Source: a virus
Virus record (IMG/VR): IMGVR_UViG_3300035675_000004
Coordinates: 36,943 to 100,942 of that record
Length of the DNA stretch: 64,000 nucleotides
Strand: one strand, 5' to 3'
The translations under genes and the position numbers were made by a program. The notes beneath the pieces were generated by a model. That model made no database searches, was not told the DNA's origin, and was given only the letters and a program-made list of their open reading frames with translations. Each line of letters starts with the position of its first letter. The stretch's first letter is position 1. Shown here one piece after another: positions 1 to 64,000 of the stretch.

Positions 1-2
1 AA

Positions 3-101
3 ATTATTTTAGTTTTATCCGTCAACGGCAAATTCTATTTAAGTCAGAAAGGATGGGAAAAATTTAAAAGAGAGATAGATGACTATATCAGGGAAAAATA
101 A
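3..101 (+). CDS. 3' end of hypothetical protein (truncated by window edge)
   Basis: Open frame ...KREIDDYIREK ending at TAA 99-101, overlapping the next ATG (TAATG). Confidence 0.5.
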   Translation: MILVLSVNGKFYLSQKGWEKFKREIDDYIREK

Positions 102-367
102 TGGGAAAGATAGCCGAGATAATGGAAAGATATCTAATAGAAGATATCGAATATAGTCGAGCCTATAAAGAATGGCGTAAAGCTAAAGACGAATTGATAA
201 AAATGAAAAAACGGGCCGACGGTTTATCTGGTGATGCTAAGAAAAAGGAGAATGAGAAAATAGAACAGCTTAAAAAGAAAGTTGCTAATTTAGCGAAGAA
301 GAAAAATGCTGATGTATATTATAGTATCCGCTTAGATCAACCGATAGGAAGCAAGATGAAAAAATAA
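101..367 (+). CDS. Basic coiled-coil protein with capsid-targeting-like leader (MGKIAEIMERYLIE)
   Basis: 88-aa ORF; leader shared with the ORF family at 12.4-17.9 kb. Confidence 0.7.
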   Translation: MGKIAEIMERYLIEDIEYSRAYKEWRKAKDELIKMKKRADGLSGDAKKKENEKIEQLKKKVANLAKKKNADVYYSIRLDQPIGSKMKK

Positions 368-404
368 AACAAGGGCGTTGAAAGCCTTGATATATCTACA
401 TTTG

Positions 405-432
405 AAGGGTATCCTTACGGATACCCTTTTTT
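405..432 (+). terminator. Intrinsic terminator
   Basis: Stem AAGGGTATCC-TTAC-GGATACCCTT followed by T run. Confidence 0.85.
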
Positions 433-434
433 AT

Positions 435-442
435 TATAAATA
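435..442 (+). promoter_or_regulatory. T4-type late promoter
   Basis: Exact TATAAATA upstream of gp22/gp23. Confidence 0.85.
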
Positions 443-513
443 AATAGTGAATAAACCTGTTATTATGTGATGACATTTAATAACATCACTATAACATATA
501 GGAGGGTCAATAA

Positions 514-1488
514 ATGTTTGAGGAAATCTTGAAGATGCTAGGCATCGAGAAACTTGAAGAAGCACAGATTACCTCTATCAAGGCAAAGCTCGAAGATATC
601 GTTGATATCAAAGCCCGCGAAAAGTCAGACAGCCTGCTCAAAGAGCAGTCAGAAAAACTTATCGAGGAGTATGAGGAGAAATTCGAGCAGTATAAATCGG
701 ATGTCACAGGAAAGTTTTCTAATTTCGTGGACTCCGTTCTTGAGGAGGAGCTCACGCTTCCAGAGAAAATTGTTGAGTTCGCTAAGAAAGGCGAGCTGTA
801 TGACGAAGTAATCTCAGCACTCAAAGTCAAAATGGCTATTGATGAGGGATTGCTCACAGAAGAAGTTAAGACACTTTTGAGAGAGGCAAGGGATGAAATC
901 TTGAGCCTCAGAGATCAGCTGAATGAAGCCACAGGCGCAAAGATGTCTCTTGAAGAAGATGCAAAGAAACTTGCAGCACATCTTTATTTGAGGCAGAAGT
1001 GTGACGGTTTGGTTGAATCACAGAGGAAAAGAGTTTTGGAAATCCTTGACGATCTTACAACGAAAGATGAGATTGACAGAAAGTTTCAAATTGTTATTGA
1101 TCACGTTCTAAAAGAGGACGATATTCCGGCTACACCGGCTGCTGACCCACACGATCAGAGACCGGATGATACGGATAAAGGCGATACCCCTGCACCCGCT
1201 GGTTTACCAAAGGGGTCAGAGGAGCCTGAAGCAGAAGCCAAAACCTTCCAATGCATTTGCACGAAGTGCGGCGCTCAATCATCTTCCAAGACAGCTTGTG
1301 CTACCACAGCGTGCCCAAGTTGCGGCGGGGGAATGAAAGACGATGAATCAGCTACACCAGCTGATGAGTCAGGACAAGGCCAGATGGAAATTGACGATCC
1401 AGACGGCAAACCAGTGCAGGAGAGTTTAACTCCGTTTGATAATGAAATTCAAAAGTATGTCAAAATTCTGAAAGAGAACAGATTTTAG
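514..1488 (+). CDS. gp22: Prohead core scaffold protein (gp22-like) with an extra Cys-rich insert
   Basis: Acidic coiled-coil protein directly upstream of major capsid gene; AGGAGG RBS; multiple LxE sites. Confidence 0.8.
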   Translation: MFEEILKMLGIEKLEEAQITSIKAKLEDIVDIKAREKSDSLLKEQSEKLIEEYEEKFEQYKSDVTGKFSNFVDSVLEEELTLPEKIVEFAKKGELYDEVISALKVKMAIDEGLLTEEVKTLLREARDEILSLRDQLNEATGAKMSLEEDAKKLAAHLYLRQKCDGLVESQRKRVLEILDDLTTKDEIDRKFQIVIDHVLKEDDIPATPAADPHDQRPDDTDKGDTPAPAGLPKGSEEPEAEAKTFQCICTKCGAQSSSKTACATTACPSCGGGMKDDESATPADESGQGQMEIDDPDGKPVQESLTPFDNEIQKYVKILKENRF

Positions 1489-1509
1489 TTTAGGAGGATA
1501 ATTCACAAG

Positions 1510-2676
1510 ATGAATACAAAGGATTTGGTAAAGAAATGGGAAGCCATTCTTAATGAAGGCAGAAAGTTCAAATCTAAGAAAGTTCAAAGAGCAACTGCTG
1601 TCATGCTTGAGAATGAGCATAAGTACCTTACCGAAACCGGCAACTATACTCAGACAGGTCTCAATAGGAATGACGGTTATGCAACATCTGGTGATTTTCA
1701 TCAGATTGCCGTTCCTATGGTTAGACGAACATTTCCTGAGCTTGTAGCTCACGAAATCGTAGGCGTTCAGCCAATGACCGGTCCCGTAGGGCTGGCTTTC
1801 GCACTCAGGTTCAGAGCGGGTCAGACATATAACTCGGCTGCTAATACAGAGCTCGGTTATAACACCATTGACACGACATACTCTGGATCTTACACGACAT
1901 CCGCTGGTGAAGCTTATGGTTCTAATGTCACCGGTGATATCGGTCTGGGAATTGGAACAGGCGTGGCCATCAACGAAGTCAATTTGACAATCGAGAAGGC
2001 ACAGGTCGAAGCTAAGACCAGAAAACTCAGGAGCCGTTGGTCTCTTGAAGTCGCTCAGGATCTCAAGGCTATGCACGGTCTTGACCTTGAGGAAGAAATG
2101 ATGGACATTCTCGCATATGAAATCACAGCTGAAATCGATCGTGAGATCGTAGACGCCGTGAATGCAATTGCGGAAGCATCAAGTTGGTCATACTCAACAT
2201 CTGCAGACGGTAGGTGGGAATCTGAGAAATACAGAAACCTCTACAATGTAGTTGTTCGTAGAGCCAACGAGATCGCAATCGACACCCGTAGGGGCGCTGG
2301 TAACTTTGTTCTGGCTGCACCTTATGTTTGTGCCGCATTTGAAGGTCTATCAAGTTTCGTTATCCATCCAACGGATGGCGAAATTAATACATTGGTAGCT
2401 GGTGTTGCCAAAATGGGTTCTCTCGACGGCCGCATTGCGGTTTTCAGAGACACATTCGCTGCATCCGACTACATGACAGTTGGATATAAAGGCCCGTCAG
2501 AGTATGACGCAGGTATTATCTACCTCCCATACATTCAGCTGATGGTATCAAAGACGATTTACGAGCAGTCATTCCATCCAACCGTAGGTTTGATGAGTAG
2601 ATATGCTATCCATAATCATATCTTTGGTGCAAACCTTTACTACAAGAAGGTAACGATTACCGGCTTGCCAACCTAA
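1510..2676 (+). CDS. gp23: Major capsid protein
   Basis: T4 gp23 motifs VGVQPMTGPVGLAFALR, AKTRKLRSRWSLEVAQDLKAMHGLD, EITAEIDREI, YKGPSEYDAGIIYLPY. Confidence 0.97.
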   Translation: MNTKDLVKKWEAILNEGRKFKSKKVQRATAVMLENEHKYLTETGNYTQTGLNRNDGYATSGDFHQIAVPMVRRTFPELVAHEIVGVQPMTGPVGLAFALRFRAGQTYNSAANTELGYNTIDTTYSGSYTTSAGEAYGSNVTGDIGLGIGTGVAINEVNLTIEKAQVEAKTRKLRSRWSLEVAQDLKAMHGLDLEEEMMDILAYEITAEIDREIVDAVNAIAEASSWSYSTSADGRWESEKYRNLYNVVVRRANEIAIDTRRGAGNFVLAAPYVCAAFEGLSSFVIHPTDGEINTLVAGVAKMGSLDGRIAVFRDTFAASDYMTVGYKGPSEYDAGIIYLPYIQLMVSKTIYEQSFHPTVGLMSRYAIHNHIFGANLYYKKVTITGLPT

Positions 2677-2696
2677 TGTGGTTAATATAGTGTAAT

Positions 2697-2737
2697 AAAA
2701 GACCCTCTGGAGCGCAGGTTCCAGAGGGTTTTTGTTT
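2697..2737 (+). terminator. Intrinsic terminator after gp23
   Basis: GACCCTCTGGAGC-GCAG-GTTCCAGAGGGTT plus T run. Confidence 0.85.
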
Positions 2738-2763
2738 ACTTTTAGACTAAATACTGGTATAAT
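2734..2763 (+). promoter_or_regulatory. Sigma70/T4-early-type promoter with embedded late-like CTAAATA
   Basis: GTTTACT, 17-nt spacer, TGG-TATAAT (extended -10); CTAAATA at 2747-2753. Confidence 0.7.
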
Positions 2764-2777
2764 AGTATAAGTGAGGG

Positions 2778-3302
2778 ATGACTATGCCTGTATTAGATAG
2801 AAAAGGATTAACTGAATTAATGGATATGGATCAGCTGCAACAGGATGTAATAGATGTGGCCGCTGAAACCGTATCTGTAACAGAGGATGAAGATGAAGCT
2901 GTACGCATCCTAAAACAGAATATTGAGAAGGCCAATGTACTTCTCGATAAATGTATTGCGGAAATGAATAACGGTAACTTTTCGGCCCGATTAGTCGAAG
3001 TTTCGAGCCTTTTAGTTAACTCAGTTACCACCGCGAGCGGGCAAATCCTTGCCCACCAAGACGCACAGCAAGGTTTACAAATCAAAGAAAGTATGATAAG
3101 ATTAAAGTCAAAAGAAGTTCTCATTAGAGAGAAATATCTTAGCGGAAAAGAAGCTAAAGAGGGCTCCGGTACCAATCAACAACTTGTAATTACCGATAGA
3201 GAGACCATCCTGAAGTTTCTGCAAGACAAAAACGAAAAGAAAGAAGTCAAACAGGTTGTTTCAACACAACCAAGATTGGAGGACACTGATGATGCCAAGT
3301 GA
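2778..3302 (+). CDS. gp16: Terminase small subunit (gp16-like)
   Basis: Pattern LKQNIEKAN...SARLVEVSSLLVNSV...TNQQLVITDRETILKFL resembles gp16 (PRAYEV...NNALFVGST..LQKLL). Confidence 0.7.
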   Translation: MTMPVLDRKGLTELMDMDQLQQDVIDVAAETVSVTEDEDEAVRILKQNIEKANVLLDKCIAEMNNGNFSARLVEVSSLLVNSVTTASGQILAHQDAQQGLQIKESMIRLKSKEVLIREKYLSGKEAKEGSGTNQQLVITDRETILKFLQDKNEKKEVKQVVSTQPRLEDTDDAK

Positions 3303-5247
3303 TTTTAGGTCTATTATTCTTGACCAAAGGAAAGAGAAGAAAGCTACGATGTGGGAAGGTACTTGTCTGGATTATCTCTACAGAGCGAAGGAAAATCCAG
3401 AGGTAGCAAATCTATCGCCGGGTCGTATTTACAATATGATTATGAAACACGGCGTAGAGGATGTTGATATTTCGTTCAAGACGAGAGGCTATGAGGATTT
3501 GGTCAGATACAAATTTTTCGATGGCAAGATTTTCGGAACCCTTGAGGCTCTGCATGACATTATGCGTTTCTTGAAAGCAGCGGCTCGCAGAACGGAAACT
3601 GGAAAGAGGATCCTTATTATGGTGGGTCCGGTTTCTTCTGGAAAGTCTACTATCGCTAACCTTATCAAGAGAGGATTGGAGGCAGATGATACTCCAAGAT
3701 ATTCTGTCAAGGACTGCCCTATTCACGAAGAACCGCTACATCTTATTCCAAATGCGGATAGGGAATACTGGGAGAAAGCTCTCGGTGTCAAGATAGAGGG
3801 AACACTTTGTCCTGTCTGCCAGCATATGATAGATGAGCAGTTTACGGACACTGATGGTCACATAAAGTGGGAAGAAGTTCCGGTTGTTCAGCTTCAGTTC
3901 AATGAACAGAAGCGAGTTGGTATTGGAACATTCCAACCATCCGATCCGAAGTCTCAGGATATTTCTGAGCTCATCGGTCGTGTCAATATGTCCAAGATGA
4001 CCCGCTACGGTGAGACAGACCCCCGCGCTTACCAGTTCAACGGTGAGTTGCAGGTTGCCAATGGTGGGTTGATTGAATACATCGAAATCTTGAAAGCGGA
4101 TGTTAAATTCCACTATGTCTTGATTACGGCAGCACAGGAGCAGATGATTAAAGCTCCGGGCTTCCCTCAGATGTATATTGATACCCTTATTCTATCCCAT
4201 ACGAACCAGACGGAGTTCGACAGCTTCAAGGCTGAGAAAAAGAACGAAGCTCTGCATGACAGGATGTACCCTATTATGGTTCCGTGGAACCTTCGTGTGG
4301 ACGATGAAATCAAAATCTACGAGAAGATGATCCGTGAGAGTGACTTCCGGGATATCCATATATCTCCTAACACCCTCAGAATTGCGGCTCAGTTTGCCGT
4401 GTTGACAAGGCTTGTTCCTTCGCCAAAGGTTTCTTCTCTTATTCAGAAGATGAAAATCTACAACGGTGAAATCAGCGAGGAAATGAAGAAGCAAGAGATT
4501 GATGTGAAGGCTCTCCGTCTGGAAGGGCGAGAGCAGGGTGAGGGAATGAAAGGTATTTCCCCACGATTTATCATCAACGCCTTGAATATTGCTCTTGGTA
4601 TCAAAGAGGATAAGAAGTGTATCAATCCTATTGATATCATCAGAACGCTGAGGTCTAACTTCCAGCATTCCATCGGTATCGCCGAGGAAGATGCTAAGCG
4701 TTATCTTGGCATCCTGATTGGTGAGAAAGAGAGCGTCAGAGCAGAGCTCACCGAAATGTCTAAGAAGGAAGTTAATATGTCCTTCCTGTCTGCTTATGAG
4801 GATCAGGCTCAGTCGTTGTTTGAGAATTACATCCGTAATGCTGAGGCGTTCTGCAAGAAAGAGAATGTTCTCGACAGCATTACTGGTGAGTATAGCACAC
4901 CTGACGAAAAACTGATGAGGTCTATTGAGGAATACATCGGTGTTCCTGTTAATTCCAAATCGGAGTTTCGTAATAATATATTCGTTTACAAATCATCCCA
5001 GCTGGAGAAACGCGAACTGTTTACCTTCAGAACATATGATCCATTGAGAATAGCCATCGAGAAAAAGCTGATGGCCGATCTCAAGAATGTGGTATCTTTG
5101 ACTTTGGCTGACAAGACCGCAACGGATAAGAGGTCGCAGATGAAGCGCAAAACGGCAGTCAACAACCTTATCAAGAGGGGTTACTGTGAAGATTGTGCAA
5201 ACATTCTTCTGAGCTTCGTCGGTGAAGTGCTTCGTAAAGAGGAGTAA
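3289..5247 (+). CDS. prkA: PrkA/YeaG family AAA+ ATPase (annotated serine protein kinase)
   Basis: Walker A GPVSSGKS, CPIHEEPL, RVGIGTFQPSDPKSQDISEL, ANGGLIEYIE, HTNQTEF, GISPRF; GGAGG RBS before ATG 3289/3292. Confidence 0.95.
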   Translation: MMPSDFRSIILDQRKEKKATMWEGTCLDYLYRAKENPEVANLSPGRIYNMIMKHGVEDVDISFKTRGYEDLVRYKFFDGKIFGTLEALHDIMRFLKAAARRTETGKRILIMVGPVSSGKSTIANLIKRGLEADDTPRYSVKDCPIHEEPLHLIPNADREYWEKALGVKIEGTLCPVCQHMIDEQFTDTDGHIKWEEVPVVQLQFNEQKRVGIGTFQPSDPKSQDISELIGRVNMSKMTRYGETDPRAYQFNGELQVANGGLIEYIEILKADVKFHYVLITAAQEQMIKAPGFPQMYIDTLILSHTNQTEFDSFKAEKKNEALHDRMYPIMVPWNLRVDDEIKIYEKMIRESDFRDIHISPNTLRIAAQFAVLTRLVPSPKVSSLIQKMKIYNGEISEEMKKQEIDVKALRLEGREQGEGMKGISPRFIINALNIALGIKEDKKCINPIDIIRTLRSNFQHSIGIAEEDAKRYLGILIGEKESVRAELTEMSKKEVNMSFLSAYEDQAQSLFENYIRNAEAFCKKENVLDSITGEYSTPDEKLMRSIEEYIGVPVNSKSEFRNNIFVYKSSQLEKRELFTFRTYDPLRIAIEKKLMADLKNVVSLTLADKTATDKRSQMKRKTAVNNLIKRGYCEDCANILLSFVGEVLRKEE

Positions 5248-5248
5248 T

Positions 5249-5527
5249 ATGAGCAAGGAAATTGTGAAGGATAATGTTCAAAAAACCATTGAAGCATTTC
5301 TTTCCCACCATGCGAAAGAGTTATCATCTATAAGAGATAGGTTTATAACAGAGCTGGCCGCGGCCCTGAGAACAAAGGAAGCCGCCCAGCTCACCAACCT
5401 TGAGCTTACCGATATGGATGATAACATTACAGCATGGCTCAACTCGGAAGATAGGTTGAGGGAAATGAGTGTTTTATATGATGAATGGTATTATCCGTAT
5501 ATAGCAAAATATTTTAGAAAAGAATAG
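5249..5527 (+). CDS. Hypothetical protein
   Basis: GAGGAG RBS, ATG 5249; sits between prkA and yeaH. Confidence 0.65.
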   Translation: MSKEIVKDNVQKTIEAFLSHHAKELSSIRDRFITELAAALRTKEAAQLTNLELTDMDDNITAWLNSEDRLREMSVLYDEWYYPYIAKYFRKE

Positions 5528-5536
5528 AGGACAATC

Positions 5537-6844
5537 ATGGGAGTTATTGTTCACGAAGATTGGGATCTGTCGGCCAAAGGTATAAAAGATGCGGAACGAC
5601 ACCGTGAAAAAATTGACGATGTTATCCGCAAGAATATCAAAGATGTCATAGCCGAAGAAGCAATAATCACAAAAAAGCAGGGTCAGAAGATCCGAATACC
5701 TGTCCGTGGCCTGAAAGACTACAAGTTTATCTATGGTAGTACAGGTGCATCTGGCGGTGTAGGTCAGGGTAATGCCAAGGCCGGCGACCTTATTGCTCGA
5801 AGGAGCAAGAGGGGAAAGAAGGGTGATAACAAACCCGGAAATCAGCCCGGCGAAGAATATATGGAAACAGAAGTGAGCATTGATTATCTTATCGAATTGA
5901 TGTTCGCTGATCTTGGATTGCCGTGGATTAAGGACAAGGAGCGAGCAGAGCAACTTGTTCCTAAAGGATGGAAGTTTGAGACCATATCCAAAGTAGGCAT
6001 TCGACCCCGTGTTCACAAACATAGGACACTCAAAGAAACTATGAAGCGAATGGCGATGTATGCTGCCGAAATTATGTCTGATACAGAATGTGATGAGGGT
6101 GATGCATACCGTGCTCTTGTTATGGCCGAGGGTGATTTGAACAAGGCTATTGATATTGCTAAGAGGAAGGCGATTGATGCAAGTATTGATCCGTTCTCCA
6201 TTTTTATTGAGGATGATGACCTTCGGTTCAAACAGATAGAAGAAGATTTTGAGATACACAGCAACGCGGTTGTCTTGGCGATGATGGACACATCTGGTTC
6301 TATGACAAAGGAAAAGAAATATCTCGCGAGAGCGATGTTATTCTGGCTGGTTGAGTTTCTCAAGAAAACCTATAACAATGTCAGGATAAGATTTATCGTT
6401 CATACAACCGAAGCTAAACTGGTTGACGAGGAACACTTCTTCAAGCGTGGAGAGGACGGCGGAACATATTGTCATACCGCCATTGACCTTGCCAACGAAT
6501 TGATTGAGAATGAATATCCTGTCAGTGAATGGAATGTCTATTGTGTTTACATTTCTGACGGTGAAGATTTTTCAGCCGATGAAACAGTAAAGTCTGTAAA
6601 ACAGATGCTGGAGAAGCAAATAAATATGCTTGGATATTGTGAGATAAGATTGAATGGTGAACATTACAGCTCCAGTAATCTACTCGATGCTTTCTTGAAA
6701 GAGAAGTCATTTTCATTCAAGACTAACACCGAGAACGGCACAAACTTTTACAGAGATGACGAGAAACATTTTTTGATGAGCGTAATGAAAAGCAAAAAGG
6801 ATGTATATCCTTGTTTGAGACATTTACTTTTTGAGAAAAAATAG
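5537..6844 (+). CDS. yeaH: YeaH/YhbH (DUF444) vWA-domain protein
   Basis: DWDLSAKGIKDAERH, GVGQG, MMDTSGSM MIDAS, EEHFFKRGEDGGT, WNVYCVYISDGE. Confidence 0.93.
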   Translation: MGVIVHEDWDLSAKGIKDAERHREKIDDVIRKNIKDVIAEEAIITKKQGQKIRIPVRGLKDYKFIYGSTGASGGVGQGNAKAGDLIARRSKRGKKGDNKPGNQPGEEYMETEVSIDYLIELMFADLGLPWIKDKERAEQLVPKGWKFETISKVGIRPRVHKHRTLKETMKRMAMYAAEIMSDTECDEGDAYRALVMAEGDLNKAIDIAKRKAIDASIDPFSIFIEDDDLRFKQIEEDFEIHSNAVVLAMMDTSGSMTKEKKYLARAMLFWLVEFLKKTYNNVRIRFIVHTTEAKLVDEEHFFKRGEDGGTYCHTAIDLANELIENEYPVSEWNVYCVYISDGEDFSADETVKSVKQMLEKQINMLGYCEIRLNGEHYSSSNLLDAFLKEKSFSFKTNTENGTNFYRDDEKHFLMSVMKSKKDVYPCLRHLLFEKK

Positions 6845-6852
6845 GTGCGGGA

Positions 6853-7095
6853 ATGAAGGTAACACAAAAAGATGTGAATATTGGTGATAATTTTATTGTA
6901 ACAGAAGATCTATTTGTAATGGAAAAGCCCGGTGCCGCCCTTGATAGACACGGATATCTTCTTGAAGGTGATAGAGTCACTGTCACGAAAAGACCGAGAA
7001 GATATGATGAAATAAACTGTGTTGAGTTTGAATGTAAGGGGGATGTATTTTATTCATACTGGATAGATTTTAGAAAGAGCACGGAAAGGGTGTAA
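6853..7095 (+). CDS. Hypothetical protein
   Basis: 80-aa ORF tightly packed between yeaH and spoVR. Confidence 0.65.
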   Translation: MKVTQKDVNIGDNFIVTEDLFVMEKPGAALDRHGYLLEGDRVTVTKRPRRYDEINCVEFECKGDVFYSYWIDFRKSTERV

Positions 7096-7097
7096 CA

Positions 7098-8693
7098 ATG
7101 AAGAAAGAAGAATACCAAAGGTTGATGAAAATCGAAGGAAAGATCGTCAAGCTGATGGAGGAATACGGTCTAAGGTGTTTGCCGGTTGAGTTTGATGTTA
7201 TTCCGCCACAGAAGATGATGGAAATCCTTGCGTATAGAAGTCCTACCAATATCTCCAACTGGAAATATGGTCGCGACTACGAAAGGCTGAGAACCATTTT
7301 TGACAAGGTTGATGCTGGATTGCCATACGAGCTGGTTATCAATGACAGCCCGGCGAGAGCATACTTGATGAACTCCAATACACTTTCTACACAGGTATTG
7401 GTTATGGCGCATGTTTATGCGCATGTCAACTTCTTTACAGAAAGCAGATGGTTCCAAAAATCGAGAAATGACATTATCGAAGTTATGGCTGAAGCTAATA
7501 AACGGTTTAACTATTACGAGAGATTGTATGGTCTCGATCAGGTTGAACGGATTGTTGATGCTGGCCATGCGCTTCAATGGCATTCGTCACCGTTTGAGAT
7601 GGAGACGGAGGACGAGAAACGAAAGAGAATTTTCGAGAGGGAACGTAAGACATTTATTCCATCGAAATCTGAATTTTCTGATGTTCTCCCAAAGGACAAG
7701 AGAAAGAAAATTATCTCTGATGTCGAGATGTATAACAACAAACTCTGGAAAACCCTTATGGGTATGTCGCCTGTAGAGCCTACAGAAGATTTCTTGAGAT
7801 TTATTATTGACAACTCGCAGGTTCTTGAAGATTGGGAAAAGGATATACTTGAGATTTTGAGGATAGAGGGTCAGTATTACTGGCCTCATATCAGAACAAA
7901 GTATATGAACGAAGGATGGGCTACATTTGTCCACGAAAGAATTATGAAGGTATTGTTTGACGAGGGATATCTCGATGCTACCGAGCACGGTGAATACGCC
8001 TACAATAACTCTCTTGTCAAAGGCACCAATAAACTTTCAATGAACCCCTATCTTGTAGGCTCTGAAATGTGGAAAGACATTAAGGAGAGATGGGATAAGG
8101 GAAGATACGGCACAGAATATGAAAACTGTACGGATCACAATGAGAGGGAAAAGTGGGATACGAAGGAGATGGTCGGTGAGAAAAAGATACAGGAAGTTCT
8201 CAAATCCTATACTGATTGGTTCTTTATGCAGGACTTTCTCACGGTTGACCTTATAGATAAGCTTGACCTGTATATCTATCAGATGGTCGAAACAGCCGGT
8301 TCTATAGACTATGTGAGGACAAAACACGAACGCAAAGAAGTCCGTGATTTGATAGTAAACAGCTTTGCTCATAGTGGTGTTCCGAAAGTTGAAATCGTTG
8401 ATGCCGGGAAATCCACCGGCGGCGGAATGATACTGGTTCACAGGTATAATAACATTCCGTTAGACCCGAAATATACCGAAGAAACATTGAAACACATTTG
8501 CAGATTGTGGGGCAGGCCTATTGCTCTCAAGACAGTAGTAAATGACAAGGAGCATATTTACACTGTTACAGATGAAGAAACAGCTGTGCAGCACAGTAAT
8601 GCTCCGACGCCAGGTGCTAAAGCAGCCAAACTCTTTTATTTCAGACATTTGATTGATCTCAACCCCGTGGAAAACACGATCAATATCGAGTAG
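7098..8693 (+). CDS. spoVR: SpoVR/YcgB family protein
   Basis: WKYGRDY, YELVIN, LVMAHVYAHVNFF, LEDWEKDIL, TKYMNEGWATFVH, NPYLVG. Confidence 0.93.
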   Translation: MKKEEYQRLMKIEGKIVKLMEEYGLRCLPVEFDVIPPQKMMEILAYRSPTNISNWKYGRDYERLRTIFDKVDAGLPYELVINDSPARAYLMNSNTLSTQVLVMAHVYAHVNFFTESRWFQKSRNDIIEVMAEANKRFNYYERLYGLDQVERIVDAGHALQWHSSPFEMETEDEKRKRIFERERKTFIPSKSEFSDVLPKDKRKKIISDVEMYNNKLWKTLMGMSPVEPTEDFLRFIIDNSQVLEDWEKDILEILRIEGQYYWPHIRTKYMNEGWATFVHERIMKVLFDEGYLDATEHGEYAYNNSLVKGTNKLSMNPYLVGSEMWKDIKERWDKGRYGTEYENCTDHNEREKWDTKEMVGEKKIQEVLKSYTDWFFMQDFLTVDLIDKLDLYIYQMVETAGSIDYVRTKHERKEVRDLIVNSFAHSGVPKVEIVDAGKSTGGGMILVHRYNNIPLDPKYTEETLKHICRLWGRPIALKTVVNDKEHIYTVTDEETAVQHSNAPTPGAKAAKLFYFRHLIDLNPVENTINIE

Positions 8694-8716
8694 TCCACAT
8701 TCTTTCTTTTCCGCGC

Positions 8717-8756
8717 TGGCCCCTGTGGGATTTCTTCTCACAGGGGCCATTTTTTT
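8717..8756 (+). terminator. Intrinsic terminator closing the prkA-yeaH-spoVR unit
   Basis: TGGCCCCTGTGGGA-TTTCT-TCTCACAGGGGCCA plus T7. Confidence 0.85.
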
Positions 8757-8767
8757 GCTTTCCAATC

Positions 8768-8775
8768 CATAAATA
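8768..8775 (+). promoter_or_regulatory. Late promoter (CATAAATA)
   Basis: One mismatch to TATAAATA, directly after terminator and before the ChaB-like gene and gp17. Confidence 0.7.
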
Positions 8776-8794
8776 ATGGAAAGGAGACAATATT

Positions 8795-8989
8795 ATGCCG
8801 TGGACAGTAGCAGATGTTGATAGACACAAAAAGGGTCTGTCAGCTGAACAAAAGAAAAAGTGGGTATCTATCGCCAATGCTGTTTTGAAAGATACTGGGG
8901 ATGAAGGTAGAGCTATAAGGATAGCCAATAGTAAAGTGAATGAGGATGTAGACATTCTCAGTAAGATAGACGAGTTTCTATGCCAGTAA
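8795..8989 (+). CDS. ChaB-like small protein
   Basis: MPW...KGLSAEQKKKWVSIANAVL..TGDEGRAIRIANS resembles the ChaB/DUF2188 pattern; AAGGAG RBS. Confidence 0.6.
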   Translation: MPWTVADVDRHKKGLSAEQKKKWVSIANAVLKDTGDEGRAIRIANSKVNEDVDILSKIDEFLCQ

Positions 8990-10527
8990 GATATGATACC
9001 TTCGTAAAAAGACCACTTGAAGAATTTCCATATTCGCCAGAGCAGGTTCAAGAGTTGCAGAAATGTTCTGTTGATATATGGTATTTCTTAAAGTATATAA
9101 AAATTGTTCATCCAGACAGGGGCCGCATTATATTTGAGCCCTATCCGTATCAGAAAAAAATCCTCAAAAAATTACAGCAGAATAGATTTGTTATTGGTCT
9201 CTGGGCTCGACAATCAGGTAAGAGCACTACAGTATGTGCGTATGCCTTGTGGTTTGCTATCTTCAATTCTGACAAGGTTATCGGTATTGTGTCCAATAAA
9301 CAAAATTCTGCGATGGACATTCTTAATAGACTGAAAATCATGTACGAGGAGCTTCCTGTTTGGTTGAAACCCGGTGTTTCTGAGTATTCAAAGACCTTTG
9401 TATACTTTGACAACGGTTCAAAGATAATGGTTTCTGCCACCAGCCCAGACGCTCTCAGAGGTAGAACCTTGAACCTTCTGATTATGGACGAGTTCGCCTT
9501 TGTTGCGAAAAACAAGGCCGAGGATTTCTGGTCATCCAACCAGCCGACGATTACCGCATCAGAGGAGTCGCGTATTGTCATTATCAGTACGCCAAATGGT
9601 ATGTTCAATTTGTTCCATCGTCTTTATTCTGGCGCGGAAAGAAAGGAAAACACATTCGTTCCAGTAAGAGCAACTTGGAAGGAAGTTCCGGGCCGTGACA
9701 GGAAATGGGCCGAAGAACAGAAACAGAACCTTGGCAAAATCAGGTTTGCTCAGGAGCACGAATGTGAATTTCTCGGTTCTACCAATACTGTCATCGAGTC
9801 GGAGACAATAGAAAATCTTTATACACAAATAAAAGACCCAGTTCATACAGACCTGCAAGGTCGCCTCAAAATATACGAGAAACCGATAAAAGATTTCCAG
9901 TATGTTCTGGGCGTGGACACAGCCAAGGGAACGGGCGAGAATGGTTCTGGAATACAAATTCTTAAAATAGCATCATCCAAGCCTATATCCTATGAGCAGG
10001 TAGCCGTCTTTTATCATACCCTCACCGATGTTTATACATTTTCTGATATTGTAAACAGACTGTCTCTCTATTATAACAATGCTTATATTATGTGTGAGAA
10101 CAATGCGGAAGGTTCAACCGTTGTCTCACGACTATGGTGGGATTTTGAGAACCCCGGCCTCATAAACAGTGGTAGTAAGAATGTAGACCTTGGCATCCGC
10201 GCCAAGAAAAATACGAAACCAAAGGCCGTTCTTCTCTGGAAAAAGCTGGTAGAGGATACTTCCCTCAAAATTTGTGACAGGGATACGGTTGATCAAATAA
10301 GCACATTTATTGAAAAGGGCGGAAAATTTATGGGAAAAGATATGCCGGATGACCTTGTATGTGCTATGTATTGGGCCACATTTATCGGTTCTATGAACAT
10401 TTTGGAAGATAGTCCAGAGTTGAGAAAGTCAGTAGAGGACGATGATGAGGACGCATGGGGTATTTTGACCGATGTGCCGGCCTATGAGGAGAATTGGGAT
10501 TGGCTTACCAAAATCAATCCTTTGTGA
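8980..10527 (+). CDS. gp17: Terminase large subunit
   Basis: Walker A ARQSGKST, Walker B LLIMDEFAF, IISTPNG, FAQEHECEF, GVDTAKG, DDLVCA. Confidence 0.97.
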   Translation: MPVRYDTFVKRPLEEFPYSPEQVQELQKCSVDIWYFLKYIKIVHPDRGRIIFEPYPYQKKILKKLQQNRFVIGLWARQSGKSTTVCAYALWFAIFNSDKVIGIVSNKQNSAMDILNRLKIMYEELPVWLKPGVSEYSKTFVYFDNGSKIMVSATSPDALRGRTLNLLIMDEFAFVAKNKAEDFWSSNQPTITASEESRIVIISTPNGMFNLFHRLYSGAERKENTFVPVRATWKEVPGRDRKWAEEQKQNLGKIRFAQEHECEFLGSTNTVIESETIENLYTQIKDPVHTDLQGRLKIYEKPIKDFQYVLGVDTAKGTGENGSGIQILKIASSKPISYEQVAVFYHTLTDVYTFSDIVNRLSLYYNNAYIMCENNAEGSTVVSRLWWDFENPGLINSGSKNVDLGIRAKKNTKPKAVLLWKKLVEDTSLKICDRDTVDQISTFIEKGGKFMGKDMPDDLVCAMYWATFIGSMNILEDSPELRKSVEDDDEDAWGILTDVPAYEENWDWLTKINPL

Positions 10528-10535
10528 GGCTTTTT

Positions 10536-10543
10536 TATAAATA
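10536..10543 (+). promoter_or_regulatory. T4-type late promoter
   Basis: Exact TATAAATA upstream of gp13. Confidence 0.85.
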
Positions 10544-10576
10544 TAATAAGAATACTATAGAGGTTTGCATCATACG

Positions 10577-11350
10577 ATGAAAAAATCAGACTTGGTAGAA
10601 AAAATCAAAAGACGTCTCGGCTATCCGGTTGTCAAGGTAGAACTGGACAATGCTCAGATTGTCGATTGTATTGACTTTTCCAGACAGAAATATCTCAAGT
10701 GGTCAGCTGGACAGGGAACAGTGGAACATTTTTATACACAGTTGCTCTCAGCCGGCCAGACATTGTATGATTGCCCGGGTAATGTAACCGAAGTGTTGAA
10801 TTATGAAATAGCAACCACCGGTTCTGTTCAAACACTATTCACTATTGAAAATTACCTGTATAATCAGGGAATGTATGATATGATACTGATGCGAGGGGCT
10901 GGGTCAGGATATACATTGATATCTTATCACATAGCAAGAGACTTTTTGGATACCGTCAGACGGTATGTAGTTGATGCTTATAATTTTACTTATCACAGAT
11001 ATACAAATCAAATTGAGATCCAGCCCCCGCCCCCTTCAGGCGGTGTAGTATACACATCAACAGCTTCATATCAATCACCGGGTTGGATATTGGTAAGAGC
11101 AATGGTTGTTGAAGGCCTTGATGAAGATATCTACGAACACGATTGGGTTTTTGAATACGCCTTGGCACAGTCAAAGGTTATCCTCGGCAGGATAAGGTCG
11201 AAGTTTGCCAACTTTACCAGTATCGGGCAAACAGGCCTGACAATGGATGGAGATGCCCTCATCTCAGAGGGGCAGGCAGAAGTAGAGAAGTTGGAAGAAA
11301 GGCTCCGAATGGAGGAGCCTTGGCTTGGATATGGGATAGAAGTTGGATAA
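10577..11350 (+). CDS. gp13: Neck protein (gp13-like)
   Basis: IKRRLGYPVVKVELDNAQI; WVFEYALAQSK...SKF...G..LISEG. Confidence 0.9.
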   Translation: MKKSDLVEKIKRRLGYPVVKVELDNAQIVDCIDFSRQKYLKWSAGQGTVEHFYTQLLSAGQTLYDCPGNVTEVLNYEIATTGSVQTLFTIENYLYNQGMYDMILMRGAGSGYTLISYHIARDFLDTVRRYVVDAYNFTYHRYTNQIEIQPPPPSGGVVYTSTASYQSPGWILVRAMVVEGLDEDIYEHDWVFEYALAQSKVILGRIRSKFANFTSIGQTGLTMDGDALISEGQAEVEKLEERLRMEEPWLGYGIEVG

Positions 11351-11513
11351 AGACAGCGAACCGAAAAGTACAGAAAAAATAATTTGCACGCGGGGCCCCA
11401 TTGGTTGTTGTGTGTGTCCTAAATGTCACATAACAGCGAAAAAAGCGAGAGGGGTTTCCTGTGAAAGAACAGCGTGTCCGCATTGTGGCGGGCCAATGAC
11501 AAGAGGAGAATAA
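11343..11513 (+). CDS. Small Cys-rich protein, 56 aa (not in ORF track)
   Basis: TTG start; MDKDSEPKSTEKIICTRGPIGCCVCPKCHITAKKARGVSCERTACPHCGGPMTRGE fills the gap between gp13 and the next gene. Confidence 0.7.
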   Translation: MDKDSEPKSTEKIICTRGPIGCCVCPKCHITAKKARGVSCERTACPHCGGPMTRGE

Positions 11514-11514
11514 A

Positions 11515-11814
11515 ATGAAAAAAGAAAAACTTGCTGCGCATGTAAAAACAGGCAGTAAACTGAAAACAGCATTGGAGAAAATTTTGGCCAAGCATCTGGT
11601 GAAAGAGGAAGTCACACCACTCGATGCACTTGCGGGATCATCATATGGTTATGATACAATCGGCCCGCAGAAAGACCTTGTAAAATACTGCATCTGTCCA
11701 GTTTGCAAAACATATGTCGAGAAGGACAACGAGATGGCCTGCTCCATGCACCAGTGCCCAAAAGACGGATCGGCTATGGTCAACAAAATGGACGCGAGAG
11801 TAGAGAAGGGCTAA
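11515..11814 (+). CDS. Cys-rich protein (CICPVC...C...CPKDG.AM)
   Basis: GAGGAG RBS; same Cys pattern as upstream ORF. Confidence 0.75.
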   Translation: MKKEKLAAHVKTGSKLKTALEKILAKHLVKEEVTPLDALAGSSYGYDTIGPQKDLVKYCICPVCKTYVEKDNEMACSMHQCPKDGSAMVNKMDARVEKG

Positions 11815-11817
11815 GAA

Positions 11818-12462
11818 ATGGCAATACCAACCAGACAACCAAGAGGCGGTATCAATAAGCCACAATGGGAGTTATACGATATCCGTTATAATCCTGAGCA
11901 TTCCCTTGCGGAAAGCTTGATAATGGAATATACGGACATTGTTGGCATAAAGGCTGTTTGGCACGAAAGATCCAATAGTGTAACATATGATACTCTTTAT
12001 GGTGAACATACTGGCACAACCTATGATGAAACAGGAAAGACAACAAAACTCATTTACAATGTAGATGAGGAGCCGAACCTGTGGTCATCTTTTGGTATGT
12101 TTGGCGGTGACATTCTCATCACACATATTCCGCAGGGAACATGGAGGCGGGATGTAAGTGCTACGACGGAACCGAAAATCGGAGATATCGTTACGATAGA
12201 TTGGTATGAGCCGTTTGCTGGTGAGCGCAGAACATTCGAGGTTGTCCACGTTGATGATGATGATAAGACATTCCAGTTGAAGAAGATGGTCTATATTCTT
12301 ATATTGAGACCATACAGGTTCTCAGAGCAGAGCGATAGTGCTACAGCACTTGCAACGCATAGTGCTCCGATTAGTGCCTACGGTGACAACGAGTGGATTG
12401 AAGAACAATCTAATACCATTGATGATTACGATGATGTTGACACCAAAATTTATGGATATTAA
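11818..12462 (+). CDS. gp14: Neck protein (gp14-like)
   Basis: ESLIMEYTDIVGI...DTLYGE...FGMFG...EPKIGDIV...FEVVHV; follows gp13. Confidence 0.85.
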   Translation: MAIPTRQPRGGINKPQWELYDIRYNPEHSLAESLIMEYTDIVGIKAVWHERSNSVTYDTLYGEHTGTTYDETGKTTKLIYNVDEEPNLWSSFGMFGGDILITHIPQGTWRRDVSATTEPKIGDIVTIDWYEPFAGERRTFEVVHVDDDDKTFQLKKMVYILILRPYRFSEQSDSATALATHSAPISAYGDNEWIEEQSNTIDDYDDVDTKIYGY

Positions 12463-12473
12463 GGGGTAGATAG

Positions 12474-12824
12474 ATGAGATTTGGAAAATATCTAACAGAA
12501 TTTACAGATCCAGCTTTAAGAAACTTGGAGCAAAACGCTGAAAAAGAAGCGAAAGAGGAAGCCAAGAAACTGGAAAAGGCCTTCAGGGATAGAATAGATG
12601 ATACAATGAAATCTCTGGATTGGTTTGCCAAGGAAACAATTAAACTGACACCTGATGTAAAGGAACAGGCAAAGGAGTTCAATGTTTTCGTGAGTAGGCT
12701 TATAGGATTTCAACAAGATACTATGTCTTGGAATTACTCATTTAAAATGTTGGATGAATTGATAGACAATATCGAGGAGCACGCCAAATTTATCAGGAAA
12801 AAATATGGATGGTATGGAAAATGA
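12474..12824 (+). CDS. Putative internal head protein (leader MRFGKYLTE); paralog of 13354
   Basis: Leader motif; C-terminus EHAKFIRKKYGWYGK. Confidence 0.7.
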   Translation: MRFGKYLTEFTDPALRNLEQNAEKEAKEEAKKLEKAFRDRIDDTMKSLDWFAKETIKLTPDVKEQAKEFNVFVSRLIGFQQDTMSWNYSFKMLDELIDNIEEHAKFIRKKYGWYGK

Positions 12825-12825
12825 A
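12798..12825 (+). repeat. 28-bp direct repeat, copy 1 (AAAAAATATGGATGGTATGGAAAATGAA)
   Basis: Identical to 13678-13705; spans a stop/start ATGA overlap. Confidence 0.9.
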
Positions 12826-13093
12826 GGTAGATGAGAAGATAGAAAACTATTTGACAGAAATAATGCCGAGAGGGTTTGGCTATCAGATGGATAAAAAAGT
12901 GTTGAGAATTATAAAATATAGAGAAGTTAATGTTGAATGTTGTGGAACCTGTATGTATTTTAAGGGAGAGGTTTGTAAAAATCCTGAAAATATTGCGACA
13001 GCAGCCGATGTTCTTGATACTGTAATTCCAGCATCTGCCGGATTATCTACCAGCGTAAATGGTCTTTGCGAAGTTTATAAAAGGAGATGGTAA
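12821..13093 (+). CDS. Putative internal head protein (leader MKVDEKIENYLTE) with 4-5 Cys motif
   Basis: ATGA overlap start; CGTC...C...GLCEVY. Confidence 0.7.
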   Translation: MKVDEKIENYLTEIMPRGFGYQMDKKVLRIIKYREVNVECCGTCMYFKGEVCKNPENIATAADVLDTVIPASAGLSTSVNGLCEVYKRRW

Positions 13094-13354
13094 GTGAAAA
13101 GTATAGATGAGAAGATTGATATGTATCTTGGAGAGGGATATAAGGATGACCTGAAAGTTTTGAGGAACGCTGACAAGGCGCTCCAAAAAGCTCTACACGG
13201 TAACTATCCAGAACTCGACAAGATTGCAAAGGAAATGGCAAAAAGCGTTGCTATTGATATCAATAAAAAAACATCGGGTGTTGTATCTGATATGCCTTAT
13301 AAAGCACAGTATGTCTTGGAAAAGCTGATTAGATTATTACAGGAGAAAGTATAA
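13094..13354 (+). CDS. Putative internal head protein (leader MKSIDEKIDMYLGE)
   Basis: GTG start with AGGAG RBS; leader motif. Confidence 0.7.
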   Translation: MKSIDEKIDMYLGEGYKDDLKVLRNADKALQKALHGNYPELDKIAKEMAKSVAIDINKKTSGVVSDMPYKAQYVLEKLIRLLQEKV

Positions 13355-13704
13355 TGGGAAAGATAGACGAAAAGATTGATATGTATTTGAATGAGGCTGT
13401 ATCAGGTCAATTAGCCAGTCAACTCAGAGCCGCACAGAAAAGAGCCGACGATGCTTTCAAAGAAGGTGTCAGAAATACATTGAAAGCAATGGACGAATAT
13501 GCAAAGGAAACCTGCGTTGATTTATACAAGGGTGACATACAGAAACAATCTGAATGCTTCGCCTCTTTTTATGCTAAGCTTATTATCTTTGTCCAAGACC
13601 AGTTCCAGCCCTATATGTCAGATGCATTGGTAAATGAGCTTGTAAGTGATATGGATGAGCACGCAAAAACTCTCAGAAAAAAATATGGATGGTATGGAAA
13701 ATGA
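13354..13704 (+). CDS. Putative internal head protein (leader MGKIDEKIDMYLNE); paralog of 12474
   Basis: Leader motif; C-terminus EHAKTLRKKYGWYGK. Confidence 0.7.
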   Translation: MGKIDEKIDMYLNEAVSGQLASQLRAAQKRADDAFKEGVRNTLKAMDEYAKETCVDLYKGDIQKQSECFASFYAKLIIFVQDQFQPYMSDALVNELVSDMDEHAKTLRKKYGWYGK

Positions 13705-13705
13705 A
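13678..13705 (+). repeat. 28-bp direct repeat, copy 2
   Basis: Identical to 12798-12825. Confidence 0.9.
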
Positions 13706-14132
13706 AAGGATAGATGAACGCTTAAGCGAATACCTTGATGAGAAAACATTAGATGTGTTTGCTAAACATCAGGTAGCCATTGCAAGAAAGACATTAAAAA
13801 TGTCAGATGCTGGTGCAAAAATAATGGGCGGTATGAACAAAGAGGAGGCCAGAGCTGTTCTCAAGAAATATGGTCTGAAAGAAGAAGTTTTGACAGAAGG
13901 CCTCGGCCCAATCTTTCTAAAACAAGAGGGCCCAAATTTTACCAAAATTTATGTGAGCGGAAAGACATTATGGTTTTCTTATGAAACACTGGTTGCTTTT
14001 AGTGACGGAAGCAAAACCTATGCAACATCCGAAAAGTTTAGCAACACAACTTCCAGACAAATGGGTACTATAGATGTGGATGTGTGGTTAGGCGATGATG
14101 ATTTTCTAACACTTGCGAGGAAAAAATTATGA
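13701..14132 (+). CDS. Putative internal head protein (leader MKRIDERLSEYLDE), two-domain
   Basis: Leader motif; internal LKEEVLTE linker; C-terminal FSYETLVAF...FSNTTSRQ domain. Confidence 0.7.
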   Translation: MKRIDERLSEYLDEKTLDVFAKHQVAIARKTLKMSDAGAKIMGGMNKEEARAVLKKYGLKEEVLTEGLGPIFLKQEGPNFTKIYVSGKTLWFSYETLVAFSDGSKTYATSEKFSNTTSRQMGTIDVDVWLGDDDFLTLARKKL

Positions 14133-14464
14133 CAGATATTATAGAAAGACTTGATTATATTTTGAAAGAGGATTATGTTGACAGGTTGGGGCAATCGAAG
14201 GTCATAAAATTTCTTGATCAAAATAAAAAGAAAACAGATCACTTCGGCGGAAATGTGAGAGTGTCCACTACTAATAAGCGATGGGCATTTGGATTAGGTG
14301 GCGGAACAGACCTTCATTTCATTCAGGCCGTCCTGACAGCAGACGGAAAGTGGAAAGTCAACTCCTCACAGGGTATAGCCAAGGTAACTAAGAATACTCT
14401 TACTGACGATGAGATGTTACAAAAAGTAAAAGCCATATTCGATAAATCAGGGGAGAAGAAATGA
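14129..14464 (+). CDS. Putative internal head protein (leader MTDIIERLDYILKE)
   Basis: ATGA overlap; leader motif. Confidence 0.65.
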   Translation: MTDIIERLDYILKEDYVDRLGQSKVIKFLDQNKKKTDHFGGNVRVSTTNKRWAFGLGGGTDLHFIQAVLTADGKWKVNSSQGIAKVTKNTLTDDEMLQKVKAIFDKSGEKK

Positions 14465-14835
14465 AAAAGGTACATGAGAAAATTGACAATTATCTGAATG
14501 AAGATAAGTCATCTCAAGCGAGAGCTGAGATGAAGATTGTTTTTGAAAATATTAGGCATATTATGATTGATGCTGTAATGGATGCTGATGCAGCTCTACA
14601 GGATTTTGTAAATGATAAACTGGAGCGCAAAATCTTTGTGCCAGCAATCAAGAAAATAATAAAAGAACTGGATAGTGCTGGTGACGCGGCTGAGGGCAAC
14701 TGGCAAATACAAACAAGCTCTGTAGATAAGATATTTGCAGACTACCATAAAGAAGTTGTAAAACAGTTTGGTGCAGGAAGTCCGGTAGTCGATGCTTACT
14801 GGAATGCTGTTGAAGAACTATGGTTTGAGAGGTAG
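14461..14835 (+). CDS. Putative internal head protein (leader MKKVHEKIDNYLNE)
   Basis: GGGGAG RBS; leader motif. Confidence 0.7.
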   Translation: MKKVHEKIDNYLNEDKSSQARAEMKIVFENIRHIMIDAVMDADAALQDFVNDKLERKIFVPAIKKIIKELDSAGDAAEGNWQIQTSSVDKIFADYHKEVVKQFGAGSPVVDAYWNAVEELWFER

Positions 14836-14839
14836 GAAG

Positions 14840-14971
14840 ATGGGGGCATTGGTAGATAATGAATGGGAAGATAAAATAAAAAAAGTGGACGAAAAGATCG
14901 ACGCTGGTTATAAAGAAATCCGTAAATTGGATGAAAAGCCCGCGGAGAAACCGAAAGAAAAGGAAAAATAA
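14840..14971 (+). CDS. Small charged protein, 43 aa (not in ORF track)
   Basis: MGALVDNEWEDKIKKVDEKIDAGYKEIRKLDEKPAEKPKEKEK; GAGGT RBS; fills the gap. Confidence 0.55.
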   Translation: MGALVDNEWEDKIKKVDEKIDAGYKEIRKLDEKPAEKPKEKEK

Positions 14972-14972
14972 A

Positions 14973-15260
14973 ATGAGACTACGAAATTTCTTGGAAGAAG
15001 AATTAAAGAATGTCAACTGGCCGAAATTTCTCAAAGCAACAATGCAACAGACCATTGCGGATCTTGAGGCCCAAGCGGATTATATCGTCAAGAAAAACCC
15101 GGCCACAGCAGAAAAAGAATTTGAAAGATTTGTTGATGCTATTAAATCCTCAAATCTCAAAGCTGTCAGCACGCTTGATATACCTAAAGAGATGATGCAA
15201 CAGGTCAACTATCAGATAGATTTCGCTGTCAAAGAAATAAAAAAAGAATATGGATGGTAA
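14973..15260 (+). CDS. Putative internal head protein (leader MRLRNFLEEE)
   Basis: Leader motif; ends KKEYGW like 12474/13354. Confidence 0.65.
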   Translation: MRLRNFLEEELKNVNWPKFLKATMQQTIADLEAQADYIVKKNPATAEKEFERFVDAIKSSNLKAVSTLDIPKEMMQQVNYQIDFAVKEIKKEYGW

Positions 15261-15576
15261 AGAAATGGACAAGATGAACGCACATACACCGCTTCTTGGC
15301 GGAGAGAGAAGAACAATAAACGAGGCTGATCTCGATAGTAAAATGGATAAACTCGAAGAAGATATCAGTAATGTATTGGATGTTATGGGAGACGCGTATG
15401 ATGATATTCAAAACGAGTGGTCAGATGCATCTGGAATGATGTATCAGTATGATTTATCACAGACACCTAAAATAATCGCTGCTGCAAAGAAGCTTATAAA
15501 AGTTACCAATGATCTTATCACCAAAGTAGAGTTGATGACAAATCTGGAAAAGGCAAGACAAAAAGAAAAGAAATGA
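15250..15576 (+). CDS. Hypothetical coiled-coil protein
   Basis: ORF within the small-gene array; RRTINE site; start uncertain. Confidence 0.6.
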   Translation: MDGKEMDKMNAHTPLLGGERRTINEADLDSKMDKLEEDISNVLDVMGDAYDDIQNEWSDASGMMYQYDLSQTPKIIAAAKKLIKVTNDLITKVELMTNLEKARQKEKK

Positions 15577-17327
15577 ATTTTTCGACCTTCCTAACGGAAC
15601 AGAAGTCAAAAGCGGTGGGCATATTTATCGGAAGGGTAACGCCACCCACGATAGCCCACCAAAAAATTATAGAGGATGCCTTCAGAAAGTACTCTAAGGT
15701 CTATATCTTTATCATCGAGGGCGAAAAAACCTCACAGCTTACAAAAAACTTTTTGTCGTTCAATCAGAGAAAAGAAATTCTCAAGGTCACAAATCCGAGA
15801 GCCATCCCTATTCTCGCTAAGGCTGGATATATCCCCGATATAATCGAGCAGAACCATATTGACACATCTAACGGTGTGGCTATTATCGCTGGGTCTGACA
15901 GGATAGACGGATATATGAACCAATTTGGAGATGTGAAATACAATGTTATTCCTGACGAGATAAAGAGAACGGCCAGTGATGTATCGGCATCGAAAGTCAG
16001 AGCGGCCCTCGCTGAAAAGGACTTCGCAACATACAAGAGAATGATAGCCAAGGGGCTCGACAATCAGAGATGGTTTGATGAGTTGAGAAAACGAATGGCT
16101 CGGAAGGGAAATGAAATAGAAGAAATAAGGTCTCTGAAAGATATTATCACAGAAGAAGTCAACAAGCACATTGAGCACTTTGAGGATAATATGCTGAATA
16201 TGGGCGTCGAGGGCATTCAGCAAAATGTTCTCATAGCTAAGACATTGAGAGATACTCTATCTGGTTCATCAGCTGTAAAGGCCAAGATAACCGTGAAGTG
16301 GGATGGTGCGCCTGCCGTATTTTTTGGTATCAATCCAGAGAACGGAAAGTTTTTTGTGTCCACAAAAGCTATATTCAACAAGGAGCCGAAGATAGCCTAC
16401 ACCCCACAGGATGTAAAGGCATATTTTGGCCATGCGCCGAACCTTGTAACCAAATTGATTGATTGCCTGAAATACCTGCCCTCTCTCGGCATAAACACCA
16501 TATATCAAGGCGACCTGCTTTTCACCAATGACAAGAAGTTTGAAAAAATAGACGGTATCGCCAGCATTACATTTACACCGAACACAATAACATATGCCAT
16601 CCCAAACGATGACTCCGACTTGGCTAAGGCTGTCAGGGGAGCAAGAATAGGCATTGTTGTGCACACCGAGTATGTAGGCAAGACTATTGATACATTGTCA
16701 GCAAAGTATGATGTAAATGTAAAAAGATATTCAAATAGTAATGTATGGATTACGGACGCATATTTCGAGGATGATTCCGGTATAATCAATTTTACCAAGA
16801 AAGAGATTGGTGACATTGATTATATGATAGGAGAAGTTGAGAGAGTATCGAGGTATGTGAAGAGCGATATCTTCGTGAAACTGAGAGACTACGGTATCTA
16901 TGAGTTATTCCGAAGATTTCATAATGAGCAGATAAAACAGGGTGCCCCTTTGAATGCGGTGTCAAAATATTTTGATGACTTTGTAACCTACATAGAGAAC
17001 GCCCTTACTTCTTTACCGGCAAAAACACAGGCGACAATAGACAAAAGAACACAGAAAATTGAGGAAATCAAAATGTTCCTCAATAAATACAGGAGGGAGA
17101 TAGTGGGGATATTCTACCTGTATCTTCTTTTTATACGAATGAAAAATATTTTCGTCCAGAAGCTCAGCCAGATAAGTAGTGTTGGAACATTCATTCGTAG
17201 TGGTGACGGTTACAGAGTGACAAAGCCAGAAGGGTTCTGCGTTATTGACAATGACGGCAGTATATTGAAACTGGTTGACCGACTTGAATTTTCGAGGGCA
17301 AACTTTACATTGGAGAAGGTATGGTAA
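15573..17327 (+). CDS. Fusion: HIGH-type nucleotidyltransferase + ligase-like (DUF6267-type) domain, with leader MNFSTFLTE
   Basis: GRVTPPTIAHQKII, AGSDR, SASKVR; then NKHIEHFED, TVKWDG, YQGDLLF, PEGF, KLVDRLEFS. Confidence 0.8.
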   Translation: MNFSTFLTEQKSKAVGIFIGRVTPPTIAHQKIIEDAFRKYSKVYIFIIEGEKTSQLTKNFLSFNQRKEILKVTNPRAIPILAKAGYIPDIIEQNHIDTSNGVAIIAGSDRIDGYMNQFGDVKYNVIPDEIKRTASDVSASKVRAALAEKDFATYKRMIAKGLDNQRWFDELRKRMARKGNEIEEIRSLKDIITEEVNKHIEHFEDNMLNMGVEGIQQNVLIAKTLRDTLSGSSAVKAKITVKWDGAPAVFFGINPENGKFFVSTKAIFNKEPKIAYTPQDVKAYFGHAPNLVTKLIDCLKYLPSLGINTIYQGDLLFTNDKKFEKIDGIASITFTPNTITYAIPNDDSDLAKAVRGARIGIVVHTEYVGKTIDTLSAKYDVNVKRYSNSNVWITDAYFEDDSGIINFTKKEIGDIDYMIGEVERVSRYVKSDIFVKLRDYGIYELFRRFHNEQIKQGAPLNAVSKYFDDFVTYIENALTSLPAKTQATIDKRTQKIEEIKMFLNKYRREIVGIFYLYLLFIRMKNIFVQKLSQISSVGTFIRSGDGYRVTKPEGFCVIDNDGSILKLVDRLEFSRANFTLEKVW

Positions 17328-17665
17328 TGAAAAACAAACTTAAAAAATATTTAACAGAAGATGCTGGGCCCGGCAATAAAATATATGTATTTGATCACGG
17401 CAAAGCAGTTGGTTATTCGGAATCCGCAGCGCCGGCCTGTCTTACTTGTTTTTATAGCCTTCAACAAAATGTAAAAGCTGGCCATCATTTTGTAGACAGG
17501 ATGACCTGTGAAAATCCAAATGTTTTTGAGGCTATTGCCAATGAACTGACAGCGCTAGGATTTTCTGATTTCAAGGGGGAAAATCCGATGAAATATCACG
17601 GTCAGTTTGATATGATGGTACACCCACAGGGTAAGTGCAAATTCTGGAAAAGAGGTAGATCATAG
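17327..17665 (+). CDS. Putative internal head protein (leader MKNKLKKYLTE) with 4-Cys motif
   Basis: TAATG overlap; CLTC...C...VHPQGKCKFW. Confidence 0.7.
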   Translation: MKNKLKKYLTEDAGPGNKIYVFDHGKAVGYSESAAPACLTCFYSLQQNVKAGHHFVDRMTCENPNVFEAIANELTALGFSDFKGENPMKYHGQFDMMVHPQGKCKFWKRGRS

Positions 17666-17667
17666 AA

Positions 17668-17916
17668 ATGAAAAAGATAAGCGAGCTGATGGAAAAATAT
17701 CTTATTGAGGAAAAAAAGGAAATGCCGGCTATTATCTGGAAGAAAGAGAACAAGAAAGGAATGCTGAGCAAGCTCAAGAATATGAAAGCCAAGGGATTCA
17801 AGACAGTGAGAATACATTCTGATAGTAGAGATCCTTATGGTTATACAAAATCTATCGCTGCTGCTATAAAAGACCTTGAGGCGTCAGTTGAAAAAGAAAG
17901 GACAAAGAAAAAATAA
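17668..17916 (+). CDS. Putative internal head protein (leader MKKISELMEKYLIE), basic
   Basis: Leader nearly identical to ORF 101. Confidence 0.7.
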   Translation: MKKISELMEKYLIEEKKEMPAIIWKKENKKGMLSKLKNMKAKGFKTVRIHSDSRDPYGYTKSIAAAIKDLEASVEKERTKKK

Positions 17917-18735
17917 ATGGCAGATAGAACATACTACTTTTACAAAGCAATAAGAAAGACCATCATACAGTTTCTCGACCTGTTCACGAACATTTTGGTG
18001 GCAAGATATGACAATGACGGTAACATTGTCAAAACTGTAGAAGTTCCTGTAAAATTCGGGCCAAAGGAAAAAGCATACTACTGGATAAAAGAATACTCTA
18101 CAGAAGAAAAACTGCCGATGATATCCGTAGTCATACAGGGTATTGACTTTGACAGTGCCAGAATGGCTAACAGGAATACAGATGTTGTCATAGCGGTAGA
18201 CAGAGAAACTTTTAGACAGACACAATATCCAAGTCCCGTTCCATACACCATCACATTTGGTGTTACAATATGGGCGCTTCATATGGTCGATATCGATCAA
18301 ATTTTGGAGCAGATACTTCCATATTTCACGCCTCATATCGTTATGAGGATTACCATACCTGAATTAGAAACAACGATAGATGTAAAGGTGGTTTTCCAGA
18401 GTGCTATACCAGATATTCCCGAAGATTGGGGAGAGCAGGAATGGAGAGTAGTAAGATGGACATTACAATTTGCCGTCCAGACTTATCTATTCAAAGCGGC
18501 AGAGGTTGATGCCAGTGGAGAAGCAGGGGTCGATGTTATCAAGAAAACCATTGCCAATGTCTATACAGACGAAGATAAGTTTGAAGCCAGAGATACAGAA
18601 ACATTGATGCTGACCGCCTCGCCGCCATTGAGCGGCGGTATGGACGAGATAGTATACACCGAAGCTCTTGGTTATGATGAGACAGCCGGCATACTGTTAT
18701 ATTACGAAATATTCTCTAATGAGAGGACGGACTAA
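17917..18735 (+). CDS. gp15: Tail sheath stabilizer/terminator (gp15-like)
   Basis: YFY..IRKTII.F..LF.NI...VPVKFGPKEK...PVPY...QILEQILPYFTP. Confidence 0.92.
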   Translation: MADRTYYFYKAIRKTIIQFLDLFTNILVARYDNDGNIVKTVEVPVKFGPKEKAYYWIKEYSTEEKLPMISVVIQGIDFDSARMANRNTDVVIAVDRETFRQTQYPSPVPYTITFGVTIWALHMVDIDQILEQILPYFTPHIVMRITIPELETTIDVKVVFQSAIPDIPEDWGEQEWRVVRWTLQFAVQTYLFKAAEVDASGEAGVDVIKKTIANVYTDEDKFEARDTETLMLTASPPLSGGMDEIVYTEALGYDETAGILLYYEIFSNERTD

Positions 18736-19238
18736 TGGCCGTAGCAACTGTAATAAGTAAATCAAATCCAACCAATTTTGAACTGGCTATACCGATACTT
18801 CCATCGGAAACAACCTTGGCTGCCACAGCTGAATTGAAGTTGAACATATACGGAACAATCATTCCCAGTATGACCCTTGAGGATGCGGAAGCTGCATATC
18901 AGGCAGGCAAGATTAGGTTTCAATCAGGAAAACTACAATTTGATCCGTGGACGGTCAATTTTATGGTGGACTCCGAGCTGAGGAACTGGAAGGTCTTAGC
19001 AAATTGGATATTTTACATAAATAATAATAAGGATGTTATGGGTCAGGCTCCCGATGACTCCGTGATCGACGCAACCCTCAGAATAATGGACAATTTTAAC
19101 GCAAGTATTCTCACGGTTACATTTAAAAATATGTGGATACAATCACTGGGAGAAGTTTCTATGTCAACGAGAGAAGGAGAGAGCACACTGGAAAGTAATG
19201 CTACTTTTCTTTATGACAGATACGAGATTAATTATTGA
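18735..19238 (+). CDS. gp3: Tail tube terminator (gp3-like)
   Basis: NPTNFEL, KLQFDPWTVNFMVDSELRNW, DATL, ATFLY. Confidence 0.8.
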   Translation: MAVATVISKSNPTNFELAIPILPSETTLAATAELKLNIYGTIIPSMTLEDAEAAYQAGKIRFQSGKLQFDPWTVNFMVDSELRNWKVLANWIFYINNNKDVMGQAPDDSVIDATLRIMDNFNASILTVTFKNMWIQSLGEVSMSTREGESTLESNATFLYDRYEINY

Positions 19239-19247
19239 TAAAAATCG

Positions 19248-19264
19248 TATAAATAATATAAATA
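19248..19264 (+). promoter_or_regulatory. Two tandem late promoters
   Basis: TATAAATA at 19248-19255 and 19257-19264 upstream of gp18. Confidence 0.85.
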
Positions 19265-19306
19265 GATATTGAGGGAACGAATATCTCTACTGGAGGAATA
19301 TAGAAA

Positions 19307-21028
19307 ATGGCATTTTATCTTAGCCCATTGGTTGATGTTAATGAGATAGATTTGACTACTACTGTGCCCGCTGTAGCTACATCTATCGGTGTTATTGTTT
19401 TGAGGGATACCTACAAGGGGCCCGAAAAACCACATAAACAGCTAATCACGACGGTCAACGATCTTATTGACACATTTGGAAAACCAACAAGCACAGCAAA
19501 TTGTTATCAGGATATGCTTGCCGCAACAGGATATCTGAGATATGGTAACGCTCTTTATTGCACAAGAGCAATGCCTGTATCAGCTACCTTTGCTGGAACG
19601 AAAGCAGCCAGCGGTGCTATAAGCACATTCACAGCATTTACGACAGCTGATGCCTATAAACTATCAGATTTTACAAGTGGTGATCCTGATGAATTTGATG
19701 ATGAAGTAACTGTTTCGGGTACATTCCCATTCTATATCATCGCTAATTCAAGAGGAGCATGGGGAAATAATATCAGGATAGCCGTGATAGACTATACCAC
19801 TTATAACGAAATCTCATCCGGCGGCCATTCAGATTGGACAACATACGAAGCTCTTGCAGCCGTTGACAGTCCGCTTACAGACACTAAAGATTTCTTGATC
19901 CTTGTGCAAGCAATGGAACAGAGTGAAACATCATATACCACGAAGGAAGTCTGGAATGTATCTACCGTCGAAGCAAGACTTGATGATTCCGGTGTCGCAA
20001 AATATGCACCGATTGTAATCAATCAGCAAAGCTCATATATTAGAATTGCTATGAATGATGCTGTAATCGACGGTGCTATTACGATTTCTACAAGTGCATG
20101 GCAGACATTTGGTGGTGGACAGGATAACAATGGTGACAGCGTATTGGATGCAACCATCGAGCAATCACTTGATTTGTATTCCAACGCCGAAGAAATTGAT
20201 GTAAATCTTTTCATCGACGCTAACAAATCAACCACCGTAAAAAGCTATATGGTTACTCTTTGTGAAACCAGAAAAGATTCCGTCGCTATTCTTGATTGTC
20301 TGTATGGTGATGCCGTCAACAACAGCGGCAACGAAGCAACAGATATCAGGAATTATAGACTTAACACACTAAACGAAAATACAAGCTACGCTTCTCTTTA
20401 CGCAAACTGGCTTGAAGTTTATGACAAGTGGAATGGAAAATACAGATGGATCCCAGCATCAGGACACGTCGCTGGTGTCTATGCAAACACAGACAATATT
20501 TCAGACCCGTGGTTCGCACCAGCCGGTCTTAACAGAGCCCTTCTTGGTAATGTAAGGAGATTGGCTTGGAACCCAACATTGGGCGAAAGGGATATTCTAT
20601 ATAAGAATGGTATCAATCCTATCGTATCCTTTGCTGGACAGGGCAAGGTTGTATGGGGTCAGAAAACACTGCTTAATAAAGAATCAGCATTCAATAGAAT
20701 CAATGTAAGAAGGCTCTTTATGGTTCTTGAGAAAGCTATCAGCACAGCGTGCAGATACTTCCTCTTTGAGCCAAATGACGATCTTACAAGACTTCTTCTG
20801 ATTAATATGATTGAGCCGTTCTTGAGAGATGTAAGGTCACGAAGGGGTATCTATGAGTATCTTCTTATATGTGATTCTTCAAACAACACAGCTGAAAGAA
20901 TCGACAGAAATGAACTGTGGTGTGACATTTACATTAAGCCCGTAAGGTCAGCAGAATATATTGTTCTGAACTTTGTGGCCACAAAAACAGGCGCGTCATT
21001 TACAGAATTGACTGGCGCTGGAGCATAA
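19307..21028 (+). CDS. gp18: Tail sheath protein
   Basis: LSP.V.V.EIDLT, PWFAPAGLNR, RDILYKNGINPI, FNRINVRRLF, FEPND. Confidence 0.96.
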   Translation: MAFYLSPLVDVNEIDLTTTVPAVATSIGVIVLRDTYKGPEKPHKQLITTVNDLIDTFGKPTSTANCYQDMLAATGYLRYGNALYCTRAMPVSATFAGTKAASGAISTFTAFTTADAYKLSDFTSGDPDEFDDEVTVSGTFPFYIIANSRGAWGNNIRIAVIDYTTYNEISSGGHSDWTTYEALAAVDSPLTDTKDFLILVQAMEQSETSYTTKEVWNVSTVEARLDDSGVAKYAPIVINQQSSYIRIAMNDAVIDGAITISTSAWQTFGGGQDNNGDSVLDATIEQSLDLYSNAEEIDVNLFIDANKSTTVKSYMVTLCETRKDSVAILDCLYGDAVNNSGNEATDIRNYRLNTLNENTSYASLYANWLEVYDKWNGKYRWIPASGHVAGVYANTDNISDPWFAPAGLNRALLGNVRRLAWNPTLGERDILYKNGINPIVSFAGQGKVVWGQKTLLNKESAFNRINVRRLFMVLEKAISTACRYFLFEPNDDLTRLLLINMIEPFLRDVRSRRGIYEYLLICDSSNNTAERIDRNELWCDIYIKPVRSAEYIVLNFVATKTGASFTELTGAGA

Positions 21029-21049
21029 ATAACAAGAGAGGTATAAACA

Positions 21050-21592
21050 ATGCCAAGATTTAACATAGACAGTTTCAGAGCACAATTTCAAGGTGGCGCA
21101 AGAGCCTATCTGTTTTATATGAAGCCAGGATTTCCAGCCTCTGTTCCAATAGATGTGGAAAAGACAGTTTACCTTGTAAGGTCTACTACTGTTCCTGATC
21201 AATCAATAGACGAAATTCCGTTGAACTGGCAGGGTCACGAATATAAGATTCCGGGCAAATATACATACACTGATTGGACTTGCACCTTTTATTTGGACAT
21301 TGATGCAAAAGTGCAAGAAGCATATTACAACTGGCAGAGACAGATACACGATCCGACAACGAACATCTACGCTGATGTGCCCTCTATCTTAGCAGATCAG
21401 TCGATGGAACTTCTCAGTTACACCGGCGATCCTATCGCAAGATATAAATTGGTGGGTGCTTGGCCGAAGATGATTGGCCAGATTTCATTGGATTACATGA
21501 ATAACGAAGTTGCAACATTCGATGTAACTTTCGCATATGTGTATCATGTTATGGATAAAATTAAATATGGTAATACACCGACATTTGGATAA
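21050..21592 (+). CDS. gp19: Tail tube protein
   Basis: GGAR.YLF, KIPGKYTYTDWTCTF, GAWP, FDVTFAY; follows sheath; CATAAATA at 21024-21031. Confidence 0.9.
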   Translation: MPRFNIDSFRAQFQGGARAYLFYMKPGFPASVPIDVEKTVYLVRSTTVPDQSIDEIPLNWQGHEYKIPGKYTYTDWTCTFYLDIDAKVQEAYYNWQRQIHDPTTNIYADVPSILADQSMELLSYTGDPIARYKLVGAWPKMIGQISLDYMNNEVATFDVTFAYVYHVMDKIKYGNTPTFG

Positions 21593-21651
21593 TAGGTTTT
21601 AGTTTCCTATATTCCAATGTACCACGCTTAGCAGAGAGCTAATGGACTTGT

Positions 21652-21687
21652 AAAAAGGGGTCTGAAGGGTACTTCAGGCCCCTTTTT
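21652..21687 (+). terminator. Intrinsic terminator after gp19
   Basis: AAAAAGGGGTCTGAAG-GGTA-CTTCAGGCCCCTTTTT. Confidence 0.85.
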
Positions 21688-21702
21688 CATTTGGAGAATA
21701 CG

Positions 21703-22440
21703 ATGCCTAAATTCAGTTTTGACATAGACACTTATAAAACAAGATTTGATGGTGGATTAAAACAATACTTGTTTTTCGTCCTGATGAATTTTCCTAACTT
21801 TACCAATATAGGAAAAGGTTCATCTAAAATAACTTCGCCGGATAATAGTGCGGCGGTAGGAGGATTTATAGGTTCATCTACACAGCAGAATTATCAAGAG
21901 ATGTTAAAACAGAATTTGGAAACTGGTATTAAAATGGCTCTTACGACATTTGGTATGAATGCCGCAAGAGATTTTTATCCGTATTTTGTAAGGTCAACCA
22001 GTTTACCTTCAAGTAACTTTGAAGAAATACCAATACCCTATCAAATAACAGATTATAAATTGCCCGGAAGACGAACATTTGATGATTGGACGATAACATT
22101 CAATATAGATGCTAAAGGAGAAATTCTACAAAGATTTCTTGCGTGGCACGATGGTATACTTAATATGGATACGGGTGACCGCCGTGTATGGAAGGATGTT
22201 GTGGTGGATCAACAGCTTCATCTTCTTGATTATACCGGAGAGACTATGCTAGCATATACTCTTGTGGATGCGTGGCCGAAAACTATTGGACAGGTAGGGT
22301 TTGATTATGGATCTGAAGATATTGCAACAGTGGATATAACTTTTTCATACAGATACTATACTGTAAAACCGACGGAAACCGCATTTATTCTCTCTGAAAC
22401 TATGAAGCGCGGTATCAATAGAGTATTGAGGAGGTTCTAA
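21703..22440 (+). CDS. Tail-tube-fold protein (gp19/gp54-like) with insertion
   Basis: STSLP, GRRTFDDWTITF, DAWP, DITFSY; GGAG RBS before ATG 21703. Confidence 0.8.
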   Translation: MPKFSFDIDTYKTRFDGGLKQYLFFVLMNFPNFTNIGKGSSKITSPDNSAAVGGFIGSSTQQNYQEMLKQNLETGIKMALTTFGMNAARDFYPYFVRSTSLPSSNFEEIPIPYQITDYKLPGRRTFDDWTITFNIDAKGEILQRFLAWHDGILNMDTGDRRVWKDVVVDQQLHLLDYTGETMLAYTLVDAWPKTIGQVGFDYGSEDIATVDITFSYRYYTVKPTETAFILSETMKRGINRVLRRF

Positions 22441-23219
22441 TGAAAGCCCCATTTAGTATAGATGAATATAGAGCAAATATGGATGGCGGACAAAAGGCCC
22501 ACAGTTTTTATATTAGATTGAATTGGCCGGGTTGGACACAGGTATTAGAAGGTGGCCTTATGGGAGGATTGAAACAAGTTAATCCCGGAATGGATTTAGG
22601 AAGCCCGGAAGCCATACAACAAGTTGGAAGGGGAGCATCGGAGCTGGCCATTCCCGCCGCGGCCAATATTGCGGGGATGAATAATGATACAAAGAAATGG
22701 GCCTATTATGTAAAATCTACACAGTTGCCATCATCTACATTTGGTGAACAGCAAACACATTGGATGGGCTCAACATTCAGAGCTGCCGGCAAGCAAACAT
22801 TTGATGATTGGTCTGTAACATTTTATCTTGACCAAAGGGGCGAGTTTGTAAGGAAAATCAGGGAATGGCACGATTTGATGCACGACCCACAGACAAACAT
22901 AGTTTCAAGACCTATTGATTATATGGTCGATCAAGAGGCACACCTTTTGGATAATACAGGCCAGACCGTCGCCGTGTATAAATTTTACGGCGCGTGGCCC
23001 AGATCCATTGGTGGTATTGGATTGAGTTATGATGATAACAGTATAGCCACGACTGATATAACTTTTGCTTTTCAGTATTTTATGGTTTACGAACAGGAAG
23101 AAGGCACTCTCAAAAAGTATCTCAAGCAGGGTGCGAGAAGTGTGGTTTCTCAGGGTGCTGAGAGCGCAGTAGGAATAATACCAAATACTTTCCCGGTATT
23201 AAGGTGGAAAGCGACATAA
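22440..23219 (+). CDS. Second tail-tube-fold protein (gp19/gp54-like) with insertion
   Basis: STQLP, AGKQTFDDWSVTF, GAWP, DITFAF. Confidence 0.8.
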   Translation: MKAPFSIDEYRANMDGGQKAHSFYIRLNWPGWTQVLEGGLMGGLKQVNPGMDLGSPEAIQQVGRGASELAIPAAANIAGMNNDTKKWAYYVKSTQLPSSTFGEQQTHWMGSTFRAAGKQTFDDWSVTFYLDQRGEFVRKIREWHDLMHDPQTNIVSRPIDYMVDQEAHLLDNTGQTVAVYKFYGAWPRSIGGIGLSYDDNSIATTDITFAFQYFMVYEQEEGTLKKYLKQGARSVVSQGAESAVGIIPNTFPVLRWKAT

Positions 23220-23234
23220 GGAGGATGTGATAAT

Positions 23235-24128
23235 ATGTCATTTAAAAATTATCTAAATGTATTTCAATTTGACACGGCGTTGCCCGGTAGTGGTAAGGAA
23301 TTGCAAATCAAGCCTATTACTACAGGACAAATGAAAAGGTTGTTGCTCTATGAGGCAGCAGAAAATCCAGAGAAGATAGAAGAAATTCTTGACACTCTGA
23401 TAAACGAATGTGTAGTCACGAAAGATTTTGATGTGAAGAAATGTTATTTACAGGATAGATTTTTTCTTCTGGTAGAATTGAGGAAGATATCCAAAGGTAA
23501 CTCATATATATATTCTTCGGTTTGTAAGAATACTGACTGTAATTCTCAATTTGTTCAGCAGGTTGATCTTACACAGTTACCACTAAAGACGCTCTCTATA
23601 GAAAAGAGGCTTGCGCTGATGAATGGCGCACCTGAAATTAAGAAGGTAGAGAAGCCTGAAAAACCTGCATCGAAGAAAAAAATAGCAGTGGAAAAAGCAA
23701 AACCAGTGACGGAGACACCTGTTTCTCAAACAGAAGCTTTACCCGAAGCTCCGAAATTGGATAAGTGGAATGTTATTCAACTCAGGGATAACATCGCTGT
23801 AGAGTTGCAACCCCTCACAAGGGAAATGCAGGAAGCTGCTCAGCGTCTTGTGGGAAGTTTGAAAGATGAGATAAAAAAGAGAGTGGAGAGTATTTCATTC
23901 TCAACCGCGATGGGAATAAAGTCTATCATAACACCTGACGGCAGAGAGGACGTGAGTGTAGAAGATAAAGTATTTTTACTTGAAAATCTTACTCAATTTG
24001 AATATGAAAAAATAAACAAATGGTATGAAGAAAACGATTTCGGTATGGAATTTGCATTCACAGCCAAATGTCCTCATTGCGGAACCGAGGAGAGGAGGGA
24101 AATCCCGCTGGAAGATTTTTTCTCCTAA
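23235..24128 (+). CDS. gp26: Baseplate hub assembly chaperone (gp26-like)
   Basis: LPGSGKELQIKP, DRFFLLVELRKISKG, CPHCG, ends LEDFFS as in gp26 homologs. Confidence 0.85.
   Translation: MSFKNYLNVFQFDTALPGSGKELQIKPITTGQMKRLLLYEAAENPEKIEEILDTLINECVVTKDFDVKKCYLQDRFFLLVELRKISKGNSYIYSSVCKNTDCNSQFVQQVDLTQLPLKTLSIEKRLALMNGAPEIKKVEKPEKPASKKKIAVEKAKPVTETPVSQTEALPEAPKLDKWNVIQLRDNIAVELQPLTREMQEAAQRLVGSLKDEIKKRVESISFSTAMGIKSIITPDGREDVSVEDKVFLLENLTQFEYEKINKWYEENDFGMEFAFTAKCPHCGTEERREIPLEDFFS
24116..24122 (+). other. Candidate -1 programmed frameshift heptamer T TTT TTC
   Basis: GAA GAT TTT TTC TCC TAA; the -1 frame continues FFLLIHIV... into the gp51-like sequence. Confidence 0.65.
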
Positions 24129-24337
24129 TCCACATAGTGTGTTCTGGTCTCAGTATTGAAAGTATAACTGAAGATCAATTTGTTTTATCGAGTAGAGCGG
24201 GCATCAGCCTGCAGGAGAGCACACTATTACCAGACTTTGAGCGTGAGGCATATGTGGGTCTGGTAATGAGGGATATGAAGCAGAAAGCCGAGTCAGCGAA
24301 GGATAATTTAGCGATTGCAAAGATGAATGTAAAGTAA
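24116..24337 (+). CDS. gp51: gp51-like baseplate assembly protein, probably made as a gp26-gp51 frameshift extension
   Basis: QFVLSSRAGISLQESTLLPDFEREAYVGLV resembles gp51 (NF.LMQHH..SL.E.E.M.PWER.IYV); ATG 24068 has no RBS. Confidence 0.7.
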   Translation, partial: FFLLIHIVCSGLSIESITEDQFVLSSRAGISLQESTLLPDFEREAYVGLVMRDMKQKAESAKDNLAIAKMNVK

Positions 24338-24347
24338 TGGAGTAAAA

Positions 24348-26702
24348 ATGGCTACACCAAATATACCACAAGTTCCTTTATATGCCTTGAAAGAATTGCC
24401 TGAACTCAGGAAGGTGGGTCAGTCTCTTGTTGATTCATTCAAGGATATCGACAAAAAGATTGGTAAAGAAATCGAAAAACTGCAAGACCAGCAGTTGAAA
24501 GCTGAGATTGATCTTCGCAAAGCTGAGGAGAAATCTGATAAAGTTTCTGCCAAAAAGTTACAGGATACTATTCGACAACTTTCCACGCAGATAAAAACAA
24601 CCAGATATACTGAATCTAAATTGTTGGCTAAGTCAATCGACCCCGGCCGTATGTTGACGGGATTTGAAAGATTTATTGACAGATGGTTTGCAAAGTATGA
24701 AAGAATACGCGTTGCCCCAGCAAAAGCAATGGGTATAGAACCACCGATGATAAAGGCTTGGTATGATAGGTGGTGGGGCAAAGCTGTTATAAAAATGGGC
24801 GATGTCTGGACGAAGTTTCTTGGCACTAAGTTTATGGATGCTGCCAGAGATTTTTGGGGAAAATTAAAAGATCACGCAAGACAGATGTTTGATGAGATTC
24901 TCGGCCCTCTTGCAAAGTATGTTGATTTGGCTATGGCCGGGTTAAAAGCTGGTTATGCTGCTATTAGAAATGTTGGTGAACTGATTGGTATATTCAGGAA
25001 GGGCCCGTCAAAACCACCAGAGGATAGAACAGCAGATGCTACGGAGGAAACAGTAGAAAAACTGGACGAGATTAAAGATGGGCTCGCTGGTGGCTGGGAG
25101 AGAAAGGGTGCACAGGAAACAACCGAAGTCAAGAAAGAAATTATAAAATCTGGCAAAGAAGGTAAAAAGTGGTGGATGAGCGCATTACTATTTTTAGGTG
25201 GATTAGCATCTTCACTCATATCTATACCGATGAGAATTGCTGGTGCACTTGGAGATTGGTTACTTAGGAGAGGACTTATCTCAGCGGTTCCATCAATACT
25301 CCGTAAAAATCAGCCGGCGCCAGGGGAGAAAACTGAGAAAACAGGAAAAGGTGGATCTAAAACAGCTGGTGCTGGTGGTGCTGGAGCACTGGCTACTGCT
25401 GGTGGAAAAACTGCTGGTGAAGCAGCTAAAAAAGCGCCATGGTATAAAAGAGCTGCAACAAAAGGTTTAAGGATCGCTAAGGGTAGCCCATTAGGCAAAG
25501 CGCCTGTGGTTGGAGGTCTTATTTCAGGTGGTCTTGAATATTTGGAATCCGGATCGCTTGCTAGAGCTACTGGTCGTGGAGGGGCTACAGCACTTGGTGT
25601 ACTTTTGGGAGCGCCGTTAGGGCCGTGGGGCATGGCAATAGGCGGCATTGCTATGGATTATTTTTTGGGTGACAAAGCTGCGGATTGGGCAGAAGAAACA
25701 AGAGATAAAATTAAGGACGCGAAGATAGGAATTGAAGCGTTAGACAAGTTGAAGGATTGGTTCTTTGATCAGGAAAGAAAAACGGGTTATCATAGACAAA
25801 AAATAGATAGAGGTGCATTAGATAAGAGATTTGAGGAAAAGGAAAGAGGAGGTCTTTTAGGTTGGTTCGCTGGAATGATATCTATGATTTCTATGGGTAT
25901 GTTAAGCAGAGAGCAGGCCTATGATATGCTGGAAAAGGGATCCGGCGCGGCAAGTGCAGCTATAAATAAAGCATCAAATATGGGGAAAGCTGTCGTTGAA
26001 AAAACCGCAAAAGCATTGGGGGCATCTGAAGCTCATGCTGGAATTATTCCGCCCAGTTCAGCCGGCACAACCGCATCCAGATTGAACAATCCGGGTAACA
26101 TTAAATCACAAACCAATTTTGGCAAGAAACTTATTGCTGCTGGTCGTGCGAAAGATAGTGGAGTTAAAGCATTAGATGGCGGCACATTTTTGATGTTTAA
26201 TTCTCCGGGCGAGGGATGGGGAGCTATGAAAGAAGCTCTCGCGACCCGAAGCGGTGATATGTCAGTTGACAAAAGATTGAGACAATGGAGTGGCGGTGGA
26301 TATGGTGGAGAATTAGTTCCGGGGCTGGCCGGTAGGTCGATAGCCAGCCTTAGTGATTCGGAACTTAATACGCTAATTCAGGCCATGGCGAAAAGAGAAG
26401 GTTACAAGGGTGCGCCGTTGACTGCTGGTGAGTTGTCCAGAGCGCCCGGGGAAGGAGCTGTAGCCCGGACAGGAGCTCTTGAAAATGAGGCGGCCGCCGC
26501 TATTGCAAATATGCAGGCGATGAACGCAGCCAATACAGCCAATGCTGTAAATAATCTTGCGGCAAATACGGCCGGCGTGCTTCCACCGACAGCTATAGGT
26601 GCATCTTCAACACCATCAGGTATCAGTGGACAATACAATCCGCCGGTAGATATAACAGGCGGAATGACATTGAATTATATATTACATAGGAACACGATAT
26701 AG
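24348..26702 (+). CDS. Tape measure-like protein with C-terminal lysozyme-like domain
   Basis: Long helical, Gly/Ala-rich hydrophobic segments; RLNNPGNIK...FNSPGEGW motif; position between gp51 and gp48. Confidence 0.75.
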   Translation: MATPNIPQVPLYALKELPELRKVGQSLVDSFKDIDKKIGKEIEKLQDQQLKAEIDLRKAEEKSDKVSAKKLQDTIRQLSTQIKTTRYTESKLLAKSIDPGRMLTGFERFIDRWFAKYERIRVAPAKAMGIEPPMIKAWYDRWWGKAVIKMGDVWTKFLGTKFMDAARDFWGKLKDHARQMFDEILGPLAKYVDLAMAGLKAGYAAIRNVGELIGIFRKGPSKPPEDRTADATEETVEKLDEIKDGLAGGWERKGAQETTEVKKEIIKSGKEGKKWWMSALLFLGGLASSLISIPMRIAGALGDWLLRRGLISAVPSILRKNQPAPGEKTEKTGKGGSKTAGAGGAGALATAGGKTAGEAAKKAPWYKRAATKGLRIAKGSPLGKAPVVGGLISGGLEYLESGSLARATGRGGATALGVLLGAPLGPWGMAIGGIAMDYFLGDKAADWAEETRDKIKDAKIGIEALDKLKDWFFDQERKTGYHRQKIDRGALDKRFEEKERGGLLGWFAGMISMISMGMLSREQAYDMLEKGSGAASAAINKASNMGKAVVEKTAKALGASEAHAGIIPPSSAGTTASRLNNPGNIKSQTNFGKKLIAAGRAKDSGVKALDGGTFLMFNSPGEGWGAMKEALATRSGDMSVDKRLRQWSGGGYGGELVPGLAGRSIASLSDSELNTLIQAMAKREGYKGAPLTAGELSRAPGEGAVARTGALENEAAAAIANMQAMNAANTANAVNNLAANTAGVLPPTAIGASSTPSGISGQYNPPVDITGGMTLNYILHRNTI

Positions 26703-26715
26703 TTTAGAGGTAAAG

Positions 26716-27558
26716 ATGATACTCAGAAGTCCAAGAACATACAAATACACCGGCGACCAATCATTATGGTTACATATAAAACCATTGAAACTGGAATCAC
26801 AGGCTTCTATGGGAAGGATTGAGCCCACAGTTACAGATACAGGTGTCGAGCTTGCTTTCCTAATGCCAAATGAATTTCAGGAGACAATAGATCATACATG
26901 GGATTCATATGAAAGCATGATTGGTAGAGCAGCCGAGTTGTTTACAAATATCAGGAAAGAATGGCGCGCCTTGGGAAATACATTATCAACGCTTCCATCA
27001 GCATTTGAAGCAATGCAGAAAGCTGGATTTACAGAAACATCTTGGAAAAATTTGGCCTATACTGCAGCACGAACACTTGCTACCACTGAAGCCGTCTCAA
27101 ATTATAGAGTTGATTTTCCGCTAGTATATAAAAACTCTGAAAGAAGGCGATTTGATGTGAGCGTAACATTGATAAATGAAGGCGGGGGATATGTAGATGT
27201 TGTAAGACCTGTAAAACAGTTAATGTATTATTCATCTCCAGCGAGAGCAATGGAAAAACAAAGAGTTCCAACAAATGATCCTGTAGGCCCGACTATTGAA
27301 GTGGAAGTACCATCTCTGATTGATATAGTGTTGCCCCATGTTTTTCAAGTATGGACAATGCCAGGAAAAACAATCTATTTTAGATGGGCAGCATTAAAAA
27401 ATATACAACCAACATATAAAGGCCCTTTCATTAAAGGTGTGCCTACAAGTTGCGAGTTGATGTTATCTTTTACAGATGTAGAACCATTATTCTCTGATTT
27501 TATTTTTCCTGATGCGAAGAAAGTAAATTATAAGGAAGCATATAAATCTCCAAAGTAA
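26716..27558 (+). CDS. Baseplate tail-tube cap (gp48-like)
   Basis: FLMP..F.E...H.W; YKNSERRRF; AAL..IQPTY..G.PTSCEL.LSFT.VEPL; position before gp53. Confidence 0.7.
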   Translation: MILRSPRTYKYTGDQSLWLHIKPLKLESQASMGRIEPTVTDTGVELAFLMPNEFQETIDHTWDSYESMIGRAAELFTNIRKEWRALGNTLSTLPSAFEAMQKAGFTETSWKNLAYTAARTLATTEAVSNYRVDFPLVYKNSERRRFDVSVTLINEGGGYVDVVRPVKQLMYYSSPARAMEKQRVPTNDPVGPTIEVEVPSLIDIVLPHVFQVWTMPGKTIYFRWAALKNIQPTYKGPFIKGVPTSCELMLSFTDVEPLFSDFIFPDAKKVNYKEAYKSPK

Positions 27559-27568
27559 CGAGGTAATT

Positions 27569-27949
27569 ATGGCAATCACAAAACTTGGAAGTGACTATAC
27601 TGAAATAACTGGTAAGCAATTAAGTAGCGCATCACTACTAAGAATGTTTGACATTCTACAGGATGACGATGAAAATAAATTTATGAACATTTTCAGGTCA
27701 TATGTAGTGGACGAAGCTACACTCAATGATATGTTATATTTTGATACATATGAGGCAACACACGACGAGTTTTTTGATGGGATATCCTATAAACTGTATG
27801 GAACGGTTGGTTTATGGTGGGTAATTTGTCTCGCTAATACCATCGCGAATCCATTTGAGGAGCTTGAGCCGGGCCAGAACTTGAAAGTATTATCATCGAG
27901 ATTTCTCTCACAAATACTTAGGGAGATAAGAACAGTATCGGAATACTAA
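27569..27949 (+). CDS. gp53: Baseplate wedge protein (gp53-like, LysM-type)
   Basis: DGISYKLYGTVGLWWVICLANTI.NPF. Confidence 0.85.
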   Translation: MAITKLGSDYTEITGKQLSSASLLRMFDILQDDDENKFMNIFRSYVVDEATLNDMLYFDTYEATHDEFFDGISYKLYGTVGLWWVICLANTIANPFEELEPGQNLKVLSSRFLSQILREIRTVSEY

Positions 27950-27950
27950 T

Positions 27951-29243
27951 ATGCCTATAGACAACGTAAAAGATTTACAATCTGTATTTGGTGTGAAAAT
28001 AATTACTCGCGATACCGGCGGCAAGGATGACAGGATAATTAGCATACCGTCTGACCTTATAATGGAATGTTTTTTTATAGAAGATATTTTTTCTATATCA
28101 ACTACAGGCAAGATGATATTCCTTGATCCGGTCGGCGGCATAGAACTTTTGCCAATAACAGGACATGAACAGCTAGCCGTTGTTTTCGGTAGTGCTCTGG
28201 AAAGGGAAATGCGTTTTGATATATGGAGCATAACAAATATAGAACAAATTCAGCAACCGGAATCAGCAGCTCAAAGTTTGATAGAAATAATTTTTGTCGA
28301 TACGCATTTTCAGAGATTGACACAGCTGGAATATAGTAAATCATGGACGAATACAAGAATATCAGATATCATCAAAGACATAACGGAAAATATGTTATAT
28401 ATAACAAGCTGGGGGCACTTTGAGGAGACAAATGAGACATTACCATATTTTTATATGCCTTATTGGACACCTGTAGAGGCGATTAGATGGTTAAGCGAGA
28501 GAGCATCTAGCAGAGAAAACGGCACGGCTGGGTATCTTTTTTACATTATAAAAGAGAAAGCAAATTTTGTTACGATGGAAAAATTGTTTCAGCAGAAGAA
28601 TATAGAAAAAACAGAAACAGATAATGTGCCTCTTTATTATAAATTTAGTCAGGCTGCCGGTGGAATGGGATATGTCAATGCACTCATGGATTGGAACTTA
28701 TCCTCTATTGATAAATTGTCTCTTTCAGGCTTGAGAGGCGGTCACAGGATGGGATATGATTTTGAGACTAAGACTTTTATTGATAACAGTTACAATTATA
28801 CTACATCAATAAGAAATTACACTATGCATGGTAAAAGGACATTATATCCACCATTGGATTATGCGGGAGCCAAATTTACGAATACAGGTGAAAATGATAG
28901 TGCAGTAATAGACAACATTTATAATAGTGAGTTTATTCATAGATACTCAAAACAGTTAGCTCTTATTGCTACGCTGATGGGGCATGAGAGAAGGGAAGCA
29001 GGAACGATGGCCTATATTGAATGGCCGAGCACTCTGCCATCTGAAAAGGTGAATAAGATGATGGAAGGAAAATATCTTATCAAATCCATCACCCATTATC
29101 TTTCAGCCAAGGCGGTGCCACCGTATAAAAATAAGGTTGTGTTCTTGAGAAACGCATATACCGATTGTGATAACAGGACATTGACAGCCTCTACCATTGT
29201 TGATATTGATGTAAATGTAAAGGCGATAGGAAGCAGGAGATAA
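27951..29243 (+). CDS. Baseplate hub protein (gp27-like)
   Basis: EDIFS..TTG...D.VG; PYWTPVEAIRWL; GKYLIKSITH; lies between gp53 and gp5. Confidence 0.75.
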   Translation: MPIDNVKDLQSVFGVKIITRDTGGKDDRIISIPSDLIMECFFIEDIFSISTTGKMIFLDPVGGIELLPITGHEQLAVVFGSALEREMRFDIWSITNIEQIQQPESAAQSLIEIIFVDTHFQRLTQLEYSKSWTNTRISDIIKDITENMLYITSWGHFEETNETLPYFYMPYWTPVEAIRWLSERASSRENGTAGYLFYIIKEKANFVTMEKLFQQKNIEKTETDNVPLYYKFSQAAGGMGYVNALMDWNLSSIDKLSLSGLRGGHRMGYDFETKTFIDNSYNYTTSIRNYTMHGKRTLYPPLDYAGAKFTNTGENDSAVIDNIYNSEFIHRYSKQLALIATLMGHERREAGTMAYIEWPSTLPSEKVNKMMEGKYLIKSITHYLSAKAVPPYKNKVVFLRNAYTDCDNRTLTASTIVDIDVNVKAIGSRR

Positions 29244-30052
29244 TGTTAAAACACCAATTTTCAGATTTACAGTTGCCCAGTGATAAGCTGGTGGGAATAT
29301 ACCGCGGAGTTGTAGAGGATAATATGGATCCTCTTGAGGCCGGCAGATGTCGAGTAAGAGTATTTGGTATTCATTCGCCCAATAGAATACAGACAGCACA
29401 GGATGGTATTCCGACTGCTGAATTGCCGTGGGCCCAGCCGGTTTGTGGTCTTATAGAGGGATCAATTTCTAACTATGGTGTGTGGAGTGTTCCAGTGCAG
29501 GGCTCCCATGTATTTGTATTTTTTGAGGCGGGGAACATTTTACAGCCAAGATATTTTGGCACAGTGCCCGGGATAGTGTCAAGCCTCACGACAACAACCG
29601 AAGGGTTCAATGATCCAGATGGTGTATATCCAGACAAGACAGGCGCGGATTTTGACAAAGGACTTGGAACATATCCCCATAATGTAGTTTTCCATGTTCA
29701 CGGTGGACACATTATAGAGGTCGATTCGACCCCGGATGCAAAAAGAATAAGAGTATATCACTCATCAGGAACAGAGATAATTGTGGACAATGACGGAAAT
29801 ATTAATATTACAGGTGTAAGAAACAAGACAAAAAATATCACAGGCGATGAGACCATAAATATAGGAGGCAATAAGGATGAAAGTGTATCGGGTGGTGACA
29901 ATAGAAGAATAGGTGGTGGGCAGACAACTTCCATTGGTGGTAATCAGCAGATAACTATCAGTGGCAATCTTCTATTAACTGTTCACGGAAATTGTGATTT
30001 CGATGTAGACGGCACACTTAATATAAAGGGTCATCCTATTAATTTGAACTAA
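29243..30052 (+). CDS. gp5: Baseplate spike (gp5-like OB-fold + beta-helix), no lysozyme domain
   Basis: GVVED.MDPLEAGRCRVRVFGIH, LPWA, YPHN, GHIIEVDSTP, YHSSGT; VxG/IxG repeats. Confidence 0.9.
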   Translation: MLKHQFSDLQLPSDKLVGIYRGVVEDNMDPLEAGRCRVRVFGIHSPNRIQTAQDGIPTAELPWAQPVCGLIEGSISNYGVWSVPVQGSHVFVFFEAGNILQPRYFGTVPGIVSSLTTTTEGFNDPDGVYPDKTGADFDKGLGTYPHNVVFHVHGGHIIEVDSTPDAKRIRVYHSSGTEIIVDNDGNINITGVRNKTKNITGDETINIGGNKDESVSGGDNRRIGGGQTTSIGGNQQITISGNLLLTVHGNCDFDVDGTLNIKGHPINLN

Positions 30053-30054
30053 TT

Positions 30055-30351
30055 ATGGCAGCAAGAGTAGCAAGATACGGAGACAAAACCGATGGTAGAT
30101 GTCGTAAAGGACATTACCACGAATATGGTCGCATCATATCCGGCTCACTGGATGTTTTTATTAACGGAAAACGAGCTGCCAGATATAATGATAAAGTGCG
30201 TGCTAACTGTCATCATCTGGCAAAAATAAACAGCGGCGCGCTGGATGTTTTTATTAATGGTTTAAAAATGGCACGCGTAGGAGATCATTTTTATGGTAGT
30301 TATAAAGGTCTTATCACAAGCGGGTCACTTGATGTATTTTACGGAGCATAA
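30055..30351 (+). CDS. PAAR-repeat spike tip protein (gp5.4-like)
   Basis: Repeats SG(S/A)LDVFING..(A/M)AR.(N/G)D and terminal SGSLDVF. Confidence 0.9.
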   Translation: MAARVARYGDKTDGRCRKGHYHEYGRIISGSLDVFINGKRAARYNDKVRANCHHLAKINSGALDVFINGLKMARVGDHFYGSYKGLITSGSLDVFYGA

Positions 30352-30353
30352 AA

Positions 30354-30740
30354 ATGGCTACAGGATATACATATTCAGATTTTGATGCAGAGCTTCCTAA
30401 GCAAGTTGATGGTGATATTCAAAAGGATGTGGATGTAGAAGCTATCAAAAATTCTCTGCAGAACATCCTCGCAACGAGAAAGGGCAGCAGGCGAATGGTT
30501 CCTGATTTTGGCTCCAATATGGATGCTCTACTATTTGAGCCGATGGATGAAACTACTGGACAAAGAATAGGTGATGAAATAATTGGTTCTATAAAACAGT
30601 GGGATGATAGAATTGTTATAGAGAAAGTAGATATAGAAGCCGAACCGGATACTAATCAATATACAATCACAGTTGATTATTATCTCAGAGGTTGGAGACA
30701 GAAAGTAGACACACTAAGAATTATTTTGAGGAAAGCATAA
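30354..30740 (+). CDS. gp25: Baseplate wedge protein
   Basis: YSDFD; AIKNSLQNILATRKGSRRMVPDFGS; LLFEPMD. Confidence 0.92.
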   Translation: MATGYTYSDFDAELPKQVDGDIQKDVDVEAIKNSLQNILATRKGSRRMVPDFGSNMDALLFEPMDETTGQRIGDEIIGSIKQWDDRIVIEKVDIEAEPDTNQYTITVDYYLRGWRQKVDTLRIILRKA

Positions 30741-32446
30741 TGAGCGACACATTAACCCCGCAATATTTGGACATTGATTTTGCAACATTGAAAGACCAAC
30801 TGAAAACGCAGTTGTCTGAGAGCACAATTTTCAGGGATTATGACTATGAAGGTGCTAACATAACTATCCTCATAGAGTTGGTTTCGTATCTCGGCGCGCT
30901 CACGACATACTACATCAACAAGGTTGCACAAAACCAATACATTGATACAGCTGACATTTATGAAACGGTTCATATGTTAGCCAGATTGAGAGGATATAAT
31001 CCGAAGGGATATATTTCTGCACAGACAAGCTTGACAATTTCTATCGGAGCTTCTGCTGGTGCCAGTGCCGGTGACGAGATTTACATTCCGGCTTGGACAG
31101 AACTTTACTGCTCTGCCGCAAGTGACAGTGATGGTAATCCGATAAAATATACAATCGTTTCGGATGTTACGGAAACAATACCAGTTACCGCTTCTTTCCC
31201 TTATGTTCTTACATCCACAATTCCGTGCAGACAGGGTGAAGTAGTGGAATATTCCTATACCGGAGATGATCTGGTTGATAACATACTCTATCTGCCATTC
31301 ATAAATTTTGACTATGATGATAACATTGATGAGACAGATTATCCTTCTATTCAAGTAAAGGTTGAGAATGCAATCTGGACAAGAATTTCAGATTTTTATG
31401 ATGAGCTTTCGGCTCTGTCTACAGTAGACGATGTTTATATGTTCAGATATGACAAATACCAAAAATATCTTGTGGAGTTTTCAAGCTCAAGAAATACGCC
31501 GGGCGCATCAGACACAATAGATTTGACGCTTCTCAAATCTATTGGAACAGATGGAACAGTTGCAGCCAGTTCCATTGATACATTCAGCGAAACCAATTCT
31601 GTCTATAACAGGACAACATTGGCCTATCTCACCAACACCTACATAACGATTACAAACGCAACGGCTACTACAGGTGCTGCAAGTCCAGAAACGATTGACG
31701 AAGTAAAAAATGCCTCTCTTGGTGTTATGCATTCCCAGTATAGGAATGTTACTTCACTGGATTATGTTTCTCATCTTGAAGAAAGACCTGATGTAGTTGC
31801 CGCTAATGTATGGGGTGAACAGGATGTTGTTCCATCTGGAAGCACACTGGAATACAATAAGGTTCATATCGCTGTCATTCCTGATGAGTGGGGAACAGGA
31901 ACGATATTGACTTCGGCAGCCAGCGCGGGTATCGAAGTGCCGTATGAATATGCTGCTACATACAAGACAACGCTTTCAACCTGGCTTGAGCCAAGAAAAA
32001 TATTGACGGTCTATGAACAATACGATTTACCAGACCTTGTTTATTTTGCATTTGACATAGGCATCAAGGTGAAAAGGACATACACCTATTCAACGGTTAT
32101 GAATGATGTTAGGAGCAAACTGACATACTATTTCAATTCTGCTAACAGGTCATTCGGTGAGACGGTTTCACATCTGGATATTACAAATTATATTCTCGAC
32201 TCGACAATAACTTCTACTGCCGGAGAGAGTTGGGATCAGGTAAAGGGCGTTCAGAATTTGATTTTCAGAAACATAGATGTATTGACACATACTGTTTATG
32301 AACCAAACAGTGATGGAAATTATCCGCAATACAGTGTGGTGGAATCCACCTATCCTGACGAGAATAAGTTGAGGCACATCGTCCTCGGCGATGAACAATT
32401 CCCTGTGTTAGCAGCTGACTACTGCTCATTCTCAGAGGAAACATAA
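30740..32446 (+). CDS. gp6: Baseplate wedge protein
   Basis: DIDF..LK; FRDYDYEGANI; LARLRGYNPK; ETIDEVK; QYRNVTSLDY; VWGE. Confidence 0.9.
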   Translation: MSDTLTPQYLDIDFATLKDQLKTQLSESTIFRDYDYEGANITILIELVSYLGALTTYYINKVAQNQYIDTADIYETVHMLARLRGYNPKGYISAQTSLTISIGASAGASAGDEIYIPAWTELYCSAASDSDGNPIKYTIVSDVTETIPVTASFPYVLTSTIPCRQGEVVEYSYTGDDLVDNILYLPFINFDYDDNIDETDYPSIQVKVENAIWTRISDFYDELSALSTVDDVYMFRYDKYQKYLVEFSSSRNTPGASDTIDLTLLKSIGTDGTVAASSIDTFSETNSVYNRTTLAYLTNTYITITNATATTGAASPETIDEVKNASLGVMHSQYRNVTSLDYVSHLEERPDVVAANVWGEQDVVPSGSTLEYNKVHIAVIPDEWGTGTILTSAASAGIEVPYEYAATYKTTLSTWLEPRKILTVYEQYDLPDLVYFAFDIGIKVKRTYTYSTVMNDVRSKLTYYFNSANRSFGETVSHLDITNYILDSTITSTAGESWDQVKGVQNLIFRNIDVLTHTVYEPNSDGNYPQYSVVESTYPDENKLRHIVLGDEQFPVLAADYCSFSEET

Positions 32447-32447
32447 G

Positions 32448-34640
32448 ATGAGTAAATTTTCCGATAGTCCATATTTTATACTCGAAGATTATTTTACCGA
32501 TGTTGTAGTACCTTATGGAACAGCATTTACACCTGATGGAAATCTGCACGGCGGCTGTTCGGGTATTATTGCTAGGGGCGGCTATGGTATAGATTTGTTC
32601 TTGAAAGTTGATACCGTTCTCGATGATACACCGGCTCTTGTCGGTGGGTATAAAAGATTGAAGTCTATTCCTATCTCTGGATATCCGTCTGACAATGTTT
32701 ACAGATTTCGACTTGACACAACTGGTGTACGCGGGTCTGAAATGACTTTCGCTGATTTAGCATATTATGGTGGATATGAAATATATTTCAGAAAGGATTA
32801 CCTGTATCACGATTATGTTGACAGCGATGCTGATTATGATGACTTCGTGAATACCAAGAAAGTGTTTTTATACTTTGGTGAGCTCATTCCAGTTGAAGCG
32901 CCATATTTCACGGTTATATTCAATGGAATGAAGGACTATGCTGCCAAGTGTCTGCCAGAGCACAATGCTACGGATAATATAAAAGAATTTTTCAGGCTTT
33001 ACTTTGATAAGATACATCAAAAGCCGTTCAACTTGCTCAAGAACATTCATACCCTGTCTGACCCGAATGAAGTAAAGTATGATTATCTGGAATACATTGC
33101 GAATATGTTTTCTATGAATTTGATTACCGGCCTGTCTGATCAGGACGAAAGAAAATATGTCGAGAGTTTGCCAGACCTTCTGAAAAGAAAGGGAACATAC
33201 TCATCTTACTATGATATGTATAGACAGGTTCTCGGCAAGACAGATAACTATCTCAATATCTATGAAAGATGGCACGACCCGCTTCCAGAAGGCGTTACCA
33301 GCCCATACGCTTATTTTGAGGATATACTTCATACGATGTATACGCCGTATAATACATTACCGCCTACAGGCGGAGCAGGCACTGGATTTTATTGGAGTGC
33401 AGCGGTTACAGGTGCTGATGGCTATCCTACATATGACGTTGATACAGGAAAAATTCTGTCTCCGCATTTCAGATGCGAAATAGATTTATCAAGCGAACCA
33501 TTCGGTGAAGATTTCATTTTCGACGAGGATACTTATGATGAGCTTATTGAAAACTGGGCTCAAATAAAACCTGTAGCACGATATTTCTGGTTCAGCTTGT
33601 TGTCATCGCCGATTACAGATTTTACTGAAAGATATATCAGCCTCTACGGCAGTTCATACGCAGCCTATATGCAATCCAAATGTTGCGTAGAGCTCTCCGG
33701 CACATTTGCTGATTGTGTATTTTACAAGCAAACATATGCATCATCCCTGTGGATCGTGCCACATAATTTCGACACACCATATGTTATTGTCCAGTGTTTT
33801 GATGAAAATCTGGAAATGATACATCCAGCTGAAATTGAATATTACACGATGAACTCGATTGCGATAAGATGGTCTGTAGCACAGGCCGGATACTGTTTCG
33901 TCACAAAACCGGATTACACACACACAGAATTGGCCGCCTCGGCCGCTGAGTGGGTTGTCAATCACGTTCTCAATGAACAATATCTTATCGCTACGGTTAC
34001 GGATAGCACATATGATGTATTTTTCCCACAGGCTATTGAAGCTACCGATGCTAACAATATGACCGTTAGACTTTATTCAAATACGGCAGGCACCGCTGCG
34101 GTAGTCAGAGGCGAATACACACATACTCAGTCAACATCTGCGGCCAGCTGGGTTATAACACACAACTTGGATGCTCAATCTGTTATGGCTATGTTTTATG
34201 ACGATGCTAATGGGGTTATATATCCCACAACTTTTGAGCTTCTGACACCGTTTACCTGTAGAGCCATATTTGCAGAGGATATCACGGGCACAGCTGTCAT
34301 CAAGAAAATCGCGCAGGGTTCTGATACAATGTCAAGCTTGATGGAAAGTCTGTCTTACTGTAAGCTGGGCCGGGGTGGCACCGAAGTATGGATACCTGAG
34401 TATTACAATGATTTACAAGATCCATATCCGACACAATATCCGATTACAGGATATACGGAAGATGATGACTATTATTATGTAAATATAGCTATACCGACTA
34501 CAGGTGAGCTTAATATAAAGGAAATAGGTCTTTTTGATGGGAGCGACAATATCATTTGGTTTACGAGGAACAGTGAATTATATAAACCGATTGATACATC
34601 AATGATAATATTCTATAGAATAGGGAAGGTATTGGGATAA
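32448..34640 (+). CDS. Baseplate wedge protein (gp7-like) with three repeated domains
   Basis: F...F.LYFD, LLKRKGT motif after gp6; repeats YxHxQ..AS.W.I.HNL; EIGLFD. Confidence 0.65.
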   Translation: MSKFSDSPYFILEDYFTDVVVPYGTAFTPDGNLHGGCSGIIARGGYGIDLFLKVDTVLDDTPALVGGYKRLKSIPISGYPSDNVYRFRLDTTGVRGSEMTFADLAYYGGYEIYFRKDYLYHDYVDSDADYDDFVNTKKVFLYFGELIPVEAPYFTVIFNGMKDYAAKCLPEHNATDNIKEFFRLYFDKIHQKPFNLLKNIHTLSDPNEVKYDYLEYIANMFSMNLITGLSDQDERKYVESLPDLLKRKGTYSSYYDMYRQVLGKTDNYLNIYERWHDPLPEGVTSPYAYFEDILHTMYTPYNTLPPTGGAGTGFYWSAAVTGADGYPTYDVDTGKILSPHFRCEIDLSSEPFGEDFIFDEDTYDELIENWAQIKPVARYFWFSLLSSPITDFTERYISLYGSSYAAYMQSKCCVELSGTFADCVFYKQTYASSLWIVPHNFDTPYVIVQCFDENLEMIHPAEIEYYTMNSIAIRWSVAQAGYCFVTKPDYTHTELAASAAEWVVNHVLNEQYLIATVTDSTYDVFFPQAIEATDANNMTVRLYSNTAGTAAVVRGEYTHTQSTSAASWVITHNLDAQSVMAMFYDDANGVIYPTTFELLTPFTCRAIFAEDITGTAVIKKIAQGSDTMSSLMESLSYCKLGRGGTEVWIPEYYNDLQDPYPTQYPITGYTEDDDYYYVNIAIPTTGELNIKEIGLFDGSDNIIWFTRNSELYKPIDTSMIIFYRIGKVLG

Positions 34641-35251
34641 TGGCAAGAGTTCATTTTTGGCAATATTTGAGAAATGAGGAAGGACAGCCCGTAGAAGGCG
34701 GCACCATAGGTATCTATCTTGCGGGAACATCTACAGCTGCATATATTTACACACAGGAAAGTGGAGGAACTGCTTCCAATACAGTTCCGCAGCTCACTAC
34801 AGATGCTGACGGCTTCTTTGAATTTTGGATTGCGGACAGCACGGACACACACGGATATTCTGGACAGAAATTCAAAATTACTTGGGAGAAAGCCGGCGTT
34901 ATAAATTCCGGCTATGTAGATTATGTCGAGATGGTTTTGTCACCTGTTGAAGTTGATGAAACTGATACTGACACGACGAAAAACAAAATGGTCAGTAATA
35001 ATCTCGCAAGGTCATGGTCAGCCAAGGCTGGTGTGTATACTGAAACTGTAGAAGCTGCTAGCTGGACAGAAAATGCTGGAAACTGGTTTGCTGAAATTAC
35101 ACATAGTCTTGAAAATGAATATCCAGTTGTTTTTGTTTACGATGATGACGATGATCTTAGTATTCAGATATACTGTCAGAAGATCAATGCTTCAACCGTA
35201 AGGGTTTGGAGAACTGATCAGAAAAAATCATACGTAACGGTAGTTGGATAA
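34640..35251 (+). CDS. Virion structural protein (tail fibre/head-binding-like N-terminus)
   Basis: IYLAGTST.A.IY...PQLTTDADGFFEFW motif typical of fibre/spike N-termini; one more H.L...P.V.VYD repeat. Confidence 0.6.
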   Translation: MARVHFWQYLRNEEGQPVEGGTIGIYLAGTSTAAYIYTQESGGTASNTVPQLTTDADGFFEFWIADSTDTHGYSGQKFKITWEKAGVINSGYVDYVEMVLSPVEVDETDTDTTKNKMVSNNLARSWSAKAGVYTETVEAASWTENAGNWFAEITHSLENEYPVVFVYDDDDDLSIQIYCQKINASTVRVWRTDQKKSYVTVVG

Positions 35252-35617
35252 ATGAGACTAATAAAATACCTGTCCTACTCTGGATTGGATGACAAGACCA
35301 ATATCTTTAGAGCCCTGTCTATCAAACTGGTTGACGCGCCGATGACAGCGAACAGGGAGATTGTGTCCGAAGTTGTGGATAGGTATAAACTTGACGAAGA
35401 ATTGCTTACCATTATAGATGATCTAAATAAACAACTCAAAAAAACATACAAAGGAAAACTAAAATTCGATTTTTGTTTGGAAGAAGGAAGCGAGATTTCT
35501 AAGGTAAAGACGAAACGAGCAGAGAGATTGAAACTCAAGGCTTTCGAGGCCAGCAGGTTCCTGAGTAAGCAACAGTTTCATCTTGAGAAAAAACTGAGCG
35601 ATGAGATGAACAAATAA
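35252..35617 (+). CDS. Hypothetical protein (leader MRLIKYLS)
   Basis: Abuts the previous stop codon. Confidence 0.6.
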   Translation: MRLIKYLSYSGLDDKTNIFRALSIKLVDAPMTANREIVSEVVDRYKLDEELLTIIDDLNKQLKKTYKGKLKFDFCLEEGSEISKVKTKRAERLKLKAFEASRFLSKQQFHLEKKLSDEMNK

Positions 35618-35640
35618 ATGGTGTATTACTGAGGAGGACA

Positions 35641-35669
35641 TTTACTCGGTAGCATCATTGTATTATAAT
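35641..35669 (+). promoter_or_regulatory. Sigma70/early-type promoter for the gp55-gp47-gp46 unit
   Basis: TTTACT, 17-nt spacer, TATAAT. Confidence 0.75.
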
Positions 35670-35680
35670 AGGTATAAAAA

Positions 35681-36118
35681 ATGGCGAGAAAAAAGAATAT
35701 GAGTAATGGTGGTTACTATATAAGAAATAGTGACCTTTTGCCTGAAATAGTGAAGTACAAAGAGAATGGTTGCGCTTCTGAAAGCCTCGGGAAGATGCTT
35801 ATGACCATCGCTTCAAACTTTTCATCAAAGGGTAGTTTTTCTGGATATACTTGGCGGGAAGATATGGTGTCCGATGCCGTTCTAACCTGTCTCAAATATC
35901 TGAAAAACTTTGATGAGAAGAAGTCACAAAATGCGTTTGGATATATTACACAGATTTGTAAAAATGCCTTTCTAACATATATTAAAGACCAAAATAAGCA
36001 TAGTGTGATAAAAGATATTTGTTATAAAGAAGCCGTTCAACACATCAGGGAACAAGCTGATAGTAGAGAAGTGGAGAAAGAGCTTAAAGGTATTAATTAT
36101 CAAAAATTTCTTGAATAA
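35681..36118 (+). CDS. gp55: Late-transcription sigma factor
   Basis: YIRNSDLL, FSGYTWREDMVSDA, KYLKNFD, NAFGYITQI..NAFL. Confidence 0.93.
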   Translation: MARKKNMSNGGYYIRNSDLLPEIVKYKENGCASESLGKMLMTIASNFSSKGSFSGYTWREDMVSDAVLTCLKYLKNFDEKKSQNAFGYITQICKNAFLTYIKDQNKHSVIKDICYKEAVQHIREQADSREVEKELKGINYQKFLE

Positions 36119-36121
36119 CAT

Positions 36122-37114
36122 ATGAGAAAATTGCTTTTGGTGGGCGATACACATCTTGGCCAGTATAAATCGGCTGACCTGTGGCACGAAACCACCTTGA
36201 AACTGTTCAAGTCAATAGTAGACACTTGTATCCGAAGGGATATAAAAACCATCGTCCATCTGGGCGATTTTTTTGACAACCGCCGACATTTGAATGTCAA
36301 AACTCTCTACACGGGTCTGCAGATTGCAGATCTTCTCAAAGATTTCGAGACCTATATCATCATAGGAAACCACGACACATTTTATAAAGACAAGATTGAG
36401 CCGACCAGCCTGAGTATTTTTGGTGAGCACGGTAACATTCACATCATCCACGAAATAACAAAATTTGATGATGCTATTATGGTGCCGTGGGGAGCTAATA
36501 TGAAAGATGTTCCCGATGCAAAATATCTCCTCGGCCATTTGGAAATCAATGGGTTCCCTGTAGTGCAGGGATATGAGTTTGAGAAGGCCGATATTACCAT
36601 AAAGGATTTCAAAAGATTTGGCAAAGTGTATAGTGGTCATTTTCACATCCCTTCACATAAGGGAAACATCACATACTTGGGAGCAGCCCTACAGACAAAC
36701 TTTGGTGATACTGGAAGCAAGAGAGGATATTATATCTTTGATAATGATGAACTGGAATTTGTGGAATTTAACGATGGCCCGAAGTTTGTGGTAATTACCA
36801 CGGCCGATCCAGTAGAGCCGCAAAAGATAACAGGAAACATCGTCAAGATGATTTATCTCAAGGACTACGGTAGTGTCGAGAACAATAAAATCCTTGAGAA
36901 CATTCAAATGTATGGGCCCCTCTATCTGTTCACGGACTTCGGCAAGATAACCAATATAGGCAACAAGCCCGGTGTTCCTGATGCCCAGATACAGTTGAAA
37001 AGCAACAAGGATATACTGGACGATTTCATAAACAAGATATCGTTGCCAGACCATATAAAGAAATCGACATTGAGAAATATTATAACAATGTTATTGAAAG
37101 AGGAGCACGCATGA
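36122..37114 (+). CDS. gp47: Recombination endonuclease subunit (Mre11/SbcD-like)
   Basis: GDTHLG, HLGDFFDNR, IGNHD, GHLEI, SGHFH. Confidence 0.93.
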   Translation: MRKLLLVGDTHLGQYKSADLWHETTLKLFKSIVDTCIRRDIKTIVHLGDFFDNRRHLNVKTLYTGLQIADLLKDFETYIIIGNHDTFYKDKIEPTSLSIFGEHGNIHIIHEITKFDDAIMVPWGANMKDVPDAKYLLGHLEINGFPVVQGYEFEKADITIKDFKRFGKVYSGHFHIPSHKGNITYLGAALQTNFGDTGSKRGYYIFDNDELEFVEFNDGPKFVVITTADPVEPQKITGNIVKMIYLKDYGSVENNKILENIQMYGPLYLFTDFGKITNIGNKPGVPDAQIQLKSNKDILDDFINKISLPDHIKKSTLRNIITMLLKEEHA

Positions 37115-38073
37115 GAGACAGAGTAGTTGTTACAGGCTGTGCTGGGTTCATAGGATATTGGCTGTGTGATAGATTGTTGAGAGAAGAATATGATGTTATC
37201 GGTATAGACAATATCAACGACTATTATGATATGAACCTGAAGCAAGATAGATTGAAAAACTTGCGCAGACACAAGAGATTTTTGTTTGAGTATGGGGATG
37301 TGGCCAATACCGATCAGATTGAATATTTTTTCAGCCTGTATCATCCAGATATAATTTGTCACTTGGCCGCATATGCTGGTATACCGTATTCAGTATCTAA
37401 TCCCGGCGCATATGAGAGAGCAAACAGTTTGGGTTTTTTCAATATCATAGACGCTGCCCGTTCCCTGACCTTGAAAAACTTTGTATACGCTTCGAGCAGT
37501 AGTGTGTATAGTGATGATTTGCCGGGGCCGTGGAGTGAGACAATGAAACTTACCTTGCCCACTAATATGTATTCAGCGACAAAGAGATATAACGAGTTGG
37601 TAGCGGCTGTCTTTAGTAAGATATATTTTTTACCTTGCACGGGTCTCAGATTTTTCACGGTCTACGGCCCGATGGGAAGGCCGGATATGTCTATCTGGCT
37701 ATGGACGGATGCGATTTACAAGAATAGAGAGTTAACGATAAACAATAGGGGTGAAATGTGGCGGGATTATACTTACATCACGGACATAATCGACGGTGTT
37801 ATGGCGGCCATCAAAACACCACAACCATACGCCATTTACAATCTCGGCCGCGGGGAAACAGTGAAGATAGATGATGTGGTGACACTCATAGAAAAATATA
37901 CAGGAAGGAAGGCAAAGAAAAATTATGTAGATTTGCCTGCAGGTGAAACAGTTCATACCTTTTCAGATACATCATCGGCTCAAAAGGATTTGAAATATAA
38001 TCCAACCGTGAGCATCTCGGAAGGCGTGAAACATTTTATTGATTGGTATAAATCATATTACAAAGTGGGGTAA
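37111..38073 (+). CDS. NAD-dependent epimerase, UDP-glucuronate 4-epimerase-like
   Basis: TGCAGFIG, IDNINDYYD, ASSSSVY, YSATK, LRFFTVYGPMGRPDM. Confidence 0.9.
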   Translation: MRDRVVVTGCAGFIGYWLCDRLLREEYDVIGIDNINDYYDMNLKQDRLKNLRRHKRFLFEYGDVANTDQIEYFFSLYHPDIICHLAAYAGIPYSVSNPGAYERANSLGFFNIIDAARSLTLKNFVYASSSSVYSDDLPGPWSETMKLTLPTNMYSATKRYNELVAAVFSKIYFLPCTGLRFFTVYGPMGRPDMSIWLWTDAIYKNRELTINNRGEMWRDYTYITDIIDGVMAAIKTPQPYAIYNLGRGETVKIDDVVTLIEKYTGRKAKKNYVDLPAGETVHTFSDTSSAQKDLKYNPTVSISEGVKHFIDWYKSYYKVG

Positions 38074-38077
38074 CATT

Positions 38078-38365
38078 ATGGCATATACAATAACAAATTC
38101 AGGTAACACAACGGCGTGGAGTAGTAATACCGCGGCCTATTATTATTATCCAAATTCGACTACAGCAGCGCCGGCTGCAGAATGGCATTTTGCCGATGAA
38201 TATCAGCCAATAGCAGCGAATATTGAAGTAATTGATGAAGTTCAGCCAGAGCCCGCGGTCGAGGTCGCAATACGCCTTTATGGTAGATTTAGAATGGAAG
38301 AAATACCAAAGGTTGATCCAAATAAATTGCCTGACGAGCTTTTCATAATTGAGGAGGACGAATGA
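38078..38365 (+). CDS. Hypothetical protein
   Basis: ATG 38078; ATGA overlap with next gene. Confidence 0.55.
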   Translation: MAYTITNSGNTTAWSSNTAAYYYYPNSTTAAPAAEWHFADEYQPIAANIEVIDEVQPEPAVEVAIRLYGRFRMEEIPKVDPNKLPDELFIIEEDE

Positions 38366-38784
38366 AACCTATAAAAGAAACCAAGAGAGTAAGAAGATAT
38401 AAAGCTGGGTATGAAGTAAGAGATGAGCTGATGAACGGCAAGGAATTTGGTTGCCCGGATTTTGTGGTCAGAGCAGCATATACCATTCCTGCAGGACACT
38501 ACATCGGTGACCCCGGTATGGCAAGATTTCTCTGCAAGAAGATGGGCATCAAACCTATCTTGAATGGTAATGCAAATGTGTGTAGTATCGGATTTCAGGC
38601 CGAAGAAGAAAAATGGTATGGCTGGAGCCACAGGTGTATCTGTGGATTTGGTATCGGTGACAGGATATTTGAAGAAGATTATGGTGATGAGGACACGCCG
38701 TTTGTAGAGCATGGCAGTGAAGTGATAAAAACACTTGAGCAAGCCAAGAAAGCTGCTCAGAGATTTGCGGAGTATGTATCGTGA
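38362..38784 (+). CDS. Hypothetical phage protein
   Basis: GAGGAGG RBS; IGF..EEEKWYGWSHR motif. Confidence 0.7.
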   Translation: MKPIKETKRVRRYKAGYEVRDELMNGKEFGCPDFVVRAAYTIPAGHYIGDPGMARFLCKKMGIKPILNGNANVCSIGFQAEEEKWYGWSHRCICGFGIGDRIFEEDYGDEDTPFVEHGSEVIKTLEQAKKAAQRFAEYVS

Positions 38785-39083
38785 TTGATTATAAAAAAAT
38801 TGGTGAAGAAGTAGGACAGATTGTAAGTGATAAACAGCTGGCTTACGGTGATAGTTTTGGTAAGGCCGGTGAAGTATTGAGACTAATGTATCCAGAGGGC
38901 GTGAAACCTGATCAGTATATGGATATGTTAGCTGTGGTCAGAATTATTGACAAGCTTTTCAGGGTAGCAACCTATAAGGATGCCTACGGTGAAAGTCCAT
39001 TCAGTGATATTACTGGATATGGTCTGCTCGGACTTGCCAATCATCTAAAAGCAAGAAGAAAAAAAGACGGTCTTGATAAGTGA
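38781..39083 (+). CDS. Nucleotide-modification-associated (DUF1599/MazG-like) protein
   Basis: KQLAYGDSF...VRIIDKLFR...ESPFSDITGYGLL. Confidence 0.65.
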   Translation: MIDYKKIGEEVGQIVSDKQLAYGDSFGKAGEVLRLMYPEGVKPDQYMDMLAVVRIIDKLFRVATYKDAYGESPFSDITGYGLLGLANHLKARRKKDGLDK

Positions 39084-41284
39084 AACTTGAAATCAAAAGT
39101 ATAAAATTCAGGAATTTCTTTTCTTACGGAAAAATATTACAGGAAGTTGATTTCACGCCGGGTCTCAATCTGATACTCGGCAACGATGTGACCAAAGACA
39201 GAAGTAATGCTGTAGGGAAGTCAGGTTTTCTTGAGACCATTCCCTTTGCTTTATTTGGTAAGGTCAATAGAAATGTAAGGAAAGAAGCCATCATAAACTG
39301 GAAGAACAGAAAAAACTGTGAGGTCTATCTGGAATTTTCCAAAGGTGGAATAGAGTTTGCCATCCATCGTGGATTACGGCCAGATTTTCTAAAGGTGTAT
39401 AAGAATGGCAGACTACTGCCCACACCGTCACACAAGATAGATTATCAGAGAGAGATAGAAGAAGAAATCATCGGTATGGATTTCAAATCTTTTATCTCTC
39501 TGATTTATTCCAACCCGAATAGCTCACAGCCAATTCTTGGTATGACTGCTGACAAGAAACGAAAGTTTATTGAGACTGTTTTTGGTTTGGAATTATTTAC
39601 CTTGTTGAATAACAAGTGTAATGAGAAAATGAAATTGGCTTCTGACAAGATGTTTACTTTCAAGACAAAGAAAGAATATCTCGACAAGAACATCGAGGAC
39701 AGGGAAAAATATATCGCTGGTATCAAAGCACAGTTGAAGAATATGGCCTCTGTAGAGGACGAGTTAGTAGAGACTAAAAAGGAATATAATAAAGTCAAGA
39801 ATGAAAACAGAAATTTACAATATGATGCAAATGTAAAAAAACTGATAGAGAAATCCAATGAATTGAGAAAACTTACAAGAGAGCACGGTGATATTGAAGC
39901 CGACATAAAAATGACGGAAAAGGATATATCACTGGTAAACAGGCAGATTGAGGCTATCGGGGATTTGCGTGAAGATCAGAATATGAAATCCGAAATTTCA
40001 AGGTTGTATAAAGAATTGATAACCAAGCACGGAGAGCCCGAGGCGATAGACAAGACAATAGAAAAGCTGACAGCTGAGAATAAGGACATAAACATTTCAC
40101 TGGATATGAACAGAAAAATTCTTGACGAGATAACAGAAAAGATTGGAAAGGAAACAGCGAATATATCTTCGACCAGTGTGAGCCTTGAGGCATTGATGGG
40201 AATGACAGAATGCCCTACCTGTGGAACCATCATCAATCCAGAGAAAGTGTCGAAGGATATGGAAGTCAAATCTAAAGAAGCCAGAAAAAGACTTTCAGCA
40301 CTGGAAAAGAAAAAGAAAGAGGCAGAAGCTCTGATGAGAGAGCTCAAGGATAAGAGAGCAGAGAACGATGAACAAAGCAGAGTTCTTATGGATGGTAAGG
40401 TTGAAATCATAACATTGGGGTCAAGGATTGCCTCATATAAACATCTTGGTGAGGCAGCCGAGAAACAGAAAGAGCTCAGGAAAGAATTGAAAGACCTGAA
40501 TAAAATTCTTGAGGGAAAGAATAAAGATTACGCAAAAGTAAAAAAATGTATACAGAAATGCGAAAAGGAAATTGGAACACTAAACGAGTTGATAGCTGCG
40601 GCCAAAGAGGTTTCTGAAAAGTTGACGAAGTTATCGGACAAACTGGCTCTACTGAAAGAGAAGCAGAAGTATGAGAAAGAGTCCCGGAACAGATTGACAG
40701 GTCTTATCAAGGATAGCGAGGAAAAGATAAAGGGTTATCTGTCAGAAAAAACAGAGCTGAACCTGCAGATATCAAAAATCTCGAATGTCAGTGACTATCT
40801 GGATTACATAAAAATTATCTGTAAGGATGATAATGTCAAACAATATGCTATCAGTTCTATTATGCCATATTTGAACAGCAGGGTCAACCACTATCTGTCA
40901 GAAGTTGGTCACAGTTTTTATATCGAGTTCAATAATTTTCTTGACGAAGTAATCAGGGGCCCCGGTATGGCTGATTGTGTTTATGGAAGTCTGTCAGGTG
41001 GCGAAAGCAAGAGCGTTGACTTTGCCCTTCAAATGGCTCTACTGGATATTGCCCGCATACAGGCCGGGGTATTTCCAGATGTATTGTTGTTAGATGAAAT
41101 CCTTGACAGCTCGGTTGACAGTTATGGCCTTGAGAAAATTATGGGTATTGTAAAGTTAAAACAGAGAGAAGATGAGAGCAAAACATTTCTTGTCAGCCAT
41201 AGAAAAGAAGTAAGTGATATAGATGTTGATAGATGTTATCTCATCGAAAAAAAGGACGGTTTCAGTTATGTTCGTTTACAGTAA
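39080..41284 (+). CDS. gp46: Recombination endonuclease ATPase subunit (Rad50/SbcC-like)
   Basis: FRNFFSYG, SNAVGKS, zinc hook CPTCG, SLSGGE, LLLDEILDS, LVSH. Confidence 0.95.
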   Translation: MKLEIKSIKFRNFFSYGKILQEVDFTPGLNLILGNDVTKDRSNAVGKSGFLETIPFALFGKVNRNVRKEAIINWKNRKNCEVYLEFSKGGIEFAIHRGLRPDFLKVYKNGRLLPTPSHKIDYQREIEEEIIGMDFKSFISLIYSNPNSSQPILGMTADKKRKFIETVFGLELFTLLNNKCNEKMKLASDKMFTFKTKKEYLDKNIEDREKYIAGIKAQLKNMASVEDELVETKKEYNKVKNENRNLQYDANVKKLIEKSNELRKLTREHGDIEADIKMTEKDISLVNRQIEAIGDLREDQNMKSEISRLYKELITKHGEPEAIDKTIEKLTAENKDINISLDMNRKILDEITEKIGKETANISSTSVSLEALMGMTECPTCGTIINPEKVSKDMEVKSKEARKRLSALEKKKKEAEALMRELKDKRAENDEQSRVLMDGKVEIITLGSRIASYKHLGEAAEKQKELRKELKDLNKILEGKNKDYAKVKKCIQKCEKEIGTLNELIAAAKEVSEKLTKLSDKLALLKEKQKYEKESRNRLTGLIKDSEEKIKGYLSEKTELNLQISKISNVSDYLDYIKIICKDDNVKQYAISSIMPYLNSRVNHYLSEVGHSFYIEFNNFLDEVIRGPGMADCVYGSLSGGESKSVDFALQMALLDIARIQAGVFPDVLLLDEILDSSVDSYGLEKIMGIVKLKQREDESKTFLVSHRKEVSDIDVDRCYLIEKKDGFSYVRLQ

Positions 41285-41301
41285 TAGAGGAGTGTGATAT
41301 A

Positions 41302-41517
41302 ATGGCATTTGATGATATAATTTGGCATAAAAGGACGAGAACAAAAATTGCGTACATCTGTAATTGCAGGTTGTGCGGATATACGAAATCTTGTGACGAG
41401 TATGAATTTGCGAGAGATTATCTTGTTACACACTTATTATTAGACCATAAGGTGAATACTGCAGATGATGCTGATTTATGTATTACGAGAGAAATAACAG
41501 AGGAGACTATAGAATGA
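41302..41517 (+). CDS. Small C2H2-type zinc-finger-like protein
   Basis: CRLCG...LVTHLLLDH; GAGGAG RBS. Confidence 0.6.
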   Translation: MAFDDIIWHKRTRTKIAYICNCRLCGYTKSCDEYEFARDYLVTHLLLDHKVNTADDADLCITREITEETIE

Positions 41518-42641
41518 GCAAAACTTTCTTTGATGAATTACATAAGAGGATTGCAAAAAATGTGAAGGGTGTCCATCACTCTATTATGTCGCAGAGCGAT
41601 ATCGCTACCATCACCGATTGGATAAAAACGCCGTCGTTGGATTTGAACAGGATATTGTCAGGCGATGTTCATAAAGGAATACCGAATAGGGCATTGGTCG
41701 GCATCGTCGGCCCGGAGCATACGATGAAGTCCAGCTTTATGATTATCTGTATGGCCGAGGCACAGAAGCAGGGATATCTGCCTGTCATTATTGATACGGA
41801 GAGGGGCGTTGATACAGAGTTTAGCAAGAGATGGGGTCTGGATGTAGATAATGCCCAATATTCGTATACACCGTGGACACAGGAAATTAAAGCAATTCTG
41901 GCCCAGATAAAAGATACAGGTCAGAAGAAATTGATTATCGGTATTGACAGTGCCGGTGGTATTGACAGATACAAGTCCTATACAGATAGTCTCGGAGGCG
42001 ATTTGAAGGCCGATCAGGGTCTATTACAGAAAGAACTCAGGTCAATCCTCAGACTATTCTTGAACATCTGTATTGAACAGGAAAGCATTGGTATCGTAAC
42101 AGGTCATCTTTATGGTTCACCAAGTCCTGTTCCTATGCCTGATCAGGTTGGCGGCGGGAAGGCGATGAGACTGTTTCCTACTATTCTTATCAATCTGAAA
42201 AAGGAACATATCAAAAATTCCAAGAAAGAAATTATCGGCACGAAAATCACGGCCACAACCTTGAAGAACAGGGTATACCCACCATATCAGGTTGCTGCAG
42301 TGGATATTGATTACAGGAAGGGCATAAATCCTTACGCTGGTCTTATTGATGTTCTGGAAGAAGCCGGTATAGTTAAACTCGACGGTAATACATACTATAC
42401 AAAAGAGGATATAAAGTTGGGAGTGAGCTATGACAAGGCCACAGCAGCCATATCGGAACATCCAGAATTGTTAGATGATCTCAATGTGTGGTTGAAAACA
42501 ACTGGTTATTCATCCACTGACAATGCAGTAAAAGAAATGGAAGAAATGATAGTGCCCGATGATGAAGAAGATGAGGTAGAGGAGCCCAGAACCAATGGGA
42601 AAAGGAATAACGGAAAAAAGAACGGCAAGAAAAAGAGATAA
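41514..42641 (+). CDS. uvsX: RecA-like recombinase
   Basis: TPSLDLNRILSG, GPEHTMKS, IDTE, IDS, GGG, KNR; acidic/basic tail. Confidence 0.9.
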   Translation: MSKTFFDELHKRIAKNVKGVHHSIMSQSDIATITDWIKTPSLDLNRILSGDVHKGIPNRALVGIVGPEHTMKSSFMIICMAEAQKQGYLPVIIDTERGVDTEFSKRWGLDVDNAQYSYTPWTQEIKAILAQIKDTGQKKLIIGIDSAGGIDRYKSYTDSLGGDLKADQGLLQKELRSILRLFLNICIEQESIGIVTGHLYGSPSPVPMPDQVGGGKAMRLFPTILINLKKEHIKNSKKEIIGTKITATTLKNRVYPPYQVAAVDIDYRKGINPYAGLIDVLEEAGIVKLDGNTYYTKEDIKLGVSYDKATAAISEHPELLDDLNVWLKTTGYSSTDNAVKEMEEMIVPDDEEDEVEEPRTNGKRNNGKKNGKKKR

Positions 42642-42696
42642 AGTCTATAGAAGGATAAGAAAATTAGCCAAAATCAAGCCGGGAAGGGGCAATAAA

Positions 42697-42708
42697 GATA
42701 AATAAATA
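42697..42708 (+). promoter_or_regulatory. Late-type promoter (GATAAATA/AATAAATA)
   Basis: Overlapping ATAAATA copies in an intergenic region. Confidence 0.55.
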
Positions 42709-42737
42709 TATACAAACTTTATTTGCGGAGAGATACT

Positions 42738-43058
42738 ATGTCAGATAAAATGAGAAGGGCCGTTGAATTTGGACAAATTGACGAGAATACAGTAGGTCAA
42801 GGCCTCACTGTTATGGAAAACCAGATTTCCAAATTTGAGGACGAGTTGGAGTATGTAATAAGAGAAAAGAGCAGGGAATTAAAAACTCTTTTCGAGAAGC
42901 AACTGGGCATTCTCAAGGGCCAGATGAATGAGGCGGAGTTCAAGTATTTTCTCACGACCTTCAAGAAAAGGACAGAGGCCAATCTAAAACAATACCGTCA
43001 CGGCGTCGGCTATTCGGTGTTACAGGTATTGGAAGAATATAAAACAGGGAGGAAATGA
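42738..43058 (+). CDS. Hypothetical helical protein
   Basis: GGAG RBS, ATG 42738. Confidence 0.65.
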   Translation: MSDKMRRAVEFGQIDENTVGQGLTVMENQISKFEDELEYVIREKSRELKTLFEKQLGILKGQMNEAEFKYFLTTFKKRTEANLKQYRHGVGYSVLQVLEEYKTGRK

Positions 43059-43059
43059 A

Positions 43060-43134
43060 ATGGGAAAGAAAGGTAAAAAGACAACGAAAGTAGAAAAACA
43101 AAAGAAAGGTGGAAAGAAAAAAGGAAAGAAATAA
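43060..43134 (+). CDS. Lysine-rich 24-aa peptide (not in ORF track)
   Basis: MGKKGKKTTKVEKQKKGGKKKGKK; GGGAGG RBS; TAATG overlap with next gene. Confidence 0.55.
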   Translation: MGKKGKKTTKVEKQKKGGKKKGKK

Positions 43135-43346
43135 TGTTACTAAGAACATTTTTAGAAATGCCGGACAATGGGCCGGAAAGAATTGCCCTCGGTGAGTTTT
43201 TTATTGAAGGTAGCCGACTGAAAGGCCAAAAGGACACAAAAAAGATTGGCGATCGGATTGTCTATTTCAAGATTATAAGAATTTATAACGACGGTAGAAA
43301 TTACGAATACGAACAAGTATTCGATGTATTAGAGGAGGAAAAGTAG
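43134..43346 (+). CDS. Hypothetical protein (leader MLLRTFLE)
   Basis: 70-aa ORF. Confidence 0.6.
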   Translation: MLLRTFLEMPDNGPERIALGEFFIEGSRLKGQKDTKKIGDRIVYFKIIRIYNDGRNYEYEQVFDVLEEEK

Positions 43347-43347
43347 T

Positions 43348-43692
43348 ATGGGAAAACCAAGACAGTTGTGTGTGTTTAGAATTGATTACGAGAAAATCCC
43401 TTCAATGTCAAGTTGGACGGCATTTATCGCAGCCTATTCGCACGAAGAAGCGGTCGCTTACCTACTAAGAAAAGTGGGGCCACATAGGGCAACAACATCA
43501 GGTCTCTATTGTAGAGTAGACGCATTTGATGATACAGTATTGAAAGATATTTACAATGCTGTAAAGTCTCGCGTGGATGTGAAAGCACCGGCCGCAGAAG
43601 AAAAAGTAGGTACGGAGCTTCGTCCGTCAGAATTTGAGGAGCCAAGACCTTTAGCAATAGAGGTTCCCAAGAAGCCCCTAAAAAGAAAATAG
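43348..43692 (+). CDS. Hypothetical protein
   Basis: GAGGAGG RBS. Confidence 0.65.
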   Translation: MGKPRQLCVFRIDYEKIPSMSSWTAFIAAYSHEEAVAYLLRKVGPHRATTSGLYCRVDAFDDTVLKDIYNAVKSRVDVKAPAAEEKVGTELRPSEFEEPRPLAIEVPKKPLKRK

Positions 43693-43696
43693 GATA

Positions 43697-43725
43697 TTGA
43701 CAATCGTATCATTTTTTGATACAAT
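43697..43725 (+). promoter_or_regulatory. Near-consensus sigma70 promoter
   Basis: TTGACA, 17-nt spacer, TG-A-TACAAT. Confidence 0.8.
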
Positions 43726-43775
43726 TAAGATGTCTATTCGTATCATCAAAATAAAAATGGTGGTGTACAACCTGT

Positions 43776-44669
43776 ATGAGATTGCTTACATTTAATGTAA
43801 ATGACAGTTTAGTAGAAGCACTATCCAAAGAACACGATATAACAAATCTCCAACCGGAATTAGGAAATTTTCCAGTTGGGGATGTTCTTTTGATGGATTA
43901 TCTTCCAAAAATTCCTATCAATCAGATTGGAGCAACAGCTCTAAGAGCACGACAAGCCGAAATCCTCAAACACTATTCCAATAAGAAACTGCCTACCATC
44001 CTATACGACAAGTTTGTTTCTATCACTCAGGAAGAAATCAACTGGTTGAGAAAAACGAACAGGGATGGTCTGTTTATGATAGACCCGACATTGCGCCACA
44101 GAATGGGTGCAATCTATCTTCCTGTATGGGTGAAGATGAGGGAATTGAATGACATCAAATATGATGTTCACGAAAGAAGTATTTTTCTGGGCTACAAAGG
44201 CAGGATGGACACCAAGATAAAAACTTTCGAGAAATATAATGTCGAGTTTGGCAAAAACTATCCGACAATGGTTAACAAGTATGAAGCCGTAATCCCCAAA
44301 GAAAAGCAGGATGAGTATATCAATAGTAATGTGTATTACGATCCGACGATAACATATAATGATATACAGCTTGTAATCGCTCTCGGCACGAATAAGGATT
44401 ATGACAATGGATATCTTGACCCCGAAATATTTGAGGCCCTCTACAATAATGTTATTGTGTTATTGCCGGTAGAGCACAAGTATTTTCACTCGATGTTTGC
44501 GGACACAGTTATAAAGTCCTTCAAGGACATTTATTTTTATAACATTTATTACATAACTTATGTGGGCTTCATCCTTGAAGTTTATAAGAGGATTGAAGCC
44601 TATTTTCCAGAGTTTAAATTTAACAATACACTGGATGTTTACAGGTATTTATTAGGGAGCATAAAATGA
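43776..44669 (+). CDS. GT-B glycosyltransferase-like protein (resembles DNA beta-glucosyltransferase/CgeB C-terminus)
   Basis: LGYKGR and VIALGTNKDYDNGYLDPEIFEALYNNVIVLLP resemble the BGT/CgeB C-terminal signature. Confidence 0.5.
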   Translation: MRLLTFNVNDSLVEALSKEHDITNLQPELGNFPVGDVLLMDYLPKIPINQIGATALRARQAEILKHYSNKKLPTILYDKFVSITQEEINWLRKTNRDGLFMIDPTLRHRMGAIYLPVWVKMRELNDIKYDVHERSIFLGYKGRMDTKIKTFEKYNVEFGKNYPTMVNKYEAVIPKEKQDEYINSNVYYDPTITYNDIQLVIALGTNKDYDNGYLDPEIFEALYNNVIVLLPVEHKYFHSMFADTVIKSFKDIYFYNIYYITYVGFILEVYKRIEAYFPEFKFNNTLDVYRYLLGSIK

Positions 44670-45499
44670 AAAATTATAAAGAATTGGAAGAATTTAAGGA
44701 CATACTCGACAAGTTTGAGAGAGATCTTTTTGCACCGGAAGAAGAAAAATCGGTAGTGGTTTTTATCCTTGACAAATCCGGCTCGATGATGTGGATGAAA
44801 GACAAGGCCATCGAGATGTTCAACGAACAGTTGAGAGTTATACAGACAGAGACAAAAGTAAACACAAAGGGATGCCTTGTTACCTTCAATGACAAGGTTG
44901 ACTTTGATATCTGGATGGAAGATTATAAAGGTATCCCTGTTCTCACAGGAGATAAGTATCAGCCCAATGGAAGCACCGCTTTGTATGATGCTATCGGACA
45001 CAGCATTTGTCTTTTGAAAGAAGGAATGAATACGGATGACCCGAAGCTTACCATTCTGTTTGTCATTGTAACAGATGGCGAAGAAAATTTCTCAAAAGAA
45101 TTTAAACAAGAAATGATATTGAAGTTGACAGAGGATCTTCAATTAACCGGCAGATGGACATTCGTTTTCACTGGCTGTTCCGAAACACTCTTGAAGGATG
45201 CCAAGGTTATGGGATTAAGGGGTGCAAATGTGTATCACTATGCGGCCAGCGCTGTTGGTTATCAGCAGGGTACGCAGACACTCACTTCTGGAATGTCCAA
45301 TTATGTGAATATGAGAAATGAGGGTGCATGGAAAGTCCAGAACCACGGCTTTTACGAGCCAATTACAAAGACTCCGGATCAGCCAGATGTAGTAGTCACG
45401 GTAACAGATGCAGAGGAACGCAGAAAATTTTTTGATCAATTATCAATATCACCCGAAGGAAAAACCGAGGACGATAAATGGAAAGAAAAAAAGGAATAA
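44666..45499 (+). CDS. vWA-domain protein
   Basis: ILDKSGSM MIDAS, TALYDAIG, IVTDGEEN. Confidence 0.9.
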   Translation: MKNYKELEEFKDILDKFERDLFAPEEEKSVVVFILDKSGSMMWMKDKAIEMFNEQLRVIQTETKVNTKGCLVTFNDKVDFDIWMEDYKGIPVLTGDKYQPNGSTALYDAIGHSICLLKEGMNTDDPKLTILFVIVTDGEENFSKEFKQEMILKLTEDLQLTGRWTFVFTGCSETLLKDAKVMGLRGANVYHYAASAVGYQQGTQTLTSGMSNYVNMRNEGAWKVQNHGFYEPITKTPDQPDVVVTVTDAEERRKFFDQLSISPEGKTEDDKWKEKKE

Positions 45500-45501
45500 A
45501 T

Positions 45502-45810
45502 ATGTCGAAGAAAATGGATATCACGATCACGAAGGCCGTGACGATCAACACAGGTAACTTCGGAAATGTAAGACCCGAAGTTACCCTTACCATCAAAGAT
45601 GTTGATGTAGAAAATGTGGAGCAGGAAACGAAAGAATTGAATGATTTTGCAACTGCACTATTCCATCTCAATACATTATCACTGCTCGGCGAAGTGAAAA
45701 AAGCCGATGGTGAAGGTATCAGGGAATATATCAGGTCTTTGATTGAGAAAACAGAAGAATTTGAAAAGACCATAGAAAAGTATCAAGAAGATCGCAAGTG
45801 GAGAGTATAG
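45502..45810 (+). CDS. Hypothetical protein
   Basis: TINTGNFGNVR motif; AAGGA RBS. Confidence 0.65.
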   Translation: MSKKMDITITKAVTINTGNFGNVRPEVTLTIKDVDVENVEQETKELNDFATALFHLNTLSLLGEVKKADGEGIREYIRSLIEKTEEFEKTIEKYQEDRKWRV

Positions 45811-45811
45811 T

Positions 45812-46237
45812 ATGGAAAAAGGATTGTCAATCTCACGGAAAGTGTTCAAAGAGGCGATGATGCCAGCAGCAGGCACTGTTATCAATGATATATATGTGGT
45901 GTCATACACTCATTATGGTAAATTTAGATTTACGGCCAGAGTGAAACCTGATATAGAGAGGCCTCCTATCGGAGATAAGATAGAATGGCAGAGTAAATTA
46001 TATGAAGTGACATATTATCCTTCCGATAAAACCTTTTCGGGTGAGTTTCGCGGCTTCATCGAAAATCCAGCAGCCGCTGATGTGACAGAGGAAATCAAGA
46101 ATGTTGAAAATATTGAGACAGGACAAGAACCCACAGATTTTGGCGGTGTCACCACTCTGGACGGCCCACCAGATATTTCCGCAGACGAAGATAGCCCTAC
46201 AGAGGAACACGGTTCCGATTGTGTGGATAAGCTTTGA
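45812..46237 (+). CDS. Hypothetical protein with acidic tail
   Basis: GGAG RBS; 3' end overlaps next gene by 137 nt. Confidence 0.6.
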   Translation: MEKGLSISRKVFKEAMMPAAGTVINDIYVVSYTHYGKFRFTARVKPDIERPPIGDKIEWQSKLYEVTYYPSDKTFSGEFRGFIENPAAADVTEEIKNVENIETGQEPTDFGGVTTLDGPPDISADEDSPTEEHGSDCVDKL

Positions 46238-46769
46238 AAGTGCGGCGAAGCATGCAGCTAACGTTCAAGCGGGTCTTGACGCATACAAAGAAAAATATAA
46301 AACCTTCCCACCTTACATCCAGATACTCGACAGGGATATAATCCTTGGCAGAAACTATCTTGACAAGATGTTAGCTACTCTCCAACGAGCTCGGTCTCGG
46401 GTTGACACTAAGATAGGATTTGCTTATTCTCCCTTTGAGTATAAGGGATTTATCAATGCAAAGTTTCCTCCACTACCATACAATATAAAAGCCCTGTCAC
46501 AGATGAATTACATTTCTTCTAACAGCCTTTATGTATCAAGTGTAGTCGAGGAAGTTGGCGGATTTGTAACCGAAGAAAAATATCACCGTTTGTCAGATTG
46601 GGCGATGTGGTTGAAGATGTATAGATTTGGTTACACAGGTGAGCTCTGTCCGAATACGGCCTTCATTGCTGTTTCATCACAAGGCGACATTTCTGCAGGA
46701 AGTCACGAAGAATTTGTCACGACGAGAAATCTTATCATTGAGGATTTCGTCAAGCCTCTATCATTATAA
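46101..46769 (+). CDS. GT-A (GT2-like) glycosyltransferase
   Basis: YIQILDRD (DxD), NYISSNSL, VGGF, LSDWAMWL. Confidence 0.8.
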   Translation: MLKILRQDKNPQILAVSPLWTAHQIFPQTKIALQRNTVPIVWISFESAAKHAANVQAGLDAYKEKYKTFPPYIQILDRDIILGRNYLDKMLATLQRARSRVDTKIGFAYSPFEYKGFINAKFPPLPYNIKALSQMNYISSNSLYVSSVVEEVGGFVTEEKYHRLSDWAMWLKMYRFGYTGELCPNTAFIAVSSQGDISAGSHEEFVTTRNLIIEDFVKPLSL

Positions 46770-46772
46770 ATA
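46765..46772 (+). promoter_or_regulatory. T4-type late promoter
   Basis: Exact TATAAATA upstream of the methyltransferase. Confidence 0.75.
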
Positions 46773-46787
46773 CGATAGAGGGCCAAA

Positions 46788-47423
46788 ATGTCAAGCAGAG
46801 ATAAATACGAAAAACCAAAACCATTAGATTATTACAAGGGCGACATAGCCAAAAATTATGAAGCCTACAGAAAACCTAAGGCGACTTGGGGATTGGAACA
46901 CAAGGCGGTTGAGAATTATATCTATAGACAATCGGATATCGAAAGTGTCTTAGATGTTCCATTTGGCACAGGGCGATTTGTTCCCATCTATCTTAAAAAA
47001 CAGTTAGAAATACACGGCGTAGAAATTTCCATTGATATGATAAATGTCGCCAAGAATATTCTGAAAGAAAATTTCTTGAAGTGTAATGTTCTCGCTGCTA
47101 ATTCTGTTAAAATGCCCTACAAAGACAATTCTTTTGATCTTTTAGTGTGTGCCAGATTTATAACAGCCATCATTCCTTTCGGCGATGTTAAAGCATCACT
47201 CAGGGAGTTTGTTCGTGTCACCAAGAAATATATGATACTGGAAATAGGTCACAGGAATACAAAACTTCCCCGTTCAAGATTACCGATGGACAACGAAAAA
47301 ATGGCTTACTGGTTTTATCCGGATGAGATAAAAGAAATGTTATGGAATATGGGAATTGAGGACATTGAAAGCGTTCCGGTTGCGGCCGATCAATATATTC
47401 ATTGGTGTAAAAGACATGGCTAA
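46788..47423 (+). CDS. Class I SAM-dependent methyltransferase
   Basis: VLDVPFGTGRF, GVEIS.DM, MPYKDNSFD, LREFVRV. Confidence 0.9.
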   Translation: MSSRDKYEKPKPLDYYKGDIAKNYEAYRKPKATWGLEHKAVENYIYRQSDIESVLDVPFGTGRFVPIYLKKQLEIHGVEISIDMINVAKNILKENFLKCNVLAANSVKMPYKDNSFDLLVCARFITAIIPFGDVKASLREFVRVTKKYMILEIGHRNTKLPRSRLPMDNEKMAYWFYPDEIKEMLWNMGIEDIESVPVAADQYIHWCKRHG

Positions 47424-47988
47424 AATTATAGAGTTCATGGGGCCCCTCGGTGTAGGGAAAACTGCTCTACACATTGAGATGAAACGCATCTATAATGGAA
47501 GCGATGTGTATGGATTTCCACCTAAAGACGGTCTTTGGAAACTCCATGCAGAAGAACTATACAGATATATTTCTGATAATAACAACCACAAATATATTAT
47601 AACAGAGTCAGTTTTTTTAGTAGTAATGATGGAGCAGCTACGGCTAAAAGTAAAACACGATAAATATAATCTAAATCGCTTAAAAAGACTGAAAGTGAAC
47701 AGCGCGGCCGGAGCAGCCGGGAGATATCCTAATGTCTATATAGTATTTAATCTGTATACAGATATAGACACTATAGTAATGAGAAGTTTTAAAAGATCAA
47801 AAATTCATCTCGATAAAAAAGTGGTGACAATTTTATTGGATTTTTATGCTAAGATAGCAGAGGGAGCCAGAAAGTCTAACATTTTGGTTTATGATATTGA
47901 TACAACAAAACCAATACAGACAACAACTGCATTGGTCAGACAATTAATGGAATATCATCAAGACCATTCATTTTCATATTATACTTAA
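47416..47988 (+). CDS. P-loop kinase (NMP/small-molecule kinase-like)
   Basis: IIEFMGPLGVGKT; R...R lid; IDTTKPI. Confidence 0.7.
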   Translation: MAKIIEFMGPLGVGKTALHIEMKRIYNGSDVYGFPPKDGLWKLHAEELYRYISDNNNHKYIITESVFLVVMMEQLRLKVKHDKYNLNRLKRLKVNSAAGAAGRYPNVYIVFNLYTDIDTIVMRSFKRSKIHLDKKVVTILLDFYAKIAEGARKSNILVYDIDTTKPIQTTTALVRQLMEYHQDHSFSYYT

Positions 47989-47992
47989 TAAA

Positions 47993-49009
47993 ATGGACAT
48001 AGTAATTATTGATGCCTATCCGGCCACAGATACCAAATGCAATATCCTGATTGATATGATACATCATATCAGAAGTGTAGTGGTCTATCCTATTGCGCTT
48101 GTGTCTCATTTTATCATCCCTCAAAAAATAGTCTCAATGGTTGACTATTACATTTTCGATAATCATAATCCTCTCTGTAACACCGGCTATTCTGTTTGGT
48201 ATCATCATACCACAAAAGATTTGAAGATTATTACCAAGAGAGAAACGGGCTATCACGCCCTTGGCTGTTACACTTCCATAAAGAACGCGGCGATGCTCTT
48301 TCAAGACAGGTATGTGAACGGTCACTTTTTGGAATATGATGTTCTGCCGCACTATCACAATTACTTTGTGACAATGGCAGAACATTTGAAAAATCACAAA
48401 TTCGTGGGCGGCAAGTATTTCGTGCCGAGCCAAAAGCTTAACGGAATTGTCACGGATTTCTTTTCTTTCAATCTCAACTGGCTCAACGATAGATTGCCGG
48501 ATATGAGAAATTGGAAAGACTACGAAATAAGGTCAAAAGGCACGCCAGATTATCTGATACTTGAAGGATGGTTTCACAATCATTTTACCACGAATGATAT
48601 GATGAAGGATTGTTATTTTCTTTCACCGGAAGAACAGGCGGCTGCTGTTAAGCGTGTGAATATAGAGGTGCCGGATAACAGGGAGCCGGCCTTGAGAGTA
48701 TTTCTATCTGAAACAGACAACCATAAATTGATGTTATTCATGCATCTATATTCGCCCACAGAAATATCTGTTCTGGATGTGACGGTTAATATAAATGGTC
48801 GGATATCTCAGCAGACATTACATCGGGGAGCAATACTGTGGTACAAGATAGAAAAGTATGGTACAGTGAAGGTTGCTTCTAAAGAGCAGGCAATCGAGTT
48901 TATAATAGACCCCGAGAAGGAATATCTTGATACACAATTCAGGTTTTATGACGATAAAATCAAGTGCCTCAAGTGGAATGACCGCTTTAACGAGGGATTT
49001 ATTCCCTGA
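47993..49009 (+). CDS. Hypothetical protein, possibly glycosyltransferase-related
   Basis: 338-aa ORF; LVSHF, HFLEYD; located in the sugar island. Confidence 0.6.
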   Translation: MDIVIIDAYPATDTKCNILIDMIHHIRSVVVYPIALVSHFIIPQKIVSMVDYYIFDNHNPLCNTGYSVWYHHTTKDLKIITKRETGYHALGCYTSIKNAAMLFQDRYVNGHFLEYDVLPHYHNYFVTMAEHLKNHKFVGGKYFVPSQKLNGIVTDFFSFNLNWLNDRLPDMRNWKDYEIRSKGTPDYLILEGWFHNHFTTNDMMKDCYFLSPEEQAAAVKRVNIEVPDNREPALRVFLSETDNHKLMLFMHLYSPTEISVLDVTVNINGRISQQTLHRGAILWYKIEKYGTVKVASKEQAIEFIIDPEKEYLDTQFRFYDDKIKCLKWNDRFNEGFIP

Positions 49010-49060
49010 TTTCCATAAATGCCCCCCTATCTGGGCCGTGGATCAGATAATAAGCAAAAG

Positions 49061-49092
49061 AAAACCCCTCCAGATTGCTCTGGCGGGGTTTT
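49061..49092. terminator. Bidirectional terminator at convergence point
   Basis: AAAACCCCTCCAGA-TTGC-TCTGGCGGGGTTTT between convergent genes. Confidence 0.8.
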
Positions 49093-49111
49093 AATTGTTA
49101 TACCCTAACTC

Positions 49112-49321
49112 TTATGGTTTGGTTCTCCATACATCAGGTTTTTGTCCAGTTGACCAGTACTTTGGTGGTTTCTCAGGTTGTCCTGTATCAAAGGTATCTG
49201 GCTCAGGTTGTGCTGAGCCGGTCTGTGGGCCGGTAGCCTCTAAGATATCTTCAAACTGTTCGTCACCTGCCATAGGCTTCCTTACGCCTTTTCTTTCTGA
49301 CCCTAATAAATCATCAAACAT
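49112..49321 (-). CDS. Hypothetical protein
   Basis: AAGGGAG RBS; N-terminus MFDDLL similar to ORF 61518-61715 (MFEDIL). Confidence 0.6.
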   Translation of the reverse strand: MFDDLLGSERKGVRKPMAGDEQFEDILEATGPQTGSAQPEPDTFDTGQPEKPPKYWSTGQKPDVWRTKP

Positions 49322-49505
49322 AAGTGTCCACTCCCTTCTTTTTGTCTGTGCTTTCTATCTCCGGTACCACGATGTCGTTGCTTGATATTCTCGCTTCGCA
49401 CATCATAGATAAAATACGGAGAAATCGTTTATAATCGTCCTTACTGTAGGACGATTTTATTCTGTTTAAAAACACTCTTATTTGGTGTAATTCCATTTCT
49501 ATCAT
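49314..49505 (-). CDS. Hypothetical protein, probably leaderless
   Basis: ATG lies 7 nt downstream of the -10 box. Confidence 0.55.
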   Translation of the reverse strand: MIEMELHQIRVFLNRIKSSYSKDDYKRFLRILSMMCEARISSNDIVVPEIESTDKKKGVDTYV

Positions 49506-49511
49506 ACTATG

Positions 49512-49541
49512 ATTATATCATAGAAATGGTAGGAAGTAAAC
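49512..49541 (-). promoter_or_regulatory. Early-type promoter
   Basis: GTTTACT, 17-nt spacer, TG-A-TATAAT on minus strand. Confidence 0.75.
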
Positions 49542-49557
49542 CACCGTGTACACCTAT

Positions 49558-50127
49558 TTATTTGACGGCCTCAATAAATAGGGATCCGTGCGGATACCTG
49601 TCCAGACCGTCTATTTGCATTTCTGGAAACTTACTTTTCTTGAATTTTGTCTTGTAGATATTCTTGAACCCGGCCCTATTGAGAAGGAAAAAAAGATAAT
49701 CGCTGTCATAAGCCATACAATGACCATTGTGATTGTCACCCGGTTTGCTTGAGTACATCCAGCTGACAAACTGTGCACCAATGGGTGCTGGGGGCGGTTC
49801 CCTCAGTAGGCAATCGAGTTGTTTGAAAAAATCTACATCTTTCTTGATATAAGCTTTTATCGCTGCTCTCAAATCCGGCACAATAATTCTGGCCGCGCCG
49901 CCAGGTTTCAATACCCTGTAAAATTCCGAGAGAACAAAATCAACCTTTTGTGGAATAATATGTTCAAGGGTATGTGATGAAAATACAAAATCTATACAAT
50001 TATTTTTATATGGTATTGGTTGTTTTGTTATATCACAATGTATATCAAACTTACCATTGAGATCTACAATAACCCAATTTTTTATGCGCGGGTGGTTTTT
50101 TCCGCCACCAATATTTAATCCTATCAC
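49558..50127 (-). CDS. Methyltransferase (type 11)
   Basis: LNIGGG, SSHTLEHI, EFYRVLKPGG, VPD. Confidence 0.88.
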   Translation of the reverse strand: MIGLNIGGGKNHPRIKNWVIVDLNGKFDIHCDITKQPIPYKNNCIDFVFSSHTLEHIIPQKVDFVLSEFYRVLKPGGAARIIVPDLRAAIKAYIKKDVDFFKQLDCLLREPPPAPIGAQFVSWMYSSKPGDNHNGHCMAYDSDYLFFLLNRAGFKNIYKTKFKKSKFPEMQIDGLDRYPHGSLFIEAVK

Positions 50128-50705
50128 TTTACTGCCTCCACTATCAACTGCCCAAACATTTTTCTGTCAAGACCCGGATGTGTTAATTCTTCATATTTAC
50201 TTTCACCGGGCTTTTCCTGATAAATATTCTCGAACCCCGCTGTTTTCAGATACCACTGCAATGTTTCAAAGTCAAATGCGTTATGATGCCCTGTTTCTTT
50301 CTCCGCATGCTGGTAAAGCCACACCGCAACCCTATGGCCAGGCGGTTCACTAAGTCTATTCAGAGGGTCTTTACATTGTTTCCAGTATTCAATATCGTTC
50401 TCTATATATGCTTTACAAAGTTGCCACAAATCCGGCACACAAATCCTCACAACGCCTTCGGGTTTCAATACTCTGTAAAATTGATTAAAGACAAAATCCA
50501 CCTGTTTATAGCGAATGTGTTCTAATGTATTTGATGTAAAAATATAAGATACTGTGCCTGTTTCAAAAGGCAATGCTGTGGTGGCTATGTTACATATAAC
50601 ATCGTATTCCCCGGCAATATCAACCACCGTCCAATCTTTCATCTTGTCATTTGGATGATTTACGCCTCCGCCGATGTTCAATTTTATTTCTACTGGCGCA
50701 CCCAT
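50124..50705 (-). CDS. Methyltransferase (type 11), tandem paralog of 49558
   Basis: LNIGGG, SNTLEHI, FYRVLKPEG, VPD, ends EAVK. Confidence 0.88.
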   Translation of the reverse strand: MGAPVEIKLNIGGGVNHPNDKMKDWTVVDIAGEYDVICNIATTALPFETGTVSYIFTSNTLEHIRYKQVDFVFNQFYRVLKPEGVVRICVPDLWQLCKAYIENDIEYWKQCKDPLNRLSEPPGHRVAVWLYQHAEKETGHHNAFDFETLQWYLKTAGFENIYQEKPGESKYEELTHPGLDRKMFGQLIVEAVK

Positions 50706-51565
50706 AATACACTCCTCACTATCTTTGGACTAACTTCGCCTCCCATTTTTTGTTTGTGAGGCAAACAGGAAAAATTAATACAATCTTCCACCTTCATCTT
50801 TGTTGCATCATATAAACCCCTACCGGAGTCAAAGACTTTTATCGGTTGATATCCAGCTTCTCTAAATTTATCTGGAACAGGAACAGCAGCGGAATTGATA
50901 TATTTGAATACAAAGCCAAGTTTAAGAAGTTCTCTTACAGGTCTCACCAAATCATCTTCCTCGGTATAAAACTGTGGATGAACTTCCATCAATATCTTAC
51001 AGGGAAATGGTTTGGCGAACATCGGTAACATTCCCTTCAATGCTGTAGTCTCGGCTCCCTCGATATCCATTTTTATGAAATTCGGAATACCCTTGTCCAT
51101 CATAAAGGCTTCGAGTGTTGTAACTTGCACACCGATTACATCACCCTTTGTATTATGTGTAGGTGTAAGACTATTCAGATTTGTTGCGTCAGACAGATAA
51201 AATTTGGCAAATCCTATGGTATCAGAGATAGCCACCTGATGAACAGACACACAATCTTCATAACCGTTAGCCTTTACAGACATACTAAGCAATTCTGTAT
51301 TCCGCGGGTCAGGTTCTATTGCGTAAACGTGTCCTCTACCATTCTTTACTATAGAGGCCGCAAGTAATGTATTGAAGCCGATATTAGCCCCCAAGTCCAC
51401 CACCACCATTCCCTTCTGGAGCTCTTGTGTCATTACATAATTAAACTCTGGCTCTCTCGGCCAGACCCCCGGACGATCTTTCCAGTTTCTCATCTTGTGT
51501 ATTCCACCACCATCTTTCAGAAAGAACATCTTGTGGTTCATCACTCTATTTTCTACTATCTTCAT
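50690..51565 (-). CDS. FkbM-family methyltransferase
   Basis: VDLGANIG, AIEP, IKMDIEGAE. Confidence 0.92.
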   Translation of the reverse strand: MKIVENRVMNHKMFFLKDGGGIHKMRNWKDRPGVWPREPEFNYVMTQELQKGMVVVDLGANIGFNTLLAASIVKNGRGHVYAIEPDPRNTELLSMSVKANGYEDCVSVHQVAISDTIGFAKFYLSDATNLNSLTPTHNTKGDVIGVQVTTLEAFMMDKGIPNFIKMDIEGAETTALKGMLPMFAKPFPCKILMEVHPQFYTEEDDLVRPVRELLKLGFVFKYINSAAVPVPDKFREAGYQPIKVFDSGRGLYDATKMKVEDCINFSCLPHKQKMGGEVSPKIVRSVLWVRQ

Positions 51566-51885
51566 AATTGTGAAATCCTCTTTTTACATTCCGAACAAGC
51601 CGGATTTAGTGCTCTATCGTCTATCCAATATGTATAATATGGTTTGTATAATATAAATTCGTGATACTTGACACCCCATTCATCAAATTGTTTTTTTGTC
51701 AATTCTGTCCAATCTTTCTTTGTAACAGTACCTCTCGCTGACCAATAGATTATTTTATAACCAGCATCATACAACCTATTTATTTCATCAACCCACTCCG
51801 GCCTCGGCGTAGAATTGTGATGATTACCATCGGGCGCTTCAAAAGAAATGGTTCCATCAATGTCAACTATTATCGTTTTTTCCAT
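51562..51885 (-). CDS. Capless HAD-family phosphatase
   Basis: IVDIDGTI, WSARG, KP, IDD. Confidence 0.88.
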   Translation of the reverse strand: MEKTIIVDIDGTISFEAPDGNHHNSTPRPEWVDEINRLYDAGYKIIYWSARGTVTKKDWTELTKKQFDEWGVKYHEFILYKPYYTYWIDDRALNPACSECKKRISQL

Positions 51886-52717
51886 AGGTATTTTTCCTTA
51901 GTTTATTTCTCACAATTTCTTCACCGGGGAACACCGTCCATTGGCCTGTTCCGGCACCCACCTTGGCTGTATGCGCATACTTCGCTATCGTCATAAATCC
52001 CTGAGGCTCGATGCTCGCTGATTGGTCGCTTCCGTACATTGACCTGTCGAGCGTAACATGAAACTCGACCATTTCTGCACCCAGTGAGATTGCAATAGCG
52101 GAGAACATAAGACCCGGACTATGATTGGAAAACCCTATCCTGTAAGATGGAAAATCATCTCTGAGCGTCTGGATGAAACGCATATTCATTTCTTCCGGCG
52201 GTGTAGGATAGGTAGATGTGCATGCAAGAATGTATTCAATCTGTGGCCCAAGATATTTCACACACGCTTCTACTTCTTCTTTGGTTGACATTCCTGTAGA
52301 AATAACCACTGGAATATCTGTTTTCTTTATTGCCTCAAGCAACTCAAAATTAGTAATAAGAGCGGATGGCACTTTTATGTATGGTGGATTGTATTGAGCC
52401 ATAAATTCTACAGATACAGGATCCCATACACTTGAGAACCAACCGATTTCTTTATAGCAACACAGCTGATGTATTTCATCATACTGTTCCTTTCCAAATT
52501 CAAGGCCCATTTTCTGTTCCCTGTTAGTTGTGCCCCACGGTGATTCGCGTGGTTTGTCCAGTTCTTCTTTTGTATAGACGATATCAATCGTCCTCTTTTG
52601 AAACTTCACATAATCAATGTCACACACAGATGCAAATCGTATCAGTTTCTTGGCTATATTGATATCACCGTTATGGTTGATACCAATATCTCCGACCAAT
52701 ATAACTTTATTTTGCAT
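51863..52717 (-). CDS. neuB: Nonulosonate synthase (NeuB family, short form lacking SAF/AFP domain)
   Basis: DIGINHNGD, VKFQKR, IKVPSA, ISTGMS, CTSTYP, GFSNH, EFHVTLDR.MYGSDQSASIEP. Confidence 0.92.
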   Translation of the reverse strand: MQNKVILVGDIGINHNGDINIAKKLIRFASVCDIDYVKFQKRTIDIVYTKEELDKPRESPWGTTNREQKMGLEFGKEQYDEIHQLCCYKEIGWFSSVWDPVSVEFMAQYNPPYIKVPSALITNFELLEAIKKTDIPVVISTGMSTKEEVEACVKYLGPQIEYILACTSTYPTPPEEMNMRFIQTLRDDFPSYRIGFSNHSPGLMFSAIAISLGAEMVEFHVTLDRSMYGSDQSASIEPQGFMTIAKYAHTAKVGAGTGQWTVFPGEEIVRNKLRKNTYGKNDNS

Positions 52718-53333
52718 TTTTAATCCTCCCCGGTGGATGTTTAGGCTTTGTGTATGATTTACTATCCCATTCCTCCAGCCAACCTACCACTTTTATTCTT
52801 TTCTCACTGAATTTCGGCAGATAATTCTTATTTGATATTTCGTGGAGAAATCTTTTATAATTATGAAGGGGTGCTACATACCATATTGCCTCTTTCCTTG
52901 ATATTCTAAGCAGCTCATCTATCTGTCGCTGAAAATCCGTATTGACGAGTTTTAGTATAGATGATTTGGCTATCAGGGAATGAAAGGTATCATTCTTGAA
53001 CATCGGCATTGTTTTTCCATCCCAGTATTTCACGGTTATTTCAAGGATTGATGTGTATCTACCGAAAATATCTTTCACTTCTTCATTATCTATATCAAGA
53101 CTTATTATGTGATTGAAACCGTTTTTTCTTCCTACATATTCACACCAACACGATCCTGCTCCAAAGTCAAGGATGCGGTCTGTCTTGTGCCCTCGATATG
53201 TATGACGCCAGAAATCCTCCCACCTTTTGGAGTATTTGTCGATATCAACAAACTCCATCCACCGTTTCATTCCCTTCTTGTCAATGTTTTTGAACATCTC
53301 TCTCTGTGTTTTTGTTATATACTTTATTCCCAT
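52707..53333 (-). CDS. Class I SAM-dependent methyltransferase
   Basis: ILDFGAG, SLDI, FKNDTFH; ATG 53333 overlaps upstream stop. Confidence 0.8.
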   Translation of the reverse strand: MGIKYITKTQREMFKNIDKKGMKRWMEFVDIDKYSKRWEDFWRHTYRGHKTDRILDFGAGSCWCEYVGRKNGFNHIISLDIDNEEVKDIFGRYTSILEITVKYWDGKTMPMFKNDTFHSLIAKSSILKLVNTDFQRQIDELLRISRKEAIWYVAPLHNYKRFLHEISNKNYLPKFSEKRIKVVGWLEEWDSKSYTKPKHPPGRIKNAK

Positions 53334-54127
53334 TAGTCTGCCGTCGGCACTCCCCAAAATGCACACTTATGTCCGCAAAATGGTATCTCTGCCCTTCTTC
53401 CCTCCACATGAAGTTTTTTCATTCTCATTCTTTTTTCGCAATTCCAGATTTCGTCCAGTGATTGATCTTTTATGTTGCCGAGGATCAATTCACCATCTGG
53501 ATCAAATCTGACACAACACGATACATTACCAAACCTGTCGATGGCCAGATGATTGAGAAAATCGAGACAGATACCGTGTTCTGGAACAGTAGGCGTTTTT
53601 CTGTAGCCTACAGAACCCTTTGGTAAATGTAATGTCCTTCTCACTCGCACGGCCTTTATAGATGCCCACTTGTTCTCATCTATCTTTCCCACAAACCTGA
53701 GCGTGGTATATGGTTTTGTGCTTCCCTTTAGAAAAAGAAAATCCCTGACGATAAAATATAATTTATTCTCTATATCCGATCTTTCATTTTCTATTATTGA
53801 GATTGATAGTGTGTCAAGATTGCCTATTATTTCACTTGCCTTCTCTTTGAGTAGTAATCCGTTTGTGACGATATTTGTGATACAGTGGGGAAACAGTTTC
53901 ACCGCATCACCAAATCTCGGATATACCAGTGGCTCACCATTATTGTGAAGCTGAACCATAATACCAGCCGGAACTTCTCTCGACACCTTCTCAAGAAGCT
54001 CAAAAGGAATGTCACCGTAATTCTGATCACCGTAAAGTTTTTCTCTTTCTCTACGACCACACATCCAGCATGCTTTATTGCACCTGCTTGATAATTCGAT
54101 ATTCACATATCCTAAACCGTTTAGCAT
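53333..54127 (-). CDS. Radical SAM protein with SPASM/twitch domain
   Basis: CNKACWMC, GEPL, TNG, GNVSCC, LGNI, C..C. Confidence 0.92.
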   Translation of the reverse strand: MLNGLGYVNIELSSRCNKACWMCGRREREKLYGDQNYGDIPFELLEKVSREVPAGIMVQLHNNGEPLVYPRFGDAVKLFPHCITNIVTNGLLLKEKASEIIGNLDTLSISIIENERSDIENKLYFIVRDFLFLKGSTKPYTTLRFVGKIDENKWASIKAVRVRRTLHLPKGSVGYRKTPTVPEHGICLDFLNHLAIDRFGNVSCCVRFDPDGELILGNIKDQSLDEIWNCEKRMRMKKLHVEGRRAEIPFCGHKCAFWGVPTAD

Positions 54128-54128
54128 A

Positions 54129-54872
54129 TCAAAACCCCTTTGACAGCCAGCCGCCGTCCACCACTATTGTTTGCCCAGTAATATAACTGGATGCCTCCGA
54201 TGCCAAGAAGATAGCGGGCCCCACTATTTCTTCGGGTTTACCGTATCTCTGTAAAACCATCCTATCTATTCTCTTTTGTCTCTCTATCGGATCATCATAT
54301 CCTTTGCGTGTCATATCAGTGAGGATGTAGCCGGGACAGATAGCATTCACTCTGACATTATATTGACCCCAATCCCTTGCAAGAAATCTTGTCATTCCTA
54401 CCATACCCGATTTGCTTATTCCGTAGGCTGGATTACCCGGTGTGCTCACAAACGCTCCAATGCTCGCGATATTTATGATGGAGCCTGTCCTATATCTTAT
54501 CATATTTTCGGCTACAAACTGTGAAAGCTTGAAAGGAGCAACCAAATTTGTATTCAATGTTTCCTCGAAATATTTATACGGATAGCGCTCAGAAGATACA
54601 GGGCCCCTTGTAATTCCGGCACAGTTTATCAGAACATCAATTTTGCCGAATTGTTTGATGATGCTGTCAACGCACTTCCGCATAATTTCTGTATCGGTAA
54701 TATCACCAATGGTCACCCATTCATTGTCGCTTATTTTCGTAATATCCTCATTTCTCACTATTCGTATAGTAATAGCCCCAGCATCATAAAATCCTTTTGC
54801 TATAGCAAAACCGATGCTGCCTTCTTTCCTGCTACCTGTTATCACTGTCACCTTTTTTGTCACATCAAACAT
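54129..54872 (-). CDS. SDR family oxidoreductase
   Basis: INCAG, YGISK, VRVNAICPG, ITGQ..VVDGG. Confidence 0.92.
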   Translation of the reverse strand: MFDVTKKVTVITGSRKEGSIGFAIAKGFYDAGAITIRIVRNEDITKISDNEWVTIGDITDTEIMRKCVDSIIKQFGKIDVLINCAGITRGPVSSERYPYKYFEETLNTNLVAPFKLSQFVAENMIRYRTGSIINIASIGAFVSTPGNPAYGISKSGMVGMTRFLARDWGQYNVRVNAICPGYILTDMTRKGYDDPIERQKRIDRMVLQRYGKPEEIVGPAIFLASEASSYITGQTIVVDGGWLSKGF

Positions 54873-55470
54873 ATGTTACCTCCAAGTTTTCGGTTGCTTT
54901 TACATTCGGGGATTTTGTCCAAATATAAAATTTTATGTCAGGGTATCTGCTAACTATATCGTGAAAAGTATCAACCATCCGTATTCGTTTTGCCTTCTCT
55001 TTCAGATAAGCCGATGTTTTCTGAAAAAGATAATCCCCCTCATAAAAATCCAGACCCACGATATACATTTTTGCTGGCGCTACATATCTACAGGCATTCT
55101 CAAGAGCATAATGTGATAAATTGATATACTTATATCTTCCAAAAAAATCGGCCATTTCTTCTGGAGCGACATAATAGTTTACACCGTAGCTGGTCAGTTT
55201 TGCTATTGTGTCTCTGTAGAGATATTTGTCCTTCTCCCTGACTACAAAATATACACTGTTTATATTGAATTTTTTATATATATCCGGCGGCAAGGTTTCT
55301 TCGGGGATTTTATTTATTACCTGTCCTATTTTCTTTTTCCTGAAAATGTCAGCGAAGTGATTTAGCTCTTTACTACAGTTGTTGAATACAACACAGTTAT
55401 CAAAGTTGGAGCCCACTTCCGGTAAATATCTTATGCTCTCGCCGCTTGCCACAATACCAAACGATTTCAT
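54865..55470 (-). CDS. Sialyltransferase-like protein (GT29/GT42/Maf-type)
   Basis: GIVASGESI...VVFNN...IVGLDFY; ATGA overlap start at 55470. Confidence 0.65.
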   Translation of the reverse strand: MKSFGIVASGESIRYLPEVGSNFDNCVVFNNCSKELNHFADIFRKKKIGQVINKIPEETLPPDIYKKFNINSVYFVVREKDKYLYRDTIAKLTSYGVNYYVAPEEMADFFGRYKYINLSHYALENACRYVAPAKMYIVGLDFYEGDYLFQKTSAYLKEKAKRIRMVDTFHDIVSRYPDIKFYIWTKSPNVKATENLEVTYV

Positions 55471-56177
55471 TTTTTCATCCTCACCCAATATTCTGAAATT
55501 TCTATATCTAGCGGGCCGTGTATATCCCGGCCTGTCACCCACGGCCTGATTATCGGTTTACATCTCTTTCCCATCCACCACCACGGCATCGGGCCCGACC
55601 GTTCTTTCACACAATTCTTTCTGAATGTCCACACACCCTGATCATAGAAATAAGCCTTCGGGTATGATTGTCTGTTCGTATGTGCTTCTCTTTCTTCTTT
55701 TCCATATGTTTCAAGTAAACCATCTTCACCTATCTGTAATGCTCTCATCGGATGATCGTCCTGTGCTTCCCACACAGACATCACGGAGTCCAAGTCTGGA
55801 TTGTTTTCCAGCATTTCAATGCTCTCCGTAATAAGCTCTGATGTGACCATTACTGTATTGCCCAGAAGAACGGTTACTATCTGTAAATTTGGGCACAATC
55901 CATTTTCAAGAAATTCTACACAATCTTTTATAACATCGCCGTGATTTACATCATCCCCTCTCAAGTGCTCTGGCCGAGAAAGCCACCCACACTCCAACGC
56001 CTCGGCTATTTTTTGTATATCTTCGCTGTCAGTTGATACATATACAGTATCTACTTTTGGTGATTTCTGTGCAGCTATGATTGGATAAAAAACAATCGGC
56101 ATACCATAAATAGCAGTCATATTTTTATTATTCGGCCCTTTCCGTGCCGTTACTATTGTTATGTTCTTCGCGCTCAT
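55467..56177 (-). CDS. Acylneuraminate/ulosonate cytidylyltransferase (NeuA-like)
   Basis: TARKG..NKN, VYVSTDS, RPEHL, DIH..LD. Confidence 0.88.
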   Translation of the reverse strand: MSAKNITIVTARKGPNNKNMTAIYGMPIVFYPIIAAQKSPKVDTVYVSTDSEDIQKIAEALECGWLSRPEHLRGDDVNHGDVIKDCVEFLENGLCPNLQIVTVLLGNTVMVTSELITESIEMLENNPDLDSVMSVWEAQDDHPMRALQIGEDGLLETYGKEEREAHTNRQSYPKAYFYDQGVWTFRKNCVKERSGPMPWWWMGKRCKPIIRPWVTGRDIHGPLDIEISEYWVRMKK

Positions 56178-57006
56178 AATGACATTCCTTTATACATTGT
56201 AATAAACCTTCACCAAAATCTATGGATTGTTCCGCGTTCACTCTTGTTACAGGTTCCAGAACAAATGAATATGGTGTTGTTTTGTAATGCTGGTATCTAT
56301 CTGGATTGTCCACATAGACCACATTTATTTTTTTCCCGAGCATTTCTTCGACTATTTTGAAAAGACTTTCGGTGGTGATTGCCGCACAGCCAGTTATCAA
56401 TACGGGCTTGTTGAGATAGTTTTCTGATAGTGTTACATCTACCGTAATTCTGGAAGCATCCTCTACGTGAATAAACTCCCTTCTCTCATCGGGTGTGCCG
56501 TCAAAATAGTATGTATCACTGTTCATCAATGTTCTACAGATATCCGATATCCTGTTCCATTCATTCGCTCCCGGCCCATACAGGCTACCATACCGTGTAA
56601 CAACATAATCCAGACCGTAAAGAGAATTATACTCTTTACACAATTCTTCCCCGGCCAATTTTGATATTTTGTAGAATGAACCATATCGTCCACTGACATA
56701 GACAGTACTGGCAAAAACAAATTTTTTGATGTGATTGTATTTGGCTGCCTCAAGGCATTGGATTGTTCCTAAAAGATTTATGTCGAAGGCTTCTATGGGA
56801 TGAGACTTACAGTAACCGATATCGGCCACAGCGGCGAGATGAATGAAATAGTCACAACCTCTTGTTTTCTCCAATAGGTTGTCATAGTCTTTTATGTTAT
56901 TACCGTCAGTAACATCATACTCGACAACTTCTATCTTTCTTTTCTGTAATTCATATACAATGTATTTGCCGAGGAAGCCCTTACTTCCTGTTATTATAGC
57001 CCTCAT
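56128..57006 (-). CDS. NAD-dependent epimerase/dehydratase
   Basis: TGSKGFLG, HLAA, YKISK, RYGSLYGP, REFIHVED. Confidence 0.9.
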   Translation of the reverse strand: MRAIITGSKGFLGKYIVYELQKRKIEVVEYDVTDGNNIKDYDNLLEKTRGCDYFIHLAAVADIGYCKSHPIEAFDINLLGTIQCLEAAKYNHIKKFVFASTVYVSGRYGSFYKISKLAGEELCKEYNSLYGLDYVVTRYGSLYGPGANEWNRISDICRTLMNSDTYYFDGTPDERREFIHVEDASRITVDVTLSENYLNKPVLITGCAAITTESLFKIVEEMLGKKINVVYVDNPDRYQHYKTTPYSFVLEPVTRVNAEQSIDFGEGLLQCIKECHYEREEHNNSNGTERAE

Positions 57007-57904
57007 AAAATTCGTCTATACTCTCCAATACAAATTCTCCCATTTCGATTGTTGTCTTTGTTGTCGAGCTTCCCTGATGGCACGATAATGTAATGTATGG
57101 GTGGTTTACTAATACACCGTCTATATCTGGCTCATTTGGAAAAACATCGAGTGCTGCTCCACCGAGTTGCCCGTCCTCAATGGTATTGATTATGTCATAT
57201 ATATTTACAATATTTCCTCTTGACATATTGACCAAATATGCCCCTTTTTTCATTTTTCTGATAAATTTTTTATCCACAAAATCTGTATTGCCCTCACCGT
57301 TGATGTGAAGCGTGACAACATCTGATGTAAATAATACATCATCCAGCTCAGCATACCATTTTTCAGGAACGGCAAATTTTCTTTGGTCATATATCTTCAA
57401 CTTGGCGCCAAGTAAATACAATGTTTGTGCTACTTTCTTGCCGATATTACCATACCCGATAATACCTATAGTTGTCTCTGACAGTTGTTTTCCCTCGAGC
57501 TTTGCCCATATTTTCTTTTCTCTCAGGATATTTTCTGTAGTATTGATGCGTCTTAGAAGGGTCAATATGTGCCTGAGTGTGAGCTCGGCTACGGCTGTAG
57601 CATTCACTCCGCCGGGCGGAAGATATACTTCGATGTTTCTTTCTTTTAGAAGGGAAAAATCAAGGTTGTCCGTTCCTACTCCCATTTTAGATATGAACTT
57701 CAAGTTAGGTAACTTGTCGAGTAGGTGGATAAATCGAGCTGTTCCAACGACCATTACTTTGGCGTCGGCGCAAAAAGAAAGTATGTCATCGTCGGTTACG
57801 ACACTCTGACATACTTTCGAGTTTGGATATTTTTCAAGTAACTTTGTTACGAGATATTTATTTTTCGCAAATTGTGGTGAAATCACAGATATCATAATAC
57901 TCAT
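56981..57904 (-). CDS. D-isomer-specific 2-hydroxyacid (phosphoglycerate-like) dehydrogenase
   Basis: GVGTDN, AVAE, GYGNIG, VNMSRG, AALDVF..EP. Confidence 0.9.
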   Translation of the reverse strand: MSIMISVISPQFAKNKYLVTKLLEKYPNSKVCQSVVTDDDILSFCADAKVMVVGTARFIHLLDKLPNLKFISKMGVGTDNLDFSLLKERNIEVYLPPGGVNATAVAELTLRHILTLLRRINTTENILREKKIWAKLEGKQLSETTIGIIGYGNIGKKVAQTLYLLGAKLKIYDQRKFAVPEKWYAELDDVLFTSDVVTLHINGEGNTDFVDKKFIRKMKKGAYLVNMSRGNIVNIYDIINTIEDGQLGGAALDVFPNEPDIDGVLVNHPYITLSCHQGSSTTKTTIEMGEFVLESIDEFYEGYNNRK

Positions 57905-57934
57905 ACCTCCGTTGATATGAGTATTTATGTTTTG

Positions 57935-58066
57935 TTATTGTGTGTTTTCGTCCTCCTCAAGCTCTTTTATTCTTTTTATTTTCATATACTGGTTTATTTC
58001 TTCTTTTGTTCTTTTCTCTTTCTCTTTCTCTTTTTCACGAAGCCATTCTTTGTTGATTTTTGCCAT
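57935..58066 (-). CDS. Small charged protein, 43 aa (not in ORF track)
   Basis: MAKINKEWLREKEKEKEKR...; AGGAGG RBS. Confidence 0.55.
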   Translation of the reverse strand: MAKINKEWLREKEKEKEKRTKEEINQYMKIKRIKELEEDENTQ

Positions 58067-58077
58067 CGGCAAACCTC

Positions 58078-58491
58078 CTACTTCTGTATGTTTTTTGCCT
58101 CCTCAGCCGCATAGATAACAGCTATTGATATCCATATTTCTTCTGCCATTGAATGTTTTTTCGTTATATCGAGACATCTTGGCGGGCTATACTTATATGT
58201 GCTTCCCATATCTGTTTTTACAGTATCAAAACACAAGGATTTATTTGCTCCATAAGAAGATATAAATTTTATGTGTTCCTTGTTATCAGGATATTTTTTA
58301 TAGGTGACGCGGGCCCAGACCGTGCACCTACCCTGATCAATTTTAATAAAAGTTTCCGGGCTGACTTCAAATATACTATATGCACTCTCGCCCACTTTCA
58401 TCCACGATTTAGTAACACGATAATCGGCTGCTATAGCAGCTGAAGAAAAAAGAAATAACGAAACAAATAAAATAACCAACACTTTTCTCAT
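58078..58491 (-). CDS. Secreted/periplasmic hypothetical protein
   Basis: Sec signal peptide MRKVLVILFVSLFLFSSAAIA-A. Confidence 0.7.
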   Translation of the reverse strand: MRKVLVILFVSLFLFSSAAIAADYRVTKSWMKVGESAYSIFEVSPETFIKIDQGRCTVWARVTYKKYPDNKEHIKFISSYGANKSLCFDTVKTDMGSTYKYSPPRCLDITKKHSMAEEIWISIAVIYAAEEAKNIQK

Positions 58492-59015
58492 TTCACAATA
58501 CCCCTTTCATACTCTCTTATCACTAATTTTGATGATCTCAAAAGATATCCTGTAGCCTCATCATAATATGAGTGATTGGTCACTACTACTTCATTGATAC
58601 CAGCATTTATAATTTCTATCAAACATTCCTTACAGGGAACAGGAACATTGAGATACATTGTAGAACCTTTGACACAAATACCGTGTCTCGCCGCATTGAC
58701 AATTGCGTTTCGTTCCGCATGACCCGCAACACAGAGGCCCACCGCTTCACCCGATTTATAACCGAGCATCTTCCGTGGGCACACGATGTTTTCTTTGCCG
58801 TCTTTTTTCTGTTGCTCTGTGGTTTTATTAAAGATGGCCGGATCCATTACATACCTCCACTCGCAGGATGGTACACCTCGGGGCGGCCCGTTGTATCCGG
58901 TTGAGATAATAGATTTGTCTTTTACAATAACCGCCCCGATTTTTCTGGAAAGGCATTTAGAATTGTCCGCAACTGTATTAGAGACTTTATAAAAATATTC
59001 ATCCCATCTATACAT
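58488..59015 (-). CDS. dCMP deaminase
   Basis: STGYNG.PRG, HAERNAI, PCKEC. Confidence 0.92.
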   Translation of the reverse strand: MYRWDEYFYKVSNTVADNSKCLSRKIGAVIVKDKSIISTGYNGPPRGVPSCEWRYVMDPAIFNKTTEQQKKDGKENIVCPRKMLGYKSGEAVGLCVAGHAERNAIVNAARHGICVKGSTMYLNVPVPCKECLIEIINAGINEVVVTNHSYYDEATGYLLRSSKLVIREYERGIVK

Positions 59016-59042
59016 TATTTAACCCTCACACACTTTTCTTTT

Positions 59043-59072
59043 ATTATATCACATCTGTATAATGGTGTAAAC
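59043..59072 (-). promoter_or_regulatory. T4-early-consensus promoter
   Basis: GTTTACA, 17-nt spacer ending TGTGA, TATAAT on minus strand. Confidence 0.8.
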
Positions 59073-59224
59073 TATTTCTGTACTTCTGTCTTGTATTTTT
59101 CCTCAAGCTTTAGATACAGACCCTCAAGCTGGGTGAATTTTGCTTTGTTATTTTTCCATACGAAGAAACAAATAACTCCGCCGACGATAACGCCAAGAAC
59201 TAAACCTTCAATAAATCCTAACAT
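59072..59224 (-). CDS. Small single-pass membrane protein, 50 aa (not in ORF track)
   Basis: MLGFIEGLVLGVIVGGVICFFVWKNNK...; AGGAGGT RBS. Confidence 0.65.
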   Translation of the reverse strand: MLGFIEGLVLGVIVGGVICFFVWKNNKAKFTQLEGLYLKLEEKYKTEVQK

Positions 59225-59258
59225 AACAATTACCTCCTAATTTTAATTATACTACTAT

Positions 59259-59966
59259 TTATACATACATAACGGGCAATAAAGACTGTTGAAAAAAGAT
59301 ATTTTCCTTATACCCGACATATGTTTTTACATACCTTTTCGAGTAACCTCTGACAAAATCTATCATATTCACTGTGACATGCGGAGCATTCGGATCGTGA
59401 CCTTCGTGGTCTTTGTTCCACTGTGCATGGACTTCACCAAATTCAGGCCGTCCTGTCCAGAAATATCTTGAACTGGTATAATCAACACCAAAGAGTATCA
59501 ACCTTTTATATCTCATTCTACGGATAATATCGAATACGATTGACATTGACGATTGGCCCATATGATAGAGGACATTCGGGGTCTCATCAGGATAATCAGG
59601 ATCTTTCCTGACTACTTTCGTTTTGTCCAATACCTTGATAGTGTAGAAATACACTTCTGGATAGTCTGTCAGAACATCCATCAGATATGCCTTGTCATTA
59701 CGAATAATAAACCTGCACGGTCTTTTTTCATACTTGGGCCTCTTACCGTTGAATTGTCTGGCGACGATATCCTTGTTATAGGTCTTTACTTCAAGGTGAT
59801 AGAATTTTGGAACATACCAATGATACACCCAGTTATTCAGAGCAAAGGTATCAAATTGGTCTATCCTCTCCCACTGCTCCGGGGTGATATTGATGATGCT
59901 CTCGGCTGAGCCGAGATAAATTGCGGTGTCCGAACTTTTATACTGAAATACATCTGATAATAACAT
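59259..59966 (-). CDS. Second sialyltransferase/Maf-like protein
   Basis: AIYLGSAESI...TFALNNW...LILFGVDY...YFW. Confidence 0.65.
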   Translation of the reverse strand: MLLSDVFQYKSSDTAIYLGSAESIINITPEQWERIDQFDTFALNNWVYHWYVPKFYHLEVKTYNKDIVARQFNGKRPKYEKRPCRFIIRNDKAYLMDVLTDYPEVYFYTIKVLDKTKVVRKDPDYPDETPNVLYHMGQSSMSIVFDIIRRMRYKRLILFGVDYTSSRYFWTGRPEFGEVHAQWNKDHEGHDPNAPHVTVNMIDFVRGYSKRYVKTYVGYKENIFFQQSLLPVMYV

Positions 59967-59973
59967 AATAACC

Positions 59974-60846
59974 TCACTTACTGTTTCCGAAACAGTGATT
60001 ACAATATTTGGAATAAATACCGTTTCCTTTTACTGATCTTCTCAATTCATTTATATATTTACTCTCCCAGCACTTCTTATCAAAGGGTTCCGAGGGCGGC
60101 AGGCATCGTCGGCAACCAGTGAACAGACCGGCACCATTTATCCCTATGGACATTACAGGCGAATTACATTTGCGGTTCGGCTCGGTCTTTACTGGTATGG
60201 GCCATTTCCTGATTATCTTAGCGCCCGGAAGAGTTTTATATTGATTTATTTTCTCTATAATATATTTATCGGTGTCTCTGATTATTCCTGACAGGCAACT
60301 CTCATCATACGGCAGGTTGTTGACAACTACGCCGTAACTTATATTACATTCGTTACAAAGTGTAATAAACTGTGGAATATCATCTACATTATTTTTGAAA
60401 CATACATAGCTCATTGTAACCGGAAAGGACTTGAGGCTTACCAGTTTTCTTATACCTTCCAATACTGTCTGGAATGTATTCATCCCTGTTATTTCCTGAT
60501 ATTTTGTTTCTGGAAGGGCATTCACACTGATATTGACATACTCAAATTTTATACCTATCATCTCATCAAATCTGGCTGAGACGAGGCTTCCGTTTGTGAT
60601 GAGGCTTGTTCCCACTTTCCTGCTGATAAGATATCTGATATTATCAAAGACAACCTTACTACAGAGGGGCTCACCAAATCCTGCTACACAGGCACTCCGT
60701 ATGGTGGGAAATGTGTCAAGGACTTTGGAAAGAAGTTTTGTAGCCACATCAGGCACGGAGTCAAATGACCGATGTTCCCTGAGACAGTGTGAACAGTTAT
60801 AATTACACCGATTTGTTTGATATATATTTAAGTCAGTTGGTGTCAT
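59974..60846 (-). CDS. Radical SAM protein with SPASM-like C-terminus
   Basis: CNYNCSHC, GFGEPL, TNG, C...GC...C..C. Confidence 0.9.
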   Translation of the reverse strand: MTPTDLNIYQTNRCNYNCSHCLREHRSFDSVPDVATKLLSKVLDTFPTIRSACVAGFGEPLCSKVVFDNIRYLISRKVGTSLITNGSLVSARFDEMIGIKFEYVNISVNALPETKYQEITGMNTFQTVLEGIRKLVSLKSFPVTMSYVCFKNNVDDIPQFITLCNECNISYGVVVNNLPYDESCLSGIIRDTDKYIIEKINQYKTLPGAKIIRKWPIPVKTEPNRKCNSPVMSIGINGAGLFTGCRRCLPPSEPFDKKCWESKYINELRRSVKGNGIYSKYCNHCFGNSK

Positions 60847-61484
60847 TTTCTTTTCTTACCTATCGTCATAACCACTCTTTTATACATCCACGGCGCAGGA
60901 TTTTCTTTGATGCCCATTATTTTCATTCCCTTCTTTGATACCACGCCGGTATAATAAACTTTCAATACACTAAATCCATATCGTTCAGCGAGTTGTCTCA
61001 ATGTCTGGGCATCATACCACGCAACGTGGTCTTTGTTTATTTTTACTTCCCCGTCCAGAACCATCCTGTGAAACCACTTAGGACAAAGACAGTTTGGTGT
61101 TGTGATTACAATTTTTCCGTGATCTTCAATGGCATAATGAAGGCTTTTCATCATACCATCTACATTAGTAACGTGTTCTATCAATTCTGTGCAGATAATG
61201 GCTGTAAACCGGCCCTTTTCGGTATCTACTATCCGGGCCATATCTTTTGGATTGGTAATGTCTCCCACATATAATGTAGATTTAACACCGTTCTTCCTAC
61301 CCTTCTCTATTTCTTCGGTATTGATATCCATACCTACACTTCTGTTTGCTCTTGCAACATATTTCAGATGTGTCTCGAATGGAACATCATTGTATTCTGG
61401 ATTACCCACGCATCCAACATCCAATACGATCTGGTTGTCGCATAGATTTGCGATGAGCTCTGTCAGGTCTTTAATTATGTGCAT
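60843..61484 (-). CDS. Class I SAM-dependent methyltransferase
   Basis: VLDVGC, GMDI, ELIEHV, ITTPN. Confidence 0.88.
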   Translation of the reverse strand: MHIIKDLTELIANLCDNQIVLDVGCVGNPEYNDVPFETHLKYVARANRSVGMDINTEEIEKGRKNGVKSTLYVGDITNPKDMARIVDTEKGRFTAIICTELIEHVTNVDGMMKSLHYAIEDHGKIVITTPNCLCPKWFHRMVLDGEVKINKDHVAWYDAQTLRQLAERYGFSVLKVYYTGVVSKKGMKIMGIKENPAPWMYKRVVMTIGKKRK

Positions 61485-61514
61485 TAGTGTTCCTTGAATT
61501 GCTTAAATCACATA

Positions 61515-61522
61515 TATTTATA
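61515..61522 (-). promoter_or_regulatory. T4-type late promoter heading the minus-strand sugar cluster
   Basis: TATTTATA on + strand = TATAAATA on -. Confidence 0.75.
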
Positions 61523-61715
61523 CAAAGACATTATATAAAATCGAATCGAAAACATCATCCCACGCCTTTTTTCTTTTTTCTTCCTGTTCCGGTTCAGCAT
61601 CGGCCTCACGGGCGGCATAATAATCCCATACTGGATCGCCTAAATCCAAAGATGTTTGTTCAGGCACCACGATTTCTTCCTTTTTGGGCATACCTTCTAA
61701 AATATCTTCAAACAT
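61518..61715 (-). CDS. Small acidic hypothetical protein
   Basis: GGGGAG RBS; downstream of minus-strand late promoter. Confidence 0.6.
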   Translation of the reverse strand: MFEDILEGMPKKEEIVVPEQTSLDLGDPVWDYYAAREADAEPEQEEKRKKAWDDVFDSILYNVFV

Positions 61716-61747
61716 TGAAACTCCCCTCTCTTTCTCTTGTGTTTACC

Positions 61748-61767
61748 TTATATTTATATAAATATAA
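61748..61767. promoter_or_regulatory. Divergent overlapping late promoters forming a 20-bp palindrome
   Basis: TTATATTTATATAAATATAA; TATAAATA on - (61751-61758) and + (61757-61764). Confidence 0.8.
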
Positions 61768-61794
61768 AGAGAAACCTATATTATGGGGCGGCCA

Positions 61795-62055
61795 ATGCGA
61801 TTTGAACAATACTTGTTAAACGAAGGAATTTCCAGTATCATCGCTAATCTTCTTAGTAGATTTGCTGGAATGAAACCTGCCCAAGTGAAATACCATCTCA
61901 ATATAAGCTGGTATGATTTCGTTGATACAGTCAGAAAAAGAGGAAACGAGAGGGAAATGGTGGAATTTATCAACAAAACTTTTCATCAGAGTATCGAATC
62001 TCTGGACGATGTAAATCTACAGAAATTAAAACTGGCTATGGAACGGCACAAATGA
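61795..62055 (+). CDS. Putative internal head protein (leader MRFEQYLLNE)
   Basis: Leader motif; first gene after late promoter. Confidence 0.65.
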   Translation: MRFEQYLLNEGISSIIANLLSRFAGMKPAQVKYHLNISWYDFVDTVRKRGNEREMVEFINKTFHQSIESLDDVNLQKLKLAMERHK

Positions 62056-62504
62056 GATTTCTAAAATATCTTCAAGAAAAATACACTGGAATATACAAGT
62101 ATGCTGGGCATCATACCGAAGTATATGAAAATCCCTCACCGAATGAAATAAGAATGATGCCTAAAATATACAAAAGCTCTGATACATATCCAGATTGTTC
62201 TATCAGGTTTATTGCCTATGCCCCGAAGAAACAGATTTTTATCTGGGCTTCAGACGGTGGTATTCATATGGGCGTTTTCAAGTATCTCAAACAGAAAGGT
62301 GAACTTGGTGGTGCCCGGCACATAGCTGACACGGGCGTTTTCTCAGGATATGCTTCACAGGGCGGCAACAAGATGCAGTTTGAAAGAGGGTATGGTCTCG
62401 GCGCTGGAGAAATTGATATAAGAACGAGTGACTGGGCATACCTCAATAATTATTTCGGAAATATGGCAAGGGTAGCCGATTATATCGGGAGGCCAGACGA
62501 TTGA
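62052..62504 (+). CDS. Putative internal head protein (leader MRFLKYLQE); paralog of 63429
   Basis: EVYENPSPNEIR...SIRF.AYAP...GIH. Confidence 0.7.
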   Translation: MRFLKYLQEKYTGIYKYAGHHTEVYENPSPNEIRMMPKIYKSSDTYPDCSIRFIAYAPKKQIFIWASDGGIHMGVFKYLKQKGELGGARHIADTGVFSGYASQGGNKMQFERGYGLGAGEIDIRTSDWAYLNNYFGNMARVADYIGRPDD

Positions 62505-63427
62505 AATTTAAAAAATATATCTTAACCGAGGAAGCCGACAAATTTCTCAGGGCGATTGAAGAAAGCCCGCACAAAGATAGATTTATTGTCGGTGATATTC
62601 CGCCGGCTACGAAGGATGAAACCCACTATTATATCGGAACAGGTATGATGGGATCCAACTATACCTTGAGATATAATTGGCTTGAAGTATATCATTACAG
62701 GACAAGCCCCACTTCTTATAGTGTATCTTTAAGACCTCGCGATAACTATATTCTAAACTTGTCACCCAAGCCGGAAACAGCGATAGAGAAGGCTGTCGCC
62801 TACTTGAAACAAAACGAAAAAATCTACTACTCTCCATTTGAGCTTCACAAGAGAGCCGAAGCGAGAGACACAGATATCATCAAATTCGGAAAACATAGTG
62901 GCAAAAGTCTCTACGATATGGTCAAAGAAAATCCAAGATATGTAGCTTGGATGGCCATTGATACTTTTGAGGACAAGGGGTTTTTGAACAAACCAAAATA
63001 TAATGCCTTCAAAAATTTACTGTCTCAGGTAGCGAAGGATAAGGATGTTGCCCCTTTCATTGACGCTGAATTGGAAAAAAGAGAGAAAAAGGCGAGAGAT
63101 GCAGAAATAGAGAAAGAGCTGGCCAAAGACAGAATTGAAAAATTCAGGCCTATTGTTGATGTATTGAAACAGGTAAAGTATGAAAGCGACTTTATCAAAT
63201 CAATGGTAGATACATTGAAGGCCGGGGAAAACATCCAGAAACGATGGTCGCCAAAGGTATTCAGCATAGTGGCAGATGTATATGCGAAAACAAAATCCGA
63301 GGGAGCCAGAAGGGGCAGTAAAGACTATGAAGCTGCACGAAGCGAGTTTCTCGATATAGTGGAAAAGAGCGCCGAGGATGTTCCACAACACAGACCTGTT
63401 TGGCAGGGTTGGTGGAAAAGGTGGTAG
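62501..63427 (+). CDS. Putative internal head protein (leader MKFKKYILTE) with FGKH(S)G module
   Basis: TTG start; IIKFGKHSGKSLYDMVKENPRYVAW resembles ExoX C-terminal/DUF3820 module. Confidence 0.7.
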   Translation: MKFKKYILTEEADKFLRAIEESPHKDRFIVGDIPPATKDETHYYIGTGMMGSNYTLRYNWLEVYHYRTSPTSYSVSLRPRDNYILNLSPKPETAIEKAVAYLKQNEKIYYSPFELHKRAEARDTDIIKFGKHSGKSLYDMVKENPRYVAWMAIDTFEDKGFLNKPKYNAFKNLLSQVAKDKDVAPFIDAELEKREKKARDAEIEKELAKDRIEKFRPIVDVLKQVKYESDFIKSMVDTLKAGENIQKRWSPKVFSIVADVYAKTKSEGARRGSKDYEAARSEFLDIVEKSAEDVPQHRPVWQGWWKRW

Positions 63428-63428
63428 G

Positions 63429-63857
63429 ATGAGATTTAAAAAATATCTTGAAGAAAACTATATCGGAACATATAAGGGCTCAGTAAAATTTGGCGAAGTA
63501 TATGAAAATCCATCACCAAATGAAATAAGGTCTATGCCTTCCAAATCAAGGTTTTGGGATGATTCCATCAGATTTTTTGCCTATGCCCCAGAAAAGACGA
63601 TATACATTTGGGGTGCCGATGCTGGTATTCACGATACCGTCCTTGATTTTCTTCACACCAAAAGAAAACTCAGAACCGTCTATGATGTAGAGGGTGATGG
63701 TGTATTGGCCGGATACGCCGAGAAAACAGGGGATAAAATGTCATTCACAAAAGGGTATGGAGCGGCAAAAGGCATAGGAAACTACGAGTGGGATTGGTTA
63801 TCGAAGTATTTCAGAAATATGGAATATATCAGAGCAAGGATTGAGCAGTGGACATGA
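63429..63857 (+). CDS. Putative internal head protein (leader MRFKKYLEE); paralog of 62052
   Basis: EVYENPSPNEIR...SIRFFAYAP...GIH. Confidence 0.7.
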   Translation: MRFKKYLEENYIGTYKGSVKFGEVYENPSPNEIRSMPSKSRFWDDSIRFFAYAPEKTIYIWGADAGIHDTVLDFLHTKRKLRTVYDVEGDGVLAGYAEKTGDKMSFTKGYGAAKGIGNYEWDWLSKYFRNMEYIRARIEQWT

Positions 63858-64000
63858 AGTTAGAAAGATATCTTACAGAAGCCGTGTCTGTAGAGGATAT
63901 ATTTAAAATACTGGAAAAGGATTGTCTGCCTTTCATCAAGGAAGCTAGGGGCGGCCTGATATGGAGAGGATCTTCTAAAGGTTCGGCGCAACCAATAGAA
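63854..64000 (+). CDS. 5' part of putative internal head protein (leader MKLERYLTE), truncated
   Basis: ATGA overlap; frame open to window end. Confidence 0.6.
   Translation, partial: MKLERYLTEAVSVEDIFKILEKDCLPFIKEARGGLIWRGSSKGSAQPIE

Follow-up and report, generated by a model that had tools for sequence, protein, structure and literature searches.

Capsid-targeting-like leaders on a large set of mostly unrelated, putatively late proteins in an uncultured T4-related phage

The DNA analysed here is a 64,000-nt window (bases 36943–100942 of a 100,942-base virus contig) from an uncultured phage that is a distant relative of T4. All 17 ORFs that the initial annotation had quoted as starting with related short leaders are present in the window (Table 1), and most of them are preceded by a purine-rich Shine–Dalgarno-like stretch. 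Upstream of the window the contig carries six extra small leader ORFs (contig starts 34486, 34994, 35878, 36075, 36544 and 36801) and a 763-aa leader protein (contig start 32170); these six or seven additional ORFs cluster near the genes for portal, prohead protease and scaffold. The leader genes are confined to the portal–protease–scaffold block, the interval between gp14 and gp15 (the main array) and one array behind a late promoter (the third array).

Table 1. Leader-bearing ORFs and associated features; positions are those of the window.
Feature	Position	Strand
88-aa basic protein, long 14-aa leader; last of the run of small leader ORFs between protease and scaffold genes	101–367	+
T4-type late promoter core TATAAATA, upstream of scaffold candidate and MCP	435–442	+
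Candidate scaffold, 324 aa, in gp22 position; assigned by position only	514–1488	+
Major capsid protein (MCP, gp23 family)	1510–2676	+
Late promoter core TATAAATA before gp13-like neck gene	10536–10543	+
116-aa cargo candidate, short leader	12474–12824	+
90-aa Cys-rich cargo candidate, long leader; start overlaps end of preceding gene	12821–13093	+
86-aa cargo candidate, long leader, GTG start	13094–13354	+
116-aa cargo candidate, long leader; body 40% identical to that of 12474–12824	13354–13704	+
143-aa cargo candidate, long leader	13701–14132	+
111-aa basic cargo candidate, long leader	14129–14464	+
124-aa cargo candidate, long leader; orthologue in sister contig G001 retains leader	14461–14835	+
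95-aa cargo candidate, short leader; distant paralogue of 12474	14973–15260	+
108-aa ORF within array, without leader	15250–15576	+
584-aa enzyme cargo candidate, short leader	15573–17327	+
Internal leader-like site L-K-D-I-I-T-E, junction of two enzyme domains	16134–16154	+
112-aa Cys-containing cargo candidate, short leader	17327–17665	+
82-aa basic cargo candidate, long leader; G001 orthologue with leader	17668–17916	+
gp55-type late sigma factor, without leader	35681–36118	+
Late promoter core TATAAATA directly before third leader array	61757–61764	+
86-aa cargo candidate, short leader	61795–62055	+
150-aa cargo candidate, short leader; 46% identity to paralogue 63429–63857	62052–62504	+
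308-aa cargo candidate, short leader, TTG start; weak ExoX-like_C motif	62501–63427	+
142-aa cargo candidate, short leader	63429–63857	+
Cargo candidate, short leader, ended by contig end; sole relative in sister contig G002 also leader-bearing	63854–64000	+

The head genes around the leader ORFs are of T4 type. Interspersed with the leader genes, at contig positions 35327–35764, is a gene for a Peptidase_S77 (gp21-family) prohead protease (E 2.1e-33), with a Portal_T4 match (E 3e-95) just upstream; Peptidase_S77 proteases are also encoded by G001, G002, Melnitz-2 and T4. The scaffold candidate, the 324-aa ORF between protease and MCP, gave no significant family match, and its N-terminus also fits a hydrophobic-x-x-hydrophobic-[LI]-x-E pattern. 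Among cultured phages the closest MCP shares 36% identity with the one encoded here. The propeptide of the present MCP contains W-E-A-I-L-N-E at residues 10–16, in agreement with the N-terminus read earlier as ending in E-A-I-L-N-E, and additionally K-Y-L-T-E at residues 41–45 (nt 1630–1644). The latter is likely to be the maturation cut, equivalent to the one mapped in T4 gp23: a [Y/F]-L-x-E site is common to the MCPs of six phages (this one, G001, G002, Melnitz-2, S-8S53 and T4, where it reads F-L-T-E at residues 62–65), and in this clade it takes the form K/N-Y-L-x-E, identical to how the leaders end.

To quantify the leaders we ran the motif scan that the initial annotation had proposed. 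The strict motif, (polar)-[Y/F]-[L/I]-x(1-2)-E beginning within the first 15 residues, was found in 20 of 116 ORFs, whereas its internal frequency would predict 0.73. A looser pattern at P7, P4, P3 and P1 gave 23 occurrences (2.5 expected), and a position matrix with a threshold of at least 10 bits gave 16 N-terminal matches (0.21 expected). The matrix trained here was also run out of sample, yielding 14 N-terminal matches on sister contig G002, where 0.41 were expected, and none in T4 or in cyanophage S-8S53. The enrichment is confined to N-termini, and gp46, gp47, UvsX and gp55 all lack leaders.

The 23 leaders are 9–14 aa long and terminate in [L/I]-x(1-2)-E, with a hydrophobic residue at P7, Y/F at P4, L/I at P3 and E at P1 conserved. 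They come in two styles, short and long, the long one having 13–14 residues. The P3 leucine is encoded by CTT (10 leaders), TTG (5), CTA (3), TTA (3) and CTG (1); this synonymous variation indicates conservation at the protein level rather than a DNA repeat. A genuine repeat does occur in the main array, where the gene junction 13649–13705, upstream of the ORF starting at 13701, is 88% identical to the junction 12769–12825. The bodies behind the leaders are mostly unrelated, as had been claimed: BLASTP paralogues are limited to the ORFs starting at 12474 and 13354 (with 14973 as a distant third) and to the pair starting at 62052 and 63429. For the family at 63854, the G002 relative gave no BLASTP match to T4 Alt, and in the structure atlas the family reached ART-PolyVal clusters at TM 0.25–0.29 only.

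Expression of the leader genes appears to be late, judging from promoter sequences. In three phages TATAAATA cores stand ahead of leader genes and arrays, and their role as promoters gains plausibility from the gp55-type sigma factor that the present phage encodes. The earlier statement that the two main arrays lie behind late promoters holds for the third array, which has TATAAATA immediately upstream; the main array is placed less directly, ~1.9 kb downstream of the core at 10536, and on the + strand from that promoter to position 19248 we found no convincing terminator.

The leader appears to be a portable tag. Paralogues 12474 and 13354 carry leaders of different styles, families that are tagged here occur without a leader in cyanophages, and the cargo repertoire turns over fast between close relatives, being nearly wholly different in the sister phage. 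Tagged proteins of G002 include a CCA-adding enzyme (PolyA_pol), a Zeta/AAA_33 P-loop kinase and HAD phosphatases. In some G001 orthologues the P1 Glu is replaced by K or D; thus, not every copy need be processed.

The 584-aa protein of the main array combines a HIGH-type nucleotidyltransferase of NMNAT/PPAT-like fold with a DUF6267 domain. The latter is modelled with pLDDT 83 in an RNA-ligase-like fold with a K-x-D-G motif, whose K242, D244 and G245 show no variation across 45 homologues. A sequence comparison of the domain with the PDB gave no match, and Foldseek matches of the model were weak (E 0.07 or more). In a VIA-wide search with the model the top 15 chains were all RNA or DNA ligases, the best being Naegleria RNA ligase 5cot (Z 8.9, 184 residues aligned, rmsd 4.0). 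Motif I K-x-D-G and the predicted fold, with a moderate Z, would place the domain in the ATP-dependent RNA/DNA ligase superfamily. Between the two enzyme domains lies the L-K-D-I-I-T-E site, in a linker predicted to be disordered. Its E194 is invariant in the 45 homologues of the DUF6267 alignment, which includes fused and stand-alone forms; in stand-alone DUF6267 proteins the residue aligned with it is the P1 Glu of their N-terminal leader. Most stand-alone homologues start with a T4-like 10-aa leader; with all forms counted, the leader pattern is present in 78 of the 120 best DUF6267 matches. A cyanophage homologue begins at the domain itself, without a leader. The enzyme is probably split in two by cleavage at the internal site.

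In T4, the capsid targeting sequence (CTS) uses residues 4 and 7 for targeting and residues 8 and 10 for processing (PMC9026906); these correspond to P7/P4 and P3/P1, the very positions conserved in the present leaders. The CTS is carried by IPI, IPII and IPIII and by the propeptides of gp24 and Alt, from which gp21 removes it (Mullaney and Black 1996, as reviewed in PMC9026906, PMC3012670 and PMC5694885); according to reviews, T-even internal proteins are diverse, sharing only the conserved CTS. Propeptides of this type are 10–19 aa long and end in (L/I)-x-E. Our pattern scan recovers T4 ipII, ipIII and gp24. It also finds a leader-like N-terminus on T4 gp61.1, an uncharacterised gene beside the primase gene, so that packaging is not proven by the motif alone.

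The two systems are alike in the 9–14-aa peptide with hydrophobic or aromatic P7 and P4, L/I at P3 and Glu at P1, in the gp21-family protease, late promoter and gp55 sigma factor, in having unrelated bodies behind one tag, and in a cut motif that recurs in the major capsid protein. They differ in scale and content. While T4 tags three internal proteins and a few structural proteins, at least 23–24 genes are tagged here on about half a genome; there are two leader styles, one extended to 13–14 aa; the arrays lie inside head and neck gene modules; enzymes (RNA-ligase-like and NMNAT/PPAT-like) are tagged, with a likely internal cut of a fusion protein; and no body is similar in sequence to IPI–III or Alt. 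The T4 system has been defined experimentally, whereas the present one is known from sequence, the expectation drawn from T4 being an analogy over ~35% MCP identity.

Giant phages provide another parallel. In phiKZ, 201phi2-1 and SPN3US a T4-related prohead protease removes propeptides of head and ejection proteins (PMC5694885, PMC7411985). As proposed here, many proteins are loaded into the head (tens in those phages), the protease motif ends in Glu, and paralogues have conserved N-termini; the propeptides are thought to direct the proteins to the prohead. Giant-phage propeptides are mostly >100 residues long with A/S/G-x-E sites, unlike the 9–14-aa leaders with [Y/F]-L-x-E described here, and the portal, MCP, neck and tail genes of the present phage are of T4 type, unlike those of giant phages. 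In the Dar antirestriction system of phage P1, head-packaged proteins with an N-terminal capsid-targeting region are delivered with the DNA against host defences; loading is ordered and protein-dependent, involves few cargo species and is not known to use a common short cleavable tag.

We consider, with a probability of roughly 0.7, that the leaders are T4-type capsid targeting sequences which double as propeptides for the prohead protease. This reading rests on a residue spacing like that of the T4 CTS, the match to the MCP site, the Peptidase_S77 protease, the late signals and the head and neck location, as well as on the absence of the tag from recombination and late sigma genes and from cyanophage homologues. 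The initial annotation had suggested that far more than three proteins carry such a leader, and the sequence tests bear this out, the tag being predicted on at least 23–24 mostly unrelated late proteins in about half a genome; presence in the virion, cleavage and injection we infer. Tagged proteins would be made late, and the amphipathic N-terminal peptide would dock each of them on the scaffolding core while the prohead assembles, the long leader extending the helix by a turn that bears Ile at P11. The gp21-family protease would then cut after Glu, at a K-Y-L-x-E site as in MCP maturation, and the freed bodies would stay inside the capsid alongside the DNA and be carried with it into the next host. 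A point against this reading is that at least 24 cargo species, some of them large (584 and 763 aa), would need room inside one head.

A rival reading, unlikely as a general explanation, takes the leaders for propeptides of assembly proteins of a prohead-core or scaffold-like kind that, like T4 gp22, gp67 and gp68, would be broken down or expelled when the head matures. In its favour, the stretch between the genes for portal, protease and scaffold, the place of gp67 and gp68 in T4, holds seven small leader ORFs, several of their products are basic or coiled-coil-like, and the scaffold candidate shares the N-terminal pattern. This account may hold for a subset of the leader proteins, but enzymes, which are tagged both here and in G002, are improbable as disposable scaffold, and core assembly parts would not be expected to turn over between close relatives as this repertoire does.

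Recognition by some other shared partner, for instance a chaperone or a modifying enzyme such as a radical-SAM maturase, or a role of the leader as a signal for degradation or translation, seems very improbable to us. The third array does adjoin a gene cluster with radical-SAM enzymes (three matches on the contig), but the main arrays are not adjacent to such genes, no radical-SAM gene was found on the 120 kb of G002, which has the largest leader set, or in the complete Melnitz-2 genome, which also has leaders, and the invariant terminal Glu, L/I at P3 and MCP-site identity implicate the S77 protease. Translation might benefit from the A-rich codons that follow the start; it is residues that are conserved, however, and not codons. 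We give still less credence to the leaders being the conserved remnant of a single fast-diverging, tandemly duplicated family, devoid of address function. Two or three paralogue groups and the duplicated junction speak for duplication, yet the bodies have distinct folds (HIGH nucleotidyltransferase, ligase-like domain, PolyA_pol, Zeta/AAA_33 kinase, HAD), and have only the 8–14 leader residues in common, ending exactly at a protease-type site; in cyanophages the same families are present but lack the leader.

If the leaders are capsid-targeting propeptides, the phage probably delivers a large and rapidly changing set of proteins along with its DNA. This cargo seems to fall into two classes: enzymes, the largest being the 584-aa fusion protein, and small, often basic proteins encoded close to head genes, like T4 internal proteins or core proteins. 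Some of the small basic proteins beside the protease and scaffold genes may be prohead-core or DNA-condensing proteins and not effectors; for the cargo as a whole, an anti-defence or host-takeover role is conceivable. A tentative and rather doubtful extension is that the capsid is pre-loaded with a kit of RNA-repair and nucleotide enzymes that would undo tRNA- or cofactor-targeting defences before phage gene expression. The kit would comprise, capsid-tagged, the RNA-ligase-like DUF6267 enzyme and the NMNAT/PPAT-like nucleotidyltransferase here, and the CCA-adding enzyme, polynucleotide-kinase-like P-loop kinase and HAD phosphatases in the sister phage, with some of the enzymes being cut free of fusion proteins by the head protease. 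Were this so, DUF6267 would be a virion enzyme widespread among marine T4-like phages.

The leaders quoted in the initial annotation were all found at the starts of ORFs, most of them preceded by a purine-rich ribosome-binding stretch. The window holds 17 leader ORFs, and reading the rest of the contig added six small ones around the prohead protease gene and, between these and the portal gene, a leader protein of 763 aa. The leader block to which the ORF at 101 belongs occupies the gap between the protease and the scaffold candidate (the 324-aa ORF before the major capsid protein, MCP), a neighbourhood whose T4 counterpart encodes the core proteins gp67 and gp68. Aligned from the right on the terminal glutamate (P1, from which positions are counted back), the leaders agree at three further positions: P7 is hydrophobic, P4 is Tyr or Phe, and P3 is Leu or Ile. 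The short style, 9–11 aa, is scarcely more than this core; the long style, 12–14 aa, is one turn longer, with Ile or Leu near P11 and the acidic/basic pattern typical of an amphipathic helix.

Locations of leader genes, late promoter cores and related features, in window or whole-contig numbering or in that of the genome named
Feature	Location	Remarks
763-aa leader protein	contig 32170-34458	between portal and protease
TATAAATA late promoter core	contig 34459	immediately 5′ of the first leader ORF after the 763-aa protein
Six small leader ORFs	contig 34486, 34994, 35878, 36075, 36544, 36801	around the protease gene
Single leader ORF	window 101	last of the protease-to-scaffold-candidate block
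TATAAATA late promoter core	window 435	upstream of the scaffold/MCP pair
MCP gene	window 1510-2676	gp23 family, phrog_138, E 5e-94
Three large genes (663, 435, 531 aa)	window 3256-8693	between the MCP region and the large terminase
TATAAATA late promoter core	window 10536	upstream of the neck operon running into the main array
Main array	window 12474-17916	11 leader ORFs
57-nt direct repeat	window 12769-12825 and 13649-13705	88% identity
584-aa leader protein	window 15573-17327	largest cargo in the window
Junction site L-K-D-I-I-T-E	window 16134-16154	within the 584-aa gene
TATAAATA late promoter core	window 19248	upstream of the sheath gene
TATAAATA late promoter core	window 61757	upstream of the third array
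Third array	window 61795 to contig end	5 leader ORFs
DUF6267 gene of sister contig G001	L002:12881-15211	orthologue of the 584-aa gene
Large terminase gene of G001	L002:5725-8286	853 aa
ATP-grasp protein gene of sister contig G002	L129:5395-6819	inside a leader array
Four adjacent leader genes of Melnitz-2	L090:1378-6041	361-aa protein, DUF6267 gene, 130-aa basic protein, 650-aa cytidylyltransferase-like protein
T4 gene 61.1	NC_000866 18966-19130, minus strand	54-aa hypothetical protein, adjoins the primase gene

The window covers bases 36943-100942 of a single IMG/VR virus contig of 100,942 bases. The contig, estimated to be ∼46% complete, comes from a distant member of the T4 superfamily. 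It encodes a T4-type portal (Portal_T4, E 3e-95), a gp21-type prohead protease (Peptidase_S77, E 2e-33; contig 35273-35881), the large terminase, gp13- and gp14-like neck proteins, gp15, a gp55-type late sigma factor and homologues of SbcD/SbcC (gp47/gp46) and UvsX. The MCP is at most 36% identical to that of any cultured phage, the best matches being Phage C48C1, Pelagibacter phage HTVC008M and the Sinorhizobium phiM phages, and a megablast search with the leader array against cultured phages gave no match. The three large genes downstream of the MCP region match phage families of unknown function, one of them also matching, less strongly, a ‘sporulation protein’ family.

Of 116 greedy ORFs, 20 carry the strict motif (polar)-[Y/F]-[L/I]-x(1-2)-E with its start within the first 15 residues, where its internal frequency would predict 0.73; for the looser P7/P4/P3/P1 pattern the numbers were 23 and 2.5. 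Applied to T4, the looser scan recovered ipII, ipIII and gp24 with a background near expectation. As the initial annotation had proposed, a motif was built from the leaders and used for scanning; with this position matrix, 16 N-termini reached at least 10 bits (0.21 expected). In out-of-sample use the same matrix found 14 N-termini in the sister phage contig G002 (0.41 expected) and had no N-terminal matches in T4 or in cyanophage S-8S53, where leaders were not above chance with the looser pattern either. A DNA repeat as the origin of the likeness was rejected: five codons are used for the P3 leucine and both codons for the P1 glutamate, and the DNA copies of the leader are only 63–73% alike, so what is conserved is the amino acid sequence and not the DNA.

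Leader genes are confined to late blocks. The T4-type late promoter core TATAAATA precedes these blocks, and in the sister contigs too it lies directly 5′ of leader genes; a scan of the plus strand from 10536 to 19248 for terminators found none that was convincing. Neither the recombination genes (homologues of gp46, gp47 and UvsX), nor the sugar genes on the minus strand, nor the gene for the late sigma factor carry a leader.

The MCP carries K-Y-L-T-E at residues 41–45 of its propeptide, directly before the conserved mature region. Equivalent sites are K-Y-L-S-E in the sister contig G001, N-Y-L-M-E in G002, F-L-S-E in the cultured methylophage Melnitz-2 and in S-8S53, and F-L-T-E in T4 gp23, where it is the mapped cut site. 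The gp23 propeptide is 65 residues long (PMC5694885), and F-L-T-E ends at residue 65. With the MCP as the one certain substrate, the substrate motif of the protease in this clade would therefore be the five residues that end most leaders. The protease itself has L-I-T-E at residues 5–8, similar to the start of T4 Alt and to the L-I-E-9 site noted for T4 gp21 (PMC9026906).

The spacing in the leaders is exactly that of the capsid targeting sequence (CTS) of T4 internal proteins IPII and IPIII (Tyr4, Phe7, Ile8, Glu10) and equals that of the gp24 propeptide. IPI has the same beginning, but its cut lies further on, behind the I-T-E at residue 19. Suppressor-substitution work on the T4 CTS assigned residues 4 and 7 to targeting and residues 8 and 10 to processing (PMC9026906), and its first ten residues are enough for loading foreign proteins (PMC9026906; PMC10229621). 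The first decapeptide of T4 gp61.1 is identical to the IPII/IPIII CTS at seven of ten positions and matches IPI over its first seven residues. Because this uncharacterised protein also opens with a CTS-like decapeptide, the motif is a strong lead but no proof of packaging.

The initial annotation had described the bodies behind the leaders as mostly unrelated, and all-against-all BLASTP bore this out, with only two or three paralogue groups (12474/13354/(14973) and 62052/63429, ORFs named by their starts). Nearly all small bodies were without assignment in PHROGs and Pfam searches; several are markedly basic, like T4 internal proteins. The bodies of paralogues 12474 and 13354 are 40% identical, with a short leader on the former and a long one on the latter. 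The 57-nt repeat covers the ends of two paralogous genes together with the overlapping starts of two unrelated downstream leader genes, and terminates within the leader of both. The differing leader styles and the duplicated junction are both in keeping with exchange of the tag as a module. The repeat is also a possible recombination joint for cassette exchange. The 763-aa leader protein, once a candidate portal, was rejected as such, the portal being the product of the preceding 563-aa gene; a family search with it gave no match, and the structure atlas gave weak hints of a restriction-endonuclease-like fold (TM 0.23–0.26). An ADP-ribosyltransferase identity for the 63854 family was tested and found no support.

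The 584-aa cargo protein combines a HIGH-motif nucleotidyltransferase (Pfam CTP_transf_like; fold matches to NadM/NMNAT and PPAT) with DUF6267 (Pfam E 3e-103), a family of more than 6,800 homologues; its K-x-D-G, with the lysine at K242, is invariant in an alignment of 45 sequences. Sequence searches with DUF6267 against solved structures gave no match. The best alignments of the domain model (pLDDT 83) are to RNA ligases, and in a VIA-wide search, independent of Foldseek, each of the top 15 chains was an RNA or DNA ligase, the Naegleria nick-sealing RNA ligase first (Z 8.9), then tRNA ligase Trl1, T4 Rnl2 and T4 Rnl1. With the full-length model, Foldseek picked up the N-terminal nucleotidyltransferase domain and nothing else; the resemblance to ligases came to light only through the domain model and the VIA-wide search. 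Because Foldseek alone is weak, our confidence in an RNA-ligase-like fold for DUF6267 is only moderate.

Taking stand-alone, fused and truncated forms together, 78 of the 120 best DUF6267 matches fit the leader pattern, and most other stand-alone members among these 120 are one position off it. In stand-alone forms a T4-like 10-aa leader, in some cases identical to the IPIII tag at six of ten positions, directly precedes the domain; the cyanophage homologue begins at the domain itself. Fused forms have a leader-like site at the domain junction, which in the 584-aa protein lies within a linker predicted to be disordered, and the Glu of this site, E194 in the 584-aa protein, does not vary among 45 sequences of fused and stand-alone forms. 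We infer that at the junction the tag has been kept and put to use as an internal protease site, by which a single tagged polyprotein would give rise to two enzymes in the head.

In G001 (65% identity in the neck protein, 84% in the MCP) a syntenic array of smaller size lies between gp14 and gp15; most of the orthologues in it keep their leaders, and a few have lost the Glu. G002 (protease 61%, MCP 62%) has about two dozen leader genes of both styles in two arrays, almost none orthologous to those of the present contig. Among the tagged bodies of G002 are a CCA-adding tRNA nucleotidyltransferase (PolyA_pol E 1e-34; phrog_2244 E 9e-79), a Zeta-toxin/AAA_33 P-loop kinase that also matches a polynucleotide-kinase family, an NT5C-like HAD protein and a D-x-D-x-T HAD phosphatase with a weak polynucleotide-kinase-family match. 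A RimK-type ATP-grasp and Zn-protease-like protein in G002 shows the T4 CTS spacing with Asp at P1, a substitution that in T4 blocks cutting and still allows targeting and packaging (PMC9026906). Melnitz-2 has a handful of leaders, including those on its DUF6267 and cytidylyltransferase genes. In this marine Methylophilales phage four adjacent genes all start with CTS-like leaders.

Taken together, these sequence-level tests argue strongly that the tagged proteins are targeted to the capsid and cleaved. This much of the initial interpretation is supported, while the delivery and anti-defence role that it also proposed are hypothetical. Tagged proteins might instead be disposable parts of the core or scaffold, a plausible role for some of the small proteins close to the protease but one that accords poorly with tagged enzymes and with the rapid turnover of the repertoire. 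The leader could also be a recognition peptide for another partner, such as a radical-SAM enzyme; this is disfavoured, since no such gene occurs on G002 or in Melnitz-2, though both have leaders, and since the terminal Glu and the Leu or Ile at P3 match the protease. That the leaders are the remnant of one paralogous family is argued against by the different folds of the bodies and by the leaderless homologues that exist elsewhere.

Work on T4 has already established the CTS together with its portability and its removal by gp21 (PMC3012670, PMC9026906). Reviews describe the internal proteins of T-even phages as a diverse defence-countering set with only the CTS in common, and the CTS as a possible evolutionary route by which varied proteins are loaded (PMC3012670, PMC9026906). 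In giant phages, tens of processed proteins enter the head by way of far longer propeptides (PMC5694885). What appears new is the scale, with at least 23–24 genes tagged by sequence on half the genome of a T4-like phage from a distant, uncultured lineage, as well as the existence of two leader styles, the position of arrays inside head and neck modules, tagged RNA-ligase-like and nucleotide enzymes with a probable internal cut, and the wide occurrence of the tag on DUF6267 proteins. Literature searches, with most subscription journals outside their reach, found no paper on DUF6267, on large CTS repertoires outside the T-evens or on any of these points.

Provided that the tag functions as it does in T4, genome sequence would be enough to read off the injected proteome of an entire uncultured T4-like branch. 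In each phage it would consist of dozens of proteins that change fast and are prime candidates for counter-defence and host takeover, and enzymes such as the RNA-ligase-like protein would be carried inside the capsid. The large orphan family DUF6267 would gain a fold and a likely location, and the leaders would provide natural variants of a packaging tag already used for loading foreign proteins into T4 heads.

Inteins are usually located at catalytic sites. The DUF6267 gene of G001 has an intein-like insertion exactly after K-W-D-G: a Cys comes next, and beyond the insertion the exteins pick up again with conserved sequence. An intein-like insert is also present in the large terminase gene of G001.
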